Origin: Oscillospiraceae bacterium | Lineage (GTDB): Bacteria; Bacillota; Clostridia; Oscillospirales; Oscillospiraceae | Reading direction: 5' to 3' | NCBI GenBank assembly: GCA_902789745.1 | Contig: CADAPH010000004.1 | Coordinates: forward strand, 314 to 64,313 | Length of the DNA: 64,000 nucleotides | Shown: positions 1 through 64,000 of the stretch, one piece after another | Layout: every line of letters begins with the position of its first letter | Position numbering within the stretch: position 1 is the stretch's first letter | Notes under the pieces: generated by a model | What the model saw: the letters and a program-made list of their open reading frames with translations, nothing else | What the model was told of the DNA's origin: nothing | Database searches by the model: none | Translations under genes and position numbers: made by a program

Positions 1-51
1 ATAACGGAAGTCGAAAAAGCAGAGGACTAACCTCACAATATGGGAAACAGG

Positions 52-85
52 AGATTGCAGCGCATGGCGGCTGCAATCTTTTTTT
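52..85 (+). terminator. Rho-independent terminator of a gene lying left of the window
   Basis: 10-bp stem agattgcagc/gctgcaatct (52-61/70-79) followed by a T7 run (79-85). Confidence 0.7.
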
Positions 86-146
86 GCGTCCAAAATCAAA
101 AGAACGCGCAACAAATACCGCCTTTCGGTGGGGGTATGGAGTAGAT

Positions 147-227
147 AGCAAGCATAGGGAGTGTAGCCACACTCCCGAAAAAGCACCCGTCTGTGCTTTG
201 CTTGTTGGGATAATCCCAAACCCTTAT
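147..227 (+). promoter_or_regulatory. Multi-hairpin leader-like element, copy A, upstream of mobC/relaxase
   Basis: Contains agcaagc..GGGAGTGT-agcc-ACACTCCC..AAGCAC-ccgtct-GTGCTT..gcttg-TTGGGA-taa-TCCCAA-acccttat. Near-identical flanks are found again, inverted, at 11852-11945. Confidence 0.6.
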
Positions 228-252
228 TCGGAGCGGAAAGGACGGTGAACAA

Positions 253-582
253 ATGGCAAACCGAACGCGGAATATTGTGCTGCGCGTTCCTGTGACTGCC
301 GAGGAACGGGCAATGATCGAGCGTAAAATGCAGCAGATGGGAACGGGCTGTTTTTCCGTTTATGCGCGGAAAATGCTCATAGACGGATATGTGATCCGGC
401 TGGATTACAGCGACATGAAAGCAATGACCGCCGAGCTGCAAAAAATCGGCACAAACATCAATCAGATTGCAAAGCGCGTGAACGCTACGGGAACGCTCTA
501 TGCGCAGGACATTGAGGACATCAAGGGGGCGATGGCGGAGATATGGCAATTACAAAGATCCATCCTATCAAAAGCACCCTGA
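253..582 (+). CDS. mobC: MobC-family relaxosome accessory protein
   Basis: 109 aa. N-terminal 'RNIVLRVPVTAEERAMIERK' and C-terminal 'GTNINQIAKRVNATG' are typical of the bacterial mobilisation protein MobC. Overlaps the relaxase start. Confidence 0.85.
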   Translation: MANRTRNIVLRVPVTAEERAMIERKMQQMGTGCFSVYARKMLIDGYVIRLDYSDMKAMTAELQKIGTNINQIAKRVNATGTLYAQDIEDIKGAMAEIWQLQRSILSKAP

Positions 583-1877
583 AAAAAGCCATTGACTATA
601 TCGCTGATCCTGCAAAGACCGACGATAAGTTGCTGGTGTCCTCGTTCGGCTGCGCCGTGGAAACCGCAGACCTTGAGTTTGAAAAAACACGGCTGCTTGC
701 CATGCAGAAAGGCAACAATCTCGCCCACCACCTGATACAGGCATTTGAGCCGGGTGAGGTCAGCTATGCGCAAGCCCACGAGATCGGGCGGCAGCTTGCC
801 GATGAAATCCTCGGCGGCAAGTATGAGTATGTCATTGCTACTCACATCAACAAGGAGCATTGCCATAACCATATTATTTTCTGTGCCGTGGATTTTGCGG
901 AGCATAAGAAGTACATTTCCAACCGCAAAAGCTACGCGCATATCCGCCGTGTCAGCGACAGGCTATGCCGGGAAAACGGGCTGTCCGTTGTCGCGCCCGG
1001 CGCGGAGCGCGGCAAGCAGTATGCCGAATGGGACGCGCAGCGGAAAGGGACAAGCTATAAGCAAAAGCTAAAAATCGCCATCGACAGGCTCATTCCCATT
1101 TCCAAAGACCTTGACGACCTCCTGCGTCGGTTGGAAGCCGAGGGGTATGAAATCAAACGAGGAAAGTATATCTCATTCCGCGCTCCCAGTCAGGAGCGAT
1201 TTACTCGCGCAAAGACGTTGGGTGAAGCCTACACCGAGGAAGCCATAGCTGAACGCATCAAGGGCAAAGTCATTCTGAAAATGCCGAAGCCGGAACGCAG
1301 CGGCGTGTCGCTGCTGATTGACATTGAAAACTGCATCAAGGCGCAGCAATCCGCAGGCTATGAACGCTGGGCAAAAATCGAAAACCTGAAACGCGCCGCC
1401 CGCACAATGGTATTTCTCGACCAGCACGGCATTTCCCACTATACCGATTTGGAGCAGAAGATCACGGTGCTTCAGGACAGCAACGAGCAGACTGCCGCTG
1501 CGCTAAAAGCAGCAGAACGCCGCCTGTCTGATCTGGCGTTGCTGATAAAGCATACCGCCACCTACAAAGAGCTAAAGCCGCTGTATAGCGAATACAAAAA
1601 ATCCCGTGACAAGGAAAAGTATCTACGCGGACGTGAGCGCGAAATCATTCTCTTTGAAGCGTCGGCGCGGGCGCTGAAAGCAGCGGGCATCGGTGACAAG
1701 CTCCCCGACCTTGCCAAGCTGCGCGAGGAATATTCCAGACTGTCCAAAGAAAAGGATCGGTTGTACGCTGAGTACGGAAGCCTGAAAAAACGTATGCGGG
1801 AATACGATGCCGTCAAGCAGAACATCGACAGCATCCTGTCCCCCAATCGTGGGCAGGAACAGGACAAAGCATTGTAG
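543..1877 (+). CDS. Relaxase/mobilisation nuclease (MobA/VirD2-type, MOB-P-like)
   Basis: 444 aa. His-rich metal motif 'THINKEHCHNHIIF', N-terminal 'ITKIHPIK', coiled-coil C-terminus. Paired with mobC. Confidence 0.9.
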   Translation: MAITKIHPIKSTLKKAIDYIADPAKTDDKLLVSSFGCAVETADLEFEKTRLLAMQKGNNLAHHLIQAFEPGEVSYAQAHEIGRQLADEILGGKYEYVIATHINKEHCHNHIIFCAVDFAEHKKYISNRKSYAHIRRVSDRLCRENGLSVVAPGAERGKQYAEWDAQRKGTSYKQKLKIAIDRLIPISKDLDDLLRRLEAEGYEIKRGKYISFRAPSQERFTRAKTLGEAYTEEAIAERIKGKVILKMPKPERSGVSLLIDIENCIKAQQSAGYERWAKIENLKRAARTMVFLDQHGISHYTDLEQKITVLQDSNEQTAAALKAAERRLSDLALLIKHTATYKELKPLYSEYKKSRDKEKYLRGREREIILFEASARALKAAGIGDKLPDLAKLREEYSRLSKEKDRLYAEYGSLKKRMREYDAVKQNIDSILSPNRGQEQDKAL

Positions 1878-1890
1878 CTTCTCTGACATT

Positions 1891-1975
1891 CACACATTAT
1901 TTTCAAGTAATTTAATGTGTGTTCGTCGTTTCGCAGTTGACAACCGCACATTATTTCTCTATAATATAATGTGTG
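1891..1975 (+). promoter_or_regulatory. abiE promoter with two palindromic operator-like sites
   Basis: TTGACA (1937-1942), 17-nt spacer, TATAAT (1960-1965). Palindromes are CACACATTA/TAATGTGTG at 1891-1899/1913-1921 and CACATTAT/ATAATGTG at 1947-1954/1966-1973, the second bracketing the -10. Confidence 0.7.
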
Positions 1976-1998
1976 ATTGTCAAAGCGAGGTGAGAAGC

Positions 1999-2592
1999 AT
2001 GAACGCCAAGGAGAAAATCGAAGAACTGCTGGAAGCGTCGGAGGACGGCACGATCACCGCAGCGCAGGTGACGGAAGCCGGGCTGCACCGCAGCGTTTTA
2101 CAGGAGTTTGTTAAGAGCGGCGAGATGTACCGCTTTGGGCGCGGTCTGTATGTGCGTAGCAGCGCATGGGAGGACGATTTCTACCTCTTGCAGCGCAAGT
2201 ATGGGCGCGGAATCTATTCGCACGATACCGCTCTGTATCTGCTGGGCTATTCAGACCGTACCCCGGCGAAATATACGATGACCTTTCCCAAGGGCTACAA
2301 TGCCCCGTCCTTGAAGCAGGAGAACCTAATCATCAAGCGCGTTGTGCCGGAAAACTACGAGTTCGGCAGAATTGAAATTGAATCCCCATCCGGCAATCCA
2401 ATTCGTGTTTATGATTTGGAACGGACGCTGTGTGACATTCTGCGCGGCAGCGGCAGCGATGTTCAGATCGTCGGAGAAGCTATGAAACGCTATGCAGCGT
2501 CCAAAGATAAGAATATTCACAAACTGATGCAGTACGCAGACCAGCTTCGCGTAAAGCCCAAGGTGCTGCGATACATGGAGGTTTTGCTATGA
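1999..2592 (+). CDS. abiEi: Type IV toxin-antitoxin / abortive infection antitoxin AbiEi
   Basis: ATG at 1999 follows the gaggtgag RBS. 'GTITAAQVTEAGLHRSVLQEFVKSGEMYRFGRGLY' winged-helix N-terminus and 'YDLERTLCDILR' are typical of AbiEi. ATGA overlap with the next gene. Confidence 0.85.
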   Translation: MNAKEKIEELLEASEDGTITAAQVTEAGLHRSVLQEFVKSGEMYRFGRGLYVRSSAWEDDFYLLQRKYGRGIYSHDTALYLLGYSDRTPAKYTMTFPKGYNAPSLKQENLIIKRVVPENYEFGRIEIESPSGNPIRVYDLERTLCDILRGSGSDVQIVGEAMKRYAASKDKNIHKLMQYADQLRVKPKVLRYMEVLL

Positions 2593-3434
2593 TTACAAAA
2601 AATCTGATGCAACTGAAAGCCTTTATCAAGAACAAAGCGGCAGAGAAGCATATCTCGGCGCAGCTCGTCATGCAGAACTATATGTTGGAACGGCTGCTGG
2701 AACGGATCTCGCTCTCGCCCTATAAGAACAATTTCATTCTCAAAGGCGGATTCCTGATCTCCGCCATTGTGGGACTGGACACGCGGGCAACAATGGATCT
2801 GGACACAACGATCAAGGGCTTCACCCTGACGCATGAAGCAATCCGCAAAATCTTTACAGAGATTTGCGCTGTCCAGATCGCCGACGACGTGCAGTTTGAG
2901 GTTATCGGCATCTCTGACATTCGGGAAACCGACGATTACCCCGGCATACGGGTCGCGCTGAAAGCGAACTATCCGCCGATCAGCGTACCGCTGACGGTGG
3001 ATGTCACCACGGGCGACATGATAACGCCCCGTGAGGTGGAATACACATTCTCCCTGCTGTTCGATGACCGCACGATCAGTATTCTTGCCTACAACCTTGA
3101 AACGGTACTGGCGGAAAAGCTGGAAACTGTGCTGTCCCGCAACATTGCGAATACCCGTCCGAGAGATTATTACGACGTACATATCCTGTACGCGCTGCGC
3201 GGCGCGGAATGTGACAAAGCGACGCTGCGCCGGGCACTGGAACGAACGACGCAGAAACGCGGCAGCGGCACGATCCTGACAGACTACCCGGAGATTATGA
3301 AAGAGATCCGCGAAAGCGATACGCTCCGTAGACTGTGGGAGAAATACAGCCGCGAGTATGAGTACGCAAAGGACATTTCCTTTGACGATACCTGTAATAC
3401 CATTCAGACGATTATGGACGCAATCATGGCGTAA
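2589..3434 (+). CDS. abiEii: AbiEii/AbiGii-family nucleotidyltransferase toxin
   Basis: 281 aa. 'FILKGGFLISAIVGLDTRATMDLD' NTase core; the position after AbiEi and the length are typical. Confidence 0.85.
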   Translation: MITKNLMQLKAFIKNKAAEKHISAQLVMQNYMLERLLERISLSPYKNNFILKGGFLISAIVGLDTRATMDLDTTIKGFTLTHEAIRKIFTEICAVQIADDVQFEVIGISDIRETDDYPGIRVALKANYPPISVPLTVDVTTGDMITPREVEYTFSLLFDDRTISILAYNLETVLAEKLETVLSRNIANTRPRDYYDVHILYALRGAECDKATLRRALERTTQKRGSGTILTDYPEIMKEIRESDTLRRLWEKYSREYEYAKDISFDDTCNTIQTIMDAIMA

Positions 3435-3452
3435 ACGAAAGGAGGCTTCTTT

Positions 3453-3845
3453 ATGGGTTGGTTGGCAGCGCAGGGCGCGATTATGGCGATTGGGCTTTTC
3501 ATTGGGCTTGTCTGCTCGGTGATCGGACTATTCTTTGGGCATATCATTCTCTTTGACAGCATCGCTCTCGGCATCGCCGCCGGAGTATGCTGCAATCAGT
3601 TCACCGCAATTCATCCGGCGCTGTGCCTTGTGATCGGCATTGCAACATTTCTGCTGCTGTTGTGGCTGCAAAATACCAGCATCGGCTTCTGGCTCGTCGG
3701 CGGACTGCTCACGCTGATCTATGCAGCGGTGTTCGGGCTGCTGGCCTACTTCATTTCGGAGCATGATCCCATCTGGGGCTGGGTGATTTTCGGTCTGGTG
3801 TTCCTCGTGGTCGGTGCGCTGCACCTACGCGCACGGGATAGCTGA
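3453..3845 (+). CDS. Small integral membrane protein (about 4 TM helices), function unknown
   Basis: 130 aa, almost entirely hydrophobic helices. RBS aaaggagg lies 6-13 nt upstream. Starts 18 nt after the abiEii stop. Confidence 0.6.
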   Translation: MGWLAAQGAIMAIGLFIGLVCSVIGLFFGHIILFDSIALGIAAGVCCNQFTAIHPALCLVIGIATFLLLLWLQNTSIGFWLVGGLLTLIYAAVFGLLAYFISEHDPIWGWVIFGLVFLVVGALHLRARDS

Positions 3846-4028
3846 AAGCAAGCGCAAAGTCACGGCTTAGAGTGCCTGTATGCCTTGCTGAGAGCGGCTT
3901 TACAGCGTGGAGGATGCAAGGGGCGTATGTTTTCCCTGCCAGTTATGAAAAACGAGTTTGAAAGCGTGACCGGAAAATGCAAGTACAGCATAAACAAGTT
4001 GGTTCTTCTCAAAATACGGAGGGGTTTT

Positions 4029-5384
4029 ATGAAAAAACGAGCAATTCTTTTTGGAATGTTCCACTACAATAGAAGCGCTTCAATTACAGCAAACGATCTA
4101 CCAAGCACAGAAATTGATGTAAAGACATTAGAAAAGAGATTAAAGCAGTTACAGTTTGAAACCGTTTCATATATGGATCTTTGCTTGAAAGATATGGAGC
4201 AAAAGATAACTGAATTTGCAGATACAGCTCCGTGTGATTCTCTGAATGTAGTATATTTCTCTGGACATGGCGGACACAGCAAAGGCGAGAACTATTTGTA
4301 TCCTGTGGATTTTGGGAATAGCTTGGATGCAAGAATGTCTATTGAAGATAGCGCATTTAATCTCAAACGAATCCAACCGCTTTTCAAAAGAAAAGTGAAG
4401 CTCTTGATAATTGTTGATGCCTGCCGCGACAAATTAAAGCCAGATTATGCTTGTAATTATTCGGAAATGGTCGCGCCACAAGATACATACATAGCCTACG
4501 CCACGCAATTTGGAGATTGCTCTGGTTGCACTCCAGCAATAAGCTATTTTACAGAAGCGTTATGCGACAATATCTTAACTCCGAACATCTCGGTTGATCG
4601 ACTGTTTACTGATGTGCGGGCTACTCTCTATTTGAAACACGGCAGACAAATATCAAACAGCGTAAACGGGTTTATGAGTGATATTTCTTTGAACGAACAG
4701 GCCGACCACGATAAAGTGGGAAATTTGGTTTTGCAGTTTGTGGATCACTATGGCGATATGTATGTTGATAAATATGGTCCCTTTGCAGGAGATGACTTAG
4801 TGTTCATAGATGCAGCACAATATTGTGGTATCAGTGTATTAGACGCAATCTATAAATTCCAAAAACTTGATGCAGAACGATGCCACGTTACCGATAGCCT
4901 TTCAGAAAGCCACAAAAAACTAATTGCATTTTGGGGAATGTTGGGGAACGGTTTAGCGCAGGATGAGTTTTATACATGGAAATACCGAGGACGACCTATA
5001 AGATTAGGAGAAATCCCACCGTTGCCATTAGATATGCAAAAACCTATGCCGGATGCTGGAAAAGAAATTGAAGTTGATTTTAAGCTCAATATAAAGCATG
5101 ATGGGATATACATTTCAACAAATCTACCAGATAACTACCAGCTTTTTGGAAAGATAAATGGCAGGTATTCATTCAACAACATCGTTGTTAAGAGTGGAAA
5201 CGCCCAAATACCTCTTTCTGATAAAATATCCGAGGTTTACGCAGTCGATTTGTATTCAGTTGTGCCTACTATTTCGGGAGTTGATAGCTCTATCATAGGA
5301 GAAAAGGCTCGAAATCTTGTGGGGCAATATGTAAAGTTTTCCCCAATCAGCGGAAACTCCATTGAATTTCATTACAAGAAATAA
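4029..5384 (+). CDS. Caspase-fold (peptidase C14) protease with an uncharacterised C-terminal domain of about 215 aa
   Basis: His-Cys dyad in canonical order, 'VVYFSGHGGH' then 'LLIIVDACRD', with beta1 'KRAILFGMFHY'. ATG at 4029 follows ggagggg; the track start at 3885 is a TTG extension. AT-rich relative to its flanks. Confidence 0.8.
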   Translation: MKKRAILFGMFHYNRSASITANDLPSTEIDVKTLEKRLKQLQFETVSYMDLCLKDMEQKITEFADTAPCDSLNVVYFSGHGGHSKGENYLYPVDFGNSLDARMSIEDSAFNLKRIQPLFKRKVKLLIIVDACRDKLKPDYACNYSEMVAPQDTYIAYATQFGDCSGCTPAISYFTEALCDNILTPNISVDRLFTDVRATLYLKHGRQISNSVNGFMSDISLNEQADHDKVGNLVLQFVDHYGDMYVDKYGPFAGDDLVFIDAAQYCGISVLDAIYKFQKLDAERCHVTDSLSESHKKLIAFWGMLGNGLAQDEFYTWKYRGRPIRLGEIPPLPLDMQKPMPDAGKEIEVDFKLNIKHDGIYISTNLPDNYQLFGKINGRYSFNNIVVKSGNAQIPLSDKISEVYAVDLYSVVPTISGVDSSIIGEKARNLVGQYVKFSPISGNSIEFHYKK

Positions 5385-5387
5385 AAA

Positions 5388-5436
5388 CGCGGGACGCAGC
5401 AGCCATCATCGGCTGCCGCGCCCCGCGTCGTCTTTT
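5388..5436. terminator. Stem-loop between convergent genes (bidirectional terminator-like)
   Basis: cgcgggacgcagcagcc-atcatc-ggctgccgcgccccgcg (two mismatches), followed by tcgtctttt. Confidence 0.55.
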
Positions 5437-5659
5437 ACTCTGCGTCGGAAAGCGTCATGGTGAACTGCGCTTCCTCAAATGCTGCGTCGGTCATGTTGTG
5501 CAGCTTATGGATCGTCTGCTCTGCCAGCGGGCGCATATCTGCGTCCATATCCGGCAGCGCGTCGGAAATCGCCGCAATCGTTCTGCGGTGGTCGTGCTTG
5601 TGATAAATGCAGATCAGGTTTTCTTCCTCAATGGTAAACGAAACATTGTCCATGCTCAT
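5435..5659 (-). CDS. Transposon-transfer assisting family protein (small ICE-conserved protein)
   Basis: 74 aa. 'EEENLICIY' and 'AISDALPDMD..MRPLAEQTIHKL' resemble this family. ATGA-coupled to the upstream gene. Confidence 0.65.
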   Translation of the reverse strand: MSMDNVSFTIEEENLICIYHKHDHRRTIAAISDALPDMDADMRPLAEQTIHKLHNMTDAAFEEAQFTMTLSDAE

Positions 5660-6606
5660 ACCTCCAAATCATTGTCTTTCGCCTTTGCCGCTGCCTTTTT
5701 CGGTGCAGCGGTCTTTTTTGACTGTCCCTCCTTGAGCTGCGCCCGGACAGAGGGACGCTGCTTGCGCAGCGGCAGATCGCGCCGCTCGTCCTTGCTGATA
5801 AAAGCGAAAACGCCGTGTCTGTCCTTGACGGAGGAAAGATACAGCGTCTTATACGGAAGCAATGCAAATAGCCGCTCATGTTCCTTGCTGGATGCGATAC
5901 GCTCAAACCACGGCGACACTTCTACTACAAAATGCGTTCCGTTGGGGCTGTTGGGCGCTTGCAGGGATTGAAACGCCGCCGAAAGGCGCTGTGCTTCGGC
6001 AAGCACCTTTTCGTCGGAGAGCCGTCCGATATGCTCCTTGAAATTGCCGGGTTTCAGCCGTTCACGCTTCCGGCTCTCGTCGCGCAACAGATCCCGCAGC
6101 GCGTCCGGGTCATGCGGCACAGCTTCATAGCACACGAACTTTCCGTACTCCCGATCCGGCGTCGCTTCAAAGCGGTATTCCTTGGGCAGCTCCCGTGAGC
6201 CGTTTTCATAGATTAGACGGTTATTGTCTGTCCGCAAGGCGGTCTGGATTGCAAGCTTGGCTTTCGCTGCATAGTCCAGCTCATAAATGCTGCCTTTTAC
6301 CTTGCCGCTCTCCATGCCGGACAGCACCACGGCATAGGCAAGTACACGCTCCTTGGTCTGCTCATGGTAGAAACGGAACGTATTATGCTCCCGCGTTCCG
6401 CGCAGAAACACGTCCCGTTCCCGCAGACAATGCGTTCCGTTGGGGCGGGAAAACCATAGATAGACCTTATTCTCGGCATTTTTGCTCTTTGCCGCCTGTG
6501 TCAGAATCTTCTTGTCGATGTCAAAATCATTCTGAAAGGCGGCTGTGTTCTGCTGCATGATCTGTTGCAGGGATGCCAGCACATCCACATTTTCAAATTT
6601 ATTCAT
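5656..6606 (-). CDS. ICE-conserved hypothetical protein
   Basis: 316 aa, protein-like composition, sits directly after the polyvalent gene. Basic C-terminal tail with 'RPSVRAQLK'. Confidence 0.7.
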   Translation of the reverse strand: MNKFENVDVLASLQQIMQQNTAAFQNDFDIDKKILTQAAKSKNAENKVYLWFSRPNGTHCLRERDVFLRGTREHNTFRFYHEQTKERVLAYAVVLSGMESGKVKGSIYELDYAAKAKLAIQTALRTDNNRLIYENGSRELPKEYRFEATPDREYGKFVCYEAVPHDPDALRDLLRDESRKRERLKPGNFKEHIGRLSDEKVLAEAQRLSAAFQSLQAPNSPNGTHFVVEVSPWFERIASSKEHERLFALLPYKTLYLSSVKDRHGVFAFISKDERRDLPLRKQRPSVRAQLKEGQSKKTAAPKKAAAKAKDNDLEV

Positions 6607-6609
6607 AGG

Positions 6610-9600
6610 TCACTCCATTTCCAAAGCCTGCCGGATGCTCCGCTTGGTTTCCTGTTCCTTTTCCCGCTGCTGCGGCTTGCCGGACTGCACACGATCTGCT
6701 TTGAGCTGTGCGCGGATAGACGGCTTTTTGCCGTCCGGGTCGCGCTGCGGCGTTCTGCTGTCCTCGGCCTTGACCGCTGCGGCAAGCGCAGAGAGCGAAA
6801 TCACCTCGCCGCGCTTTGCCTTTTCTTCCAGCTCGTCCACGGACGGGGTGTTGTTGATCTGCCCGTCAATCATATTGTAGTTCTGCTCGGTGGACAGCTC
6901 CGCCGTGCGCATATAGTTTTCCTGTTCCCGCTGCTCGGCGGCAATGGCAAAGGCCTGTGTGCCGTTGCCCATGATAAGGTACTTGCCGTCATCGGTGCTG
7001 TGGTGATACCCATAGCCTGCGGCTTCCATCTGCTCACGGTTCATATCGGCAACATGGAAGCTGCCGCGCGGCGTTGAAATGCGCTCTCCGGTCAGGTGGG
7101 CGTCAGGGGCAGCGGATTCCTGCTGCTGGGCGCTGCGCTGCACGTCAATGGGCTTTTCCCCGGAGATAGGCTGAATACAGGAAATGTACCCTGCGGCGTA
7201 GTATGCGTTTTTATTAAGCTGGCGCTGCCATGCGCCGACGCTGGGTGCCCAGCGGAAGCCGTTTGCTTTCAGCTCGTCCCGCGCCGCTTCATCCGGCTTG
7301 CCGTCAAAGAACACTTGCAGACGGTTATCCGCTTTGTTTGCTTCCACGCGCCCGCCGTCAAATTCCCATCCGGCAAAATTGGTGTCCTCATGCTGCCGCA
7401 CCTGTTCAATGCGCCCACGGATGCGGCGAATCTCGGCATTGTTGTTGGAGAGCATATAGGCGGGATACGGCCGGCTCTTATCCAGATGCCAGGACTGCGC
7501 CATTTCCTGCTGCAATTTGGTGATCTGCTCCGGCGTCAGACTGGGGCAGCCCTCCAAAGTCTTATTCTTACGGAAATAGGCGTTGACGGCTTTCATGGTT
7601 TCCTGCGCCGATTCCAGCTTGACGAGCTTGGCTTCCAGCTTTGCCGCTGCCTGCGGGTCATCCATGCTGATACCGCCCATGCCTGTGCTGCGGATCTTGT
7701 CCAAAATCCCCTGAACATCCTGCCATTCCTGCATATTGCGGTCACGGGCGGCGTTTTGCTTCTCTTTCTTGCGAACGGGGAAATTGCTGCCGCCTGCAAC
7801 GAGGATCGAGGGAACACGGGCTTCAATGGCATAGTGGTCGTTCAGATTTTCCGCCAGCTTGCGGGCGTAGGTGTCCAGCAGCGCGTCAATTTTCTCATGG
7901 TACATGGGATCGACGCGCTCTTTCTGCCGCTGCGCAATCGCCGCTGCCTGATCTACCATCTGCCGATATTCGGCGGTGGCGCTGCCTGCGGCGTAGTCGC
8001 GGTAGCTGTTTGCATCGTTGGCACGGCGGGCAGCGCCCTCATTGATGGTGTAATACCTGACGGCGGTTTGCTCCGGCGCGGTATCTGCGGGCGGCGCTTT
8101 CTCCGGCTGCTCCTGTACGTCGGCGGGCTGCTCCTGCGGCTCGTAGCCATTGGCGGCATATTCCTCCACGGTCATGCCTGCGGCTTCGGCTTCCTGTGCG
8201 ATCTCACTTTCTACATGGGCTTTGTAGTCCTGAAGCTCTTTATCAAAATCGGAAAGCTGCGGCGGATCGGGCAAGTGATAATCGCCAGCGTTCAGCTTTT
8301 CCCGGCAAGCGTCCACATGAGCAAGAACTGCATGAAAATATGCCGTCTGCTCCGGCGTCAGATTTTCTCCATTTTCCAGCATATCCGCAGCGGTGCGCTC
8401 CTGCTCGGAGAGGTTACAATGCAGACGCATATACGGTACAAACTCGGTGAGAAGCGTTGCGCGCTCGGCCTTGTCCTTTTCCCACGCTTCCGCGCCCTCG
8501 TTGTGCAGCACAAAGTTTTTCCAGCTCTCGTCCTTGGCGTAGTATTCGTGATAGGCTTGGATATGGTCGATCAGAGCGCCGTCCCCGTCGCCAAAGTCCT
8601 GCCGCCCCTCGTAGCTGTCACGTTCCCCGTGGAATGTGCAGTCAATGCGGAATTTGGTTTTATCGTACCAGCCGCCTGTGTAACCGGGCTTCTCACGCTC
8701 GGAACGCTTTTCCTCGTCCAGCGCCTTAAAGAGCGCGTCGGCGCGGGCAAGTGGGAGCTGTTCACCCTCTTGCAGCTTATCGCTCTCGCTCCAAAGAATC
8801 GTCACGACGGGCTGCACCGCAGGATTAAGGGAGGTTGCTTCCTTGCCGGACACTTCCTCTTGGGCATGGAACATGGCAATCTGCTCGTCGCTCGCATAGG
8901 TCAGGTCGCCAAACTCCAAATCGTTCAGCTCGCCTTGGATCAGCGCAGCCAGCGATTCATACTGTCGGCTTTCAATCAGCACATCACCCAAATATTTTTC
9001 AATGCGGAAGTCCGCCAGGTTTGCGTATGCCTGAATGGGGACTTCATCATCCGTAACGGTCGTGTGTCCAATACCAACGGCGGACAGGTCGCTGAAATCT
9101 GCGCCGGAATGAAATTCTTCGCGGCAGTAATCGTCGATCAGCTTTTTCGCAAGCTCCAATTCAGCGCGTTCCCGTGCGGCGTCGCTCAGATGCAGAGAGT
9201 AAAGGCCGGAAACAGAGGAAAAGCCGACGTTGTTGAAAACATAGTCCACATCACTTTCTTTCAGCGCTCCGGCTGCGTAGTAATTTTCCCGCGTGGGTGT
9301 CGGGCTTACGCTGCCGGATGCAATGTCGTGATTCAAGCCCGTTTCCAAGTGCGTGCAGATTTTTCCGTCCACCGCCAGCGTCGCATAGTACCAACCTATG
9401 TAACCGTTGCTTTGCTGATCTGCGCCGTCGTTGAACTCCACATTCAGCAGCGTGTAGGGCTTCAAGCCCTTTTCTGCGGCAATGGCATTGTCCTGAAGCT
9501 CGCGTTCTTTGAGGGCGGTATAAGCAGTTTCCTTTGCAACGCGGATGATTTCAGGGTTATACCGCACCAATGCGCTATCGACAAGCTCCTGCTGTACCTT

Positions 9601-11853
9601 TTTGGTTTTGGCTTGCCGCGTCATGTGGTTGCCTAAAAACAGAGAGCTGCCGTTATCAAAGCGAAGGGAAATATCGCTTGTGCCGCGCCATTTTCCTGTG
9701 CAGGGCGAGGTTTCAATCGTGCCGGACGTGCAGCCGAACGCCTGCGCGATCACGCCGATTTTCTCCTGCATGGAGAGCGTTTCATACCGCTTGGCAATTT
9801 CAACAGCCTGTTTCTGTAACTCTGTCAGTGGTCGTTCCACTGGCGGAGCGTCAACCTGTGCTTCCTGCTGTGCGGCCTGCTCCGGCTGTAAAAACTCCGG
9901 CACTTCGGTATAGCCGCCGCGATCCAGATAGTGCGCCGTTTCCTGCTCGCCGCGATGCAGCACAATGACATCGGACATGGAAAGGCTATGCCCGGTAAAA
10001 TCCTGCGGCCTGTCCATATTGAAGCGAACGAAAATGTCCTCCAGCGTATCCGTATCGGAGAGCGGTGCGGTATAGACCAGCTCATAATTTTCGCGGTCAA
10101 CACGCAGCCCGGCGGCCTTTACCTGTTCCAGCGGCTCAAATCGGAGATCCCGCGTTGCGTCGCCGTCTTTAAGCTGATAAATGGAAAAGGTGTTCTCCGG
10201 CACATCCTGCGCAGCAGCCTGTTCCTGCTCTGCGGTGTGCTGCGCCTGAAGCTCTGCAAAATGCCCCTCGATTTCGGAAATAAGCTCGCTGGCGGCGGTG
10301 CGGATAGTTTCAAGGGATGCTTTCAGCTCCTTAATATCGCGGCCGCTGCTCCACCCGGCGACATAGCCAAAGGAGTAGTCCGACGTGTCCAGCCCGAAAT
10401 GCTGGCACACCGTATAGGCAACGCTTTCCGCCTGCACCTCGCGGGTGCTGCGGTCGGGGCGCTCCGCCTGCTCCGGCGCGTTCAGGTCAATATCGTGCAG
10501 CTTGGCATGGGCAATCTCGTGGATCGCCGTCTTAATGGTTTGCAGCTCGCTCATGCCGTCGTCAATGGCAATGCGCTTTTCTGCAAGGTCATAATAGCCG
10601 TGTGCGCTGCCGTCGATTTTTTCAAGTGTCACGGGAACGTGAGAGGTCAGCTTCAAGGCTCGCCAAAAGTCCTCGTACTGTTCCACATTGCCCGTGAGCG
10701 CGTCCACGGCAATGTCGGGAAGCTCCTTGCCCTCGGTCTGGCTCACATCGAATACCGACACCACCTTGAACGCCGGAATCGTCACCTCCTGCTGCTCCGT
10801 GACGGGCTTACCGTCTGCGCCGATGATGGGCTGCCCGGTGTCCGGGTCAGTTTTCGCCACATCCTTTTTGATTTTATAAGGTGCGGGCGCAAGGATTTTG
10901 ATGCCCTTTTCGCCGGATTTGACATGGCGTTCAAATTCGTCACGCCACTTTCCGTAGCCTGCGATAAGGGATGCGTCCGGCTTCTGCATGACAATCAGCA
11001 GCGTATTGTTCAGGCTGTAATTGTGGAAGCGGGACATGGCTTTCAGGTAATCCCGATACCTCTCACTTTCAAAAACCTCCTGTACGCCCTGTTCCAAATG
11101 CTCGGTGATCTCCTTGATTCTGCCCTGTGTGTCGGTGGCGTTCAGCACCAGCGGACGCACGGGGATTGGCTCGACAGGCAGCGCCGCGCCCTGCGGCAGC
11201 TCGTCCATATCCCGCTGGGGGCTGGGCTGCGCAGTCAGACGATATTCCTGCGGCACTTGGTTGGCTTTGTACCACTCCGCATAATCGTTGCCGTTATTGT
11301 AGACATAGCCATAATCGGTAAAAATGCCGCGATCCTCTTTAACCGCTTCGCGCCCATAGCTCTTGTAATCAAAGAACCTCTTGGCGGCATCCGGCAATTC
11401 CAGTTCGTCCAGATCGTCAATGAGGTAATGCCCGTAATCGTCGGAATTGTGTACGGTGGGATAAAGCCAGTAGCAGTCCAGATTGTGCGTCAGGTTGATT
11501 AAGTCCGCCGCGCTTGCCGCATGGTCGCCATACTGTGCGGCAGCGGCAAACTTGTCGCGTTCCTCGTTGCTGCGCTGGGTGAGCAGCGCGGCAAGATAGT
11601 TCAAATCGTCCAGACTTTCGCCGGGCTTCAAAGCTTCGCTCCACCCGTCCAGAGAGGAATGAAAGGCAGATACCTGATACTGTTCCGTGTCGCTCCCGTC
11701 TACGCCCAGCCGTTCAAAAACGGCTTTCATCGTTTCGGCGTCGGTGGGCAGCGATACCCATTCCGCAACAGGCGTTTCCTCGGTATGCCGTGCGGTGTTG
11801 ATAAGATATACTTCCAAAAGGTGTTCGTCCACGTCTGCGCTCCTTTCTGACAT
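6610..11853 (-). CDS. Large polyvalent protein: ArdA antirestriction + ArdC-like ssDNA-binding + zincin peptidase + YodL-like + DUF3560-like modules
   Basis: N-terminal ArdA-like 'EVYLINTARHTEE..AEWVSLP'. ArdC-N 'FHNYSLNNTLLIVMQKPDASLIAGYGKW'. Zincin 'HEIAHAKLHD'. YodL-like 'FSIYQLKD..FTGHSLSMSDVIVL'. DUF3560-like 'RLQVFFDGKPDEAARDELKANGFRWAPSVGAWQRQL'. The true start may be GTG at 11832, after the gaaaggag RBS. Confidence 0.9.
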   Translation of the reverse strand: MSERSADVDEHLLEVYLINTARHTEETPVAEWVSLPTDAETMKAVFERLGVDGSDTEQYQVSAFHSSLDGWSEALKPGESLDDLNYLAALLTQRSNEERDKFAAAAQYGDHAASAADLINLTHNLDCYWLYPTVHNSDDYGHYLIDDLDELELPDAAKRFFDYKSYGREAVKEDRGIFTDYGYVYNNGNDYAEWYKANQVPQEYRLTAQPSPQRDMDELPQGAALPVEPIPVRPLVLNATDTQGRIKEITEHLEQGVQEVFESERYRDYLKAMSRFHNYSLNNTLLIVMQKPDASLIAGYGKWRDEFERHVKSGEKGIKILAPAPYKIKKDVAKTDPDTGQPIIGADGKPVTEQQEVTIPAFKVVSVFDVSQTEGKELPDIAVDALTGNVEQYEDFWRALKLTSHVPVTLEKIDGSAHGYYDLAEKRIAIDDGMSELQTIKTAIHEIAHAKLHDIDLNAPEQAERPDRSTREVQAESVAYTVCQHFGLDTSDYSFGYVAGWSSGRDIKELKASLETIRTAASELISEIEGHFAELQAQHTAEQEQAAAQDVPENTFSIYQLKDGDATRDLRFEPLEQVKAAGLRVDRENYELVYTAPLSDTDTLEDIFVRFNMDRPQDFTGHSLSMSDVIVLHRGEQETAHYLDRGGYTEVPEFLQPEQAAQQEAQVDAPPVERPLTELQKQAVEIAKRYETLSMQEKIGVIAQAFGCTSGTIETSPCTGKWRGTSDISLRFDNGSSLFLGNHMTRQAKTKKVQQELVDSALVRYNPEIIRVAKETAYTALKERELQDNAIAAEKGLKPYTLLNVEFNDGADQQSNGYIGWYYATLAVDGKICTHLETGLNHDIASGSVSPTPTRENYYAAGALKESDVDYVFNNVGFSSVSGLYSLHLSDAARERAELELAKKLIDDYCREEFHSGADFSDLSAVGIGHTTVTDDEVPIQAYANLADFRIEKYLGDVLIESRQYESLAALIQGELNDLEFGDLTYASDEQIAMFHAQEEVSGKEATSLNPAVQPVVTILWSESDKLQEGEQLPLARADALFKALDEEKRSEREKPGYTGGWYDKTKFRIDCTFHGERDSYEGRQDFGDGDGALIDHIQAYHEYYAKDESWKNFVLHNEGAEAWEKDKAERATLLTEFVPYMRLHCNLSEQERTAADMLENGENLTPEQTAYFHAVLAHVDACREKLNAGDYHLPDPPQLSDFDKELQDYKAHVESEIAQEAEAAGMTVEEYAANGYEPQEQPADVQEQPEKAPPADTAPEQTAVRYYTINEGAARRANDANSYRDYAAGSATAEYRQMVDQAAAIAQRQKERVDPMYHEKIDALLDTYARKLAENLNDHYAIEARVPSILVAGGSNFPVRKKEKQNAARDRNMQEWQDVQGILDKIRSTGMGGISMDDPQAAAKLEAKLVKLESAQETMKAVNAYFRKNKTLEGCPSLTPEQITKLQQEMAQSWHLDKSRPYPAYMLSNNNAEIRRIRGRIEQVRQHEDTNFAGWEFDGGRVEANKADNRLQVFFDGKPDEAARDELKANGFRWAPSVGAWQRQLNKNAYYAAGYISCIQPISGEKPIDVQRSAQQQESAAPDAHLTGERISTPRGSFHVADMNREQMEAAGYGYHHSTDDGKYLIMGNGTQAFAIAAEQREQENYMRTAELSTEQNYNMIDGQINNTPSVDELEEKAKRGEVISLSALAAAVKAEDSRTPQRDPDGKKPSIRAQLKADRVQSGKPQQREKEQETKRSIRQALEME

Positions 11854-11945
11854 AAGGGTTTGGGACTATCCCAACAAGCAATCGCCGCCCGGTCTGTGCC
11901 GGACGGCGATTTTCGGGAGTTGTAGCCACACTCCCTATGCTTGCT
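11852..11945 (-). promoter_or_regulatory. Multi-hairpin leader-like element, copy B, upstream of the polyvalent-protein operon
   Basis: The reverse complement reads agcaagcatagGGGAGTGTggctACAACTCCCgaaaATCGCCGTCCGGcacagaCCGGGCGGCGATtgcttgTTGGGAtagTCCCAAacccttat. Flanks match copy A, but the middle hairpin is a different sequence that still pairs. Confidence 0.6.
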
Positions 11946-12086
11946 GCGTTACTGAATCGTTCTTTTATCTCCGTAAAATGCGTTCGGTCACGCTTTCAAA
12001 GCCACTTTTCGCATTTTCCATAGGAATACCCCGCATACTCCAAAAGCGTGTCTGGAAAACCGCTTGCCGCAAGGCTTTTGAAGCCC

Positions 12087-12455
12087 CTAAACCGTGACAC
12101 ACCGCGCCTTTGTCCGCTGGCGGCGCTTGCGCTCGGCTGCATTGCGCCGGGCAGCATAGGGCGCACAGCGGTCACAGTATTTTGCGCGGTTGCTGCGGGC
12201 GGGAAAGGGCTTACCGCACAGCTCGCATTTCTTGCGGGTGTCCGCCGTGGCTGCAAGATCCGCGCATAGCTCCCGGTCTGCGGGCAGCACCGCTTCCCGG
12301 AAGTATCGGCAGAGCAGCGAATAGCTGATGGCCTGCACACAGACGCACGGTTCGCCATCGTCCAGCAGCAGACAGCACCCGCGCACATTGTTAGCGCAAT
12401 GGCAGCGGGTCAGCTTTTTCACTCTGCGATGCTGCGCGTCATTCAGCCGGATCAT
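12087..12455 (-). CDS. Cysteine-rich VLP-type small protein (ICE-conserved)
   Basis: 122 aa. 'CHCANNVRGCCLLLDDGEPCVCVQ' and 'CELCGKPF..AKYCDRC' Cys clusters. Overlaps the topB stop. Confidence 0.65.
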   Translation of the reverse strand: MIRLNDAQHRRVKKLTRCHCANNVRGCCLLLDDGEPCVCVQAISYSLLCRYFREAVLPADRELCADLAATADTRKKCELCGKPFPARSNRAKYCDRCAPYAARRNAAERKRRQRTKARCVTV

Positions 12456-14530
12456 TTTCTCTGCTCGATACGGTAATTCACATACTTTTCTCCCGTATCA
12501 CACAGCAGCACCGTCCCGTCATAGGTCTTGCCCGTGCGCTCGGAGTACAGCCCTTTGACTTTTGCCTTGCCGTCCTTTAGGAGCGCAGCGGCGATCTTCT
12601 TGGAAAAGACGGTTCTCCGGCTTTCAAAGAATTTGTCATTCTTCCACATGACAAAGCGGCAGGAGCGGTCAGAGCAATAGAAATTCTTCTTGCCCTCATA
12701 GACGGGGCTTTTGCAGCGGGGGCAGATGCCAACTGCCTCCTTTTCCGGCGCGAACAGCTTTTTACCGTCCTCGGTGATGTGGGAATACCGCTTCACCAGC
12801 TCCCGCGTCATATCCTCGATTCCCTGCATGAAGCTCTGCGGGTCGTCGCAGCCCTTGGCAATCTCCGTCAGGCGGGTTTCCCATTCGGCGGTGAGCAGCG
12901 GCGATTTCAGCATATCCGGCAGAATAACGGCAAGATTGATGCCGTCCTTGGTCGGCACAAGACTTTTGCCCTTGCGCTCGACAAATCCGGCAGAGAGCAG
13001 CTTTTCGATCATCGCCGCCCGTGTTGCCGGAGTTCCCAGTCCTTGCCGCTCTGCATCCTCCGGCATATCTTCCTTGCCCGCGTTCTCCATTGCGGACAGA
13101 AGCGAATCCTCGGTGTAAGGCTTGGGCGGCGTGGTATAATGCTCGGAAACAGAAGCCGTGGCCGCTTCAAAAATCTGCCCCTCGGAAAGCTCCGGCAGCG
13201 CCGCATCCTCTGCGCCGTCCTCGTCCGGCTTTGCTTTGAGCGCGGCGCGAAAACGGGCGTCAATGTCTTTCCAGCCTGCCATCAGGATCGTTTTGCCCTT
13301 GGCGGTGAATTGCTTGCCGCCGCAATCAAAAACCGCCGTAACGGTTTCATACTCCTGCGGCGCGGCAACGGCACACAGCAGCTTGCAGCAGACAAGGGAC
13401 ATCAGCTTCTTTTCGCTCTCCGGCAGTCCATCAAAGCCGCTGCCAGCAAAGGCCGTCGTGGGGATAATCGCGTGATGGTCGGAAACCTTGGCGCTGTTGA
13501 TGACGCGCCCGATCTCCGGCATAAGCTCCGCGCCCTGCATAAAGGGAAGCACAGGCAGCAGCGCCGCAGCAAGGTCAGTTGCCGTCTGCGCCATATCCTC
13601 GGTGAGGTAATTGCTGTCGGTGCGGGGATAGGTCAGGAAGCGCTTTTCATACAGGCTTTGTGCATAGTCAAGGGTTTGCTTGGCGGTAAAGCCGTAAACG
13701 CGGTTGGCTTCCCTCTGCAAGGAGGTAAGGTCAAAGAGCTTCGGCGGCAGCGCAGTTTTCTTCTCCTTTTTGAGAGAAACGCAAACGGCCTGCGACGCTT
13801 CGCAAGCCGTTTTCAGCGCATCCGCAGCGGTAGCGTCGGAAATGCGTTCACTTTTCGCGTCCACGCCGCCGCAGCCGATATGTACGATGTGGTATTTTTC
13901 CTTGTGGAACATCGTAATTTTTCCGTCGCGCTCCACCAGCAGATTCAGCGTAGGCGAAAGCACCCGTCCCACATTCAGGGTCTTGTGATACAGCACGGAG
14001 AAAAGCCGCGTCGCATTGATACCCACAAGCCAATCTGCCCGCGCACGGCACAGCGCCGATTGATACAGCGCGTCGTATTCCGTTCCGGCTCGGCGTCCGG
14101 CAAAGCCCTCGCGGATGGCGCTGTCCTCCATAGAGGAAATCCAAAGACGGGAAAAGGGCTTTGTGCATCCGGCCTGCTCATAGACAAAGCGGAAAATCAG
14201 CTCGCCCTCGCGCCCGGCATCGCAGCCGTTCACCACCTCGGAAACGTCGCTGCGGTGCAGCAGTTCTTTCAGAACGGCAAGCTGCTTTTCCTTGCCGGGA
14301 GTAGGGGCATATTTCCATGCCTGCGGCAGAATGGGAAGATCCTCATAGCGCCACTTTTTGTATCGCTCGTCATAGCTGCCCGCGTCTGCCATGCTGATAA
14401 GATGCCCAATGCACCACGACACCAGCAGTCCGTCGCCGGAAAGATACCCGTCTTTTTGCTCCGCAGCGCCCAGCGCAAGGGCAACGGTCTTTGCCACAGA
14501 GGGCTTTTCACAAATAATCAAAACACTCAT
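12452..14530 (-). CDS. topB: DNA topoisomerase III (type IA)
   Basis: 692 aa. Toprim 'VLIICEKPSVAK', 'LTYPRTDSNYL' active-site Tyr region, C-terminal zinc ribbon 'CPRCKSPVYEGKKNFYCSD'. Confidence 0.95.
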   Translation of the reverse strand: MSVLIICEKPSVAKTVALALGAAEQKDGYLSGDGLLVSWCIGHLISMADAGSYDERYKKWRYEDLPILPQAWKYAPTPGKEKQLAVLKELLHRSDVSEVVNGCDAGREGELIFRFVYEQAGCTKPFSRLWISSMEDSAIREGFAGRRAGTEYDALYQSALCRARADWLVGINATRLFSVLYHKTLNVGRVLSPTLNLLVERDGKITMFHKEKYHIVHIGCGGVDAKSERISDATAADALKTACEASQAVCVSLKKEKKTALPPKLFDLTSLQREANRVYGFTAKQTLDYAQSLYEKRFLTYPRTDSNYLTEDMAQTATDLAAALLPVLPFMQGAELMPEIGRVINSAKVSDHHAIIPTTAFAGSGFDGLPESEKKLMSLVCCKLLCAVAAPQEYETVTAVFDCGGKQFTAKGKTILMAGWKDIDARFRAALKAKPDEDGAEDAALPELSEGQIFEAATASVSEHYTTPPKPYTEDSLLSAMENAGKEDMPEDAERQGLGTPATRAAMIEKLLSAGFVERKGKSLVPTKDGINLAVILPDMLKSPLLTAEWETRLTEIAKGCDDPQSFMQGIEDMTRELVKRYSHITEDGKKLFAPEKEAVGICPRCKSPVYEGKKNFYCSDRSCRFVMWKNDKFFESRRTVFSKKIAAALLKDGKAKVKGLYSERTGKTYDGTVLLCDTGEKYVNYRIEQRK

Positions 14531-15300
14531 TCTTCATTCTCCTGTTTATCGGGATCGCTGGCGCTGTCTGCGTCCTCATAATCCCCGTATTCTTCGGCTT
14601 CGTCATCCTCGTCAAAATCGAACTCGTCCAGCTCGTCGCCGCCCTTGACGCTGGATTTCGGCTTGCGCAGCTTGAAGTACCACAGCGTACCGCCGCCACC
14701 CGCAGCAAGGATCAGCACAAGGATCAGGATGCCGCCCACATTGCTGTTCTTCTCCGGCGTCGGCTCGTCTGGCTGTTCTGTTTCCTCCGGCGTTGCTTCC
14801 TTTCCGGCGCAATTCGTCATATCCATTTTGCAGAGGGCGCAGTTCGTATTGACCTTGCCAGCGGTGCATTTTTCGGTGCAGGAGCAGACAATGGGCGTAT
14901 TCTGGCTGTCGTCCTCCAGCAGCGCCATCAGGTCGGCTTCGTCCACGGGATTTAAGAAATATGTCTGATAGCGTTCTTCTTCCTCGTCCAGCAGCTTATC
15001 GTAGTCAATGACGATATACAGCGTGTGCCCATTTCGGGTTTCCACGGTGATAAATTGCTTATTGGTGTGTTTATCGTAGAGAAGATCGCGGGTCGCGGCG
15101 ATGCCGTCCTCGGTGAACGGAGTGCCGGGGGCAATCGTGTTGTCCTCCGGCTGCGTTTCCTCCTGCCACGTTTCAGGCGGCAGCTCGTCATCGTAGTAGT
15201 CGCCGCCGTCCGCATAAGCGACGGTGGCAAAGGCCGTCATGCACAGCACCGCGCAGAGCAGCGCGGCGAATACAGAGCGAAAATGCTTATTCCTCGTCAT
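14527..15300 (-). CDS. DUF4366/CD1107-type secreted, membrane-anchored conjugation protein
   Basis: Signal peptide 'FAALLCAVLCMTAFATVAYA', C-terminal TM 'GGILILVLILAAGGGG', acidic tail. Confidence 0.75.
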   Translation of the reverse strand: MTRNKHFRSVFAALLCAVLCMTAFATVAYADGGDYYDDELPPETWQEETQPEDNTIAPGTPFTEDGIAATRDLLYDKHTNKQFITVETRNGHTLYIVIDYDKLLDEEEERYQTYFLNPVDEADLMALLEDDSQNTPIVCSCTEKCTAGKVNTNCALCKMDMTNCAGKEATPEETEQPDEPTPEKNSNVGGILILVLILAAGGGGTLWYFKLRKPKSSVKGGDELDEFDFDEDDEAEEYGDYEDADSASDPDKQENEE

Positions 15301-15544
15301 CGGTCATGTCCTCCTGTTCGTGATAGGCGGTTTCCACGGGCGGCGCGTCATTTGCGCCGCCGCGCAGGAAATTCATCAGCTCGTCGCGGCTCATGCACAT
15401 AGAGCGGACAAGATTGACGATTTCAAAGTTCTCCTGCTCGGTGCGCTGGGCTTCCAGCTCTTTCAGTCTGTTTTGGTACTCGGTGATTTTGCCGCGGGTC
15501 TTTTCAATCTCACGGTCAATGCGGTCAATTTTGCTCATAGCCAT
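15287..15544 (-). CDS. DUF4315-type small coiled-coil protein
   Basis: 85 aa. 'KIDRIDREIEKTRGKITEYQNRLKELEAQR'. Conserved position in this ICE family. Confidence 0.65.
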   Translation of the reverse strand: MAMSKIDRIDREIEKTRGKITEYQNRLKELEAQRTEQENFEIVNLVRSMCMSRDELMNFLRGGANDAPPVETAYHEQEDMTDDEE

Positions 15545-15547
15545 AGG

Positions 15548-16003
15548 TTAGCAGCTCCTTTCATTCAGCCGCTTTTCATAGCGGTATTTCATTTGCGTCG
15601 GATAGAGCGGCTGGGCAGGACGGCGGCTGCCTGTCCACGCCTTGCCGCCCGCAAGTCCGGCGTTCGTCCAGCCTGCGGCGCGTAGGCTTGCGCCGCTTTC
15701 GGTGTCTAAGGTATAGGTGACAATTTTGTGGTAGCCCATCGCCCGCGCAGCCCGTGCCGCTGCCGCATAGAGGATGCTGCAAGCGTTCTTCGTGCCATCG
15801 CTGCACAAGCGGTTGACTTCCAACGTAAAGCCGTCGTCCAAATAGCGGCTCACAGGCCGTCCCACAATGGCAACGGCACAAAGCCGCCCATTTTCAGCAC
15901 AGCCAATGGAAAACTTGTGTCCAGCAACGGGCTTGTGATGGCGGTGATGCTGCCGCACAAACTCGTTCGCCTGCGCAAGAGAAACGGGAATCAGCGTCAG
16001 CAT
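15548..16003 (-). CDS. XF1762-family (GNAT-fold-like) protein
   Basis: ATG at 16003 follows GGAGGA; the track start at 16102 overlaps the upstream gene. 'ANEFVRQHHRHHKPVAGHKFSIG..VGRPVSRYLDDGFTLEVNRLC'. Confidence 0.65.
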   Translation of the reverse strand: MLTLIPVSLAQANEFVRQHHRHHKPVAGHKFSIGCAENGRLCAVAIVGRPVSRYLDDGFTLEVNRLCSDGTKNACSILYAAAARAARAMGYHKIVTYTLDTESGASLRAAGWTNAGLAGGKAWTGSRRPAQPLYPTQMKYRYEKRLNERSC

Positions 16004-16014
16004 AGCCGTCCTCC

Positions 16015-18189
16015 TTAGTTGTACGGCGGTCTGGCGTAGGCGTAGAAATGTGCCTGCCAATAGCTGCTGTTCAGGTTGGAATAGGAAATCGGATCTCCGC
16101 AATGGATCATCATGGAATTGCCGACGTAGATTCCCACATGGCTAACGCCCGGAGTATCGTATGTCCCGACGAAAAACACGAGGTCGCCCGGCTGCGGGTT
16201 GGAAACAGGGGTGGAAATATTGTAAAGCCCCTGTGCGCCCAGTCTGCCCGTATTGCACACGCCGCTGTTTGTCAGCACCCAGCTCACGAAGCCGGAGCAG
16301 TCAAAGGAGGTGGACGGGCTGCTGCCGCCCCACACATAGGGGTACCCTAAATATTTTTCGGCTTCTGTGATAACGGCGGCAAAGGTTTCGTCCTCCATTG
16401 CAGAGGGCGGGATCTCATATCCCTCTGGGCGGTTTGTGATGTACTTGGGGATATACTCGCTATCCCCGAACAGCTCCGGCTTGTTGCCCAACACCGACAT
16501 ATACAGCGCATATTTGGACAGCGTTTCTTCGTCCATGATATAAACGGGGATATGCGAGAGATTGAAGTTTTCCAGCTCGACGGCGCAGATGTAGTAGTTA
16601 TACGGAACTTCTACCTCGTACTTGTTGCCCGCGCTGTCTGTCCGGGTAACGGTGCGGTAGCGCACCTCGGTCACGACGGTTTCTGTGAGAATATATTGCT
16701 TTTCAAAGAGCATTTGCAGCGTCCCCTGCACCTCGCTTGCCGTCCATGCGCCGTCATGCAGCGCGGAGAGGATCGATGCCAGGACATAAGGATCGTGTTT
16801 GATCTCGTCAAGGTCATAGTGGTATTCGTCGTAATCATGGGTGCGTTCATAGGTGTCGAGATATTCTTGCAGCTCGGCTTCCAGCGCACAGTAGGCGGCT
16901 TCGGCGGCAAGAATGTCCGCGTCCTCCGACTGATAGCTGGATGCCGCCACACCGCCGCCAGCCGCGCCCACCAGCGCAGAGCAGGATTGCAGCCCGCCGA
17001 TCAGCATGACAATCAGCAGGAAACCAGCCAGAACGACCAGCACACCTTTCCAATGGCGGGCAACGAACTCCGCTGCTTCCTTTGCCTTTTCTGCCGCTTT
17101 TTTCGCTGCCGTCGCCGTGGCTTCTACGGTTTTTTCGGCGCTTTTGGCGGTTGCCTGCGCGGTGCTGCCCGCAGCCTTTGCCGTTCTTGCAGCCTTGGCA
17201 TACTCACGCTTTAGACGCTGCTTCTGGAAAAAGCGATTAAGCGGATTGCCGGAGAGCATTTCAGGGTTATCATGCAGCGCCTTTTGGTAGAGATATTCTG
17301 CATTGGCATTTAAGGCTTTGCGCTCGGCCTTTTCCGCAGCGCGGTAGGGTTTCAGCTTGCGGTGACGGCGCTCCCAGCGAATTGCACCGCCTGCGCCATG
17401 CTCGGCAAATTCCTCTGCCTTATGCCCGCTTTCCACACCGACGTTTTCATGCTCGACCTCATGGATTTTTCCGTGCGCCTGTACTGCGACCTCCCGCAGC
17501 GGACGGCCTAACGGATTCGGTTTCAGCTTGGGCGGGGACTTATCCACGGTATCAAAGCGCAGTTTGATCTTGGCTGTGCCGCTGACTTCATCAAAAACGC
17601 GCTCCTTGCGCAGCACCCGTTTCTTGGGGATCGCTGTCTGCGCCGCATCCAGCTTGTCGGCGGCCTTTTCCGCACGGTGGATATGCTTGTGCAGCTCCGG
17701 CGCGGCGCGTTCTTCCTCGGAAAACTGCAAATGGGATGCAGAATACCGCTGCTGCGCCGCGTCGCGGGACATCTGCGCTACCTGCCGCGCCTTGTGCGCG
17801 TTATGCTCTGCGGCTGCACGGTCAATGAGCTTTTCCACTGTACCACCCGGCGCGGCGGACGTTGGAATATCCTGCGGGATATGGGAAATGGGGCTGCCAC
17901 TCTGCGGCTGAAACGGCTCGGCGCTAGGCTGCTGCGGTTTTGGCTGCTCCTTTTCCGGCTCTTTTTGCTCCTGTGGGCGGAGCTGCCGCCCGTGCTTGGG
18001 GGCGGCCTCTGCCGAATTCATAGGTGCGTCGCGTTTTCCCATCTGGACAGGCTGCCCATCCGGGGAAAGCTGCTTTTCCGCGTCACGCTCGGAAATATGG
18101 ATTTCTTCACCCGTGGTCTGATTGTCCAGCACCGCGCCGTCGCGGGTCATGCGCTGGGTGAGCTTATCGCGGGGCTTAAATTCTTTCAA
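16015..18189 (-). CDS. Conjugation-associated cell-wall hydrolase (NlpC/P60 C40 peptidase C-terminus, TM segment, long linker)
   Basis: 724 aa. C-terminal 'YPYVWGGSSPSTSFDCSGFVSWV...GVSHVGIYVG', the NlpC/P60 Cys/His motif. Confidence 0.9.
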   Translation of the reverse strand: MKEFKPRDKLTQRMTRDGAVLDNQTTGEEIHISERDAEKQLSPDGQPVQMGKRDAPMNSAEAAPKHGRQLRPQEQKEPEKEQPKPQQPSAEPFQPQSGSPISHIPQDIPTSAAPGGTVEKLIDRAAAEHNAHKARQVAQMSRDAAQQRYSASHLQFSEEERAAPELHKHIHRAEKAADKLDAAQTAIPKKRVLRKERVFDEVSGTAKIKLRFDTVDKSPPKLKPNPLGRPLREVAVQAHGKIHEVEHENVGVESGHKAEEFAEHGAGGAIRWERRHRKLKPYRAAEKAERKALNANAEYLYQKALHDNPEMLSGNPLNRFFQKQRLKREYAKAARTAKAAGSTAQATAKSAEKTVEATATAAKKAAEKAKEAAEFVARHWKGVLVVLAGFLLIVMLIGGLQSCSALVGAAGGGVAASSYQSEDADILAAEAAYCALEAELQEYLDTYERTHDYDEYHYDLDEIKHDPYVLASILSALHDGAWTASEVQGTLQMLFEKQYILTETVVTEVRYRTVTRTDSAGNKYEVEVPYNYYICAVELENFNLSHIPVYIMDEETLSKYALYMSVLGNKPELFGDSEYIPKYITNRPEGYEIPPSAMEDETFAAVITEAEKYLGYPYVWGGSSPSTSFDCSGFVSWVLTNSGVCNTGRLGAQGLYNISTPVSNPQPGDLVFFVGTYDTPGVSHVGIYVGNSMMIHCGDPISYSNLNSSYWQAHFYAYARPPYN

Positions 18190-19139
18190 TGGGTATCACC
18201 TCCGATCCGTTCCCGTGCAAGGGAACAAAACTCCGTGTTCAGTTCAATGCCGATGTAATGCCTGCCGTGCCGCTTCGCCGCAAGCCCCGTTGTGCCGCTG
18301 CCCATGAACGGATCAAGGACAATGCCACCCTTGGGACAGCCCGCCAGAATACAGGTTTCTGCCAGCAGGGGCGGATAGGCGGCAAAATGCCCGCCCTTGT
18401 AAGGCACGGTGTTGATAAACCACACATCGCGCTTTGCCCGGACGGGTGAGATCATGTCGTCGGTGATGCTGCCTTTTTCCCTCGGCTTATTGATATTCTG
18501 TGTCTGCGGCTGTCCCGGCACGGGTGCGGAATACTTGCCCACGCCGCGCCCAGCCTTTTTGCGCAGGGCGGTCGTGGGGGCAATGGGTTCAGCAATGGCA
18601 AGCCAGTCATAGAAATAACGTCTGCTCTTGGTGAACATGAAAATATGCTCATGGCTGCGGGTGCAGCGGTCTTTGGTACTTTCCGGCATAGGATTTCCCT
18701 TTGCCCAGATTATGTCGTTGCGCAGATACCAGCCGTCGGCGCGGAGCGCAAAGGCCAGCATCCACGGAATCCCGATCATGTCCTTTTGCTTGCAGCCCCG
18801 CACCGCTTGGCAGAGGGAAATGCTCTGCCCGTTGCGTCCCTGCGGATATTTGGGGTCGCGGGTATCGCCCTTGCTGCCTGTGCCGCAATAGCTGTCTGCG
18901 ATATTTACCCACAAAGTTCCATCCGGGCGCAGCACCCGGCGCACCTCGCGGAATACCGCTGTCAGCCGCGAAATGTATTCCTCCGGCGTAGCTTCCTGCC
19001 CGATCTGTGCGTCCATGCCGTAATCCCGCAGCCCGTAGTAGGGCGGCGAGGTCACGCAGCAATGAACGCTGCTTTCCGGCAGGGCTTTCAGCATATTCAG
19101 ACTGTCGCCGCAGAGGATGGTATCAAGCTCCATCGTCAT
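18186..19139 (-). CDS. Orphan DNA methyltransferase (N6_N4 MTase family, beta-class motif order)
   Basis: 317 aa. Motif IV 'CCVTSPPYYGL' is N-terminal and motif I 'VLDPFMGSGTT' is C-terminal. No restriction endonuclease nearby. Confidence 0.85.
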   Translation of the reverse strand: MTMELDTILCGDSLNMLKALPESSVHCCVTSPPYYGLRDYGMDAQIGQEATPEEYISRLTAVFREVRRVLRPDGTLWVNIADSYCGTGSKGDTRDPKYPQGRNGQSISLCQAVRGCKQKDMIGIPWMLAFALRADGWYLRNDIIWAKGNPMPESTKDRCTRSHEHIFMFTKSRRYFYDWLAIAEPIAPTTALRKKAGRGVGKYSAPVPGQPQTQNINKPREKGSITDDMISPVRAKRDVWFINTVPYKGGHFAAYPPLLAETCILAGCPKGGIVLDPFMGSGTTGLAAKRHGRHYIGIELNTEFCSLARERIGGDTH

Positions 19140-21547
19140 ACGCCGTTCACCTCGCTCGGCTTGGTGGACATGATGCGGTAAAGCTCGGTGTCCCGTGGGA
19201 ACTTATCTGCAAAGGGCAGGATCACATTTTCAAAGAACAGCAGTCCTTCGCCGGGGGGAGAGTTGGTAACGAACTTTAGCTGCTCCGGCGAGATATTCAG
19301 ACGTTCGGCAAGAATTTTGCGGTCGCCCGCCGCTTGGTTGAGCATACAGATGAAGTCTGAATTTTCCAGAATATTTTCGATTTCCGGGCTGGACAGCAGA
19401 TCCTTGACGTTCTGCGTCGCACCTGTCGGCACACCGCCCCATTTTCTGAAACGCTTCCAGATCTCCGCGCTGTATGCTGCGGTTTGCGGCTCTTTCAGTA
19501 ACAAGTGAAATTCGTCTGCGTAATACCACGTCGATACGCCTGTGTTGCGGTTGCGGGTGACACGATTCCAAACCTGATCCTGAATCACCAACATCCCCGG
19601 CTTTTTCAGGTTCTTCGGCAGTTCCTTGATGTCAAAACAGACAAAGCGGTTGTCAATGTCAACCGTCGTTTGGTTGTTGAAGAAATTGAGCGATCCCGAC
19701 ACATACAGGTCAAGTGCCTGCGCCACACGGTCGGCTTCCGGCAAATGCTGCGCCGTCAGCGCGGCGTGGAGGTCGGAGAGGATCGGCATATTCTCTGGGC
19801 GCGGGTCTGCAAAGTAGGGCTGATAGATACGCTGCACAGCGCGGTCAATTACGGTGCGTTCGATGGCTTCCAGCCCGGTCTTGCCGCCCATAATCAGCTC
19901 ACAGAGGGACAGCACAAAATCGGATTTGAGCGCCAGCGGGTTTTCGTCCTCGGAATAGTTCAGGTTGATGTCCAGCGGATTCAGGTAATCGCGGCTGGTG
20001 GGAGAGAGCTTGATAATCTGCCCATGCAGCAGCTTTACCAGCGGCGCATACTCGCCCTCCGGGTCACATACCAGCACATGATCGTGGGTTTTCAGCAGCA
20101 CACCGATCATTTCCCGCTTGCAGGAGAATGACTTGCCGCCGCCCGGTGTGCCGAATACAAGGCCGTTGGGCGAACGTGCATTTTTGCGGTCAAGCATAAT
20201 CATGTTGCCGGACTTGGCGTTTAGCCCGTAGTAGAGGGAATCGCCGCCTTGAAATAGCTCCTGCGTCACAAAGGGAACGATGATTGCCACGGCCGAGGTC
20301 GTCATGCCCCGCGTGATATGGATTTGATTTTCCCCCAGCGGCAGCGAGGACACAAGACCGCGCTCCTGCTGGAAGTCCAGCCGCGTCAGGGTGCAGTTAT
20401 GCTTTTGCGCTACGCCTGCTGTACGGAATACCTCGTTTTCCAGCTTGTGCTTGGTGTCGCCGTAATTCAGGACAAGAAACGTCAGCAGAAAATACCGCTC
20501 GTTGCGGCTTTGGAGATCTTGCAGCAGCTTTTTCGCCGCACCGCCGTAGGTAGCAAGGTCGGACGGCAGAATATCCATATCGTAGCCGTCCCGGACAGCC
20601 TTTTTCTGCTCCTGAATCTTCATTGCATCGAGGTCGGTGATTTTGCGCTTCACCATTTTTACGGCTTCTGTCTGCTCCAATGCCTGAATATGGACATTGA
20701 CGACAAGGCTACTGTCCGTATCGAGAAAATCGGTCAGTATGCGGTCGGTCAGCTCCGGCGTAATGATCTGCAAAAAACTTGCAGCGCAGAGCTTGCCGCC
20801 CATCTGGAACATACGGCTATTCTTGAACGCAAAGGAGGATGGCGCGATAAAGTCCTTGGTGGAAAGCCCGCCAGCGGCAAGCCACTTCCAGTCAAAGTTG
20901 AAGCGTTCTCCATCCGGGTGCATGATGCCGTGCAGCACCTCCAAGCGCTCCTTGCCGTCCAGCACACGGGACACCGCACCCATGATTTTGAAGTAGCCCT
21001 GAATATCCAGCGAGATACGCGACAGCCTTGCCCGTGCCGCCTTGAGGTTATCGGCTTCAATGGTATAGGTAATGTATTTGGTTTTCACGCTGCCGTTGTT
21101 GCCGCGGGCAAGCTGCCGCTTGAGAATGTCCGTCTGCTCCTGCCGGATCGGGTCTAAACCGTCATTGCAGGGCGGCATTTCAAAGCTCCGAGCAAGCTGC
21201 TCCCGATCGGACTTGCGGTTGGGATAGGTGAACTGCACATGGATGGAAGAATCCAAATAGTTATACAGATCGCAGAGATATTCAAAAATAGCCGTCTGAT
21301 CGTCAGGCTGCGCGAGCAAATAGTTGATGTCAAAAAACTCAATGCTCTGTGAATAGCGCCTGTTTCCGAGATAGCAGATGCCGTCCGGGTACATGATCTG
21401 ATAGGGTATCGTGTCCTGCGCGGTATGGGGCTTGCCGTCACCGCGATATTTACGAATGACGGCTTCAATCTGTTTTCTTTCGGCGCGGGTGAGCTTGGGC
21501 TTGTCCGCCATGCTTTTTGCTTCCGCGCTGTCTGCTCTTTTCGACAA
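19136..21547 (-). CDS. VirB4-like conjugal transfer ATPase
   Basis: 803 aa. Walker A 'FGTPGGGKSFS'. Size and position (after PrgI-like) are typical. Start could be the internal Met 13 (21511). Confidence 0.9.
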   Translation of the reverse strand: MSKRADSAEAKSMADKPKLTRAERKQIEAVIRKYRGDGKPHTAQDTIPYQIMYPDGICYLGNRRYSQSIEFFDINYLLAQPDDQTAIFEYLCDLYNYLDSSIHVQFTYPNRKSDREQLARSFEMPPCNDGLDPIRQEQTDILKRQLARGNNGSVKTKYITYTIEADNLKAARARLSRISLDIQGYFKIMGAVSRVLDGKERLEVLHGIMHPDGERFNFDWKWLAAGGLSTKDFIAPSSFAFKNSRMFQMGGKLCAASFLQIITPELTDRILTDFLDTDSSLVVNVHIQALEQTEAVKMVKRKITDLDAMKIQEQKKAVRDGYDMDILPSDLATYGGAAKKLLQDLQSRNERYFLLTFLVLNYGDTKHKLENEVFRTAGVAQKHNCTLTRLDFQQERGLVSSLPLGENQIHITRGMTTSAVAIIVPFVTQELFQGGDSLYYGLNAKSGNMIMLDRKNARSPNGLVFGTPGGGKSFSCKREMIGVLLKTHDHVLVCDPEGEYAPLVKLLHGQIIKLSPTSRDYLNPLDINLNYSEDENPLALKSDFVLSLCELIMGGKTGLEAIERTVIDRAVQRIYQPYFADPRPENMPILSDLHAALTAQHLPEADRVAQALDLYVSGSLNFFNNQTTVDIDNRFVCFDIKELPKNLKKPGMLVIQDQVWNRVTRNRNTGVSTWYYADEFHLLLKEPQTAAYSAEIWKRFRKWGGVPTGATQNVKDLLSSPEIENILENSDFICMLNQAAGDRKILAERLNISPEQLKFVTNSPPGEGLLFFENVILPFADKFPRDTELYRIMSTKPSEVNGV

Positions 21548-21899
21548 TCGCCTTTACCTCCTGTTCCATTTGATATTGACACACAAGGGCGTCGTATGCG
21601 TTGACGGTCTGATAGGGGCGCTCCTTGGGGCGCAGAAAGCAGCTTTCTATGATTTGCCGCCCCACCACTTCAAGGGGCTGCCCGTTCTTCTCATACACCC
21701 CAAACAGAAAACCGGGGAGCATGACAACGATCATCACCATTGCCGCAGCCGTCGTCCCGATGCCGCCTTTGAGCAAAAAGAAAAGCGGCACTCCCATGAG
21801 CGCCGCCAGCCCAAAACAAATAAGTTGCCGCTTTGTCAAATTGAAAAGCACCTTGGATTTGATTTTCGTCAAATCCTTTGGCACGTTCACATAGGCCAT
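21465..21899 (-). CDS. PrgI/TcpE-like small membrane conjugation protein
   Basis: 144 aa. 'FNLTKRQLICFGLAALMGVPLFFLL' plus a second TM. Overlaps the VirB4 start. Confidence 0.7.
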   Translation of the reverse strand: MAYVNVPKDLTKIKSKVLFNLTKRQLICFGLAALMGVPLFFLLKGGIGTTAAAMVMIVVMLPGFLFGVYEKNGQPLEVVGRQIIESCFLRPKERPYQTVNAYDALVCQYQMEQEVKAIVEKSRQRGSKKHGGQAQAHPRRKKTD

Positions 21900-21902
21900 G
21901 CG

Positions 21903-22466
21903 CTAACTCCTTTCCGCAAGTGTAATATCGCTTGCAATTTCATTGCCCCATGCGTCCCAGCCCGGCGTTTTCTGCCGGGCGAACAGCTCCACGCGGGGCA
22001 GATTGCCCATGAGCGCAAGAATTTTGTTCCGCGCTTCATCCGGCTTTTTACTGTGCTGCTCAATGGGACTGATGATAAACTGATGTACGCCTGCCGACTG
22101 CCGCTTGGGTTTGCCCTTGGTCGCCAGCAGACAGATTTCCGCATTGCTGCGCGTCCAGTAGCCCATGCCATAAAACCACGACGGGCTTTTCCGGTTGCGT
22201 TTGAGCCAGACGAACGCCACGGTTTTATACCGAAAGCCCCATGCGCGAATCAGATGCAGAGCTTCGGATAGCTGCGGAAAGGTCGCCCAGAGAAACAGGG
22301 CGCAGTCCTTCGCCGCCAACTCCGGCACGGGCAGGGCGCACAGCTCGTCAATGCTCATGGTGGAATAGTGATTTTCTGCCGCGCCCTGCACCTTCCTCTG
22401 CTCATAGCGCCACGGTGGGTCTGCGTAAATGATGTTGTACGTTCCGATAGGCAAGCCCTCCGTCAA
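21903..22466 (-). CDS. MT-A70-family N6-adenine DNA methyltransferase (orphan)
   Basis: 'YNIIYADPPWRYE' DPPW motif. The ORF upstream of 22466 overlaps the VirB6-like gene, so I place the start at TTG 22466 (TTGA overlap). Start is uncertain. Confidence 0.75.
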   Translation of the reverse strand: MTEGLPIGTYNIIYADPPWRYEQRKVQGAAENHYSTMSIDELCALPVPELAAKDCALFLWATFPQLSEALHLIRAWGFRYKTVAFVWLKRNRKSPSWFYGMGYWTRSNAEICLLATKGKPKRQSAGVHQFIISPIEQHSKKPDEARNKILALMGNLPRVELFARQKTPGWDAWGNEIASDITLAERS

Positions 22467-23326
22467 TGGGCGCTGAACACGGCCTTTGCCATACTGCCCG
22501 TTTTGAACAGACAGAAACACAGCAGCACCGTATAGCCCATTGCCAGCCAAATTGCGCCGGACACGTCGCCCGTCGCGGAAATGCTCTGGATCAAGACCGA
22601 GTAGATGCCCACGACCACCATAATCAAGAACGCCTGAAAGCCCAGCGCCAGCAGAGATTTCAGATAGTTTTGCCCGACATTGCGCCATTCTCCGTTTGTC
22701 ATGGTAGCAAGCGGGATGGGTCCCAACGAGGTCACAAGATATATTTCAATCATTCTCCCGTAGACCACCAGCATAATGCAGATGGAAAGAATGTTCATCG
22801 TCAGCCCGACAAACAGAGATTGAAACCACAGTCCAATCAGTCCGCCAAGGCTCATAGCTTCCAGCGACGTTTGCAGATCACCCACAATGGAATCTATGTC
22901 AATGCTGGTATTGCCGATTATCACGCCTGCGCTCTGATTGACGACCTGCTGCGCTGCATCAAAAACGCCCATGACGATATTCCAAGTGTTCGTGACAATC
23001 AGAACAGCCGCGTAAGTTTTGAACACCCATTTGAAGAACATAAAGGTGTCAATATCGTGCAGATTATTTTTCTCTGTCACCATCTGGATCAGCTCGTAGG
23101 TCATTACAAATGCAAGAATTGCACCCGCAATCGGGATAATGACGGATTCAGACAGGTTGCGGATCATATTGAAAATGCCGGAGTTCCAGCCCTGCGGCGT
23201 CGCTCCAACATCAGCGGCAATTTCACCCACCTTTGTATTCACCGTATCGAACAGCCCCGACAGGTTGCCGATGATTCCGTCGATCAGAACGCCCTTAAAC
23301 CATTCCTCCAGCCAATCAATAATCAA
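22463..23326 (-). CDS. VirB6/TrbL-like polytopic membrane conjugation protein
   Basis: 287 aa with multiple TM helices. Position between Maff2 and the PrgI/VirB4 genes. Confidence 0.75.
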   Translation of the reverse strand: MIIDWLEEWFKGVLIDGIIGNLSGLFDTVNTKVGEIAADVGATPQGWNSGIFNMIRNLSESVIIPIAGAILAFVMTYELIQMVTEKNNLHDIDTFMFFKWVFKTYAAVLIVTNTWNIVMGVFDAAQQVVNQSAGVIIGNTSIDIDSIVGDLQTSLEAMSLGGLIGLWFQSLFVGLTMNILSICIMLVVYGRMIEIYLVTSLGPIPLATMTNGEWRNVGQNYLKSLLALGFQAFLIMVVVGIYSVLIQSISATGDVSGAIWLAMGYTVLLCFCLFKTGSMAKAVFSAH

Positions 23327-23344
23327 AAGGCAGCACCTCCTTTC

Positions 23345-23376
23345 CCGCGCCGCCCCCGGTCAGGGGGGCGGCGCGG
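23345..23376 (-). promoter_or_regulatory. GC-rich intercistronic stem-loop (no U-tract)
   Basis: 13-bp perfect stem ccgcgccgccccc/gggggcggcgcgg between the Maff2 stop (23396) and the VirB6-like RBS. Confidence 0.5.
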
Positions 23377-23395
23377 CGGTGTATTTCAGAATCGG

Positions 23396-23611
23396 TTAGC
23401 TGAACAGGCCGGAGAGCAGCGGGACAAGAACGCCGCCAATCAAGGCAACGCCGCCGCCCGCCATGAGCTGTTTCATGCCCTGGCTTTTGGCACCGGGGTT
23501 GTCCGAGCCATAGCCCTCCAAGAGGTTAATCACACCCCAAATGCCAAGGCCTGCGCCGAGCGCGATCACGAGGGTCTGCAAAACACCAACTGCGCTATTG
23601 AAAAATGCCAT
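23396..23611 (-). CDS. Maff2-family small membrane protein
   Basis: 71 aa. 'LQTLVIALGAGLGIWGVINLLEGYG..NPGAKSQGMKQLMAGGG'. Confidence 0.8.
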   Translation of the reverse strand: MAFFNSAVGVLQTLVIALGAGLGIWGVINLLEGYGSDNPGAKSQGMKQLMAGGGVALIGGVLVPLLSGLFS

Positions 23612-23629
23612 ATTCGTACCTCCATAAAA

Positions 23630-23944
23630 TCATGTTGAATTGTTGTGTGTAGGAAAATCGCAGCCGTTTTCTCCGGCTGCGGCATCGGAAGTATCGCTGT
23701 TCTGTGTGAAGTGCTGCTCTGTCCATTCGTACAGGGCGAGTGCATACAGCCTGTCATGCGACATCATAAGGCGGTAGGCTACCTCTTGCGAAACCGCTTC
23801 AATGTCAATGTCTGTATAGGGAACACCGCGCCTGTCACAATCCTGCATCTGCTCCCAAAGGGCAAGACCGCAGAGGATGTTGCAGCCAATCTTTTCCCAC
23901 TTGCGCATACATTCCATAAATGCCTGATAATTCGAGAGTTCCAT
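23630..23944 (-). CDS. Hypothetical ICE protein
   Basis: 104 aa with plausible composition, in the operon between the T4CP and Maff2. No motif recognised. Confidence 0.5.
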   Translation of the reverse strand: MELSNYQAFMECMRKWEKIGCNILCGLALWEQMQDCDRRGVPYTDIDIEAVSQEVAYRLMMSHDRLYALALYEWTEQHFTQNSDTSDAAAGENGCDFPTHNNST

Positions 23945-23964
23945 AAACAGCTCCTTTTGCCGCG

Positions 23965-25776
23965 TTATTCTGCGGCGGTAAAATCAGCGTCCTCGTCGGA
24001 CAACTCAATCTCATAGAGGTCAAACGGTTCCTCCGGCGCAATCACCGCCGAGGGATGTTTCTTCTTTTTCCGCTGCACCCGAATGTAGCGTTCTACATCA
24101 AAGGTGTTTTTCTTGTCGGCGTCGGACAGGTACTTATAGCGCGGGTGCTTGGTGATGTCGTACTTCTTGGAGAAAAACGGGCGCACACCGCGTAGCTGCA
24201 AGATACACATTCCGCCGTCCATCGTTGCGATTTCGTCCTGCGTCATCAGCTCCTTTCCTAATTTCTGATAATTTAAGCCGTGGGAGATTTCCTTGCCCCG
24301 ATTCTCTGAGGTATTGAAGCTGTCGATGGTTTCCTTGCCCAATATCTCCGAGATTTCTTTCAGGGTGGTTTTCTCCTTACCGCCTAAAAACAGCATGGTG
24401 TCGCAGTTGCCGACAATCGTATCGGCGTTATCCCGATAGATCGCTTTGAGCTGGCTTTGCGACTGCAAAATAATAGAAGCCGATATTTCACGGCTTCGGA
24501 TGGTGGCAATTAACTTATCGAACTGTGGGATCTGTCCAATGTTGGCAAACTCGTCGAGAATGAACCTCACATGAACAGGCAGCCGCCCGCCGTACACGTC
24601 GTCGGCCTTATCGCACAGCAGATTTGTGAGCTGGGATTGCAGAATGGCAATGACAAAGTTAAAGGTCGAATCGGTGTCGCTCATAATGAGGAACAGCGCC
24701 GTTTTCCTATCTCCAATGGTATCGAGCTCCATTTCGTCATACGCCATCAGGTCGCGCAGCTCTTTGATGTCAAAGGGTGCAAGCCTTGCGCCGCAGGAAA
24801 TCAAGATGCTCTTGGCGGTTTTTCCAGCAGCCAATTTGTATTTGCGGTACTGCTTCACGGCAAAATGCTCCGGCTCGCGTTCCTCCAATCGGTCAAACAG
24901 AAGATCCACGGGATTTTTATAATCCTCGTCGTCCTCGCGGGTGTCGCTGGCATTTATCATGTCAAGCAGGGTGATGAAGTTTTTTTCTTCCTCCGGCGCT
25001 TCGTAGTGGATATATCCGATCAGCGCCGTGTAATAAAGGCGCTCCGCTTTCACCCAAAAATCTTCGGTGCTTTGTGCGCCCTCGCCCTTGGTATTGACAA
25101 TGATGGTATTGACCAGTTTCAAAATGTCTTTCTCCGTGCGCAAATACGCAAACGGGTTATAGTGCATACTCTTGGAAAAGTTGATGGTGTTGAGAACGGC
25201 AATGCGGTATTTTGCCCGCTGCAAAAGCTGTCCCACCTCGCAAATCAGGCTGCCTTTTGGGTCAGTAATGACATACGAGCTGTGAAGCTGCATGATATTC
25301 GGCTTGCAGAAAAACCTTGTCTTTCCGCTGCCAGAGCCGCCGATAACAAGAATATTCTTATTTCTTGCGTTCTTCGGGTCTTTGGGGCGGTTGGACATCA
25401 TCAGCCGTTCCGTGGCGGTCAGCAGCACATTGTTGTCAAAGACAGGATCAATGAACGGCTTGATGTCTGCCGCTGTACCCCAACGCGCCGTGCCGTACTC
25501 CATGCCCTTGCGGTATTTCTTGGCGTTCTTCTGCTTGGAGTAGACCACCAGCCGGATAATCACGGCTGCGGCAAGCCCAATCAACAGATCGGTAGGATGG
25601 AAGCTGGGGGCTGCACTTGCAAAGGCAGCGGAGAAGCCCTGCCCGATATGCAGCAGCTTTGCAGATATATCCGCACCCTGCGCCAGCCGGAACGCCTGTC
25701 CGACCTTTCCAAACAGATAGATAAAGGCGAGATACGGAAGATGGAGTATGATTTGCTTTTTGATTTCCGGCTTCAT
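23965..25776 (-). CDS. VirD4/TraG-like type IV coupling protein
   Basis: 603 aa. N-terminal TMs, Walker A 'VIGGSGSGKTRF', Walker B 'FILDEFANIG'. Confidence 0.9.
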   Translation of the reverse strand: MKPEIKKQIILHLPYLAFIYLFGKVGQAFRLAQGADISAKLLHIGQGFSAAFASAAPSFHPTDLLIGLAAAVIIRLVVYSKQKNAKKYRKGMEYGTARWGTAADIKPFIDPVFDNNVLLTATERLMMSNRPKDPKNARNKNILVIGGSGSGKTRFFCKPNIMQLHSSYVITDPKGSLICEVGQLLQRAKYRIAVLNTINFSKSMHYNPFAYLRTEKDILKLVNTIIVNTKGEGAQSTEDFWVKAERLYYTALIGYIHYEAPEEEKNFITLLDMINASDTREDDEDYKNPVDLLFDRLEEREPEHFAVKQYRKYKLAAGKTAKSILISCGARLAPFDIKELRDLMAYDEMELDTIGDRKTALFLIMSDTDSTFNFVIAILQSQLTNLLCDKADDVYGGRLPVHVRFILDEFANIGQIPQFDKLIATIRSREISASIILQSQSQLKAIYRDNADTIVGNCDTMLFLGGKEKTTLKEISEILGKETIDSFNTSENRGKEISHGLNYQKLGKELMTQDEIATMDGGMCILQLRGVRPFFSKKYDITKHPRYKYLSDADKKNTFDVERYIRVQRKKKKHPSAVIAPEEPFDLYEIELSDEDADFTAAE

Positions 25777-26234
25777 CGGTCGATCCCCCTGTCCATATTT
25801 TTCACCTTGTCCCGCTTGGCGGTCTGCGCGGCTTCGGCTTTCTTCTCGGCAAGGTCGCGCCGCACAGAGGGCTTGCGCTCCTTGTCCAGCTTTTTCTTAG
25901 AAAACTCCCGAAACGCTGCCGTCAGCACGTCCGCGTCCCGTCCCTTGAAAAACACAAGGTATCGGTCATCTGCCTTTTTCAGCGCAAAGTCAATGCCGTA
26001 TTTCTTCGCCGTGCTTTCAAAGGCTTTGATATTCGCATCGGTGATTTCGATATTCGAAACGCCTGTGCCATGCCGCATAAGCTGTTTCAGCGTTTGCTTG
26101 CCGCAATGGGGTGTGTCCCTTGCCTTGCGATAGAGCTGCAAGAGCTTTCGCAGCGCGGCTTGCAGCACCTTTCCGTCCAGCTTTGCCGTTTTGATTGCAA
26201 GGGCAATCGTCTTTCGGGTTACTTCTTCCTGCAA
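25773..26234 (-). CDS. pcfB: PcfB-family protein
   Basis: 153 aa. 'DANIKAFESTAKKYGIDFALKK..YLVFFKGRDADVL'. Overlaps the T4CP start. Confidence 0.8.
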   Translation of the reverse strand: MQEEVTRKTIALAIKTAKLDGKVLQAALRKLLQLYRKARDTPHCGKQTLKQLMRHGTGVSNIEITDANIKAFESTAKKYGIDFALKKADDRYLVFFKGRDADVLTAAFREFSKKKLDKERKPSVRRDLAEKKAEAAQTAKRDKVKNMDRGIDR

Positions 26235-26301
26235 CGGTTATCACTCCTTTCGATTTTTCTGCACAGTCAGGGCGGGCGCACCCGCCAGATCAGCCATATT
26301 C

Positions 26302-27249
26302 TCATAGGCTCTCGTTCGGCGAACAGGAATAGTCCGGGATGCCTGATTTCGGCTTGCCCCAATCAGGGCTTGCCATGTCGTGCGCGACAAGGGCGGTATA
26401 GTAATTGTCGATGGTAGACGGAGCGTTGAACAGCACCGCCCGCAGATATTGCTTGATGTTGCGGATCTTCGTGGTGTTTTCCCGCATACAGTCCATGACA
26501 AACTCGATGTGGCTGCTGTTCAACTTCAAGAATTTACTCTTTACCAACTCGGCGGGGTAATCGTCGCCAGCGATGCGGAGCGTCTTTCGCGCAGAGCAGA
26601 CAGTTTCCAGCATGAGGTCTACAATCTCGTCCAAACGCTCCTTGTCCATTTTCGGGTCCTGCGTGAGTGCGTCATACTCGATATTCTCCATGATGATTTC
26701 ACGGTAAATATCTACGGCGCTCTGCTTGAACGCTTCCATTCCTCTCCGTTCCGGCGCAGCCCTGCAAGGTGAGGGGTTAGGGGAAAGGATAGGAAAGGAA
26801 TCGGTATTTGATAGATCCGTAATTGATTTTTCTTTCTTTGATAAGTTAGTTATTGATCTATCTTTATTTAATTGCGTTGGATTTTCCGACATCGGATTAT
26901 CCGTTGTCGGATTTTCCAACATCGGTTTACCCGGTATTGGATTTTCCAACACCGGCTGCGGCTGCTCATAGATGGTGTATTCGATAGCAGTCATTTTGCC
27001 TTTTTCATCGCGTCCCTGCCGCCGCAGGATATATCCGGCTTTTTCAAGCTCCCATACAGCGGTGCGGATCGCGTCGATGCTCTCACGGTTGATATGGGAC
27101 AGCCCCGCAAGGGTATAGTCCCAATCCTCCGGCAAGGACAGCATTTGCGATAACAGCCCCTTGGCTTTCAAGGTCAGCTCCTTGTTTCGCAGATGGTGGT
27201 TTGACATGACGGTGTACCCGCTGTTGCGCTCCACCCGAAATACTGCCAT
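26302..27249 (-). CDS. Replication-initiator-like / winged-helix DNA-binding protein with repeat linker
   Basis: 315 aa. N-terminal 'GYTVMSNHHLRNKELTLKAKGLLSQMLSLPEDWDYTLAGL' is typical of phage/ICE Rep-like HTH proteins. Central 'ENP' decapeptide repeats. Confidence 0.7.
   Translation of the reverse strand: MAVFRVERNSGYTVMSNHHLRNKELTLKAKGLLSQMLSLPEDWDYTLAGLSHINRESIDAIRTAVWELEKAGYILRRQGRDEKGKMTAIEYTIYEQPQPVLENPIPGKPMLENPTTDNPMSENPTQLNKDRSITNLSKKEKSITDLSNTDSFPILSPNPSPCRAAPERRGMEAFKQSAVDIYREIIMENIEYDALTQDPKMDKERLDEIVDLMLETVCSARKTLRIAGDDYPAELVKSKFLKLNSSHIEFVMDCMRENTTKIRNIKQYLRAVLFNAPSTIDNYYTALVAHDMASPDWGKPKSGIPDYSCSPNESL
26879..26957. repeat. 30-bp tandem repeat (about 2.6 units) inside the Rep-like gene; iteron candidate
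   Basis: Units start at 26879, 26909 and 26939 (ggattttccRacaYcgg...). An AT-rich tract with TTGAT(A/C) motifs lies at 26805-26878. Confidence 0.6.
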
Positions 27250-27269
27250 AGGTTATCAGCTCCTTTCGC

Positions 27270-27485
27270 TCACTTCGCCGTGCCGCGCCGGAGGGCGGTC
27301 AGCTTGCCCGGCTCATACGGACATTCCGCGTACACACAGAACTGGTACTTCCAATGCGGACGGTAAAAGTGACAGGTATTGCAATCTTCACAGTCGGCAC
27401 AGCCGCCGTTTTCGTAGCGGTCAAAGCCGGGCTTTCCCCGCATAAGCATTTCAAACGCACGGCTGCTGCCGTTCGTAAAGTACAT
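27270..27485 (-). CDS. Small cysteine-rich protein (ICE end gene)
   Basis: 71 aa from the ATG at 27485, preceded by aaaggaggtg. 'CADCEDCNTCHFY..CVYAECPYEPG'. Confidence 0.5.
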   Translation of the reverse strand: MYFTNGSSRAFEMLMRGKPGFDRYENGGCADCEDCNTCHFYRPHWKYQFCVYAECPYEPGKLTALRRGTAK

Positions 27486-27515
27486 TGTGGCTGCACCTCC
27501 TTTCAGATTTGGGCA

Positions 27516-27554
27516 GAAAAAAACGCCGTAGACTTTTCTCAAAATCTACGGCGT
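27516..27554 (-). terminator. Rho-independent terminator on the minus strand, just upstream of the last ICE gene
   Basis: 10-bp stem acgccgtaga/tctacggcgt (27523-27532/27545-27554). The A7 run on the plus strand gives a U-run after the hairpin on the minus strand. Confidence 0.55.
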
Positions 27555-27565
27555 GGGCGTATGCG

Positions 27566-27599
27566 AAAAGGGATGCTGCCTTGCGGTAACATCCCTTTT
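27566..27599. terminator. Second stem-loop at the ICE/chromosome edge
   Basis: 10-bp stem aaaagggatg/catccctttt with a 14-nt loop. The A/T runs are part of the stem (bidirectional-terminator-like). Confidence 0.4.
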
Positions 27600-27780
27600 G
27601 ACGCTTGGTTATTCAATTTTTGAGCTAACCTGTTTGCCCTCTGCCCTTAAAAGCGTTGATTTTACTGGGTTTCTTCCTGTTTTCCTATGTCAACGCTCTT
27701 AACGCGGCGGTGTTTTTATGCGTAAAATCACCATTATCGGGGAAAGCTAAGACCATTCTGAAGGAAAAAGAGGATGGGCT

Positions 27781-28791
27781 ATGATCAAAAGGATCGGCAA
27801 ACAGACCCTGGCACTGTCTGATGCACCAGCAGTGGAGGGCTATGCCGCCGTGGTGGGCAAAAAAGAGGGCGACGGTCCCCTGGGAAAACGCTTTGACCTG
27901 ATCTCGGAGGACAGCTACTTCGGCGAAGGAAGCTGGGAGAAGGCAGAAAGTCACATGCTGCGCCAATGCTTTTCCCTGGCCTGTGACAAGGCAAAGCTGC
28001 CGCCGTCGGAGCTGCAGTATATCCTGGCAGGCGATCTGCTGAACCAGTGCGTGAGCACCGCCTTCGCCATGCGGGAGAGCAAGACTCCCTATCTGGGTCT
28101 CTACGGCGCCTGCTCCACCATGGCAGAGGGGCTGAGTCTGGGCGCGCTGCTGGTGGAAGGAGGCGCCGCCTCCCACGTCTGCGCCCTCACAGGCTCTCAC
28201 TTTTGCACCGCGGAACGGCAGTACCGCTTTCCCCTGGAATACGGCGGACAGCGCACCCCCAGTTCCCAGTGGACCGTCACCGGGGCGGGAGCCGTGGTGC
28301 TGGGAAAAAGCGGCAGGATCGGTGTGACTCATGTGACTCACGGCAGGATCATCGACGCCGGCATCAAGGACCCCAACAGCATGGGCAGCGCCATGGCGCC
28401 AGCGGCCTTCGACACCCTTCGGGCCCATTTTCGGGACACCGGGCGCAGTCCGGAGGACTACGGTGCTATCTTCACCGGAGACCTGGGTGCCCTGGGGCAC
28501 GACATCCTGCAGGCCCTTTTCAAGGCCGACGGCGTGGAACTGGGCCCACGGTATATGGACTGCGGGGTACTGATCTATGACCTGGCCACTCAGGAGGTGA
28601 ACGCGGGCGGCTCCGGATGCGGCTGCTGCGCCTCAGTGCTGGCGGGGCATATCCTGCAGGCCATGGAGGACGGCGTTTGGGAACGGGTGCTCTTTGCCGC
28701 TACCGGCGCACTCATGTCCCCCACCAGCTCCCAGCAGGGAGAGAGCATCCCCGGGATCTGCCACGCGGTGGTACTGGAACGGGAGGATTGA
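27781..28791 (+). CDS. spoVAD: Stage V sporulation protein AD
   Basis: 336 aa. 'VVGKKEGDGPLGKRFD', 'YLGLYGACSTMAEGL', thiolase-like fold motifs typical of SpoVAD. Confidence 0.9.
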   Translation: MIKRIGKQTLALSDAPAVEGYAAVVGKKEGDGPLGKRFDLISEDSYFGEGSWEKAESHMLRQCFSLACDKAKLPPSELQYILAGDLLNQCVSTAFAMRESKTPYLGLYGACSTMAEGLSLGALLVEGGAASHVCALTGSHFCTAERQYRFPLEYGGQRTPSSQWTVTGAGAVVLGKSGRIGVTHVTHGRIIDAGIKDPNSMGSAMAPAAFDTLRAHFRDTGRSPEDYGAIFTGDLGALGHDILQALFKADGVELGPRYMDCGVLIYDLATQEVNAGGSGCGCCASVLAGHILQAMEDGVWERVLFAATGALMSPTSSQQGESIPGICHAVVLERED

Positions 28792-28793
28792 GG

Positions 28794-29165
28794 ATGGCTG
28801 TGCTCTGGGAATATGCGAAGGTCTTTCTTGTGGGCGGCGCGCTGTGTGTGATCGGCCAACTGCTGATCGATTACACCAGACTGACCCCGGCCCGGATTCT
28901 GACCGGATTTGTGGTTGCCGGCGTCATTCTCGGCGCGCTGGGAATCTACGGTCCCCTGGCGGAATGGGCCGGGGCCGGAGCCACTGTTCCCCTCACGGGC
29001 TTTGGCTGGAATCTGGCAAAGGGCGTGAAACAGGCCGTTGCCGAGCAAGGGCTGCTTGGCGTTTTCACCGGGGGCTTTCAGGCCGCGTCAGGGGGACTCT
29101 GCGCGGCGGTACTCTTTGGGTTGCTGGCGGCGCTTCTGGGAAAGCCGAAGGACAAAAACAAGTAA
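28794..29165 (+). CDS. spoVAE: Stage V sporulation protein AE (SpoVAEb-type)
   Basis: ATG at 28794, 2 nt after the spoVAD stop, preceded by gggagga. 'VFLVGGALCVIGQLLID..TGFG' membrane protein. Confidence 0.85.
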   Translation: MAVLWEYAKVFLVGGALCVIGQLLIDYTRLTPARILTGFVVAGVILGALGIYGPLAEWAGAGATVPLTGFGWNLAKGVKQAVAEQGLLGVFTGGFQAASGGLCAAVLFGLLAALLGKPKDKNK

Positions 29166-29181
29166 CATGCGCATAAAAGGT

Positions 29182-29384
29182 GCTGTCTCAAATGCGGTAA
29201 GGCGGATAAAGCGCCGTAGGGGCAGCTATCAGCCGCCCGGCAGAGCCGGTTTGAAGCAGCACAAAAATGTGAGGCGAATTCGTACTTACCTGCGAATTCG
29301 CCTCACATTTCTTACTTTTTGACATATAACCGCGCGGGCGGCTGATAGCCGCCCCTACGTTCATTTACAGACTTTTGAGACAGC
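29182..29384. repeat. Triple-nested palindromic element of about 200 bp (MITE/REP-like); the core acts as a bidirectional terminator
   Basis: Outer pair gctgtctcaaa/tttgagacagc (29182-29192/29374-29384). Middle pair cgtaggggcagctatcagccgcccgg / cgcgggcggctgatagccgcccctacg (29215-29240/29333-29359). Core is an 18-bp perfect stem at 29265-29282/29293-29310. Confidence 0.8.
29265..29320. terminator. Bidirectional rho-independent terminator between spoVAE and the hexokinase gene
   Basis: 18-bp perfect stem aaatgtgaggcgaattcg/cgaattcgcctcacattt, flanked by an A-run on the left and a T-rich run on the right. Confidence 0.75.
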
Positions 29385-29510
29385 TTTTATGTATTTCCAG
29401 TTCTTGGTAAACGCTGATCAAATCGTCTTCGGTATCTTGCGGATAATTTCCGCTCTGATTTCGTCACTTTTTCTTGCAATACACAAAGTATTCCTGCGAA
29501 AAAACTTGCT

Positions 29511-30773
29511 TTACAGGTTCAGGAGCGCGGCGGCGGCAGAGCCAGCCAGTGTGGTCTCATACCCTACAGTGAAATGAACGTTCCGATTCAGCTGATCCCG
29601 GATCACCTGACGAACAAGCTCTTCCAGCAGCGGGTGATAGACTCTCCCCTTCTGCACCAGAGATCCCTCAGCGCAGATGGACACGTTCTTTTCCCCAGAG
29701 AGCAGGGCGATGGCGGCCAGATTGGTGCACATGCAGCGGGCGGAACGCTCAAACATGGCGGCGCAGAGGGTCTGCACAAATGCGGCGTCCTCCTCGCCGA
29801 CGCTGATGTCCTCCAGCTTCTCCCCCATGGCCCAGGCATCGATGACCGCAGAGTCGATCCAGCCGAGAGCCTTTACCTTTTCACAGCTTTCGGGAGAGAG
29901 CAATCCCTCCGCGGCGGCATGCTGCAGCATGCGGTGGCAGAGCTCGCCCAGGTACACACCGGCGGTGATCTTCTCAAAGTGCTTGATGCCGGGGTTGTGA
30001 CTGGCCTCATCCAGCTCCCGGTCAAAATCGCCCCGGGGCATCCCTTCATACATGCCGGATTCCAGGTTCACGATCATGCGCCGCTCGCCGCTGCGGCCCA
30101 GCTTGCCGATCCGGTTTTCCGGCAGGGAGCAGCAGGTATTGGTACCGGTGCCGCTGACCTGTCCGATGGCGCAGCCGCCCTCATCATCTCCGGAAGCGAG
30201 GCCGCCCAGCAGCACCGCAACGGTATCGTTCAGGATGACGATCTTCTTCCCGGTGACGCCGCGCTTTTCCAGCTCCCGCAGCAGGGAGGCGCCCACCAGC
30301 TGCCCCTCGCAGCCGGTGATGACCACTTCCTTGTCGATCCGCTGGACCCTGCCGTCCATCTCCGGGGTAATGTCCGCAGAGTAGGAGAAGCAGAAGCCGA
30401 TCTTGTCAGTCTCCTTCATCAGAGGCTCAATGGCGTCCGCCGTGAAGCGGATGAAGTCCTCCCAGGTGGCAGGGGCTTCGATGCCCGGCATCTTCCATTT
30501 GCGCATCTGTTCCACCTGGCAGCCTTCCGAGGTAAACCGCACCAGGCCGCAACGGAAATTTGTGCCGCCTGCGTCGATCACGACCACAGGTTCGTTTAGC
30601 GGGATCTGTCCCGCATCGCTGAGGTAAGTGGGGATCATGGGAAGAGAGCCGCCCTTGCCCGCAAGACCCAGAGCCATTTCCTCCGCCATTTTTGCCGCCT
30701 CCCGGGCGGGATCGATCCCATCGGGACTCATGCCGTGCTTTTCCAGAAACCGCAGTGCTTTTTCGCTGCTCAT
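29511..30773 (-). CDS. Hexokinase-family sugar kinase (eukaryote-type hexokinase fold)
   Basis: 420 aa. 'VVVIDAGGTNFRCGLV', 'IGFCFSY', 'ILNDTVAVLLGG'. Confidence 0.8.
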   Translation of the reverse strand: MSSEKALRFLEKHGMSPDGIDPAREAAKMAEEMALGLAGKGGSLPMIPTYLSDAGQIPLNEPVVVIDAGGTNFRCGLVRFTSEGCQVEQMRKWKMPGIEAPATWEDFIRFTADAIEPLMKETDKIGFCFSYSADITPEMDGRVQRIDKEVVITGCEGQLVGASLLRELEKRGVTGKKIVILNDTVAVLLGGLASGDDEGGCAIGQVSGTGTNTCCSLPENRIGKLGRSGERRMIVNLESGMYEGMPRGDFDRELDEASHNPGIKHFEKITAGVYLGELCHRMLQHAAAEGLLSPESCEKVKALGWIDSAVIDAWAMGEKLEDISVGEEDAAFVQTLCAAMFERSARCMCTNLAAIALLSGEKNVSICAEGSLVQKGRVYHPLLEELVRQVIRDQLNRNVHFTVGYETTLAGSAAAALLNL

Positions 30774-30788
30774 ATTCTGTCCTCCTGC

Positions 30789-32471
30789 TTATGCTTTCTT
30801 TTTCTTTTGGGGGATCACCAGTGCCAGCTGTACCATGGCGAAGACGGCCGTTCCCAGGGCGGAATAGCTGTCTCCCCTGCCCTGCAGACGGCAGAGCACT
30901 TCCGCCGCAACAGCGCAGCCAAGACACACAAGCACCGGTGCAATGAGCCAGAAGCGGCTCTTATTTTTCTCAAAGGCCGAGGGGATCTGCAAAAACCCGA
31001 TCAGCGCGCCAAGGATCAACAGGCAGCCGATCCAAAGAAGGTCGAAAAAGTGTTCCCCGATCTGACGGGAGAGGACGGCGGTGTAGGCATTCGCGGCCTC
31101 CAGCAGCTCCATGCCGCCCTCGGTGCGGTCCCAGATCTCATCCCGCTCCAGAAGCATCAGGCGAAGGGAGGTCTCCCGTCGCTCCAGCTCCTGCAGCTCA
31201 TCGGCTGCGGCGCTTTTTTCGCTGAGCGCTGCCGCTTCCCGATCCAGGACGACCTTCTCCCGGCGAAGCTGCTTTTCCTTCTCGCTGAGTTCTTCAAACT
31301 GGGCTTCCAGCTCGCGGCGGCCGTCCACGAGGGCCTGCTCGCCGGCAAACATCTGTTCCGCAGCCATGTCCAGCGCGGCGCGGGCCTGCTCAATGGCAGC
31401 CTTTCCCTGCTCCATCATGGGTTCCATCGCGTCAATCTGCTTCTGGGCCTCCTCCAGCTGGGCCTTGGTCTCGCCAAGCTGAGTTTCCCATTCGGAGAGT
31501 TTGGTTTCCATGGCGGCGTCCACCTGCTCCAGAAGGGCGCGGTTCTGCGCATAGGCCGCCTGGAGGGCGGCAAACTGCTCCTCGGTGATGGGGCCTTCCC
31601 CTTCCATGGCGGCGGCTTCATCCCGCGCCTCCTGAATCCTGTCGCGGATTTCCTCCGCGCTCAGGCCGGTGCTTGTTTGGATCTGCTCCTCCAGTTCCCG
31701 GAGGGAATCGGCGCTGATGCCTTCCCAGCTGACGCCGTCCAGAAATTCGCTCACATCCACATCGCTCTGCTCTGCCAGCATCTGGGCAAGAAGCTGCATC
31801 TGCTCGGGGCTGATGCCATCCTGCTCCAGCAGCAGGTCGTAAACCTCGGCGGCGCCGTCCAGCGCCTGTAGCATGCTGTCATAGGCGGCAACGGTGATCT
31901 CCTGTCGGGCGTTTTCATCCTCGCTCTCCAGAATGGCGGCAAGGCTCCGCCCCTGATCCAGCTGGCTGCGCAGACCGCTGAGGGCGGTATCGGCCAGGGC
32001 CACGGTGTTTCGGCCGGCTTCCAGCTGCTTTTTGCCCTGCTGGAACTGTTCATAGCCCTCCCAAAAGGCTTTTTCCTGTTCTTCAAACTGAGCCAGGCCC
32101 TGCTCATACTTGTGCTTGCCGTACCAGAAGGCGTGGTCCGCCTCATCCAAAGCGGCCAGGCCCGACTGCAGGCCGCTGCGGGTGGCGGTATAGATGGCCA
32201 GATCCGCCCTGTGCTGAGACGCATCCTTCTGGTGCCGTTCCAGCTCCTTCTGCAGGGCGGCGTCGGTCTCCTCATAGCTCAGCTGCCCGTCAAGGGCATC
32301 GTGCACCCGGCGATAGTCTTCCACCCGATCGCTCAGGCGCTGATAGCCCGCCTGCTCGGATGCTCTGGTGCGGATGGCGCTTCTGATGAGTCCAAAGCCG
32401 GCGCCGAGCATCGTCAGGCACAGGACAGCCAGTATGAGGGAGAAAATCCTTGTCAATGCGGGGTGTTTCAC
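30789..32471 (-). CDS. Coiled-coil membrane protein (N-terminal TM, long Q/E/A/L-rich coiled coil, C-terminal TMs)
   Basis: GTG at 32471 follows GGAGGA. The longer track ORF to 33227 overlaps dus on the other strand. 'ALTRIFSLILAVLCLTMLGAGFG' and C-terminal TM helices. Confidence 0.6.
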   Translation of the reverse strand: MKHPALTRIFSLILAVLCLTMLGAGFGLIRSAIRTRASEQAGYQRLSDRVEDYRRVHDALDGQLSYEETDAALQKELERHQKDASQHRADLAIYTATRSGLQSGLAALDEADHAFWYGKHKYEQGLAQFEEQEKAFWEGYEQFQQGKKQLEAGRNTVALADTALSGLRSQLDQGRSLAAILESEDENARQEITVAAYDSMLQALDGAAEVYDLLLEQDGISPEQMQLLAQMLAEQSDVDVSEFLDGVSWEGISADSLRELEEQIQTSTGLSAEEIRDRIQEARDEAAAMEGEGPITEEQFAALQAAYAQNRALLEQVDAAMETKLSEWETQLGETKAQLEEAQKQIDAMEPMMEQGKAAIEQARAALDMAAEQMFAGEQALVDGRRELEAQFEELSEKEKQLRREKVVLDREAAALSEKSAAADELQELERRETSLRLMLLERDEIWDRTEGGMELLEAANAYTAVLSRQIGEHFFDLLWIGCLLILGALIGFLQIPSAFEKNKSRFWLIAPVLVCLGCAVAAEVLCRLQGRGDSYSALGTAVFAMVQLALVIPQKKKKA

Positions 32472-32564
32472 GTACGATCCTCCGAAAGCATAACCATGCT
32501 GACTACTTTTCCAAATAGATATTATACAGCAAAACTTCCTTCTTGTGTGAATAAAATTTAACCA

Positions 32565-33593
32565 TTGAAAAGTTTTTTTGACCGGAAGGAGAAGTTCTGG
32601 TATGCTGTAGCCGAGGTGAAAGCCGTGGATCTGTCCTTTGCCCCAATGGAGGGGCTGAGTTATTGTGAATTTCGAAGGGTACACGCCCGGTTCTTTCCGG
32701 GAGTGGAACAGTACTGCGCGCCTTTTCTGGCGCCGGACGGGCAGGGCAAGGTAAAAGCATCCGCACGAAAGGATCTGCTGCCGGAAAAAAACAAGGATCT
32801 GCGCCTGATCCCCCAGATCCTCTGCAACAGCGCGGGGGCCTTCCTGGCCTTGAGCCGGGAACTTGAGGCCATGGGCTATAAGCAGGTGGACCTGAACGCA
32901 GGCTGCCCTTCCGGAACGGTGGTCCCAAAACATAAGGGCGCCGGCATGCTGCTGGACCTTAACAGCCTGGACGCTTTTTTGGAGGAGCTCTTTTCCCACA
33001 CGGAGCTCTCCGTTTCGGTGAAGACACGGTTGGGTCTCTCCGGTGCGGAAGAGTTTGCGGCGGTTCTGGAGGTCTACAATCGCTATCCCTTCTCGGAGCT
33101 GACCGTCCATGCCAGGACCCGGGACGGGCTCTATCAAAGCACGCCGGACCTGAGCGCTTTTGCCCTGGCCATGAGAGAGAGCCGGGCGCCTGTTCGCTAC
33201 AACGGAAATATTCTCTCCCCCGTCCATGCGGAAGCCGTAAGGGCAAGTTTTCCCGACCTGGAGCGGCTGATGATCGGCAGGGGTGCCATGGCAAACCCCG
33301 CCCTGTTCCGGTTGCTGAAAGGCGGAAACAAGCTGGACAAGGAGGAGCTTCGCGCCTTTTTAGAGGAGCTCTTCGCGGCTTATCTCGATGCCGGGATCGG
33401 GGAACACTACAGTATCAACCGGATGAAGGAGCTTTGGTATTACGTCCACCACATGTTTCCCGGCGGGGACCGGGAGTGGCGGCGGATCAACAAAGCCAGG
33501 ACAAGGGAGGATTACAGCGCCGCCCTACGGGACATGTTCGCCTCCGGACGCTTTGATCCCGACGCAGCCTTTCCGGGCGCCATCCCGAAATAA
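32565..33593 (+). CDS. dus: tRNA-dihydrouridine synthase family protein
   Basis: 342 aa. 'LSFAPMEGLS', 'VDLNAGCPSGTVVPKHKGAGMLLD'. Confidence 0.85.
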   Translation: MKSFFDRKEKFWYAVAEVKAVDLSFAPMEGLSYCEFRRVHARFFPGVEQYCAPFLAPDGQGKVKASARKDLLPEKNKDLRLIPQILCNSAGAFLALSRELEAMGYKQVDLNAGCPSGTVVPKHKGAGMLLDLNSLDAFLEELFSHTELSVSVKTRLGLSGAEEFAAVLEVYNRYPFSELTVHARTRDGLYQSTPDLSAFALAMRESRAPVRYNGNILSPVHAEAVRASFPDLERLMIGRGAMANPALFRLLKGGNKLDKEELRAFLEELFAAYLDAGIGEHYSINRMKELWYYVHHMFPGGDREWRRINKARTREDYSAALRDMFASGRFDPDAAFPGAIPK

Positions 33594-33670
33594 TACCGAT
33601 CTTCAACAAATGAGGAATCATGCAGGAAGCGAATCCCTCCGAAAGATCGTCGGAGGGCTCGTTTTTTTAA

Positions 33671-35434
33671 TCAGATCTTGTATTTCTCCGCGTAGCTCTC
33701 CACCAGCTGTTCAAACTGCTGGGAATGGAGCTCCTTGAGATTGATGAGGTAATCGTGAGTATCAAAGGCGTCGGACTCCAGCTCGATCATGGCGATGGCC
33801 AGGTTGGAGCAGTGGTCCGCCACACGCTCGAAGTTGGAGAGAAGATCGTTGAACACAAAGCCCTGAGACAGGGAGCACTGGCCCTTCTGCAGCCGATCCA
33901 CGTGGCGGAGCTTCATGGTGTCGCAGAGGTGGTCGATATGCTCCTCCAGCGGCTCCACCAGACGGGCCTTCTTCTTGTCCTCCTCCATGAAGGCGCTGAA
34001 GGCCAGGTCCAGGATCTCGTTGATGGCGGCAGTGAGCACGTCCAGCTCATGACTGGCGCTGCCGGAGAAGACGATCTGCTTCTCCTTGAGCTCCCGGGCC
34101 ACATCGGCCACGTTCATCGCATGGTCGCTGATACGTTCAAAATCGCTGAGGGTGGTAAGGAACTTGGAGACGCTCTCGTTCTGCCGGCGGTCCAGCTCGT
34201 TGGTGTTGAGCTTGACCAGGTAGGTGCCCAGCTTGTCCTCATAACGGTCCACCAGGTCCTCGGTCTGCTCCACCCGGCGCATGCCGTCCTCGGAATAATG
34301 CTTCAGAAGGGCCATGGCGTCACGGATGTTCTGCAGGGAAGTGCGGGCCATGGCGTTCACGGTGAGATGGCTCTGCTCAATGGCAAGGGCCGGATGCTGG
34401 AGGAAGCGCTCGTCCAGACGGTCCAGCTCGCCCTCCGCTGCCTGCTCCTCCGCCTGAGGCTTGACGAGAGCGGAGACCAGCCTGATGATCAGAGCATCGG
34501 CCGGCAGCAGCAAAACAGCGGTAGCTACCCGGAAGAGGGTATTGACCAGCGCGATGTTCACCGGGTTCATGGCCATCTGTTCGATGCCGAAGGAGAAGAT
34601 CGCGTTGAGAATGTAATACAAAATGCCGATGACCAGCGCGCCCACCAGCTCGATGACAAGATAGGAAAGCGCCGTCCTGCGGCCGTTCACCTTGGCGCCA
34701 AGGGCGGAAAGCAAAACCGGAAGAGAAGAACCGATGGCAATACCCAGGATCAGGGGGAAGGCGGTATCAAAATGGATCGCGCCGGTCATGGACAGGGCCT
34801 GCAGGATACCGACGGCGGCAGACGCGCTCTGCAGCACCGCGGTGAAGGCCGCGCCCACCAGGATGCCCAGCAGCGGGTTGGAGAAGGCGGTCATCAGCTG
34901 CAGGAAGCCCTCATTGCTCTTGAGCGGTTCCACCGCGCCGCTCATATCCTGCATGCCGAACATGAGGACCGCGAAGCCCAGGAGGATATCCCCCACATGG
35001 TGATGCATCTGCTTCTTGGAGAACATGCGCATCAAAATGCCGATCACCGCCATGACGGCGGCCAGGGTGGAGGTGGAAAAGAGGCTTGCCCAGCTGGAGC
35101 CGGACACGCTGGAAAGGGCGATGATCCAGCCGGTGATGCTGGTGCCGATGAGGGCTCCCTGGATCACGGGGACAGCCTGCTGCAGCTTCATCATGCCGGA
35201 GTTCACAAAGCCCACCACCATGACAGAGGTGGCGGAAGAGGACTGGATCACGGCGGTGACGCCGGCGCCCAGGATGGCCCCGCGCAGAGGCGTGCCGGTG
35301 AGGCGATAGAGCACCAGCTCCATCTTGTTGCCCGCAACGCGCTTCAGTCCGTCCCCCATCAGGCTCATGCCGAAGAGGAAGAGCGCAACGCCGCCCAGCA
35401 GCGCCAGGATATTGGATATATTCATATCAATCAC
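33671..35434 (-). CDS. Na/Pi cotransporter family protein with C-terminal PhoU-like domain
   Basis: 587 aa. 'GGVALFLFGMSLMGDGLK', 'GVTAVIQSSSATSVMVVGFV', C-terminal 'ISDHAMNVA'/'VADHCSNLA' PhoU repeats. Confidence 0.9.
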   Translation of the reverse strand: MIDMNISNILALLGGVALFLFGMSLMGDGLKRVAGNKMELVLYRLTGTPLRGAILGAGVTAVIQSSSATSVMVVGFVNSGMMKLQQAVPVIQGALIGTSITGWIIALSSVSGSSWASLFSTSTLAAVMAVIGILMRMFSKKQMHHHVGDILLGFAVLMFGMQDMSGAVEPLKSNEGFLQLMTAFSNPLLGILVGAAFTAVLQSASAAVGILQALSMTGAIHFDTAFPLILGIAIGSSLPVLLSALGAKVNGRRTALSYLVIELVGALVIGILYYILNAIFSFGIEQMAMNPVNIALVNTLFRVATAVLLLPADALIIRLVSALVKPQAEEQAAEGELDRLDERFLQHPALAIEQSHLTVNAMARTSLQNIRDAMALLKHYSEDGMRRVEQTEDLVDRYEDKLGTYLVKLNTNELDRRQNESVSKFLTTLSDFERISDHAMNVADVARELKEKQIVFSGSASHELDVLTAAINEILDLAFSAFMEEDKKKARLVEPLEEHIDHLCDTMKLRHVDRLQKGQCSLSQGFVFNDLLSNFERVADHCSNLAIAMIELESDAFDTHDYLINLKELHSQQFEQLVESYAEKYKI

Positions 35435-35557
35435 TCCAATGCCCAGATTTTGCTAGTATAATCATATCATGTTCAATCCTATAAAGCAAGCGCAATTGCA
35501 TACAAAAAGGACTGGCATTTCACATGCTTCTGCGGTACAATCTACGCGGGTGATCCT

Positions 35558-36187
35558 ATGACGATACTCTATGAAGACAAAGCGCTTGTTCTCTGCGAAA
35601 AACCTGCAGGCATCCTCTCCGAGGAGGGCGGAATGCCGGGGCTCCTGCGGGAAGCGCTGGGCACGGAGGAGATCTACTGCGTGCACCGACTGGACCGGGA
35701 GACCGGCGGGCTGATGGTCTATGCCCGTACAAAGAAAGCGGCGGCAGCCATCACCAAAGGCATCGAAGAAGGCAGGATGCACAAGGAGTACTTTGCAGTT
35801 GTCGAGGGGGAAACGCCGCCGGAGGGCATCCTGCAGGATCTTTTATACCGGGACGCCGTCAAAAACAAGTCCTATGTGGTGAATCGGATACGAAAAGGTG
35901 TGCGGGAAGCGGAGCTTCGCTACGAGAGGCTCGGCTTCCGGGAAGGGCTTAGTCTGCTGCGCATAGAGCTGAAAACCGGACGCAGCCACCAAATCCGGGT
36001 GCAATTTTCCTCCCGGCACTTTCCCCTGGTGGGCGACAAAAAATACGGGAGCCATTATCGGGACGCGGGTCTGGCTCTCTGGTCAACAAAGCTCAGTCTC
36101 CCCCACCCCGTGAGCGGAGAGGAGCTTCAACGGGAGCTGCCGCCCCCGGATACCTGGCCCTGGACGCTGTTTTCCGATCTTATCTGA
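35558..36187 (+). CDS. RluA-family pseudouridine synthase
   Basis: 209 aa. 'HRLDRETGGLMVYA' catalytic Asp motif, 'GRSHQIRVQ'. Confidence 0.9.
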   Translation: MTILYEDKALVLCEKPAGILSEEGGMPGLLREALGTEEIYCVHRLDRETGGLMVYARTKKAAAAITKGIEEGRMHKEYFAVVEGETPPEGILQDLLYRDAVKNKSYVVNRIRKGVREAELRYERLGFREGLSLLRIELKTGRSHQIRVQFSSRHFPLVGDKKYGSHYRDAGLALWSTKLSLPHPVSGEELQRELPPPDTWPWTLFSDLI

Positions 36188-36195
36188 GCGCAAAA

Positions 36196-36222
36196 AAATC
36201 CCACGCCGCAGGCGTGGGATTT
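36196..36222. terminator. Bidirectional terminator between convergent genes
   Basis: aaatcccacgcc-gca-ggcgtgggattt, flanked by an A-run and a T-run. Confidence 0.75.
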
Positions 36223-36239
36223 CGCATATTCGGAATCAA

Positions 36240-36482
36240 TCAGGCGACGGAGCTCTCCATGAGTCGGGTGAGCTGCTGCTCATCCAGGTGCAGGCCCTGG
36301 GCCAGGAAAGCCACGGTATCGTGCAGGTCCAGCTCGTGCAGCCTTTCAAAATTGGTCTTGCGGTGCCGCAGAACGGGTTCTACCCGGCGGCCCTCGATAT
36401 AACCGCACTCATAGCACATCATCAGGTCGATCTTACGATGACCGTCCATCTCCATCTCATGACCGCAGCAGGGGCACTTCAT
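36240..36482 (-). CDS. Small zinc-ribbon protein, unknown function
   Basis: 80 aa. 'CPCCGH...CYECGY'. Confidence 0.5.
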   Translation of the reverse strand: MKCPCCGHEMEMDGHRKIDLMMCYECGYIEGRRVEPVLRHRKTNFERLHELDLHDTVAFLAQGLHLDEQQLTRLMESSVA

Positions 36483-36704
36483 AGCTTTTTCCTCCTATAT
36501 GGCATTCGGCTTTGCCGAAACATTGTTATTTCTTTCACTTGCAGGACAGAATATAGCACTATGTCAGATTCCTGTCAATCGGCGTTTGTCACAAAACTAT
36601 CAATGTGGGAGACACCTTTTTCACGCCCTGATTGTGCATTTTTTCACAGGCCGTTTTCGCTTTCTTCCTGCCATCCAATTGCCTGTTCTCCCCTCCCGTG
36701 AGAG

Positions 36705-36733
36705 CTTGCGGAGAGCTGTGTTCTTTGCTATAA
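36705..36733 (+). promoter_or_regulatory. Putative sigma-A promoter of prmA
   Basis: TTGCGG, 17 nt, TATAAT with an upstream TGc (extended -10), about 37 nt before the ATG. Confidence 0.4.
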
Positions 36734-36769
36734 TCGCATCCAGGATAATAAGAGGAAAGGAGACACAAA

Positions 36770-37687
36770 ATGCGCTATATTGAAGTGACCGTGAACACCC
36801 CCGCCAAGGAGATTGACCGCCGCTGCGAGGAGATGACCGCCATGGGAGTGGGCGGCTTCATCATCGAAAACGAAGAGGATTTCAAGGATTTTCTGGAGCA
36901 CAACCACGCCTATTGGGACTATGTGGATGAGGATCTGGAGCAGAAGTACGCCGGGGTCAGCCGTATCAAGTGCTACCTCACCGACGATGAGGAGGGCCAG
37001 AACTGTCTGCGGCAGATCCGGGCCGCCTATGGAGACATTCAGATCAGTTACGTGCAGGACAGCGACTGGGAAAACAATTGGCGGGAATACTACAAGCCTA
37101 TCGAGGTGGGCGAAAAGCTGGTGGTGGTCCCGGAGTGGGAGGCGATCCCGGAGGATGGGCGGGTCCCCCTGCGGCTGGACCCGGGTCTCATTTTCGGCAC
37201 CGGGAGCCACGCCACCACCAGGCTCTGTCTTGCCGCCATGGAGCCGTTTGTAAACGCCGACACCAAGGTGCTTGACCTGGGCTGCGGCAGCGGGATCCTC
37301 GGCATCGGTGCCCTGGTGCTGGGGGCGAAGAGCTGTCTCGGCTGCGACATCGATCCCAAAGCGCCGGACGTGGTGTGCTCCAACGGGGCGCTGAACGGCA
37401 TCGGGCCGGATCGGCTCACCGCCTGCGCGGGCGATATTCTCTCGGACGCTTCCCTGCGAAGAAGATTCGGCAGCGGCTATGATCTGGTGCTGTCCAACAT
37501 CGTATCCGATGTGATCATCCCTCTCTCCCGCTATGTGAGGGATTTCCTGGCCCCCGGCGGGATCTGGATCAGCTCCGGCATCATCGAGGGCAGGCAGGAC
37601 GAGGTGCGCGCCGCCATCGAACAGGCAGGCTTCACCGTTTTGGAGCACAGGCAGGAGGAAGAGTGGCACGCCTTCGTGGCGAAATAA
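36770..37687 (+). CDS. prmA: Ribosomal protein L11 methyltransferase
   Basis: 305 aa. 'IDPGLIFGTGSHATTRLCL', 'VLDLGCGSGILGI'. Confidence 0.9.
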   Translation: MRYIEVTVNTPAKEIDRRCEEMTAMGVGGFIIENEEDFKDFLEHNHAYWDYVDEDLEQKYAGVSRIKCYLTDDEEGQNCLRQIRAAYGDIQISYVQDSDWENNWREYYKPIEVGEKLVVVPEWEAIPEDGRVPLRLDPGLIFGTGSHATTRLCLAAMEPFVNADTKVLDLGCGSGILGIGALVLGAKSCLGCDIDPKAPDVVCSNGALNGIGPDRLTACAGDILSDASLRRRFGSGYDLVLSNIVSDVIIPLSRYVRDFLAPGGIWISSGIIEGRQDEVRAAIEQAGFTVLEHRQEEEWHAFVAK

Positions 37688-37717
37688 GATTTGAGCGTTG
37701 GGTTTTGAGAGAAAAGC

Positions 37718-38335
37718 CTATTCTCTTTCATGCAGCCACTGCAGGGCGTCGGAGAGGGTGCCGAGGCGGTCGATCAGGCCAAGGCGCACCGCCTCCTCGC
37801 CGTTGATGACGCTGCCCACGTCATTGGCCAGCTCATCGGTATTGGTCATGAGCCGGAGGTAATCCTCCCGGGAAATGTGGGAATGCTCCGTCACAAAACG
37901 GACGATGCGGTCCTGGATCCGGGCAAAATAGTTATAGGTCTGGGGCACGCCGATGACCACGCCGTTTAAGCGCACCGGATGCACTGTCATGGCGGCGGAG
38001 GGAGCGATCATGCTGCACTGCGCCGCCACGGCCAGCGGCACGCCGATGCTGTGGCCTCCGCCCAACACCAGGGAGACGGTGGGCGTTTTCATGCCGGCGA
38101 TCATCTCCGCGATGGCAAGGCCCGCCTCCACATCCCCACCCATGGTGTTGAGCAGGATGAGCAGGCCGCGGATCTCCTCGCTCTCCTCGATGGCGGCAAG
38201 AAGCGGCAGGATATGCTCGTATTTGGTGGCCTTGGCGTCCTCGGGCAGGACCTGGTGTCCCTCAATCTGCCCCACGATGGTGAGGCAGTGGATGCTCCCC
38301 TGCTTTACAGCTGCCAGCTCTTTCAATTCTTCCAT
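37718..38335 (-). CDS. ClpP-fold TepA-like protein
   Basis: ATG at 38335 follows gggaggtg. 'LILLNTMGGDVEAGLAIAEMI..PTVSLVLGGGHSIG'. Confidence 0.75.
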   Translation of the reverse strand: MEELKELAAVKQGSIHCLTIVGQIEGHQVLPEDAKATKYEHILPLLAAIEESEEIRGLLILLNTMGGDVEAGLAIAEMIAGMKTPTVSLVLGGGHSIGVPLAVAAQCSMIAPSAAMTVHPVRLNGVVIGVPQTYNYFARIQDRIVRFVTEHSHISREDYLRLMTNTDELANDVGSVINGEEAVRLGLIDRLGTLSDALQWLHERE

Positions 38336-38412
38336 GAAATAAACACCTCCCGGGTAGTGTTCCCGGGAGGTGTTCCGTTTATAGATCAAAAACAAATCTC
38401 AAATTGCAATCC

Positions 38413-39795
38413 TTACTTATCCGCGTAGGCGGCCAGGACGCCCTTGTAGGTCATGTAGCAGTCGAACTTGGCGACGACTTCAAAGGGGGCGTGCATACTG
38501 AGGACAGGGACGCCGGCGTCGATGGTATCGATGTTGCGGTTGGCCATGAACTTGGCGATGGTACCGCCGCCGCCCTGGTCCACCTTGCCAAGCTCCGCCA
38601 TCTGCCACACCACGTTCTCCCGCTCGAAGAGACGACGCAGATAGGCAACGACCTCGGCAGAGGCGTCACTGGTGCCGCCCTTGCCGCGAGCGCCGGTGAA
38701 CTTGCAGATGGCCATGCCGTAATTGACCTTGGAGTCGCTGCGCTTCTCGGAGACCTCGGGATAGAGGGGATCGAAGGCGTTGGACACGTCCGCGGAGAGG
38801 CAGAAGCTCTTCTCATAGCAGCGGCGCAGCGCCACGCCCTGGCTCTCGCAGAGGTCCTTCATGAACACGTCAAAGCAGGCGGACTGCATGCCGGTGACGC
38901 CGTCGGAGCCGGTCTCTTCCTTGTCGGCCAGGATGCAGACACAGGTGCGCTCCGGATCCTGCACGTCAAAGAGGGCTCTCAGCTCGGCATAGGCGCAGAC
39001 CCGGTCATCGTGGCCGTAGCCGCCGATGAGGGAGCGGTCCAGACCGATCTCGCAGACGTCAAAGGCAGGCACGGCGGCCAGCTCCGCAGAGAGGAAGTCC
39101 TCCTCGGTGATGCCGTACATGTCGTTCAGGATGCTCATGACGGCCAGCTTCACCCGGTCCTTGCCCTCGTCGGCATAGGGGGTGGAGCCCAGCAGGATGT
39201 TGAGACCCTCACCGGTGAAGCCCTCAGCCATGGTCTTCTTCATCTGGTCGGCGGCCAGGTGGGGCAGGAGGTCCGTGATGACGAACTTGGGCTCGTCCTT
39301 CTCCCGGCCGATGACCACGTTGACCACTTCCCCGCTCTTCAGGGCCACAGCGCCGTGAAGCTCCAGGGGGATGGTGACCCACTGGTACTTCTTGATGCCG
39401 CCATAGTAGTGGGTCTTGAAGTAGGCCAGCTCGTCCTGCTCATAGAGGGTAACCTGCTTAAGATCGATGCGGGGAGAGTCCACATGGGCGCCGGCGATGA
39501 CAGCGCCCTCGGAGAGGGGCTTCTTGCCGATGACGGCCAGGATCAGGGCCTTGCCGCGGTTGTTCTTGTAGATCTTGTCGCCGGCCTTGAGGGCCATGCC
39601 GGGGACGTACTCCACAAAGCCCAGGTCCTCCGCCTGCTCGATGGCATTGACCACGGCCTCCCGTTCCATGCGGGAGCGGTCCAGGTAGTCCATGTAGTCT
39701 TTGCAGTAGTCCTCCACCTTGATGCGCTCTTCGGTGTCGATGAGGTCATAGCCGTTCTTCTGCTCGTAAAAAAGCTTGCTTCTCAGTTCATCCAT
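38413..39795 (-). CDS. M18-family aminopeptidase
   Basis: Start at Met '[11 protein letters not shown]'. 'GAHVDSPRIDLK', 'GGYGHDDRVC', 'GVPVLSMHAPFE'. Confidence 0.85.
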   Translation of the reverse strand: MDELRSKLFYEQKNGYDLIDTEERIKVEDYCKDYMDYLDRSRMEREAVVNAIEQAEDLGFVEYVPGMALKAGDKIYKNNRGKALILAVIGKKPLSEGAVIAGAHVDSPRIDLKQVTLYEQDELAYFKTHYYGGIKKYQWVTIPLELHGAVALKSGEVVNVVIGREKDEPKFVITDLLPHLAADQMKKTMAEGFTGEGLNILLGSTPYADEGKDRVKLAVMSILNDMYGITEEDFLSAELAAVPAFDVCEIGLDRSLIGGYGHDDRVCAYAELRALFDVQDPERTCVCILADKEETGSDGVTGMQSACFDVFMKDLCESQGVALRRCYEKSFCLSADVSNAFDPLYPEVSEKRSDSKVNYGMAICKFTGARGKGGTSDASAEVVAYLRRLFERENVVWQMAELGKVDQGGGGTIAKFMANRNIDTIDAGVPVLSMHAPFEVVAKFDCYMTYKGVLAAYADK

Positions 39796-41002
39796 GGTGC
39801 AGTTTCTCCTCCAATACTTTGTTGATAGTAGCATAAAATGTTGCTTCGTCTTGGTTGTTCTCCACCGTGACCGTGCACCTGGCGCGGAAATAGTCCTCCC
39901 CATGCTGAGCACGGACGCGGGAGAGGGCATAGTCCCGGGTGATGCCGTCCCGGGCCATGATGCGCCTGATCCTCGTCTCCTCCGGGGCCAGGACGCCGAT
40001 GGTGAAGTCGCAGCAAGAGGCCAGAGGGCTTTCCAGCAGCTCGCTGGCGTCCAGGGCAGCCAGGGTCCCGCCCTGCAGGGCGAAGGCCCGCAGGCGGCGC
40101 TGCACCTCCTCTGTGATAGATCGGTGGGTGATCCGGTTCAGGTCCAGGAGGGCTTCCTGGTTTCCGAAGACCAGCTCCCCCAGCTTTTTGCGCTGGAGCC
40201 TGCCCTTTTCCATACAGCCGGGAAAGCGGGCATCCAGCTCAGCAACAAGGGCGTGGTTCGTCTCCAGCAGCTCGTGGTACACCGCGTCGCAGTCCAGCAC
40301 CAGAGCGCCCCGATCCCTGAGGCATCGCAGCGCCGTGCTCTTGCCGCTGCCGCTGGGGCCGGTGACGCCAACGATCTCCATCTCGTCCACCAGGGCGTCG
40401 GCGATTTTCTCGGCGGGGAGGGCACCCTGGCGCAGGATGCGGAAGGGCCTTTGGCTCATGTCCAGGATGGTGGATTCTTTGCCCAGGCCGCAGGGGCCGC
40501 CGTCCACAATGGCGGCGATCTTCCCGTCGAAGTAGGCTTCGACCTCCTCCGCCGTTTTGGGGCTCGGTTCCCCGGAGGGGTTGGCGGAAGGTGCCGCAAA
40601 GGGGATGCCGGAGAGCCGCAGCAGCTCCAGGGTCATGGGATGGTCCGGGCAGCGGAGGCCCACGGTCTCTCCCCTGGCCCGGACGATGGCGGGCACCAGG
40701 TCCTTCGACCGGAGGACGATGGTGAGAGGGCCGGGCCAGAAGTGTTTGGCGAGGGCGTGGGCCTGAGGCGGGACCTCCCGGCAGCAGCGCTCCATAGCGA
40801 GCGCATCCGGGACCATAAGGGAGAGGGGTTTGACCTGGGGGCGTCCCTTTACCTCGTAGATTTGCTCCACGGCGGTCTCATCGAGGCCGTTTCCCGCAAG
40901 GCCGTACACCGTCTCCGTGGGGACGGCCACCAATTGGCCTGCCCGCAGCAGAGCTGCCGCTTCTTTCAGTTCTTCCTGTTCCTTTATGATTTCTGTATTC
41001 AT
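39788..41002 (-). CDS. Fusion protein: L-threonylcarbamoyladenylate synthase (TsaC/YrdC domain) + dephospho-CoA kinase (CoaE)
   Basis: N-terminal '[40 protein letters not shown]'. C-terminal '[32 protein letters not shown]'. Confidence 0.85.
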
Positions 41003-42090
41003 GATTCCGAATTTCGCGTTCCGAACTCCGCATTCTCCGCAAGCTTTTGCGCCTGGTCCGCCGTGACCAGCGCGTCGATCAGCTCGTCCAGATCTCCGTT
41101 GATGATGCGGTCGATGTTGAAGTTTTTGTTGTCGCCCCCCAGGCGGTGATCCGTCACCCGATTCTGGGGGAAGTTATAGGTGCGGATGCGCTCGCTCCGA
41201 TCCCCGGAGCCGATCTGGCTCTTCCGTTCGGCCGCCACAGCGGCGTTCTGTTTGGCCTGCTCCATCTCATAGAGCTTGGAGCGCAGGATCTGCATAGCCC
41301 GGTCCTTGTTTTTATACTGGCTGCGCTCGTCCTGGCACTCCACCACCACACCTGTTGGCAGGTGGGTGATGCGAATGGCGCTTTCGGTCTTATTCACATG
41401 CTGGCCGCCGGCGCCGGAGGAGCGGTAGGTGTCGATCTTGAGATCGTTTGGGTCCAGCTTGAAGTCCACTTCCCCGATCTCCGGCAGCACCGCCACCGTG
41501 GCGGCGCTGGTGTGGATGCGGCCGCCGGACTCCGTCACCGGGACGCGCTGGACCCGATGGCCCCCGGCCTCAAACTTGAGCCGGGACCAGGCTCCGGCCC
41601 CCTCCACCAGGAAGCTGATCTCCTTGATGCCGCCAAGCTCCGTCTCACTGACATTTGCCACCTCGATCTTCCAGCCCCGGGACTCGGCATAGAGACTGTA
41701 CATCCGAAACAGGTCGGCGGCAAAGAGCATGCCCTCTTCCCCGCCCACGCCGCCGCGGATCTCCATAATGACGTTTTTGCTGTCATTGGGGTCTTTGGGC
41801 AGAAGCAGAAGGCGGATTTCCCTCTCCAGGCGCTCTTTCTCTGCCTTTGCGGTCTGGTACTCCTCCTGGGCAAGCTCCCGCATCTCGGGATCGGCCTGGA
41901 GCAAAAGGGCGTCCTCCATATCGGCACAGGCCCGGCGATAGGCAGCGTGGGCCTCCGCCACCGGTTGCAGCTCCCTTGCCTCCCGCTCCACCCGGGCGTA
42001 AAGCGCGGGATCGGAGTAGGTCTCGGGCAGCTCCAGCCGCTGCCTCAGCTCCTCATATTGACGTTCTATGGCTTGCAATCGCTCGAACAT
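40999..42090 (-). CDS. prfA: Peptide chain release factor 1
   Basis: Start at '[15 protein letters not shown]'. 'PVT' tripeptide region, '[14 protein letters not shown]' GGQ motif. Confidence 0.95.
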
Positions 42091-42261
42091 GATCTTCTCC
42101 TTGTTGGTTTGCATCATTTTACCACAGGCTTTGGAAAAAAGGAAGAGCGACCCTCCCCTCTTGCAAGATTTCTCCGCATGTGCTATGCTGACAGCATCAA
42201 AGAGAAAGTGAGGCTGCGCCATGATCGATCCCCGCGATGTTGATAAAGTTCCCGACGAGGA

Positions 42262-42498
42262 ATGGGAGGAATTCAAAAAGCGCGCCGCGAAGGACGAGCT
42301 TTATTCTGCCGGCTGAATGTGAGCGGGCTCTTTAACAAGGACGACCCCAACTTCCCCGGCTATAAGATCTGGGTGTTCAACAACCAGGGCCAGGGTCTGG
42401 TGGTGAAAAAGCGCAGCCGGGTAGACCCCGCACTGATGGAAAACGTGGAATATGACGCCGAGGGCAAGGAGCTCAGCCGCAGCTTCGAGCCGGCGTAA
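42262..42498 (+). CDS. Hypothetical small protein; start and frame uncertain (possibly split with 42221-42316)
   Basis: The C-terminal part '[31 protein letters not shown]..' looks protein-like but the N-terminus of this frame does not. A 31-aa acidic ORF in the adjacent frame ends at 42316. Confidence 0.3.
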
Positions 42499-42564
42499 CG
42501 CAAAGAGATCCCGGAAAAGCGAAGGCTTTTCCGGGATCTTTGCATGATCTTTGCTTTGCGTTCT

Positions 42565-44292
42565 TTACTTCTTGTTGCCAAAGAGGCCGCGGAGGATGGA
42601 GCTGGCGCCGGAGCGCAGCACAGAGCTGAGGGCGTTGGAGGCGGCGCGCTTGGCGATGGTGCTGGCGGAGGTGGTCTTGCCGCCGGTGACGGAGTTGACC
42701 AGGTTGTGGCTCACTGCGCTCATGACCGTGGAGGTGGCGGTGTTGACGGCCTTCTGGGCCACCTTCTTCTTGGCGGCGGCTTCCCGCTCCGCAGCCTTCT
42801 GGGCGGCCAGGGCCTCCTTCTCCGCGGCTTTCTGGGCGGCGAGAGCTTCCTTCTCGGCAGCCTTCTGGGCAGCGGCGGCTTCCCGCTCGGCGGCCTTCTG
42901 GGCGGCGGCCTCTTCCTTCAGACGCTGGCGCTCGGCCTCGGCCTCCTCTTTCAGGCGCTGCTTCTCGGCGGCAGCCTGCTCGGCCTCGATGCGCCGCTGC
43001 TCGGCAAGCTCCGCCGTGGCTGCCAACAGCACCTCATAGGCGGACTCCCGGTCGTCGGCTTCCCGGTACTTGAGCTCAAACTCGTCGCTGGCAATGACCG
43101 TTCTCACGGTGCTCTCATCGGCAATGCCCATCATGCTCTGGGGCGGCAGGATCCTGGCCCGCTCCACCACGGTGGGGATGCCCTTCTCGTCCAGGAAGCT
43201 GACCAGGGCTTCGCCCACGCCCAGCTCGGTCAGGGCAGTCTCGGTATCAAAGGCGGGGTTCACGCGGAAGGCCTTGGCGGCGGCGCGGATGGCCTTCTGC
43301 TCGGAGGGTGTATAGGCGCGCAGGGCATGCTGGACCTTGTTGGAGAGCTGGGCAAGCACGTCGTTGGGGATATCCGAGGGGCTCTGGCTGATGAAGTAGA
43401 TGCCAACGCCCTTGGAGCGGATGAGCTTTACCACCTGGACGATCTTCTGCACCAGGGCCTTGGGCGCGTCGGTGAAGAGGAGGTGCGCCTCGTCGAAGAA
43501 GAAGATCATGCGGGGCTTGTCCAGATCGCCTACCTCGGGCAGCTTCTCAAAGAGCTCCGTCATCATCCACAGCAGGAAGGTGGCGTAAGTCTTGGGGCTC
43601 TGAATCAGGCGCTGGGAGGAGAGGATGTTGATATAGCCGCGGCCGTAGGGGCCGGTGCGCATCCAGTCCTTGATGTCCAGCTCCGGCTCGCCGAAGAAGA
43701 GCTCGCCGCCCTCTTCTTCAAAGGCCAGCAGCGCGCGCTGGATGGCGCCCACGCTGGCGGCGGAGACGTTGCCGTACATGGTGGTAAACTCCGCCCGGTT
43801 CTCCCCCACAAACTGCAGCATGGCGCGCAGATCCTTCAGATCCAGCAGCAGCAGGCCGTGCTCGTCCGCCACGCGAAAGACGATGTTGAGAACGCCGGTC
43901 TGGATCTCAGTCAAATCCAGGAGGCGGCCCAGCAGGGTCGGACCCATCTCGGAAACCGTAACGCGGACGGGGATGCCCTTTTCCCCAAAGATATCCCAGA
44001 AGCGGGTGGGATAGGCCTGATACTTCCAGTCCTCGATGCCGAAGCGCTCGATGCGGCGCTGCATATCCTCGGTATCCACGCCGGGGCGGCACATGCCGCT
44101 GAGATCGCCCTTCACGTCCGCCAGAAACACGGGGACGCCCATATCGGAGAAGGACTCCGCCATCACCTTCAGGGTGATGGTCTTGCCTGTGCCGGTGGCA
44201 CCGGCGATGAGGCCGTGACGGTTGGCCATGGAGGGAAGCAGATAAAGATTTTTATCGGACTGCGCAAGCCAGATCTTTTCATCGCGAAGCAT
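42565..44292 (-). CDS. DUF853 / HerA-like P-loop ATPase (YjgR-type) with C-terminal repeat tail
   Basis: ATG at 44292 follows aggggg. '[20 protein letters not shown]', '[10 protein letters not shown]'. C-terminal '[11 protein letters not shown]' repeats. Confidence 0.85.
42775..42925. repeat. In-frame 33-bp tandem repeats (about 4 units) in the 3' part of the DUF853 gene
   Basis: 'ccttctgggc' recurs at 42795, 42828 (variant), 42861 and 42894. Encodes 11-aa A/E/K/Q units. Confidence 0.8.
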
Positions 44293-44504
44293 ACGGTTAC
44301 CCCCTGTTACAAGATATTGTTTCTGTACTTTGTCTTCGGGACAATATTTGCTCACTTCATCATAGCACAGCTTTTGTCCAAACACAACAGGAATTTGAGG
44401 CAAATCCGCCGGGTTTCAAACGGAAGGCACAGAAAAAGACTTGTTGAAACGGGCAAACTATGATAAGCTAAGAGCGATAAAAGAGTCGAAACGAGGGATC
44501 CAGT

Positions 44505-45302
44505 TTGAAACAACGCGTCCTATCCGCCATCGTGCTGCTGACCATCACCCTCAGCTGTGTCCTGCTGTCGGAGGTCAGCCGGGTGCTGTTCTTCGCCGCG
44601 GCGGGCGTCCTGTGCTGCTATGAATACAGCCGCGCCGTGGAGAAGCTCAATGTCTACTGCGCCGCCTGGGTGATGTACAGCTACATCGCCGCCCAGGCCC
44701 TGCTCACTCTGTTCCACCAGGGGCCGATCCTCTACATTGGCTTTATGATGATCGGCATCTATCTTGCCATGTTCTCCGGCATCATCCACCACAAGGTCAC
44801 CGGCAACGGCGCCCTCTACACCGTGGCGGGCCTTGCCTATCCGGGCTTTCTCTTTGGCATCCTGATGATGATCGGCGTGGGTGAGATCTGGCAGGAGACC
44901 CTGCTGCTGGCCACCGCCGCCACCCTGGTGTGTGACAGCTTCGCCCTCTTCGGGGGCATGGCCTTCGGCAAGCACAAGCTGGCCCCTTCTGTGAGTCCCA
45001 AGAAGACCTGGGAGGGCGCCATCTCCGGGGCGCTGTCCTCGCTGGTGGTAGGCCTCATCATCTATCTGCTGCCCATTTTCCCGGATCTGAGCCTTCCCCT
45101 GTGCCTGATCACCTGCCTGCTCTCCTCCACCATGGGCCAGATCGGCGATCTGGCGGAGAGCCTTTTGAAGCGAATGATCGGCGTGAAGGACTTTTCCAAT
45201 CTGATCCCGGGCCACGGCGGCATGTTCGACCGGGCAGACAGCCTGCTCTTCTCCATCCCCACCGCCTATATCATCCTGCACATCGCCGGGATCGGGATGT
45301 AA
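44505..45302 (+). CDS. cdsA: Phosphatidate cytidylyltransferase
   Basis: 265 aa with a TTG start. 'SPKKTWEGAISG', 'GDLAESLLKRMIGVKDFSNLIPGHGGMFDRADS'. Confidence 0.85.
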   Translation: MKQRVLSAIVLLTITLSCVLLSEVSRVLFFAAAGVLCCYEYSRAVEKLNVYCAAWVMYSYIAAQALLTLFHQGPILYIGFMMIGIYLAMFSGIIHHKVTGNGALYTVAGLAYPGFLFGILMMIGVGEIWQETLLLATAATLVCDSFALFGGMAFGKHKLAPSVSPKKTWEGAISGALSSLVVGLIIYLLPIFPDLSLPLCLITCLLSSTMGQIGDLAESLLKRMIGVKDFSNLIPGHGGMFDRADSLLFSIPTAYIILHIAGIGM

Positions 45303-45322
45303 GCTTTCCCCTCATCTATACA

Positions 45323-45355
45323 AAAAGACCGCAGCCGGTTTGGCTGCGGTCTTTT
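45323..45355. terminator. Bidirectional terminator between cdsA and rfbB
   Basis: aaaagaccgcagcc-ggttt-ggctgcggtctttt, 14-bp stem. Confidence 0.8.
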
Positions 45356-45357
45356 CT

Positions 45358-46377
45358 TCAGCGGTTTCCGTACATTCTCTCGTAGTAGCTCTGATATTCG
45401 CCGGAGACGATCTCTCCCCACCAGTCCCGGTTATCCAGGTACCAGCGGATGGTCTGCACGATGCCGTCGGCGAATTTCGTATCGGGCAGCCAGTCCAGAT
45501 CCCGGTGGATCTTGCTGGGGTCAATGGCGTAGCGCATGTCGTGGCCCTTGCGGTCCGTCACATAGGTGATAAGGCTCTCGGGCTTGTGGAGCTCCTGGCA
45601 GATGAGGCGGACAATGTCGATGTTGCGCATCTCATTGTGGCCGCCGATGTTGTAGACCTGGCCCACGGCGCCCTTGCGCATCACCAGATCCACCGCCTTG
45701 CAGTGATCCTCCACATAGAGCCAGTCCCGCACATTGAGCCCTTGGCCGTAGACCGGGAGAGGCTTGTCCGAGAGGCAGTTTGCGATCATCAGGGGGATGA
45801 GCTTTTCCGGGAACTGATAGGGGCCGTAGTTGTTGGAGCAGCGGCTCAGCGACACGGGAAGATCATAGGTCCGGTGATAGGCCATGACCAGCAGATCCGC
45901 CGCCGCCTTGGAGGAGGAATAGGGGCTGGAGGTGTGAATGGGGGTCTCCTCCGTAAAGAAGAGGTCCGGCCTGTCCAGGGGCAGATCCCCGTAGACCTCA
46001 TCGGTGCTCACCTGGTGGAAGCGCCCCACGCCAAAGGTACGGCAGGCATCCATCAGCACGGCGGTGCCGATGATGTTGGTCTGAAGGAAGATCTCCGGAT
46101 TTTCGATGCTGCGGTCCACATGGGACTCGGCTGCAAAGTTCACGACCAGATCCGGCTTTTCCTCTTCAAAGATGGCATAGACCGCCTTCCTGTCGCAGAT
46201 ATCGGTTTTATAAAAGCGAAACATGGGGTCGTTCAGCACCGGTGCCAGCGTAGAAAGGTTGCCGGCATAGGTGAGCTTGTCCACGCAGACGATCCGATCC
46301 TCCGGATGATGGGCCCGCTCGTAGAAGATGAAGTTGGAGCCGATAAAGCCGGCGCCGCCGGTGACAAGAATGGTCAT
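45358..46377 (-). CDS. rfbB: dTDP-glucose 4,6-dehydratase
   Basis: 'MTILVTGGAGFIGSNF', 'YSSSKAAADL'. Start is 1 nt after the rfbA stop. Confidence 0.95.
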   Translation of the reverse strand: MTILVTGGAGFIGSNFIFYERAHHPEDRIVCVDKLTYAGNLSTLAPVLNDPMFRFYKTDICDRKAVYAIFEEEKPDLVVNFAAESHVDRSIENPEIFLQTNIIGTAVLMDACRTFGVGRFHQVSTDEVYGDLPLDRPDLFFTEETPIHTSSPYSSSKAAADLLVMAYHRTYDLPVSLSRCSNNYGPYQFPEKLIPLMIANCLSDKPLPVYGQGLNVRDWLYVEDHCKAVDLVMRKGAVGQVYNIGGHNEMRNIDIVRLICQELHKPESLITYVTDRKGHDMRYAIDPSKIHRDLDWLPDTKFADGIVQTIRWYLDNRDWWGEIVSGEYQSYYERMYGNR

Positions 46378-46378
46378 A

Positions 46379-47251
46379 TCACAGCTCTCCTTCCGCAAGA
46401 GAAATCAGGTATTGGCCGTAATCGGTCATTTTCAGCTCTTCTCCCAGGCTGTGCAGCTGCTCTTTTGTGATGAAGCCACGGCGCCAGGCGATCTCCTCGA
46501 TGCAGGAGACATAGAAGCCCTGGCGGTCCTGCACGGCCTCCACGAATTCGGCGGCCTTCAGCATGCCCTCGGGGGTACCGGTATCCAGCCAGGCCATGCC
46601 CCGGCCCAGCAGGGTCACCCGCAGCTCGCCCAGGGTGAGATAGGCGTTGTTCACCGCGGTGATCTCGATCTCTCCCCGGGCGGAGGGCTGCACCTGTTTT
46701 GCAATCTCCACCACCCGGTTATCGTAGAAATAGAGGCCGGGCACGGCGTAGTTGGACTTGGGCTTTTCCGGCTTTTCCTCAATGGAGAGGACCTTCCCCT
46801 CCCGGTCAAACTCCACCACGCCGAAGCTGCGGGGATCCTTCACCGGGTAGCCGAAAATGGTAGCGCCGGTATTCTGAGCCATCGCGGCGTGGAGGGTGCT
46901 TGTCATGTCAAGACCGTAAAACACATTGTCCCCCAGGATGAGGCAGACGCTGTCCTCTCCGATGAAATCCTCCCCCAGGATGAAGGCGTCCGCCAGGCCC
47001 CGGGGCGTCTCCTGGACCTTGTAGGAGAGGGTGATGCCGATGCGCTTGCCGTCCCCCAGGAGCTTTTCATATACCGGCGTATCCTCCGGCGTGGAAATGA
47101 TCAGGATCTCCCGGATGCCTGCCAACATCAGGATGGACAGCGGGTAATAAATCATGGGCTTGTCGTAGATCGGAAGAAGCTGCTTGGAGACGGCCTTCGT
47201 CATGGGATAGAGCCTGGTGCCCTTCCCGCCGGCCAGAATGATTCCTTTCAT
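46379..47251 (-). CDS. rfbA: Glucose-1-phosphate thymidylyltransferase
   Basis: '[18 protein letters not shown]', '[14 protein letters not shown]'. Confidence 0.95.
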
Positions 47252-47265
47252 GGGCGCTCCCCTCC

Positions 47266-48501
47266 TCAGTCCCGTCGGAACAGATCTCTTGTATACACCT
47301 TATCCTGCACATCGTCCAGGCACGTGTCGTAACGGTTGGCGATGATGGCATCCGAGCGGCGTTTGAACGCATCCAGATCATTGACGACCAGACTTCCAAA
47401 GAAAGTCTCCCCATCCTTCAGCGTGGGCTCATATACGATCACAGAGGCTCCCTTGGCCTTGATCCGTTTCATCACGCCCTGGATGCTGCTCTGGCGGAAG
47501 TTATCGCTGTTGGATTTCATGGTAAGGCGATATACGCCGATGGTAACGCTCCTCTCCCGCTCGCTGCTGTAATCCTGATCCGAATAGCTGTAGTAACCGG
47601 CCATCTGGAGAACACGGTCAGCAATGAAATCCTTGCGAGTCCGGTTGGACTCCACGATCGCCTGGATCAGATTCTCGGGCACATCCGCATAATTGGCAAG
47701 GAGCTGCTTGGTATCCTTAGGCAGGCAGTATCCGCCGTAGCCAAAGCTTGGGTTGTTGTAGTGGCTTCCGATCCGCGGATCGAGGCACACGCCTTCTATG
47801 ATCTCCCGCGTATCCAGCCCCTTCAGTTCGGCATAGGTATCCAGCTCGTTGAAATAGCTTACCCGCAAGGCCAGATAGGTATTGGCAAAGAGCTTCACCG
47901 CCTCGGCCTCTGTAAAGCCCATCACCAGGATCGGCGTGTCTTGCTCCAGAGAGCCCTCCTGCAGCAGGGAGGCAAAGCGCTTTGCGGCCGCTGCCGCCGC
48001 CTCATCCTGCGTGTCCGTGCCCACAATGATGCGGCTGGGATGCAGGTTATCATAGAGTGCTCGGCTCTCCCGCAGGAATTCGGGGCTGAACAGGATCCTG
48101 GAGCAGGCATACTTTTCCCGCACAGAAGCAGTGTAACCCACAGGCACGGTGCTTTTGATGATCATGTACGCGTGCTCATTCACCTCGAGCACCCGCTCGA
48201 TCACATCTTCCACGGCGCTGGTATCGAAAAAGCCCCGTTTCGGATCATAGTTTGTGGGAGTAGCGATGATGACAAGTTCTGCGTCCCGATACGCTGCCTT
48301 CCTGTCACAGGTTGCAAAGAGCCGCAAGGGCTTTTCCGCCAGATACTCCTCCAGTTCCTTATCCTGGATCGGACTGCGGCGGGAATTGATCAATTCCGCC
48401 TTGGCAGGCGTAGTGGTAACAGCGGTGACCTCATGGTGCTGCGCCAGCAGCACGGCAAGGGAGAGGCCGACATAGCCGACTCCCGCAACGGTGATCTTCA
48501 T
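47266..48501 (-). CDS. ugd: UDP-glucose 6-dehydrogenase / nucleotide-sugar dehydrogenase
   Basis: '[14 protein letters not shown]', '[10 protein letters not shown]'. Confidence 0.9.
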
Positions 48502-48696
48502 TTTGCTTTCCTTTCTTCAACGCTATTCTGCTATTTTCACGGAAGCACGCCGATTCGTTCTTCAGGCTGATCATAACTCTGTTCTGTTATTTTATTGTAC
48601 CATCATGCCGGAGAAAGGTCAAGAACAGCTGTGTCTGCGACGTTTTGCTCCTGAACTGAGAAAGCCCTTCCCCCCGCTCACGAAAACCGCGCCCAC

Positions 48697-48737
48697 ACAG
48701 GATGACCGGGGAAGCATGGCTCCCCCGGTCATCCTGT
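48697..48737 (-). terminator. Strong stem-loop in the wzx-ugd intergenic region (terminator-like)
   Basis: 14-15-bp stem caggatgaccgggg/ccccggtcatcctg. The U-tract is weak. Confidence 0.4.
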
Positions 48738-48880
48738 AGATTCAATTCTGCTTTGATCCGGAAAATGCAATTCCGTCTTTTCTCTCGTCCGGCACGCCTT
48801 TCCGTCTGTTTTCCCGTGGAATGGGATGGCTCCGGGCCATCCGCTTTGGTTTTGAGAGAAAAAGCCTCAGTCTCAGACTT

Positions 48881-50380
48881 CTACGACTTCGACGTCCTTT
48901 TCCGCAGCAGATCGAAGGCCTGATTCAACTGCGTTTTATAAAGCAACAGGTTTATCACCAGGGTGATCACGCCGAAGCAGGCCGCAGTCTCGACGGCCAG
49001 CAGGATCCATGCGCTATACTGCACGTGAGTCAGCAGCCGGGGAAGCGGGATCACCGCATAAAGGCTCACGGTTATGAGATCCGCAAGGATCTGCTTTCCG
49101 AAAACCGTCATCGGCCGCCTTACAAGATTGAAAGCGTTGTAACGGGCCATCCAGATCGTTTGGTACAGCATGGAAACAAGCGTGCCGATCGCAACGCCGA
49201 CCAGGCCCCATTGTTTCACGCACAGCACGGAAATGACGATATTCATCACCGTGGCGATCACGTAATTATGCTGGGTCTCCTTGTACTTTCCGGCGGCAAA
49301 TATCATCAGATTATAGGGAAGCCTCAGGCAATGGCAGGCGTGGGCCATCACGATCAGCGCAGCAAACAGAGGCTGGATATAATTGGCGTCGGTGATCCCG
49401 TTTGTGTAGCATTGAATGAACGGGACAATCAGGAAGCCTGTACAGCCGAAGGTGAAAACCACCGTTGTGTGAATGGTCCATTCCGTCATGGCGAAGGCTC
49501 TTTGCAGACCGGGCTCATCCTCTTTGGCCCAAAGCGTCCCAAGATAGGCCTCCACCCCATTCATCATGGATGTGAAAAGCCTTTTCACTCCATAAACGAC
49601 CATGTTATAGGCGCCATAGATCGAGACGTCGGTCAAAGAACCCAGCATGGTAAGGACGATCGTATCCGTATCATTGAGAACCGTATACGCAATATGCTGC
49701 GCCATCCCGTTCCACTTTTGTCTGATGGGCTCTCCCTCATACCGGATCCGATAATCGATTTCGTAGTGTCGTCTTACATACCAGCCAAGGTAGATGGGAC
49801 GAAACAGAAATATGACAGAGCTTGCCAGCTTAACTGCGTGAATGCCGAATCCGTTCTTGATCAGGATCACACTGGCAGCAGTGTTGAGCAAAAGTGTAAG
49901 CGTTTGAGCGTTGTACTGGATGTAACCCTTCTGATCCGCATTCAGCAGCAGGCGATCAACGATCCCAAAATAATACTGCGAAAATGCGCTGACGCTCATC
50001 GCAGCAAGCAAGGCAGATGTGTAGAGCCAGCTGAAGTGATTCCCGGAGAGATACGGATAGACGACCAGCAGTACGCACACATAGAGCGCCATGATAATGG
50101 CGATCCGATGAAAGAATTTTCGCGCCGAGGCTACAACCTCACTGATCTTCTTCGTGTCGTTTTCTGCCAGCGGTTTATATAAGGCAGATTGGACCACTTT
50201 TCCGACGCCAAAATCCAGGAACGTTATGATCCCAATAAACTGCGTAATGGAATTGACCAGTCCGTTTACCGCCGAGCCGTACTGCCCGATGATCAAGCGA
50301 GGCAGGATAAAACCACAGATGATCGTAACGATCTCGAATACCAGCGATGAAATTGTATTATACTTCAGTTTCTTGTGCAT
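48881..50380 (-). CDS. wzx: Oligosaccharide flippase (Wzx, MOP superfamily)
   Basis: 499 aa, about 12-14 TM helices, lower-GC glycan-locus context. Confidence 0.8.
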   Translation of the reverse strand: MHKKLKYNTISSLVFEIVTIICGFILPRLIIGQYGSAVNGLVNSITQFIGIITFLDFGVGKVVQSALYKPLAENDTKKISEVVASARKFFHRIAIIMALYVCVLLVVYPYLSGNHFSWLYTSALLAAMSVSAFSQYYFGIVDRLLLNADQKGYIQYNAQTLTLLLNTAASVILIKNGFGIHAVKLASSVIFLFRPIYLGWYVRRHYEIDYRIRYEGEPIRQKWNGMAQHIAYTVLNDTDTIVLTMLGSLTDVSIYGAYNMVVYGVKRLFTSMMNGVEAYLGTLWAKEDEPGLQRAFAMTEWTIHTTVVFTFGCTGFLIVPFIQCYTNGITDANYIQPLFAALIVMAHACHCLRLPYNLMIFAAGKYKETQHNYVIATVMNIVISVLCVKQWGLVGVAIGTLVSMLYQTIWMARYNAFNLVRRPMTVFGKQILADLITVSLYAVIPLPRLLTHVQYSAWILLAVETAACFGVITLVINLLLYKTQLNQAFDLLRKRTSKS

Positions 50381-50454
50381 TTTCCTGTCCCATCTTCAAC
50401 ACGGAACTGTTCCAAAAGCAGTCTGAGGGAAGAATCCGGATCGTATGTTTGAGA

Positions 50455-51402
50455 TCAATACCCGCTGGGGACAAGGCAATCTGCATGCCACTTTTCCCCC
50501 AATTCATAATCCATCGACTCAGGTACGATCGGCTCAAACCCGCTGGCGCTTGTGAACGTCACTTCCCCGAAATAGATCTTTCCTTCAAAGTTGTAGAAAT
50601 CGATCCTGACCTGCGGGAAGCCCTCAGCCAATACAGAAGCCAGTTCCACCATCCGTTCAAAATTCCGGGGCTTGGGGAACGGATATTCTGTATTGTTATA
50701 TAGCCCTGCATTCCATGATTGCAGCTTCCATTGAAGATCGTATGTATTCCGCCGGTGATTGTGATACCTTCCAATGTCAACTCTGCAGCAAAAAGGCTTT
50801 CCGTCAAAGCAGGTAAACTTGTAATCGGGAACGTCCGTATCGTCGGCAGGCAGGAGCTTTTCTGCTATCACTCTGGGTCGGATATCGGAATAGTGTCTCT
50901 CAAAGGTCTGGTAGCCCCAGTCATAGTTCAGATAAAAATGCAGCTTACATCTGATCCTGACAATATCCTTGGCAGACAGTTCGCTTTTATTCTTTACGAT
51001 GATCACATCGCCGGATGCACAATTTGTCTTCAGGACAAAGCTTTCCGGCAATTTGTCAAAGTCTATCTCTTTCGCATCATCCCAGACGCCAAGGAGCGGG
51101 ACGAGATACTCCTCCCCGATTTTGTCGGCCACCCATTCTCTCACAAGGTATTTATCTGCCAGCCTTGTTTTCAGACTGTTTTGATTGAATATTTTTTCCC
51201 ACTGCAGCTTTTCATTATAGCTGCGCAGATCATGCCAATCCAGCGTTCTTCCGATCTGTTTCTCAAACAGCGCGGCATCCCGCCGCATGATATCGGACAG
51301 GGACATGCTCCTATATTTTTTCAGGCGAATTTTTCTTCTGACGCCGCGCAGAAAATAAAAGAAGCGCGGCATACTTATTTCCAAATGCAAATAATCTTCC
51401 AT
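50455..51402 (-). CDS. TupA-like ATP-grasp amidoligase family protein
   Basis: 'YNEKLQWEK', 'KYLVREWV', 'FVLKTNCASGD', 'DYKFTCFDGKP..CRVD' resemble the ATPgrasp_TupA family. Confidence 0.7.
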   Translation of the reverse strand: MEDYLHLEISMPRFFYFLRGVRRKIRLKKYRSMSLSDIMRRDAALFEKQIGRTLDWHDLRSYNEKLQWEKIFNQNSLKTRLADKYLVREWVADKIGEEYLVPLLGVWDDAKEIDFDKLPESFVLKTNCASGDVIIVKNKSELSAKDIVRIRCKLHFYLNYDWGYQTFERHYSDIRPRVIAEKLLPADDTDVPDYKFTCFDGKPFCCRVDIGRYHNHRRNTYDLQWKLQSWNAGLYNNTEYPFPKPRNFERMVELASVLAEGFPQVRIDFYNFEGKIYFGEVTFTSASGFEPIVPESMDYELGEKWHADCLVPSGY

Positions 51403-51423
51403 TTCAGATTCTCCACCTGATGC

Positions 51424-52311
51424 TTATCTTGACACCAGCTTTTTATACAAGGGGAAAAGCCCGAGCCGCAGCATAAGATCCTTAACGCGGGTCTTCATGG
51501 AAGGGTCAAGCGCATAGGCTTCCTGCACAATATGCCTGTACGCTTCGTTCCTGCTCTTCTGCGCATAGGCGCTTTCCAACAAAACCGAAGAAAAAAAGCG
51601 GGATAAAAAGTTTCCCTCTGCGGACATGATGTCCCGGTATTTCTGTTCAAAATATTTCGCCATGTCATACACTCTGCCCGGATGATTCGTGATCGAATCC
51701 GTACCGTTTGTCCTTTCCACCAGGGATTCTTCCAAACAGTAGAGTGTAAAGCCGGCTGACATGGCCGAAATGAGAAAGTCCAGATCCTGGTATCTGGTCA
51801 CATTCGGATCAAATTTCACCTGATCTGTGACAGTCTTTCTCATCACCAGGGTCTGTGTACTAAAGCCCACCGGCCCTATGGTCAGGTCAACAAAGCCCTC
51901 TTCATGATTCTTCGCAGTTACAAGCAAGCTTCCGTCAAGCTGCCGTAGCCTGGTTCTGCAGCACACGATATCGACCTGTTCATTCGCCTCCAGAACCGCG
52001 ATTTGCTTTTTCAATTTATCCTTGTCCCACAGATCATCACTGTCCTGAAAGGCAAGATACTCCCCGGAAGCGGCAGCGATCCCGCGATTTCTGGCAACAC
52101 ATGCTCCGGCATTTTCCTGATAGATATAATGCAAGCGGCTATCCCCGATGCCTTCGATGATGCTTCTTGTGGAATCGGAAGAACCATCATCGACCACGAT
52201 CAGCTCCAGGTCTGTTACACTTTGTTCCAGAACGGTCCTTACAGATTTTTCAATACAACGCTCTCTGTTGAAGGTCGGCATGATTACCGAAATCATTCTT
52301 CTGCACCTCAT
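51424..52311 (-). CDS. Family 2 glycosyltransferase
   Basis: 'ISVIMPTFNRERCIEKSVRTVLEQS..LELIVVDDGSSD', 'FQDSDD'. Confidence 0.85.
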   Translation of the reverse strand: MRCRRMISVIMPTFNRERCIEKSVRTVLEQSVTDLELIVVDDGSSDSTRSIIEGIGDSRLHYIYQENAGACVARNRGIAAASGEYLAFQDSDDLWDKDKLKKQIAVLEANEQVDIVCCRTRLRQLDGSLLVTAKNHEEGFVDLTIGPVGFSTQTLVMRKTVTDQVKFDPNVTRYQDLDFLISAMSAGFTLYCLEESLVERTNGTDSITNHPGRVYDMAKYFEQKYRDIMSAEGNFLSRFFSSVLLESAYAQKSRNEAYRHIVQEAYALDPSMKTRVKDLMLRLGLFPLYKKLVSR

Positions 52312-53600
52312 CTGATTTCTCGATACTTATATACTCTGGAAATAGCAAACAACGCGAAAATGAAGCACATAGCCTGCGCTTGCTGGGTAAAATAGAACCT
52401 GACAAAAGAGAAGAGGATCTTTTGAAGCAGCAGCAGATACAGAAGCATGGATTTCAGGTTCTCGTCCTCGATGCCTTTTTTATATGTTTGCGAGCACATG
52501 TAACCAAAGACCATCAGGATCAAGACGACGCCGACAAATCTTCCGTCCAGATAGGGCTGATAGAAGATGGTTACAAACGCATTCATGTACAATTCATGCC
52601 CCAGGTTGAAGCCGGGCTCCATCATTTCAAAGGACATGTAATAGATGTCCGTAACGAAGCTGGAAAAATAGCCTGTAAGGAGCTTGAAAAAGTAGAGGAA
52701 CGGATAGAGGAATCCATAAAAGGAAGAGATGCCATATCCAAACTGCCCGGAGTAATCAACCACATCAATATAATGGCTGAAATGCGGGATGGGGGCGATG
52801 AAGTAGACAAACAGCTGTCTGCCGAAATCGACGTTTCTTCCTTTCCGAAAGATCGTCATATAAAACAGCATGATGAACAGCAGAATGCCGCCCAGTATGA
52901 TGATCCTTTTGTATTTCTTTCCGATCTTGAATGAAAAACTGTGTTTTTTCCGGTATGCCAGGTAGACACACACAAAGTAGATCGCGATCCACAGGATCAC
53001 AGATCTTGCGCCGTTTGTAAACACAAACAGCACCATCAGAAGCAGGGATTCCAGGATGAACAGCTTATTCTTTTTCCCGTAGAAGATCTCGATGGGAAGG
53101 ATCGCAATCGACAGATATGTTGTCGGAACCGCAATGAAAGCTCTGGTGACAGACATGAGTCTGGAGCTGCGAAGCGCATTTTCTTCATTGGCAGCAACCA
53201 TGGCCCGAATATCCGCATAGGTTTTTCCGGACAACAGAACTCTGGCTACATTGTAGCTCTGAACGAGATAATAGAGCAGGGAAATGATGATAATGATACT
53301 CAGAAATCGATAATTGACCCGATAGCCGACAACAGCGCCCTGATCATAACGTGGACGCAAGCTCAACCTGATTTTTTTTGAGCCAAAAACTACTCCTGCC
53401 GTATAGGCGATCAGGCCAATCGCAATGATCCAATAAGCCTTTTCCTGGGGGATCATCGTTCCATAGAGGCCAAGACCCGACAGCGGAACAATGACTGCCC
53501 ACAGAAAAAACATGGATGAAATCGGATTGAATGCAAACCGATAAAACAGCCATCCAATTAACGCCATGATCAGACACAGCAATGAAAACATTACAAGCAT
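52308..53600 (-). CDS. wzy: Polysaccharide polymerase (Wzy/EpsG-like polytopic membrane protein)
   Basis: 430 aa, more than 10 TM helices, low GC, between two glycosyltransferases. Confidence 0.65.
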   Translation of the reverse strand: MLVMFSLLCLIMALIGWLFYRFAFNPISSMFFLWAVIVPLSGLGLYGTMIPQEKAYWIIAIGLIAYTAGVVFGSKKIRLSLRPRYDQGAVVGYRVNYRFLSIIIIISLLYYLVQSYNVARVLLSGKTYADIRAMVAANEENALRSSRLMSVTRAFIAVPTTYLSIAILPIEIFYGKKNKLFILESLLLMVLFVFTNGARSVILWIAIYFVCVYLAYRKKHSFSFKIGKKYKRIIILGGILLFIMLFYMTIFRKGRNVDFGRQLFVYFIAPIPHFSHYIDVVDYSGQFGYGISSFYGFLYPFLYFFKLLTGYFSSFVTDIYYMSFEMMEPGFNLGHELYMNAFVTIFYQPYLDGRFVGVVLILMVFGYMCSQTYKKGIEDENLKSMLLYLLLLQKILFSFVRFYFTQQAQAMCFIFALFAISRVYKYREIR

Positions 53601-53726
53601 TTTATCTCCAATCGACAGATACCGGGGATCCGTGCAGAAAGCTGTATTTTATGCGTCTCTCCCCTGTCCCGGCAGATTTGCCCGGATAGCGCCTGAGAAG
53701 AAAGAGACCCAGTCTTTCCCGTTTTT

Positions 53727-54992
53727 TCAGAGCATCTGGAGGATATCACGATAAAAGTCCCGATAAAGCTGTTGGGCATTGGCTTTCTCGTTCCAGATAC
53801 GAACAGAAGCAGCACACATTTTCTGATAATCCCCTTCTGAAAGAGCAATCATCTTCATGCATGCTGCCGCAATGCTTTGAACGGGATCGGAAGTCCGGAC
53901 AACATAGCCGTTCTCACCATGAAGAACGATTTCCTTTGTTCCTCCGGCATCCGTTGCAATGACCGGAACGCCGAATGACATGGCTTCCATGATGGCAACC
54001 GGGACGCCCTCAGAGTCGGACAGATTCACAAAACAGGAAACAGTATGGTTCCGGTACCAGTCAAACAGTCGAGCGTTTTCTATGCGTCCCTCGAAGGAGC
54101 AGGTCTCCGGCTTTAATCTTTTCTTTGCATATTGTTCGGTGGCCGCCAAACCGTCGCCGTCCCCCAGATGGAACCATTTGACCCGATAGCCCTGCTGTTC
54201 CAGGATCGCAAGGGTATCGACGATCTTATCAAGACGTTTTACCGCTCTGACAGCCGAGCAGGACACCAGTGTGAAAACCGGAGTCCTGCCGCAGGATACC
54301 GCACCGTGCGCCAAGGTCCCCAAACGACCCACTGCGATCTTTCCGGCATAGGGCTTGTAGAGATCTCTCAAAAACGCCGCCCCATCCTCAGAACAGGCAA
54401 ACACTCTGTTGATCGCGTTGAGCATATACTCTCTGTCCGGGATATATCCACAGGGAGCGGCATAATCATACAGATCATACCTGTGTCCGCGGGAAAGGAA
54501 CAAAACCTGATTCTTAAAAAAGCGCTGCTTCAGTCGGGCAGCCACACTTGCAGTAACATGCAGCCAATAACTGTATAATACCGTATCCGAAGCGGGATAG
54601 CGCTCCGTGAGGGCCAGATACTGCTCGTTCTGCACGATCGCGGAATACACGGCCTCTACTCTGCAGTAGTAGTATAAAGAATACGCCCTTTGCTTGAGAT
54701 TCAGGCACTTTTTCATTTCCGTGCGCATATTGCCGGATTTTATCGTGACGGGCAGCTTCGTCCCGACCATTTTTATCCTGCCCGGCACGGAATAGTCAAG
54801 CGCAAGAGGCGCCACAACAACGTTTTCAGGGACCCTGCGGGTCATGGACATTTGCTTTGTTGCCATAGTCGGTATGATGAGGATCTTGTCGAAGTGCAGG
54901 GAGGCCTCATCGATTTCATTCTCGATATATTCTTCACCCTTGAAGAAAGGGAAATAGTTCGTCAGCAAGATCATCAAGCCCTTTGCGCTCAT
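53727..54992 (-). CDS. GT4-family (GT-B) glycosyltransferase
   Basis: 'SEGVPVAIMEAMSFGVPVIATDAGGTKEIV'. Confidence 0.8.
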   Translation of the reverse strand: MSAKGLMILLTNYFPFFKGEEYIENEIDEASLHFDKILIIPTMATKQMSMTRRVPENVVVAPLALDYSVPGRIKMVGTKLPVTIKSGNMRTEMKKCLNLKQRAYSLYYYCRVEAVYSAIVQNEQYLALTERYPASDTVLYSYWLHVTASVAARLKQRFFKNQVLFLSRGHRYDLYDYAAPCGYIPDREYMLNAINRVFACSEDGAAFLRDLYKPYAGKIAVGRLGTLAHGAVSCGRTPVFTLVSCSAVRAVKRLDKIVDTLAILEQQGYRVKWFHLGDGDGLAATEQYAKKRLKPETCSFEGRIENARLFDWYRNHTVSCFVNLSDSEGVPVAIMEAMSFGVPVIATDAGGTKEIVLHGENGYVVRTSDPVQSIAAACMKMIALSEGDYQKMCAASVRIWNEKANAQQLYRDFYRDILQML

Positions 54993-55049
54993 CCTGCATC
55001 CTCTCCTTCTGCTCTTCCATCCGTCTTGCCCGGATTTCGTTCATTATCG

Positions 55050-55640
55050 TCAGGAACGATAGATATTCTTTCTCAGTAAAACGCTCTTTACCGTATAGTA
55101 GATGATCTTGAGATCCAGCACAAACGAGACATTTTCGGCATAGAAGACATCATTTTGATAGCGTTCTTCCAAAGTTGCGCTGTTTCTCTTCAAAGCCTGG
55201 TTATATCCCGTTATCCCGGGTCTGACAGAGAACTTTTTTTTGACAAAATCAGTGTAGGTAGCTTCGTTGCCCATAGGGCTGGGCCTGGGTCCAATGAAGC
55301 TCATATCCCCCCGCAGCACATTAAAAAACTGCGGAAGCTCGTCCAGACTCGTCTTTCTCAGGATCTTTCCTATTCTCGTCTGCCTGCCGTCATTTTCCGC
55401 GTTGTAGGTCGTACCGTCCGGATTCCGGATATCCTCCGCATCCATCTTCATGCTTCTGAATTTCAGCATGTTAAACTTTTTCATGTTCCGGCCATATCTC
55501 GGCCCTTTGTAAAAAACGCTGCCTCCATCTTCCGCTTTGATCGCTGCCGCAACAGGGATCCCAACCAAAAAGACGAACGGCATGGCAAAGATCGAGACCA
55601 GGATATCCAGTATTCTCTTTACGTATTTTCTGTATATCAT
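55050..55640 (-). CDS. Small monotopic phosphoglycosyl (priming) sugar transferase, PglC/WbaP-C-terminal type
   Basis: 196 aa. 'KRILDILVS', 'KFRSM', 'DELPQFFNVLRGDMSFIGPRP'. Confidence 0.9.
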   Translation of the reverse strand: MIYRKYVKRILDILVSIFAMPFVFLVGIPVAAAIKAEDGGSVFYKGPRYGRNMKKFNMLKFRSMKMDAEDIRNPDGTTYNAENDGRQTRIGKILRKTSLDELPQFFNVLRGDMSFIGPRPSPMGNEATYTDFVKKKFSVRPGITGYNQALKRNSATLEERYQNDVFYAENVSFVLDLKIIYYTVKSVLLRKNIYRS

Positions 55641-55712
55641 CCGCGTACCATATCTCCTTTTCCGCTGCCCTTCTGCCCTGGCCGGAGAAAAGATCCTGCA
55701 AGGGAGAGCAGA

Positions 55713-56594
55713 TCACACGCAATGCTGGGAAAGCATATCCGATTCGATCTCCTTCGCGGCCTCACGCAATGAATACGAAGGAGCAAAGCCCAACAGTTTG
55801 CTTGCCCGCAGGCTTGTCATATACGAAGACGCTATCGTTTCAGATTCGGTCCCGACGGAAACTGTGTTTTCCGGACTCATAACAGCGCAGATGGTATTTG
55901 CTATTTCCTCATTCGTCAGGGCTTCCCCGCTGCCGATGTTGAAGGTTCCCGAGAGCTCCGGGTGTTCCAGCGCGAGACGTACAGCCTTCGCCGCGTCCTT
56001 CGTGTACATCATCTCCCGTCTGGCGATCCCCTTTCCGTTCACATGCAGCTGCTCATGGGCGAAAGCCTGCCGGAAGAACAAATTGATCATATAGTTGTTT
56101 TTCTCGTTTGCGCCGTACAAATGGGCAAGCCGCAGGTTCTTGATATGCATGCCCTTTGTAAGGTTATACATCTCCCCCAGGTTCTCGCAAATCAGCTTGT
56201 ACAGTCCATACATGTTTTTCGGAGCGGGTTTTGTATCCTCGCTGTATGGGAGCTCGCAGCCGGAATACACCGAGATCGACGAGCTCAGCACAATGTTGCG
56301 GCATCCGGTCAGGAAAGCGGCTTCATACAGATTGTTCGTCAGCTCCATAAAGCCGTAATAAGGCGTCAGGGAATCCGCAACTCTCCTGGTCGAGGCAAGA
56401 TGAGCGATTCCCTCAACGCCTTTGCCGAAGATTTCCTTCAAAGAGTCGATCGTGTAATCGGTAACGGTATACGGGATGCCGAAACGTTCCCCGGTGTTTC
56501 GGCTCAGCAGGACAAGCTCATGATGATGATTCAGCAGTTCCCCGATCAGGTAGCCAGCCAAAAAGCCGTTTGCACCGGTTATCGCAATTTTCAA
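55713..56594 (-). CDS. NAD-dependent epimerase/dehydratase family protein
   Basis: 'KIAITGANGFLAGYL'. The TTG at 56594, 7 nt after GGAGGA, is preferred over the GTG at 56615. Confidence 0.8.
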   Translation of the reverse strand: MKIAITGANGFLAGYLIGELLNHHHELVLLSRNTGERFGIPYTVTDYTIDSLKEIFGKGVEGIAHLASTRRVADSLTPYYGFMELTNNLYEAAFLTGCRNIVLSSSISVYSGCELPYSEDTKPAPKNMYGLYKLICENLGEMYNLTKGMHIKNLRLAHLYGANEKNNYMINLFFRQAFAHEQLHVNGKGIARREMMYTKDAAKAVRLALEHPELSGTFNIGSGEALTNEEIANTICAVMSPENTVSVGTESETIASSYMTSLRASKLLGFAPSYSLREAAKEIESDMLSQHCV

Positions 56595-56611
56595 TGTACC
56601 GTCCTCCAGCC

Positions 56612-57712
56612 TCACATGGCCCTGATGTAGTATCCGATCTTATCGTAACGCCCGTTAACAGGTCGGATCAATTCCCCTGTTTCATAATAGTAAAAATGAT
56701 ACAGTGCATCATCAGGCAGCGTCAGGCTCGCTCTGTCCATAACTGTTTTCGGTTTTTGACACCAGAAAACCAGCTCCATTTGCCGAACGCTCCCATCCCA
56801 GGCATCCAGCTCCGACACGTCGTTAAACAGCAGATGCCGGAAAGTCAGGCGCATAAGGTTGACCCCTGTCGCCATCTCCAGGATCCTCCACATATGGCAG
56901 CCATCAAGGCGGGGCGTCATCTCAATGATATAGGGCTTATCTTCCGATATTTTCATCTGAAAATACACAGGTCCGTTCAGGATCCCTACACGGTTGCAGG
57001 CATCCTCCATGACGCGCTTGATTTGCTGCTCGGTCTCCCTGCTGAATTCTCTGCCGGGAACGATATGTCTGTGAATCAGGCCCGTATACTCCGGCCAGGT
57101 GTCACGATCCGATGCGACCACGAAACGCAGAACGCCATTCACCATATAGCCGTTGACGGAGACCTCCGGTCCGTCGATGTACTGTTCCACGATCACCTTT
57201 CCCTCTCGGGAGAACTGTCTGGCCTGTTCAAAATGGCTTTCGAACTCTTCCTGGGAATGCAGCAGAAAGATGCCTCTCTGTCCCTGAGCGTCGGATGGTT
57301 TCAGGATCGCCGGGAAGCCGACCGTGATCGCTTCGATCCTGTCCAGAACCTGATATGGGATATTCCCCTCGCAGGCTGCCGTCAGGGTAGCCCTCATAGC
57401 ATTTTTGTGGTTGCAGATATAGGCCGCTTGAGACGCAACAAAATGAGGCAGGCCCAGACGTTCACTGATCTGGCACGCTACAGGCATTGCAATATCGGAA
57501 CCTGTCGAATAAACCGCATCGATCTGATTGTCCAGGATAAACTGCACGATCGATTCCACATCCAGAATGTTGATCACTTCAAAATGATCCGCTTCGGAGG
57601 CAGCAGGACCGTCCTTGGCCATCGCGATCGCATAGGTCTCGCAGCCCATTTTTTTCAGTTCCAGAACAGCATCCAGCTGTACCGATGCAACGCCCAGGAT
57701 CAAAACCTTCAT
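56612..57712 (-). CDS. ATP-grasp domain ligase
   Basis: 'FPAILKPSDAQGQRGI', 'VIVEQYIDGPEVSVNG', 'YIIEMTPRLDG'. Confidence 0.75.
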   Translation of the reverse strand: MKVLILGVASVQLDAVLELKKMGCETYAIAMAKDGPAASEADHFEVINILDVESIVQFILDNQIDAVYSTGSDIAMPVACQISERLGLPHFVASQAAYICNHKNAMRATLTAACEGNIPYQVLDRIEAITVGFPAILKPSDAQGQRGIFLLHSQEEFESHFEQARQFSREGKVIVEQYIDGPEVSVNGYMVNGVLRFVVASDRDTWPEYTGLIHRHIVPGREFSRETEQQIKRVMEDACNRVGILNGPVYFQMKISEDKPYIIEMTPRLDGCHMWRILEMATGVNLMRLTFRHLLFNDVSELDAWDGSVRQMELVFWCQKPKTVMDRASLTLPDDALYHFYYYETGELIRPVNGRYDKIGYYIRAM

Positions 57713-57843
57713 TTTCAGTCGCTTTCCTCCACCAAAACAGATTCCTGTATGGCTTCCGACGCATTCTCTCAGAAGCCGGATAAAGAACGGTCGCCCGGAA
57801 GAGATCCGCAGTCGGACCGCAGTTCCGTGGTCGAGCGCTCTTT

Positions 57844-59163
57844 TTACTTTGACATCGCTCGGATCGTTTCCTTCAGCTTCTCACATACATATGTCACATC
57901 ATCGTCGCTCAAGAGCGTGTGAAGCGGCAAGGAAACAAGGTTTTTGTAATAATCATAGGCATGCGGGTACTCTGAGCAATCATGCCCATAAGCCGTCATC
58001 ATCGGCAAGGGCTTGAAATGAACATTTGTCGCAATGCCTTCTTCGGCCAGTCTCTGGATCAGTTCGTTTCTATCGGCCTCAGAAAAACCGGGAACCCGAA
58101 TCAAATACAGATGATTGGAACTGTACATATCGTGTGTACGATGCGTCAGGTGCATGATGCCCAGTTCGTCGCACACAGCGTCATAGCGCCTGATGATCTC
58201 TTGTCTGCGTTCCAGAAGGCCGAGATAACGGTCAAGCTGCTTCAAACCCACGGCAGCCAGAATATCCGTCATATTGCATTTATACCAAGGGCCGATGATG
58301 TCATATTCCCATGAGCCGAGCTTGGTCTTTGCCAGGGCGTCCTTGTCCTGTCCATGGAGAGAGAGGAGCTGATACATACGGTAGATTTCCGCATCGTCAA
58401 CTCCGGGAATCGGAAGCCACGTGGAAGCGCCGCCCTCGGCCGTCGTGAAATTCTTTACGGCATGGAAACTGAAATCCGTAAAGTCCGCGATCGCGCCGCA
58501 ATACTTTCTCTCTCCCCGATACACGCGGCTTGCGCCGAGGCTATGGGCAGCATCCGAAAACACCGCGACTCTCCCGATCGCTTTCTGGATACGGGAAGAC
58601 AGATCGCCAAGTACGGTTCCGTCGCTTTCCTTCGGAACAAAAAGATCCTTCTTCCGCTCAACGATCTCAAAGATGCGGTCATAATCGCATACGATGCCGC
58701 CGAGATCCACCGCAACGATCACTTTTGTCCTCGGGGTAATGGCGGCCTCCAGTTTCTCGTAATCCATCTCCGGCATATGTGTTGCCGGATCTCCATCCTT
58801 TTGGATATCGATGAATCTGACCGCAGCGCCGCAATGGATCGCCGCAGAAGCGGACGAGGTATAGGTATAGGCGGTTACCAGGACTTCATCGCCCGGGCCT
58901 ACTCCAAAAATCCGAAGATTCAATTCCTCGGCGGCGGTAGCGGAGTTCAGGCACGCAACTCTGTTGCTGTAGCGCTCCACATTTTCCGCCGAAGTGCAGT
59001 CGATATCCGTCCTGCCCGTTTCGATATATGCTGCCAAACGACGTTCCAGCAGCTTTGTCCTCGGGCCGGTGGTGATCCAGCCGGAACGCAGTGCTTCGCC
59101 GATTTCAGCGAGCTCAAGTTCGCCGATATCAGGCGGGCTGAAACGGATCATTCTCTTTTCCAT
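57844..59163 (-). CDS. DegT/DnrJ/EryC1/StrS-family PLP sugar aminotransferase
   Basis: 'FSPPDIGE', 'SGWITTGP', 'FSFHAVKNFTTAEGG' (PLP lysine). Start Met chosen 8 nt after gagagga. Confidence 0.9.
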   Translation of the reverse strand: MEKRMIRFSPPDIGELELAEIGEALRSGWITTGPRTKLLERRLAAYIETGRTDIDCTSAENVERYSNRVACLNSATAAEELNLRIFGVGPGDEVLVTAYTYTSSASAAIHCGAAVRFIDIQKDGDPATHMPEMDYEKLEAAITPRTKVIVAVDLGGIVCDYDRIFEIVERKKDLFVPKESDGTVLGDLSSRIQKAIGRVAVFSDAAHSLGASRVYRGERKYCGAIADFTDFSFHAVKNFTTAEGGASTWLPIPGVDDAEIYRMYQLLSLHGQDKDALAKTKLGSWEYDIIGPWYKCNMTDILAAVGLKQLDRYLGLLERRQEIIRRYDAVCDELGIMHLTHRTHDMYSSNHLYLIRVPGFSEADRNELIQRLAEEGIATNVHFKPLPMMTAYGHDCSEYPHAYDYYKNLVSLPLHTLLSDDDVTYVCEKLKETIRAMSK

Positions 59164-59292
59164 TTGATTCATCCTCTCTGAAATGCCAGTTCCCATGAAG
59201 GAAGTGACATGAAAGACTACTTTTGGCAAAGCATATGTGCTTGCCCATTCTCTTCCGGATCCTCATTCCGAAATCATTCAAACTGTTTTGCC

Positions 59293-60405
59293 TCAGCTTC
59301 GTTTGCTCTGTACGGATTTCAGTTCTTTCTGGATATGCCCCTTTGAAAGGCTGGATACGATCCGGTAAAGCGGAAGAACCGGAAGAAGGATCCGATGTTT
59401 CCAGAAAAACGGATACTTCCTCTTAAGCAGATCTTCCGGCAAAAAAAATCTTCTGAAGAAATACTTGATCCTTCCGAGCAAGCCGCCGCCCAGCTTCTGG
59501 ACGTCATTTTGAACGCGGTTGACATAGGTCCCGTGGACGCCGGAAGACAGAATATACCGGAGCATCTCCCTGTCGCTGTCTGACAAGCTGCCGGTGCCGA
59601 ACAGGCGCCGTGCCAGCATCCGGTTTTGGGTTTCAAAGTCCCCGAGCCCGAGTTTTTGCGTTTCCTGCTCAATATACGTCCAGTCCAGCGCTCCCTCGTA
59701 TCTTTGCAGAAGCACATAGGTATCCAGGATCGATCTCAGGCCGGTGCCGGCTTTTTGGTAATGCTCCCATTCATGGGAGAGCAGATAGAGGTAGAGATCT
59801 TCCGGGCGAAACTCCAGTTCAGAGCCTGTTTTGGGAAGCAGTCTCTCTCTGATGCTGCAGTAATAATCGTTCAGTCTGGCCTCATATCCCTCGCCGAACA
59901 GATCCACATGCATCTGCATGTTGGTGACCGGCTCTTTGAAATAGACATCGTGATGGCCGGCGCCATAGCTTTCTACTGTGTAACCGAGGCCCAGCATAAT
60001 ATCCCGGACCTGCTCTTCGAAGCCTTTGTCGAACAGGATATCGCAGTCCGCGCTCTCGCGCATACCAAATTGCGGATACCAGTCTTTGATCACGGAGCCT
60101 TTGAGGGGCACATACCAGATCCCGGCTTCGTTCAGCTTCTCGCAGACTGCGGAACGTTCGGTATCCAGGATCATGGTCTTCCAGTAGGCGCGCGAGATGG
60201 CTTTCGCAAAATCCTCCGAGCAAAGGCCGGCAGACTGAAGTGCGAGGCCGGTAATCGCAGCAAGCATATGCCGGGAAGCAAGTTTATACAGTTCATCAAG
60301 ATCTGTGTTTTTCAGCTTTTCCTTGTCAGCCGTCTCCTGATTTACCGCACACCTGCATAAATAAATCAGGCTTTCGGCGACAGGCGAAGCTATATTTTCG
60401 AGCAT
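59293..60405 (-). CDS. Uncharacterised nucleotidyltransferase family protein (NTP_transf_5-like)
   Basis: 370 aa. 'IWYVPLKGSVIKDWYP..GMRESADCDILF' resembles this family, which is common in capsule loci. Confidence 0.6.
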   Translation of the reverse strand: MLENIASPVAESLIYLCRCAVNQETADKEKLKNTDLDELYKLASRHMLAAITGLALQSAGLCSEDFAKAISRAYWKTMILDTERSAVCEKLNEAGIWYVPLKGSVIKDWYPQFGMRESADCDILFDKGFEEQVRDIMLGLGYTVESYGAGHHDVYFKEPVTNMQMHVDLFGEGYEARLNDYYCSIRERLLPKTGSELEFRPEDLYLYLLSHEWEHYQKAGTGLRSILDTYVLLQRYEGALDWTYIEQETQKLGLGDFETQNRMLARRLFGTGSLSDSDREMLRYILSSGVHGTYVNRVQNDVQKLGGGLLGRIKYFFRRFFLPEDLLKRKYPFFWKHRILLPVLPLYRIVSSLSKGHIQKELKSVQSKRS

Positions 60406-60490
60406 GATCAGATGCCCTCCTCATGCGATAGCTGCCTCTGTTTGTCCGGACGCTCCGAAACAGCGTTGGAAAGCGCGAACACCGCGCGCA

Positions 60491-62533
60491 TCAGTGCGCA
60501 AGAGCAGACTCTGCCGCCAGATGCTCATAAACAGGATTTTTGGCGTCGCACCCGTTCCTCCCGGCCGGGTGATAGGTGGAAACCATGCCCTCCACCGTCT
60601 CGCGGATGTCCTCCCGGTTGGCATAGGCCCGCTCCATCAGCGGCTCCAGTTGGGAGAGGAACTCGTCCGTATCAAAGGGGATGGGACTGCCGATGTGGAT
60701 CAGTTCATTGTCTGTCTTGCGAAGGCCCTCCTCCGCCATCAGCTTCTCCTCGTAGAGCTTTTCGCCGGGGCGAAGGCCGGTGTATTCGATCTTGATATCC
60801 ACGTCCGGCTTAAAACCGGAAAGGCGGATCAGGTTGCGGGCCAGGGTATCGATTTTAACAGGGCTGCCCATATCCAGCACAAAGATTTCCCCGCCCTTGG
60901 CATAGGTACCGGCCTGGAGCACCAGGCTCACCGCTTCGCTCACCGTCATGAAATAGCGGATGATGTCCGGATGGGTCACCGTCACGGGACCGCCCTTGGC
61001 GATCTGCCGCTTGAAAACGGGAACGACCGAGCCGTTGCTGCCCAGCACATTGCCAAAACGGACCGCCACAAACTCCGTCCTGATCTCGTCCGCAGGCAGC
61101 TGAAGCTTGCTCACAGGATCACTGAACTCTCCGTTGTGGGTATAGAGCGTGGGCATGTCAAAGGGGCGTCCCTCCCGCACCTTTTTGTCAAAGGCCTGGA
61201 TGACCATTTCGCACAGGCGCTTGGAGGCGCCCATGATGTTGGTGGGGTTCACGGCCTTGTCGGTGCTGATGAGCACAAAGCGCTTGCAGCCGTGGGCCAT
61301 GGCGGCATAGGCGGTCTTGTATGTACCGATGACGTTGTTTTTGATGGCCTCGCAGGGGCTGTCCTCCATCAGCGGGACGTGCTTGTGGGCCGCGGCATGA
61401 TAGACCACATCGGGATGATACTCCGTGAAGATCTCATCCAGTCTCCGGCTGTCCCGCACGGAGCCGATCAGCGTGATCAGATCCAGATCCGGATACTTGT
61501 CCCGCAGCTCCAGCTGAATATCATAGGCATTGTTTTCATAGATATCCAGTATGATCAGCCGCCTGGGGTCGTGGGAGGCGATCTGCCGGCAGAGCTCGCT
61601 GCCAATGGAGCCGCCGCCGCCGGTGACCAGGATGGTCTTTCCCGCAAGATAGCGGAACACCTCCGTCATATCCGAACGGATGGGCTCCCGCCCCAGCAGG
61701 TCCTCAATGGCCACGTCCTTCATGGCGCCCACGGTAATGCTCCCCTTCACCATCTGGACGATGCCGGGCAGCGTCTTCATCTCGCAGCCGGTCTCCTTGC
61801 AGATATCCAGGATATCCCGCCTGGCCTCGGCGGAGGCAGAAGGGATGGCAAGATAGATCCGGTCGATCTTATACTTTTCGCAGTTGAGGAGAATATCCTC
61901 CCTGCCGCCCACCACGGGGACTCCGTCCACATAACGGTTCCACTTGTTGGGATTGTCGTCGATAATGCAGCAGACCCGGTCCTGACTGTCCCTGGATTTC
62001 ATCAGATCCCGCAGGATCAGCTGTCCGGCCTCGCCGGCGCCGATGAGCATGACCCGATGAGCTGCCCGCTCTTTCTTTTCACGGGCACTGCGCAGCAGCA
62101 GCACGAAGCGATAGGCAAAACGGATGCCCACCACCAGCATCGTCTGCAAAACGATGCCCATGGCATAATAGGAGATGGGCATGCGGTACACCAGCAGGGT
62201 GATCCCCAGAATGTGGACAAGTCCGGCGACAGCATTGGCGGCGATGATGCGCTCCAGCTCATTGAAGCTTGCGAAGCGCCAAATGCTCTGATACAGCTTG
62301 AAGCCCCAGAAGAGCACCAGACAAAAAGCGGTATAAAACGGGATGAAGCGCTGCCAGGCGCTGTAATACTCCTGGGGGATGAGGGTGAAGCGGCAGTCAA
62401 AGCGAAGCCAAAGCGCGATCAGAAACGAGACGCTGACACTGATCGCGTCGTACAGCAGCAGAAAAGCGGAAACGATCTGCCAATGGGCGATCAGCGGTTT
62501 ATGAAGGAAGCTTTCCGGGATTTTTTTATCCAT
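60491..62533 (-). CDS. capD: Membrane-anchored CapD/PglF/WbpM-type UDP-HexNAc 4,6-dehydratase
   Basis: 680 aa. N-terminal TMs, 'VMLIGAGEAG', 'ILVTGGGGSIGSELCRQI', 'GASKRLCE'. Confidence 0.9.
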   Translation of the reverse strand: MDKKIPESFLHKPLIAHWQIVSAFLLLYDAISVSVSFLIALWLRFDCRFTLIPQEYYSAWQRFIPFYTAFCLVLFWGFKLYQSIWRFASFNELERIIAANAVAGLVHILGITLLVYRMPISYYAMGIVLQTMLVVGIRFAYRFVLLLRSAREKKERAAHRVMLIGAGEAGQLILRDLMKSRDSQDRVCCIIDDNPNKWNRYVDGVPVVGGREDILLNCEKYKIDRIYLAIPSASAEARRDILDICKETGCEMKTLPGIVQMVKGSITVGAMKDVAIEDLLGREPIRSDMTEVFRYLAGKTILVTGGGGSIGSELCRQIASHDPRRLIILDIYENNAYDIQLELRDKYPDLDLITLIGSVRDSRRLDEIFTEYHPDVVYHAAAHKHVPLMEDSPCEAIKNNVIGTYKTAYAAMAHGCKRFVLISTDKAVNPTNIMGASKRLCEMVIQAFDKKVREGRPFDMPTLYTHNGEFSDPVSKLQLPADEIRTEFVAVRFGNVLGSNGSVVPVFKRQIAKGGPVTVTHPDIIRYFMTVSEAVSLVLQAGTYAKGGEIFVLDMGSPVKIDTLARNLIRLSGFKPDVDIKIEYTGLRPGEKLYEEKLMAEEGLRKTDNELIHIGSPIPFDTDEFLSQLEPLMERAYANREDIRETVEGMVSTYHPAGRNGCDAKNPVYEHLAAESALAH

Positions 62534-62795
62534 GAAATCCTCTCCGGTTATGAAATTTCAATCTCGTATATTTTACCACAGGAAAGCTTGGATTTCAACC
62601 TGTGACGCTTGGAATCGGGCTGATAATTTCATCCATTCTTTCAGCAGTTTTCCAGTTGTTTTTTGTGGATTCGACCGGTTTTCTGCTCTTTCTTTCCGCT
62701 TCGCTTTGCTCTGGCCGAAGCGCATCCCGCCGGGCTTCTTTGCGCAGCCGCCGAAAAGAGGAAGCCTCGCGCTGGAAGCTCTCTCCCTTTCGCGC

Positions 62796-62824
62796 TGGAC
62801 AAAAGCCGCGTTTTGTGCCATAAT
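62796..62824 (+). promoter_or_regulatory. Putative promoter of the DUF4317 gene
   Basis: TGGACA, 17 nt, CATAAT with an upstream TG, 35 nt before the ATG at 62859. Confidence 0.35.
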
Positions 62825-62858
62825 GCCCCATGCAATTTTGGGAAAGGATTTTAAACAT

Positions 62859-63983
62859 ATGAATCAAAAGGAGCTGCGGGAGATCCGACGCCGCATCCGG
62901 CCCGAGCACAACAGCATCACCCATCTCTACGGCTGCTATGTGAACGGATCCGGCGAGATCATCTCCACCCTGAACGAATCTCTCGGTCTGCTGACGGCCG
63001 AGGAACAGGAAAAATACCTTGCGCTGCTGAAGAAAAGCCTTTCCGGCGCGCTGGGGAAAAACCTGCTGGACATTGCCTTTGCCACCAAGCAGGTGCTGGA
63101 CAGCGACGAGCACCGGCTGCTCTCCGCCCTGCGCAAAAGCGAGGGGCAGGACCCCGCCCTGCTGGACCAGTTCTATCACGCGATCATTGAGCATCTGGAC
63201 ATGGACGGCGGGAATTACCTGATCCTGCTGGCCTTTGACAGCTACGACGTGCCCCACTACGGCAAGGACGGCAGCATCGGCGACGCCGGCGAGGTGTATA
63301 AATATATGCTCTGCGCCGTATGTCCCGTAGAGGGCGGAAAAAGCGAGCTGGGCTACACACCGGAGGACAAGCGCTTCCACAGCGCGACGGCAGGCCAGGT
63401 GGTCTCCGCCCCGGAGCTGGGTTTCCTCTTCCCCGCCTTTGACGATCGGGCCACGAACCTCTATAACGCGCTGTTCTATTCCCGGGACTGCAAGGCGGAC
63501 CACGCGGACTTCATCGACGCGGTGTTCCGCACCGAGGTCCCCATGCCGGCCCAACGCCAGCGGGAGAGCTTTGACGGGCTGCTTTCGGACGTGCTGGAAC
63601 AGGACTGCCGTTTCGATCTGGTCCAGTCCGTGCACGAGCAGCTCTCCGACCGGATCACCCTGCACAAGGAGAGCAAGGATCCGGAACCGCTGACCGTCAC
63701 GGTAAAGGAGATGGGCGACATTCTGGAAAACAGCGGCGCCACCGCAGAGGAACGGCAGCGCTTTGAGCAGCGCTGCGAAGAGACCTTCGGCAAGGATGCG
63801 GACCTGCGGCCCGCCAACCTCTCCGATCCCAGGCGCATGGAGATCCAGACCCCGGAGGTGAAGATCCAGGTCTCTCCGGAGCACAGCATGCTGGTCCAGG
63901 CCAGGATTCTGGACGGGAAAAAGGTGATCGTCATCGACGCTTCCAACGGTGTGGAGCTCAACGGCGTACCGGTGAAGATATGA
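62859..63983 (+). CDS. DUF4317-family protein
   Basis: Start 'MNQKELREIRRRIRPEHNSITHLYGCYVN' matches the conserved DUF4317 N-terminus. The track extension from 62532 lies over the capD promoter region. Confidence 0.7.
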   Translation: MNQKELREIRRRIRPEHNSITHLYGCYVNGSGEIISTLNESLGLLTAEEQEKYLALLKKSLSGALGKNLLDIAFATKQVLDSDEHRLLSALRKSEGQDPALLDQFYHAIIEHLDMDGGNYLILLAFDSYDVPHYGKDGSIGDAGEVYKYMLCAVCPVEGGKSELGYTPEDKRFHSATAGQVVSAPELGFLFPAFDDRATNLYNALFYSRDCKADHADFIDAVFRTEVPMPAQRQRESFDGLLSDVLEQDCRFDLVQSVHEQLSDRITLHKESKDPEPLTVTVKEMGDILENSGATAEERQRFEQRCEETFGKDADLRPANLSDPRRMEIQTPEVKIQVSPEHSMLVQARILDGKKVIVIDASNGVELNGVPVKI

Positions 63984-64000
63984 ACCTCTGACTCAAAAGA

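Follow-up and report, generated by a model that had tools for sequence, protein, structure and literature searches.

The element that stands directly 5′ of two operons in this integrative and conjugative element (ICE) is the known oriT of the Tn1549 family, not a novel RNA. Both of its inverted copies are, with good confidence, DNA-level oriT-type relaxosome sites of a Tn1549-family ICE with a MOBP7 relaxase and MobC. Judged from sequence, copy A, upstream of mobC, is very probably the oriT of the ICE, and the conserved second copy—inverted, and placed before a polyvalent ArdA/ArdC gene—may be a new part of the system.

Architecture of the two elements

The features below are numbered by position in the window, the whole 64 kb stretch of DNA that was analysed; the bar in a sequence marks the nick.

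147..227, + strand: copy A, very probably the complete oriT element of the ICE and an orthologue of the Tn1549 oriT found between orf30 and mobC
147-154, + strand: 5′ box of copy A, AGCAAGCA, from the sequence
147..157, - strand: putative nic box of copy A, sense strand AGCAAGCATAG, - strand CTATGCTTG|CT, from oriTDB nic mapping; nick position predicted
157..176: P2 of copy A, GGGAGTGT (157-164), loop AGCC, ACACTCCC (169-176), an inverted repeat adjoining nic
180..199: P3 of copy A, a short variable hairpin, AAAGCAC / GTGCTTT, from predicted folds
200..204: GCTTG of copy A, an inverted copy of the nic core and 3′ arm of the proposed stem P1
205-219: P4 palindrome of copy A, TTGGGA-TAA-TCCCAA
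220-227: conserved tail of copy A, ACCCTTAT, followed by the Shine-Dalgarno sequence (SD) and the mobC ATG at 253
253..582, + strand: mobC, NikA-like / MobC relaxosome accessory protein (Pfam PF21983, PF05713)
543..1877, + strand: relaxase gene, MobA/VirD2-type, Tn1549 MOBP7 family (Pfam PF03432; family per PMC12084326)
6610..11832, - strand: polyvalent protein gene with ArdA, ArdC-N, M78 peptidase, YodL, LPD25, and DUF4316 (Pfam)
11852..11945, - strand: copy B, the second, inverted oriT-type element, directly 5′ of the polyvalent anti-restriction gene
11945-11938, - strand: 5′ box of copy B
11935..11945, + strand: putative nic box of copy B, + strand reading CTATGCTTG|CT, from homology with copy A and Tn1549; nick predicted
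11935-11915, - strand: P2 of copy B, GGGAGT-GT-ggct-AC-a-ACTCCC, with one bulged A
11911-11880, - strand: P3 of copy B, a 13-bp G+C-rich hairpin, ATCGCCGTCCGG / CCGGGCGGCGAT, with one G-T pair
11879-11875, - strand: GCTTG of copy B
11874-11860, - strand: P4 of copy B, TTGGGA-TAG-TCCCAA
11859-11852, - strand: tail of copy B, ACCCTTAT

A covariance model built from relatives detects exactly two sites in the window, copies A and B, at 85.6 and 78.6 bits, and the two inverted copies described in the earlier note are thereby its sole matches. A dual-oriT arrangement is possible with these two intact oriT-type sequences. The blocks common to both copies are the inverted repeats I2 and I3 of the repeat search, with I3 comprising GCTTG, P4, and the tail; the longest exact stretch that they share is 18 nt. 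Element length is 65-110 nt. Predicted folds of both copies form a three-way junction plus P4, with z-scores of -5.8 and -6.8 under RNA parameters and -7.3 for both copies under DNA parameters (0/200 shuffles as good). The P3 of copy B is unrelated in sequence to that of copy A, and the folds bear out the earlier note's claim that this middle hairpin differs between the copies and still pairs. Both copies lie where that note placed them, albeit its motif line omitted the bulged A in the P2 of copy B.

In the 'A-type' Tn1549 layout of this ICE, mobC and the relaxase gene are convergent with the remaining backbone genes. Copy A lies 25 nt upstream of mobC, with the PF03432 relaxase gene next and the genes for topoisomerase III and the polyvalent protein nearby; copy B is not directly upstream of mobC and precedes the polyvalent gene instead. 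The start of the latter is likely GTG 11832, as had been proposed over ATG 11853: the GTG is 7 nt past AAAGGAG and homologues begin at the equivalent codon, whereas the ATG falls inside the conserved tail and lacks an SD. For both mobC and the polyvalent gene, the spacing between element and SD is tight and conserved at 20-35 nt—needless for an oriT, and a hint of an added role in gene expression. In predicted folds, the CCCTT of the tail can pair weakly with the AAGG of the SD.

Correspondence with the Tn1549 origin

The Tn1549 oriT was reportedly the subject of Tsvetkova, Marvaud & Lambert 2010, J Bacteriol 192:702. In oriTDB, as quoted in PMC7755788, it occupies 22239-22266 (28 bp) with a nic site of RYGCTTG|C; the same table gives nic sites CTTG|CA and TGCTTG|CCA for pS7, pRS01, and pRJ6. 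Coordinates were mapped independently after locating the ends of Tn1549 by comparison of two insertions. In the Tn1549 of an E. faecium plasmid (NZ_LR135298), the covariance model places the element in the 257-bp orf30-mobC spacer (66.9 bits) and another copy (78.9 bits) past topoisomerase III; the window copies are alignable with the Tn1549 copies over their full length.

The box and P2 map to approximately 22245-22272 of Tn1549, 6 nt off the oriTDB interval, whereas the alternative nic core beside P4 is more than 65 nt from those coordinates. On the antisense strand, ATGCTTG|C is an exact fit to RYGCTTG|C, and both copies carry CTATGCTTG|CT opposite the genes. P2 is 2 nt from the box and the two together span 28-30 nt. 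Read on the strand opposite the genes, the box AGCAAGCA plus P2 thus appears, by sequence and coordinates, to map onto the 28-bp minimal oriT of Tn1549. The strand and position of the nick, taken from a secondary table and a coordinate mapping 6 nt off, are probably as given here. An oriT or relaxosome structure upstream of mobC, one of four options raised in the earlier note, is accordingly the right description for copy A and, from Tn1549 homology, the best reading for copy B.

In the proposed build of one element, the invariant box AGCAAGCA(T/C)AG would be the nic site, the strand opposite the genes reading CT(A/G)TGCTTG|CT. P2 would supply the inverted repeat that precedes nic on the nicked strand and is the expected recognition part for the cognate relaxase. 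The second GCTTG would be an inverted copy of the nic core, as opposed to a required stem, while the P4 palindrome plus the AAACCCT of the tail would constitute a conserved accessory site, probably bound by MobC. As the working oriT, copy A would be nicked between positions 149 and 148 of the - strand; the T-strand would depart leftwards, away from mobC, such that mobC and the relaxase gene would be the last to enter the recipient. Copy B, if used, would be nicked on the + strand between 11943 and 11944, with a T-strand departing rightwards towards topoisomerase III.

Conservation, covariation, and distribution

The 22-nt pattern has matches in at least 120 genome contigs from gut Clostridia and relatives, and in a metagenome set retrieved independently at the protein level the element lies 5′ of nearly every mobC. 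Among 125 instances, approximately 67 precede mobC and approximately 18 precede polyvalent genes; the others include pseudogenes, and in many cases no ORF lies downstream. Putative oriTs both upstream of mobC and in gene-poor elements have been described (PMC12084326).

Constraint is unevenly spread over the element. Of 116 distinct copies, 114 have the 5′ nic box but only 94 the 3′ GCTTG, and the variants of the latter are uncompensated. P2 covaries strongly: 8/8 pairs in alignment A2 and 7/8 in the independent set A4 show covariation, with 75 and 117 double-change cells, respectively, versus 26 and 41 in shuffles (0/500 shuffles as high). In P4, the inner pair changes from A-T to G-C in 25 sequences, and further compensated variants are seen. 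P3 is absent from the commonest family variant and absent or replaced among relatives, and from these alignments it is a dispensable, hypervariable insert. The closing pairing P1 ('agcaagc' with 'gcttgtt'), suggested earlier to close the junction, receives no covariation support: its 5′ arm is invariant, being the nic core, and its 3′ arm is lost uncompensated in 21/116 distinct copies. Homologues thus uphold P2 and P4 but not P1. Mosaic junctions fall at the nic box (146-154), in favour of the oriT reading, and also at the 3′ margin of the element (L146 versus L152); given the latter, ordinary homologous recombination within a conserved block could explain the mosaics.

A possible second origin or control site

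The arrangement of copy B—inverted, convergent, and before a polyvalent gene—recurs in many relatives and in Tn1549 itself. To our knowledge, the second copy of Tn1549 is absent from the published description of its oriT. All second copies examined stand before a polyvalent ArdA/ArdC/LPD gene, copy B retains an intact full nic box and P2 in all cases seen, and P2 identity between copies A and B is 0.88 within an ICE versus 0.65 between ICEs. The minimal oriT carried by copy B is predicted to have the specificity of copy A. Binding of the same MobC/relaxase complex at copy B is, on this pattern, somewhat favoured. Copy B could be a second working oriT, a relaxosome-binding control site, or both.

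Use of copy B as a transfer origin is a possibility that we consider rather unlikely, and the same doubt attaches to the wider proposal of a working second origin, shared throughout the Tn1549 family and by Tn1549 itself, at which the relaxase would nick the opposite strand to that at copy A. If there were two origins, the excised ICE could send out one or the other of its strands; alternatively, leading-strand synthesis that proceeds outwards from both nicks could copy the two strands, without a single-strand origin. A second relaxosome site at the polyvalent gene would also couple production or loading of the protein to DNA processing. A second inverted nick site on one circle could interfere with transfer from the first.

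Alternatively, copy B may be a relaxosome-binding operator and no origin at all, linking expression of the polyvalent gene with expression of mobC and the relaxase gene: bound MobC/relaxase would halt or modulate transcription or translation entering the gene. This is a tentative reading, a little better placed than the second origin. Both copies share one orientation relative to their gene and lie within 20-35 nt of the SD, the P2 type is common to the two copies of an ICE, and the confinement of the examined second copies to polyvalent genes is as an operator would predict. In Tn1549, copy B begins 10 nt past the topoisomerase stop codon, and read-through transcripts must therefore cross it. 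Autoregulation by relaxosome proteins at oriT, established for RSF1010/R1162 and RP4, provides a precedent. It has been proposed that donors make polyvalent proteins and pass them on together with the DNA (PMC5512222), which would call for co-expression with the relaxosome. However, an intact nic box and P2 seem beyond the needs of a mere binding site, orphan copies exist without a downstream gene, and operator function is compatible with the oriT-type explanation as opposed to exclusive of it. The earlier suggestion that the element co-controls both operons survives only as this DNA-level idea, with the relaxosome at both sites; its RNA-leader form is unsupported, as set out below.

Unlikely readings: RNA leader, single-strand promoter, and inversion

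A cis-regulatory RNA leader of riboswitch or attenuator type, in the 5′ untranslated region of both operons, is a highly improbable reading. The element's sense orientation, immediately ahead of the SD in each operon, its stable predicted folds, the replacement of P3 with pairing kept, and the possible weak CCCTT/AAGG pairing with the SD would all suit such a leader. Rfam 15, however, contains no match for either copy at the gathering score, with chance-level hits only at E up to 10 and none for copy A even at E = 10. Nor is there a sense-strand bias: G-U pairs number 116 on the sense strand versus 106 on the antisense strand, and the latter is no less stable when folded, being the stabler in 34/63 cases under RNA parameters (the sense strand in 27/63) and, as the nicked strand, in 51/63 under DNA parameters. 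The most conserved block is, by mapping, an experimentally defined DNA nick site (the oriTDB Tn1549 nic), and an expression platform such as a terminator is lacking. The argument of the earlier note, that structure kept while sequence is replaced denotes a folded RNA, fails on this absence of strand bias, on the lack of P3 in the commonest variant, on P1 without covariation, and on the many copies with no downstream gene, which show that the element does not always lie in a 5′ untranslated region.

Slightly less probable still is a single-strand DNA promoter or origin (Frpo/ssi/sso-like) for early anti-restriction expression in the recipient. The element folds well as ssDNA and is located before an anti-restriction gene, and promoters of this kind are known from leading regions (PMC11541004). 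The polarity is wrong, however: with the predicted antisense nick, transfer from copy A would bring in copy B and the polyvalent gene as coding strand, not template, the same holds from copy B towards copy A, and the gene adjoining each origin would enter last, not first. Furthermore, P2 and P3 vary so freely that no conserved -35/-10 boxes can be rebuilt in a stem, and a promoter scan returned nothing at copy A or copy B; the single-strand promoter suggested earlier thus fails on both counts. At 65-110 nt, the element is also far shorter than Frpo hairpins, which span approximately 300 nt.

Least probable of all is inversion of the 11.6-kb segment between the copies, also suggested earlier, for although inverted repeats flank two convergent operons and relaxases, TrwC among them, can recombine a pair of oriTs (PMC3264647), the longest exact common stretch is only 18 nt, Pfam identifies no adjacent invertase gene, all relatives seen keep mobC and the polyvalent gene in the same convergent order, and no opposite-strand joints occur in the contigs of the four DNA runs holding the region, a level at which rare forms can be missed.

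Comparison with known systems

The oriT-type reading places the ICE closest to Tn1549, with which it shares the order of orf30-like HTH gene, terminator, AGCAAGCA box, P2, P3, GCTTG, P4, mobC, and MOBP7 relaxase gene, as well as a P2 of the same GGGAGTG type. The two differ in P3, in P4 (GGGA/TCCC in this ICE, GGGG/CCCC in Tn1549), and in the tail (ACCCTTAT in this ICE, ACCCCTGA in Tn1549).

The oriTs of the pC221/pRJ6, pS7, and pRS01 types have in common with this element the nic core GCTTG|C (nic TGCTTG|CCA or CTTG|CA). In pC221, an inverted repeat lies 5′ of nic and the relaxosome depends on a MobC-type accessory protein, both features having counterparts here; the MobC binding sites of pC221 are mapped, whereas P4 is the putative MobC site of this ICE. 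Unlike the ICE, these are small plasmids with a single oriT, and their flanking repeats are unrelated. In R64, the ribbon-helix-helix accessory protein NikA acts with the MOBP relaxase NikB at an oriT of inverted repeats near the nick. The likeness lies in a NikA-like accessory protein (the MobC of this ICE matches PF21983) together with a MOBP relaxase; the R64 nic consensus is, however, of the YATCCTG|Y type, and the two show no similarity in sequence.

For the dual arrangement, the nearest parallel is ICEclc, which has two oriTs, both shown to work (PMC5812530, a review; Miyazaki & van der Meer 2011). Both ICEs possess two origin-type regions and raise the same question of one excised circle with two nick sites. 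ICEclc belongs to an unrelated ICE family of the Proteobacteria with an unrelated relaxase, and its origins are both proven, whereas the second is predicted in this ICE; and in this ICE the second copy is tied to a polyvalent anti-restriction gene.

The two copies and their setting

The genes from 253 to 14530 are the conjugation module of a Tn1549-family integrative conjugative element (ICE) with a MOBP7 relaxase (PMC12084326). A hairpin-rich element lies before mobC (copy A), and an inverted copy (copy B) lies before a large anti-restriction gene encoding a polyvalent protein.

Features of the conjugation module and the two copies of the element (window coordinates)
147–227, + strand: copy A, aligned block by block with copy B
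253–582, + strand: MobC/NikA-like protein
543–1877, + strand: MobA/VirD2-type relaxase
1807–3434, + strand: AbiEi/AbiEii
3885–5384, + strand: caspase-like protein
6610–11853, − strand: polyvalent protein with ArdA, ArdC-N, M78 peptidase, YodL, LPD25 and DUF4316; likely start GTG 11832
11945–11852, − strand: copy B, aligned block by block with copy A
12452–14530, − strand: topoisomerase III

The window fits the 'A-type' layout, where the remaining backbone genes face the mobC–relaxase pair convergently (PMC12084326); the samples of relatives compared here contained no ICEs of the B-type, for which two direct copies are conceivable.

The earlier note had described two inverted, structured copies, and both are confirmed by alignment, by a repeat scan of the window (inverted repeats I2 and I3), by folding, and by a covariance model built from relatives, which has exactly two matches in the 64 kb window. 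The predicted fold is alike in the two copies with RNA or DNA parameters (z-scores −5.8 to −7.3, with no shuffle folding as well): GCAAGC of the nic box, at the element's 5′ end, pairs with GCTTG (P1) and encloses two hairpins. The first, P2, is GGGAGTGT/ACACTCCC in both, except that one A bulges out in copy B; the middle hairpin, P3, is 7 bp long in copy A versus 13 bp, including one G-T pair, in copy B. There follow a separate hairpin, P4 (TTGGGA-TAR-TCCCAA), and the tail ACCCTTAT.

Start codons stand 20–25 nt beyond the end of the element: ATG 253 for mobC and GTG 11832 for the polyvalent gene. As previously proposed, the latter is most likely the true start, because AAAGGAG lies 7 nt upstream and the starts in Tn1549 and relatives occupy the same position; ATG 11853 falls within the conserved tail of copy B.

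Other signals occur in the window. A perfect sigma-70 consensus promoter (TTGACA-17-TATAAT, 1937–1965, + strand) is embedded in a 47-nt imperfect inverted repeat (1881–1985) where the relaxase gene ends, before AbiEi/AbiEii, and the whole looks like an autoregulated toxin–antitoxin promoter–operator. The exact 16-nt repeat TTTGAAAGCGTGACCG is present at 3957–3972 (+), ~55 nt 5′ of the ATG at which the caspase-like gene likely starts, and at 11985–12000 (−), ~40 nt upstream of the copy B nic box, where it overlaps the end of a 130-aa ORF; with mismatches allowed, the similarity reaches GAAAA..G..TTTGAAAGCGTGACCG. This pair may be a common promoter or a regulator's site, perhaps serving a sigma factor that the element encodes, and is weak against chance, as 10 of 100 shuffles contain at least two matches (≤3 mismatches). 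Four copies of a 33-nt GC-rich repeat (42750–42919), probably an 11-residue protein repeat, and a 25-nt inverted repeat (29215–29359; 96% complementary, arms 95 nt apart) are unrelated to the element.

Copy A and the origin of transfer of Tn1549

Judged by homology, copy A is the transfer origin (oriT) of a Tn1549-family ICE, a known kind of feature, and among the options raised previously an oriT or relaxosome-binding structure was the right answer. Tn1549, with its vanB operon, was found on the E. faecium plasmid NZ_LR135298 by tblastn with a MobC relative as query, and its ends were set from the comparison of two independent insertions (33,829 bp). Its 257-bp orf30–mobC spacer reads AGCAAGCA-TA-GGGAGTG-tagc-CACTCCC ... 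CCGTTTT-GCTTG-TTGGGGAAATCCCCAA-ACCCCTGA, with P4 differing from that of the window by a compensated change (GGGG/CCCC versus GGGA/TCCC).

The oriTDB entry for Tn1549, as tabulated in PMC7755788, places a 28-bp oriT at 22239–22266 with nic RYGCTTG|C, and the same source gives kindred nic sites in pRJ6 (TGCTTG|CCA) and in pS7 and pRS01 (CTTG|CA). The box and P2 of Tn1549 map to ~22245–22272, and the 6-nt offset from the entry could easily come from a few indels or another definition of the ends; the alternative GCTTG beside P4 lies more than 65 nt from the oriTDB position. The box, when read on the opposite strand to mobC, is CTATGCTTG|CT, which matches RYGCTTG|C exactly, and P2 (18–20 nt) together with TATGCTTGCT spans 28–30 nt. 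A sense-strand nick 3′ of P4, at ACCCCTG|A (similar to YATCCTG|Y), is disfavoured by the oriTDB nic, by the coordinate mapping, and by the dispensability of the sense-strand GCTTG. A full-text literature search with the P4 sequence returned solely unrelated coronavirus primer papers.

The Tn1549 relaxase has been described as of the MOBP type and cis-acting. Tsvetkova et al. (2010) reportedly found a 250-bp orf29–orf30 fragment of Tn1549 to be mobilisable, with a minimal 28-bp oriT said to comprise an inverted repeat plus core, and a 130-bp fragment that was reportedly far more effective.

The conserved second copy

Tn1549 carries copy B too: it starts 10 nt past the topoisomerase III stop codon, with box intact and P2 perfect, and lies 30 nt ahead of the GTG start of the ArdA/ArdC/YodL polyvalent gene. 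Convergent A/B pairs spaced 5.4–6.4 kb apart occur at three loci of relatives (L013, L023 and L097) and in four genomes, whose pairs were assembled from adjacent 8-kb blocks; a convergent second copy also lies 5.9–9.7 kb away in 12 of the 30 MobC-anchored metagenome loci whose downstream DNA extends for at least 7 kb. The A–B distance in the window, 11.6 kb, exceeds the reach of the MobC-anchored loci. A polyvalent ArdA, ArdC-N or LPD gene follows the second copy in all six metagenome cases scanned, in Tn1549 and in the window. Identity of P2 between A and B is 0.88 within an ICE versus 0.65 between ICEs; P3 and the flanks differ. Since the P2 type is common to both copies, the same element-encoded proteins should recognise both.

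Two readings of copy B remain, and they are compatible. It may be a relaxosome-bound control site coupling the mob operon and the polyvalent gene, for which its conserved orientation and the closeness of the Shine–Dalgarno sequence speak—an origin requires neither—and which is attractive because polyvalent proteins are proposed to be products of the donor that travel with the DNA (PMC5512222). It may also be a second functional origin.

DNA element or RNA leader

Several tests point to an element that acts as DNA, not RNA. P2, the repeat adjoining nic, is a truly covarying hairpin: covariation is seen at 8 of 8 pairs in the alignment of the pattern matches listed and at 7 of 8 in an independent MobC-derived set, with 75 and 117 double-change cells versus 26 and 41 in shuffles (0 of 500 as high). 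A hairpin or palindrome is therefore under selection, although this does not indicate in which strand. P4 has compensated changes as well, from A-T to G-C in 25 sequences and, at its outer pair, from T-A to C-G at two loci (L174 and L180). P1 shows no covariation in the same alignments; its 5′ arm, GCAAGCA, is kept in 114 of 116 distinct copies, and its 3′ arm, GCTTG, in 94 of 116, with deviations that are never compensated. The invariant part is thus the nic core and 'P1' an inverted copy of it, so that the junction which the two ends had been proposed to close is not upheld.

G-U pairs number 116 in the sense and 106 in the antisense strand, and an RNA-type strand bias is absent; the antisense (nicked) strand is the more stable with DNA parameters in 51 of 63, both counts coming from related, non-independent sequences. 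Rfam gives nothing at the gathering score across the whole window and nothing meaningful at E up to 10 for the two copies. Of 125 instances among the matches listed, ~67 precede mobC and ~18 polyvalent genes; the rest include some pseudogenes and many with no downstream ORF. The folded RNA or cis-regulatory leader of the earlier note is disfavoured by the lack of an Rfam match and of strand bias, by the many copies without a gene, and by the dispensability of P3.

The sequence runs that hold the window consist of DNA-like contigs. RNA-seq contigs from isolates with an L013-type ICE break at 595–627 while others cross the element; because a 33-nt repeat unitig is common to copies A and B, these breaks are an assembly artefact, not transcript starts or ends. 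In RNA-seq run X32, the contig holding the HTH gene just upstream of copy A (L013:243–497) has a depth of ~460, against ~26 for the mobC–relaxase contig. A promoter scan found no sigma-70 promoter in the element; one candidate (TTGTTG-17-TATnnn) was rejected, its −10-like part being unconserved in GGAAAGGG-type relatives (tails ACCCTCAAAG and ACCCTCGGAA).

Architecture and variation across the family

Genome contigs matching the pattern TTGTTGGGATANTCCCAAACCC, from gut Clostridia and relatives, number at least 120. Among the matches listed, the order is constant: (A/G/T)GCAAGCA, 2–3 nt, P2, an optional P3, usually GCTTG, P4 and AAACCCT. P2 occurs in many mutually compensated versions (among them GGGAGTGT/ACACTCCC, GCAAACG/CGTTTGC, GCAAGCG/CGCTTGC, CCGGTG/CACCGG, GGAAAGGG/CCTTTCC and GGGATTGT/ACAATCCC). 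P3 is highly variable, its position holding several hairpins at some loci, and it is absent from the commonest variant (23 loci among the matches listed, for example L002). Of the compensatory hairpin swap claimed earlier, the pairing of P3 in both copies stands; its reading as functional constraint does not, since a commonest variant without P3 makes the 'swap' the turnover of a dispensable insert.

Tandem nic boxes with different P2 types (GCAAATG and GGAAAGGG), ahead of just one P4 and without a downstream gene, occur at L004:4800–4907, L015:883–991 and L110:502–586, together with the sequence just upstream of each; these composites look like orphan oriTs addressable by two relaxase specificities. 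A sub-family starting GGCAAGCA (L024, L059, L061, L068, L076, L098, L100 and L112; also L053, L054 and L066) has two or three hairpins ahead of GGCTTG-P4 and a conserved non-coding ttatgatcgcacaagtgcgagctgcgcg downstream, with no ORF nearby; its loci are candidate gene-free mobilisable islands. Tn1549 itself has a third, weaker oriT-like element (L121:10327–10435, + strand, 34 bits) flanked by vanR-B and a small hypothetical gene, at the vanB operon edge. It is of the 'GGCAAGCA' orphan type, reading GGCAAGCAATG, a long hairpin GGATCAGAATATCC/GGATATTCTGATCC unlike those of the two main Tn1549 copies, and GCTTG-TTGGGGACACCCCAA, and may be a remnant of a vanB-importing unit or a mobilisation handle for another relaxase. 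At L202:10337–10434 (−), an inverted element directly follows the mobC stop codon, with no relaxase gene after it; this mobC has no recognisable element upstream, a layout that departs from the family rule.

Polarity of transfer

Copy A would be nicked on the − strand, between 149 and 148, and the T-strand (the nicked strand leaving the donor) would exit leftwards, crossing first the terminator at ~49–84 and then the upstream gene's 3′ end; the final residues of that gene, ITEVEKAED, match the Xre-type HTH protein adjoining mobC in L070. Under this polarity the HTH gene (as at L013:243–497) would enter the recipient first, and mobC and the relaxase gene last, as is usual. Were copy B used, it would be nicked on the + strand between 11943 and 11944, its strand exiting rightwards via the 130-aa ORF and topoisomerase III; from either nick, the segment between the copies would be transferred last. 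Each transferred strand would be the coding strand for the other copy and its gene, which argues against the single-strand promoter suggested in the earlier note; the stems also contain no conserved promoter boxes.

Mosaic junctions and inversion

The left flank of the window (1–154: the end of the Xre-type HTH gene, terminator and spacer) is all but identical with the flank of the L002-type ICE, a very common type, divergence beginning directly after AGCAAGCA, and from P2 onwards the window resembles the L078/L134 type; the ICE is thus a mosaic joined at the nic box. Contigs of four runs equal the window from 146 rightwards and diverge to the left, and in one metagenome the same left flank continues, at 154 and 170, into two other element types. 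At the box, 14 pairs combine a shared left flank with different elements, versus 1, 4 and 0 at control junctions. At most this suggests exchange at the nic site by the relaxase: junctions occur at the element's 3′ edge too (L146 versus L152), so ordinary recombination within a conserved block could also explain the mosaics. L089 is collinear with the window across copy B.

Inversion of the segment between the copies, also proposed earlier, finds no support, as opposite-strand joints are absent from the contigs of four DNA runs covering the region (contigs can miss rare forms), and gene order is unchanged across relatives.

Significance

Among the conjugative elements of gut Firmicutes, Tn1549-type ICEs belong to the commonest, and Tn1549 bears vanB vancomycin resistance. 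The 65–110 nt element and its covariance model (R1) provide a sequence and structure signature by which ICEs, IMEs and gene-free 'orphan oriT' islands can be annotated in gut genomes, and its identity as an oriT guards against its misclassification among riboswitch-like RNAs. Specificity looks to be determined by the variable P2 hairpin, and P2 type is useful for predicting which element mobilises which.

Copy A, as a Tn1549-family oriT, is of a known kind; the part that merits experiment is the conserved second, inverted copy. Its place before the polyvalent gene is a concrete lead to the coordination of DNA processing with anti-defence, and it also bears on how one circle handles two nick sites. 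For copy B as a second origin there is a precedent in ICEclc, described as having two oriTs that work by a mechanism still puzzling (PMC5812530); both oriTs of ICEclc are experimentally functional, whereas copy B of the ICE in the window is a predicted one.

Follow-up and report, generated by a model that had tools for sequence, protein, structure and literature searches.

Caspase-like proteases are established executioners in bacterial immunity. The gasdermin-activating proteases, the SAVED-CHAT/PCaspase and Craspase proteases of type III CRISPR, and the EACC1-associated caspases have the clan CD fold in common, and they are death or dormancy effectors or triggers in conflict systems. To our knowledge, every characterised bacterial immune caspase leaves the sensing of infection to a partner: a TIR protein, CRISPR, or a gasdermin/NLR setting. 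A bare single-gene caspase family would show direct coupling of a caspase to a sensor domain, and a new domain of this kind would join the catalogue of defence modules. In human MALT1, activation is by dimerisation and not by cleavage, and the Ig3 domain regulates activity allosterically.

The closest known system to the protein described here is the type IV Thoeris caspase (ThsE/PsCaspase, or TipB of "Tianpeng"). What defines type IV Thoeris is a neighbouring TIR gene, the product of which makes N7-cADPR (bioRxiv 10.1101/2024.10.24.620036), and the dyad of TipB is His81 and Cys131 (bioRxiv 10.1101/2024.10.24.620036; bioRxiv 10.1101/2024.12.27.630466). Arg specificity has been demonstrated for PsCaspase, the Firmicute systems often have two TIR genes, and Table S1 of the same study lists type IV Thoeris in Clostridium roseum (Rousset et al. 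2025, bioRxiv 10.1101/2024.10.24.620036).

We analysed a 64-kb stretch of Oscillospiraceae DNA (the window) that encodes a caspase-fold protease joined to a C-terminal domain (CTD). At the level of general architecture, this caspase-CTD protein matches the type IV Thoeris effector. Its dyad is His80 and Cys132, against His81 and Cys131 in TipB, and its Arg/Lys specificity is predicted, whereas that of PsCaspase for Arg is demonstrated. Like the caspase-CTD gene, type IV Thoeris effectors are often on mobile elements and in defence islands. However, type IV Thoeris needs an adjacent TIR gene. A phmmer search with two TIR proteins from a related locus (L053) gave no TIR match in the 64-kb window, and of the fetched loci only L053 and L054 had any. 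Among the examined contexts, only that of the homologue P0035 (L053/L054) has a TIR gene. Four candidate proteobacterial caspases were also considered as possible ThsE proteins and rejected: P0115 is a secreted protein whose gene is linked to that of an OmpA-like protein, a Leisingera plasmid copy adjoins an OmpA gene, a Klebsiella plasmid encodes a 589-aa caspase whose annotated neighbours include no TIR gene, and an Edwardsiella plasmid copy is a short gene between IS elements.

The other prokaryotic caspase-like proteases act with an adjacent gasdermin, CRISPR-Cas/SAVED-CHAT, or EACC1/NTPase, and the window protein has none of these. No cas, SAVED, or CHAT genes were among the annotated neighbours in the window and the examined related loci, and no gasdermin gene is adjacent in the window. 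The first-pass annotation had reported no gasdermin, STAND, TPR, or CRISPR partner in the neighbourhood, and that description now extends to 25 related loci. It had also held that the gene belongs to no described defence system. In agreement, PADLOC gave no full-length match, only PDLC02987 "caspase" (E 5e-4, residues 54-134), in a version (v2.0.0, 2023) that predates the 2024 type IV Thoeris preprint. The NCBIfam model caspase_w_EACC1 (NF047832) scored 23 bits against a cut-off of 140.

The gene and its protease half

The gene and the features of its first half are as follows.

4018..4022, plus strand: Shine-Dalgarno motif (GGAGG) seen directly in the sequence, 6 nt upstream of the ATG
4029..5384, plus strand: caspase-CTD gene, ATG start, 451 aa plus stop
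4029..4703, plus strand: Peptidase_C14 (caspase-fold) domain, residues 1-225, from Pfam, Foldseek, and the invariant residues
4116-4118, plus strand: codon of Asp30
4266-4268, plus strand: codon of His80
4416-4418, plus strand: codon of Asp130
4422-4424, plus strand: codon of Cys132

The caspase-CTD ORF is a real, intact gene. The ORF listing also offers a longer ORF of 499 aa from an in-frame TTG at 3885. ATG 4029 is the real start because all homologues from unrelated backbones begin with MKK and because DNA homology to other backbones starts at 4011-4028. Both halves of the protein are under functional constraint (pN 0.13-0.19 versus pS 0.70-0.83). The gene has a G+C content of 0.389, whereas its 5-kb flanks have 0.52 and 0.56, so the earlier impression that it is AT-richer than its neighbours was borne out. 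A sigma-70 scan found no sigma-70-like promoter between 3846 and 4028, and Rfam matches in and around the cassette were at chance level only.

A caspase fold with its dyad in the correct order had been read from three motifs, KRAILFGMFHY, VVYFSGHGGH (with His80), and LLIIVDACRD (with Cys132). All three were confirmed. Pfam Peptidase_C14 (PF00656) matched residues 3-209 with an E value of 1.7e-26 and 93.8 bits (gathering threshold, 21.4 bits), and Asp30, His80, Asp130, and Cys132 were invariant in an alignment of 43 homologues. The fold nearest to the protease half was that of MALT1 (Foldseek E 2e-16, TM 0.81 to 3v4o_A), which was also found by a PDB profile search (E 1.5e-13). In a sequence alignment, D30, H80, D130, and C132 pair with MALT1 D365, H415, D462, and C464, which at the level of sequence places the His and Cys on the caspase dyad. 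We take D365 and D462 of MALT1 to line its Arg-binding S1 pocket. The counterpart of the third S1 acid, E500, falls in a poorly aligned loop of the caspase-CTD protein. The protease half is predicted from these conserved residues to be a catalytically competent C14 peptidase with a His80-Cys132 dyad, and we infer a specificity for Arg/Lys of the paracaspase/metacaspase/orthocaspase type.

MALT1 (PDB 3v4o, 3uo8) is the best match of the protease half in both sequence and fold, with the dyad and two S1 acids in common, and in both proteins an Ig-like beta-sandwich follows the protease (Ig3 in MALT1). However, identity to the window protein is only ~14-22%. Unlike MALT1, the window protein has a four-helix bundle between protease and sandwich, lacks a death domain and other Ig domains, and is bacterial, in a mobile context. 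The orientation of the sandwich differs as well, with a TM of ~0.5 for caspase-Ig3 chains versus 0.81 for the caspase alone. No export signal was found at the N-terminus, where residue 3 onward forms beta-strand 1 of the fold in the alignment and the AlphaFold2 model. With no N-terminal signal peptide or sorting signal, the protein falls outside the gingipain-like secreted/surface class of clan CD.

The C-terminal domain

Modelling divides the second half of the protein into three parts.

4713..4943, plus strand: CTD subdomain 1, a four-helix bundle, residues ~229-305, motif GDDLxFIDAAQY (AlphaFold2, conservation)
4944..5063, plus strand: CTD connector, residues ~306-345, short beta strands, invariant TWxYxGRxIRxGEIPPLPxxMQ (AlphaFold2, conservation)
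5064..5381, plus strand: CTD subdomain 2, an Ig/FN3-like beta-sandwich, residues ~346-451, motifs TNLPDN and GxxxRNLxGxYVKxxPIxGN (AlphaFold2)

The C-terminal half had been called unassignable, and it is: the CTD had no match in Pfam, NCBIfam, PHROGs, PADLOC, or PDB sequence and profile searches. The structure modelling and fold search that had been proposed for it gave a confident model of the CTD alone (~226-451; pLDDT 92.8, pTM 0.80), for which Foldseek found nothing significant in PDB and BFVD. The best matches were generic FN3/Ig sandwiches (E 0.045), and the four-helix bundle had no fold match in the same two databases. The full-length model had a pTM of 0.52, with low confidence in the orientation of the protease relative to the CTD. 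Autoinhibition is therefore conjecture.

The earlier annotation also treated the CTD as novel. This stands in that it belongs to no known family, but not in the sense of a one-off. A CTD-only profile matched 130 representatives among 1.84 billion proteins, and the matches include caspase fusions of two subfamilies and PIN_8 fusions of ~690 aa. About 29 CTD proteins have a signal peptide, lipobox, or membrane anchor. The lipoprotein relatives are protease-less, and hydrophobic leaders were found in these relatives only. A lipoprotein query independently recovered the CTD of a plasmid caspase (E 8e-9), and the motifs are identical between lipoprotein CTDs and caspase CTDs. The CTD is a discrete, strongly conserved, and previously undescribed module, and the proteins other than caspases that contain it include PIN nucleases and exported lipoproteins. 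Because it occurs extracellularly in the latter, its ligand need not be phage-derived. A superinfection-exclusion role of the lipoprotein relatives in prophages was rejected, because a single context, beside a phage-type integrase, was all that supported it. Searches of phage databases yielded no homologues of the CTD or of the lipoprotein relatives, and none of the caspase were found in INPHARED or IMG/VR.

The ICE cargo slot and other genomic settings

The gene lies in an integrative and conjugative element (ICE), in the following surroundings.

543-1877: relaxase
1807..2592, plus strand: AbiEi (Pfam; PADLOC E 3.5e-69)
2589..3434, plus strand: AbiEii (Pfam; PADLOC E 1.2e-104)
3453..3845, plus strand: orf130, conserved backbone gene directly upstream of the slot, 98-100% protein identity in 80 metagenome loci
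3846..3970, plus strand: left flank of the cargo slot, backbone intergenic DNA that ends ...GAAAGCGTGAC, 84-100% conserved in 80 metagenomic copies with any cargo
3971..5382, plus strand: cargo cassette, a 58-nt leader with the RBS and then the caspase-CTD ORF, from alignment against other cargos and the near-empty locus L134
5386..5429, no strand assigned: right-flank hairpin, G+C-rich with a 20-bp stem (terminator scan), 94-100% conserved whatever the cargo
5435..5659, minus strand: TTRAP (putative transposon-transfer assisting protein), convergent on the slot (Pfam PF14203, E 4.8e-22)
6610-11853: polyvalent ArdA/ArdC/M78 anti-restriction protein, 1747 aa

AbiEi and AbiEii are a type IV toxin-antitoxin/abortive-infection pair upstream of the caspase gene on the same strand. 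The product of orf130 had no family match in Pfam, PADLOC, NCBIfam, or PHROGs. A relaxase and an ArdA/ArdC polyvalent protein are near the slot and would also suit an anti-defence role.

A cargo position beside AbiE had been proposed, and comparison with 80 metagenomic copies of the backbone strengthened the proposal, because the same backbone holds other genes or almost nothing at the exact site. Alignment identity with other-cargo loci stops at window position 3970, and the junctions are sharp at 3970/3971 and 5382/5383. In the 80 copies the slot holds a PIN_12 protein (29), the caspase (14), a PLD (PLDc_2) protein (6), or other genes in the rest. L134 is a near-empty site with identical junctions. 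Conserved flanks, variable content, and a near-empty site, the features of a mobile-element cargo hotspot, are all found here. About ten AT-rich cargos, the caspase among them, alternate in this single hotspot with its exact boundaries. Most often the alternative is a single-gene nuclease-domain protein (PIN, PLD) of 370-620 aa, and others include sigma/anti-sigma plus VanZ, ABC-ATPase, UvrA-like, and recombinase genes. No CTD was found in common among the alternative cargos. The left flank holds a conserved ATG at 3945 (MKNEFESVT...) that is by chance in frame with the caspase ORF.

The cassette had been credited with its own RBS and its own stem-loop terminator. The RBS is confirmed (GGAGG, 4018-4022). 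The stem-loop is present, but it is conserved in backbone copies with any cargo, so it is ICE backbone and not part of the cassette. The terminator scan assigns it to the convergent minus-strand TTRAP gene, and it may stop the caspase transcript too, that is, terminate in both directions.

SXT ICE hotspot 5 and the P2/P4 hotspots are defence-cargo hotspots of mobile elements. The slot is like them in its conserved, sharp flanks and its interchangeable, compositionally foreign contents. Like known defence hotspots, it has many single-gene nuclease-type cargos and adjoins a known Abi system. Unlike SXT and P2/P4, it belongs to a Clostridial ICE of Gram-positive gut bacteria, for which the best genome match is a Gemmiger MAG, there are non-defence genes among its contents, and no described system is among its main cargos. 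PMC10201445 treats defence systems on integrated elements more generally. Because this hotspot is not purely defence (it also takes regulators and transport/resistance genes), guilt by association is only moderate.

Approximately 108 full-length homologues have 37-98% identity to the window protein. The loci from named organisms are all in Bacillota, except one MAG labelled Alphaproteobacteria. Homologues are in mobile elements with defence-type neighbours: they are in ICEs, plasmids, and recombinase-bearing islets, and they often adjoin AbiE, AbiH, Dsr1-like, TIR, or reverse-transcriptase genes. Among the examples are a chromosomal islet of C. perfringens that also has DUF4238 and AbiH, a serine-recombinase islet, a tyrosine-recombinase islet with TIR and RloB, and a non-mobilizable plasmid, and one homologue starts 8 nt after a probably Dsr1-like gene. 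No single neighbour is conserved. An all-against-all BLAST of ORFs within 6 kb at 25 loci found no conserved partner gene. Between different backbones, DNA homology is limited to the ORF, and the G+C content of the caspase gene is 0.29-0.39 irrespective of host G+C. The caspase-CTD gene needs no conserved neighbour, and what moves among the ICEs, plasmids, and small integrative islets of Bacillota is the ORF with its RBS and nothing more.

Possible functions of the caspase-CTD protein

As an AT-rich, interchangeable cargo of an ICE hotspot, the protein is therefore most likely a one-protein weapon against phages or other mobile DNA. The reading that we prefer, at a probability of roughly 50%, is a self-contained abortive-infection protease, sensor and effector in one, which cuts after Arg/Lys and benefits the ICE by protecting its host. 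The protein would be a cytoplasmic, single-polypeptide conflict protein in which a C14 protease is coupled to a regulatory or sensor CTD of ~225 residues. The CTD would hold the protease inactive until a trigger binds that comes from an incoming phage or a competing mobile element. As in the activation of caspases generally and of MALT1, binding would bring about dimerisation or oligomerisation. The active protease would then cut many cellular or invader proteins after Arg/Lys, and infection would be aborted. This would make a one-gene abortive-infection system, from which the ICE would gain by host protection. The scan found no promoter inside the cassette leader, and expression would probably come from the backbone, through transcription running on from the relaxase-AbiE-orf130 operon or from the conserved 125-nt flank. 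A defence role is also what we infer from the family's neighbourhoods and hotspot.

A broader idea takes in all proteins with the CTD, although we consider it rather improbable. The CTD might be a new portable recognition domain that binds a conserved phage or mobile-element protein. Joined to a caspase or PIN domain it would form one-protein receptors that kill or arrest the infected cell, and outside the cell, as a lipoprotein, it would block entry. The window protein would then be a minimal MALT1-like "sensor plus caspase" without an NTPase, TIR, or CRISPR partner.

The protein could instead be an orphan, TIR-less relative of the type IV Thoeris effector, in which the CTD binds a nucleotide signal (e.g., N7-cADPR) from a TIR protein whose gene lies at another place in the host or in an invader, and the signal switches on the protease. 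The homologue P0035 (56% identical, full-length) is encoded 0.8-1.9 kb upstream of two TIR genes, the number often seen in Firmicute type IV Thoeris, and the window protein's own His80 and Cys132 fit this idea. A distant caspase-CTD relative, P0147 (26% identity over full length, E 3e-32), is from Clostridium felsineum and C. tyrobutyricum, and the first of these is presumably a close relative of C. roseum, where type IV Thoeris is listed. The finding of TIR genes at L053/L054 only, and of no neighbour conserved in 25 loci, argues the other way. So does another caspase-CTD relative, P0136: its downstream genes are not TIR genes, and the 245-330 nt between it and the upstream end of each of its three contigs have no ORF. 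Exported lipoproteins also contain this CTD with the same motifs, and a nucleotide in the cytoplasm is out of their reach. We regard this explanation as unlikely. If it were correct, it would point to effectors that answer immune signals from genes elsewhere in the cell.

Less likely again, the conjugative element could use the protein against host defence or for its own establishment, with early synthesis in the recipient and cleavage of host defence proteins or exclusion factors. Such a role would suit a slot between a relaxase (543-1877) and an ArdA/ArdC/M78 anti-restriction protein (6610-11853), and there are parallels elsewhere: an unrelated conjugative element has P0085 with a polyvalent methylase-helicase protein on one side and DUF3991/Toprim-NikA-relaxase on the other, and the copies at L011 and L013 adjoin MobC and relaxase genes. 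However, the family is equally at home in non-conjugative islets and a non-mobilizable plasmid, the immediate upstream operon partner in the window is AbiE, a defence/toxin-antitoxin module, and the commonest alternative cargos are nuclease-domain proteins of 370-620 aa, atypical of small anti-defence proteins. Most doubtful of all is an accessory, non-conflict protease for stress-triggered proteolysis, for processing of element or envelope proteins, or, as an ImmA-like anti-repressor, for cleaving an Xre-type repressor that controls excision or transfer. In one islet family, the same strand carries a gene for an Xre-type HTH protein (117 aa) 99 nt upstream, and replication/recombination genes diverge from it, an arrangement that resembles immR-immA. 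The occurrence of the CTD in lipoproteins, and of regulators and transport/resistance genes in the hotspot, also agrees with an accessory role. However, the HTH gene is directly upstream in that element family only (3 of 25 clustered loci and one variant) and is absent in the window, and the caspase-CTD protein has no signal peptide. The gene moves alone between unrelated backbones, so an element-encoded cognate repressor or substrate is hard to reconcile with its distribution.

The hotspot is a natural experiment, with the caspase, PIN, PLD, other genes, or almost nothing at one site. Because the backbone is the same with different cargos, each cargo can be compared in an isogenic background for what it does to phage sensitivity, plasmid entry, and the fitness of the ICE. 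The ICE backbone is common in human-gut metagenomes.

Gene and conjugative element

The caspase-CTD gene encodes a member of Peptidase C14, with a Pfam match at residues 3 to 209 (E = 1.7e-26) and a GGAGG 6 nt 5' of its ATG. All three protease motifs quoted in the first-pass annotation were found in the translation. The gene had also been called AT-rich, and G+C is indeed 0.38 to 0.43 over 4001-5500 versus 0.52 to 0.59 in the flanks (0.389 in the gene itself). The stem-loop terminator proposed as the cassette's own had to be reassigned. This hairpin (5386-5429) belongs to the backbone, and the terminator scan assigns it to the TTRAP gene.

Genes of the element discussed here (window coordinates, strand).
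543-1877, +, MobA/VirD2 relaxase
1807-2592, +, AbiEi (longest ORF)
2589-3434, +, AbiEii
3453-3845, +, orf130, a 130-aa gene without an assigned family
4029-5384, +, caspase-CTD gene (ATG start, 451 aa)
5435-5659, -, TTRAP gene, convergent toward the caspase-CTD gene
6610-11853, -, polyvalent protein of 1747 aa (ArdA, ArdC N-terminal domain, M78/IrrE-like peptidase, YodL, LPD25, and DUF4316)
18186-19139, -, N6_N4_Mtase DNA methyltransferase, inside the transfer gene cluster
21903-22688, -, MT-A70 DNA methyltransferase, inside the transfer gene cluster

The surrounding element is conjugative. It also encodes topoisomerase III, a CD1107-like protein, an NlpC/P60 hydrolase, a VirB4-like ATPase, a coupling protein, and a DUF6017/HTH_36 replication-type protein. 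The first scanned gene beyond the DUF6017 gene is a hexokinase (29511-30773), which is presumably chromosomal. The polyvalent protein, two genes past the cargo slot, is a big anti-restriction "Swiss-army" protein, and the two methyltransferases are probably orphan methylases that shield the element on entry. The AbiEi longest ORF shares 71 nt (1807-1877) with the 3' end of the relaxase ORF. Its AbiEi domains start only at residue ~64, and the true start is probably further downstream than 1807.

An exchangeable cargo slot

Using orf130 as the query, we retrieved 80 metagenomic copies of the backbone (L069 to L148), nearly all labelled human gut. From AbiEii the backbone continues with orf130, the first 125 nt of a spacer, the hairpin, TTRAP, and orf316, at 93 to 100% identity throughout. 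Only the part between the spacer and the hairpin varies. In alignments, the left junction follows window 3970 (...GAAAGCGTGAC) and the right junction is at 5383 (AAAAACGCGGG...), and these are the same for every cargo. One copy (L134) has just 9 to 12 nt between them, and another (L077) retains merely a 188-nt caspase gene remnant.

Cargos of the slot among the 80 backbone copies.
617-aa PIN_12 protein (N-terminal PIN_12 plus ~430 aa without an assigned family), 29 loci, the commonest
Caspase, 14 loci
373-aa PLD-like protein, 6 loci
Sigma/anti-sigma pair, once with VanZ, 6 to 7 loci
402-aa SEC-C-motif protein, 4 loci
307-aa protein without an assigned family, 3 loci
496-aa protein without an assigned family, 2 loci

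Among the genes of bigger inserts are those for a serine recombinase, a UvrA-like ATPase, and an ABC ATPase. Nearly all inserts are AT-rich (0.37 to 0.43 G+C), and three larger ones are at 0.48 to 0.60. At least 10 alternative AT-rich cargos occupy this exact site, and these interchangeable contents with fixed junctions directly confirm the earlier idea of a cargo cassette. The caspase stands among interchangeable single-gene proteins, mostly of nuclease type, directly 3' of a known abortive-infection pair. The PIN_12, PLD-like, SEC-C, 307-aa, and 496-aa cargos have no match to a PADLOC system, which makes every one of them a candidate for a separate single-gene system.

In-frame starts lie upstream of the caspase ORF at 3945 (a backbone-conserved ATG, MKNEFESVT...), 3927 (ATG), and 3885 (TTG), and therefore gene callers give N-terminally extended forms of 485 aa (protein P0001) or 499 aa. 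The mini-ORF start of the 3945 region (window 3927-4028) was found ahead of every cargo, and at the empty site too. Candidate explanations are a leader peptide, a remnant left by an ancestral cargo, and a portion of the insertion site.

Protease head and C-terminal module

The top PDB sequence match of the protein is the MALT1 paracaspase (E = 2.7e-7 with the single sequence and 1.5e-13 with the family profile), followed by caspases. An AlphaFold2 model built with 43 homologues was confident (mean pLDDT, 89.8). Foldseek matched it to MALT1 (E = 2e-16), and the TM score to the MALT1 caspase domain on its own is 0.81. H80, C132, D30, and D130 are invariant in the 43-sequence alignment and, counted through the HMMER alignment, correspond to MALT1 H415, C464, D365, and D462. 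In MALT1, D365 and D462 line the arginine-binding S1 pocket. The protease head is intact and is predicted to be of the Arg/Lys type, with two S1 acids matched and a third unmapped. No signal peptide was found, and strand 1 of the fold begins at residue 3.

The C-terminal half (residues ~226 to 451) had been called unassignable, and it has no match in Pfam, NCBIfam, PHROGs, PADLOC, or PDB sequences. Even so, it is a recurrent module. A search with a CTD-only profile gave 130 matches among 1.84 billion representative proteins, in three settings. The CTD lies behind caspase domains from two or more subfamilies (the ~451-aa family and ~470- to 485-aa proteins such as P0147 of Clostridium felsineum and P0136 of Xanthomarina), behind PIN_8 nuclease domains in ~690-aa proteins, and behind signal peptides, lipoboxes, or membrane anchors in ~260- to 375-aa proteins. 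Therefore, the half that could not be placed is a portable domain absent from all libraries searched. It joins alternative enzymatic heads in the manner typical of sensor or regulatory modules of conflict proteins and can work extracellularly as well.

Modelled alone, the CTD was very confident (pLDDT, 92.8; pTM, 0.80). The predicted fold runs from four helices (229-305) through short strands with an invariant GEIPPLP segment to a beta-sandwich (~346-451). It had no significant Foldseek match in the PDB or among viral models, the best (E of ~0.05) being generic FN3/Ig sandwiches. The CTD is as conserved as the protease half, with its own invariant residues and motifs, and both halves are under purifying selection (pN of 0.13 to 0.19 versus pS of 0.70 to 0.83).

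The island that holds one 691-aa PIN_8-CTD fusion (L059:6001-8076, Clostridium beijerinckii) also encodes an rve transposase, a 928-aa SMC-like protein, an HATPase_c_3 protein, and an integrase. A lipobox leader joined to the CTD forms a 283-aa lipoprotein (L060:299-2426, also L061 and L062), which is encoded directly 3' of a phage-type integrase. In temperate phages of Gram-positive bacteria, superinfection-exclusion genes sit directly after the integrase. None of the sequenced phages searched carried this lipoprotein.

Neighbourhoods and possible mode of action

A protein search gave ~108 full-length homologues (37 to 98% identity) and then, after a gap, proteins sharing the caspase half only. 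A scan of species-representative genomes found 23 full-length loci, all in Bacillota except one MAG labelled Alphaproteobacteria (L018). The genera include Gemmiger (99%), Flintibacter, Traorella, Lachnoclostridium, Ruminococcus, Blautia, Clostridium, Vagococcus, and Ethanoligenens. When all ORFs within ≤6 kb were clustered for 25 loci, no gene beyond the caspase was common to them.

Besides this ICE, the annotated contexts include a second, unrelated conjugative element (polyvalent methylase-helicase, DUF3991/Toprim, NikA, relaxase, and coupling protein); a region encoding RepA_N and a coupling protein together with a reverse transcriptase, DUF3800, and Fic; a small serine-recombinase islet with an Xre gene ahead of the caspase; an islet in C. 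perfringens that also carries DUF4238, AbiH, and a serine recombinase; a tyrosine-recombinase islet (L053, also L054) in which RloB/AAA_21 and two TIR genes are present; an integrase islet with an RdRP-family protein; and a non-mobilizable Clostridium estertheticum plasmid, where the gene adjoins ParA. Neighbours at 16 further loci include recombinases, relaxases, SIR2/Dsr1-like, ThsA-like, and CBASS-like proteins, and methyltransferases. The gene was on no phage genome in INPHARED and on no IMG/VR contig. Three other backbones are similar to the window in DNA sequence only over 4011/4028-5371/5384, and G+C of the gene is 0.29 to 0.39 while host flanks span 0.24 to 0.58. The gene travels as a bare ORF of low-G+C origin.

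The caspase-CTD protein belongs to none of the described defence systems tested (PADLOC, EACC1-caspase, gasdermin, and CRISPR-linked), and our literature search found no published description of the family or its CTD. We rate it a stand-alone, caspase-like candidate conflict effector bearing a new domain. The tail is conserved and portable, there is no obligatory partner, and mobile elements carry the gene as hotspot cargo together with defence genes. We infer a scheme in which the CTD would keep the protease off until a trigger is bound. Binding would then promote dimerization or oligomerization, by which caspases and MALT1 are generally activated, and broad cleavage after basic residues would halt the infected cell. 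We put the probability of this whole scheme at about 0.5. The caspase of type IV Thoeris stops infected cells by such broad cleavage (Rousset et al. 2025, bioRxiv 10.1101/2024.10.24.620036).

One alternative is an orphan Thoeris-type effector that senses a TIR product. The architecture is shared, in a comparison with ThsE by architecture only, and TIR genes are present at one family locus. However, the window gene lacks the TIR adjacency that defines type IV Thoeris, TIR is absent everywhere else examined, and the CTD has exported relatives, so we consider this unlikely. An anti-defence or establishment factor would fit the location near the relaxase and ArdA-type genes, but the many non-conjugative contexts of the family make it less probable still. 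We give the lowest standing to a non-conflict or ImmA-like regulatory protease, which the Xre neighbour might suggest, since that neighbour is limited to one islet family. Caspases in bacterial immunity are no longer a surprising idea. What is concrete and testable here is a partner-less architecture, a new module found on PIN nucleases and lipoproteins too, and an ICE hotspot of gut bacteria with clean boundaries and highly polymorphic contents.

Several loci had other features. Only the family member at L053/L054 was found to have TIR genes close by, and this locus also has a tyrosine-recombinase trio. The order at L053:7001-11581 is caspase, 123-aa gene, 52-aa gene, 303-aa TIR (opposite strand), and 434-aa TIR, and this arrangement may be type IV Thoeris-like. 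A 1343-aa ORF stops 8 nt before the caspase start at L017:5240-9268 and L031:3381-7409. It had no match in a PDB sequence search, and, from member counts, it is probably the SIR2_2/Dsr1-like protein of the pooled scans. Most copies of the Xre-caspase islet (L005 to L009 and L050 to L052) are flanked by short Bac_transf ORFs (58 to 83 aa) in polysaccharide synthesis loci, as if the islet had inserted into a Bac_transf gene. A second variable slot in it holds a PRTase-CE protein plus glyoxalase or a 439-aa protein without an assigned family, and the islet's protein is indexed in >100 assembly-collection blocks (P0053, 158; P0078, 107). Finally, synonymous divergence between L142:1531-2886 and the window gene is 0.14 in the caspase half and 0.007 in the CTD half, which points to a mosaic allele and putative within-gene recombination at about the domain boundary.
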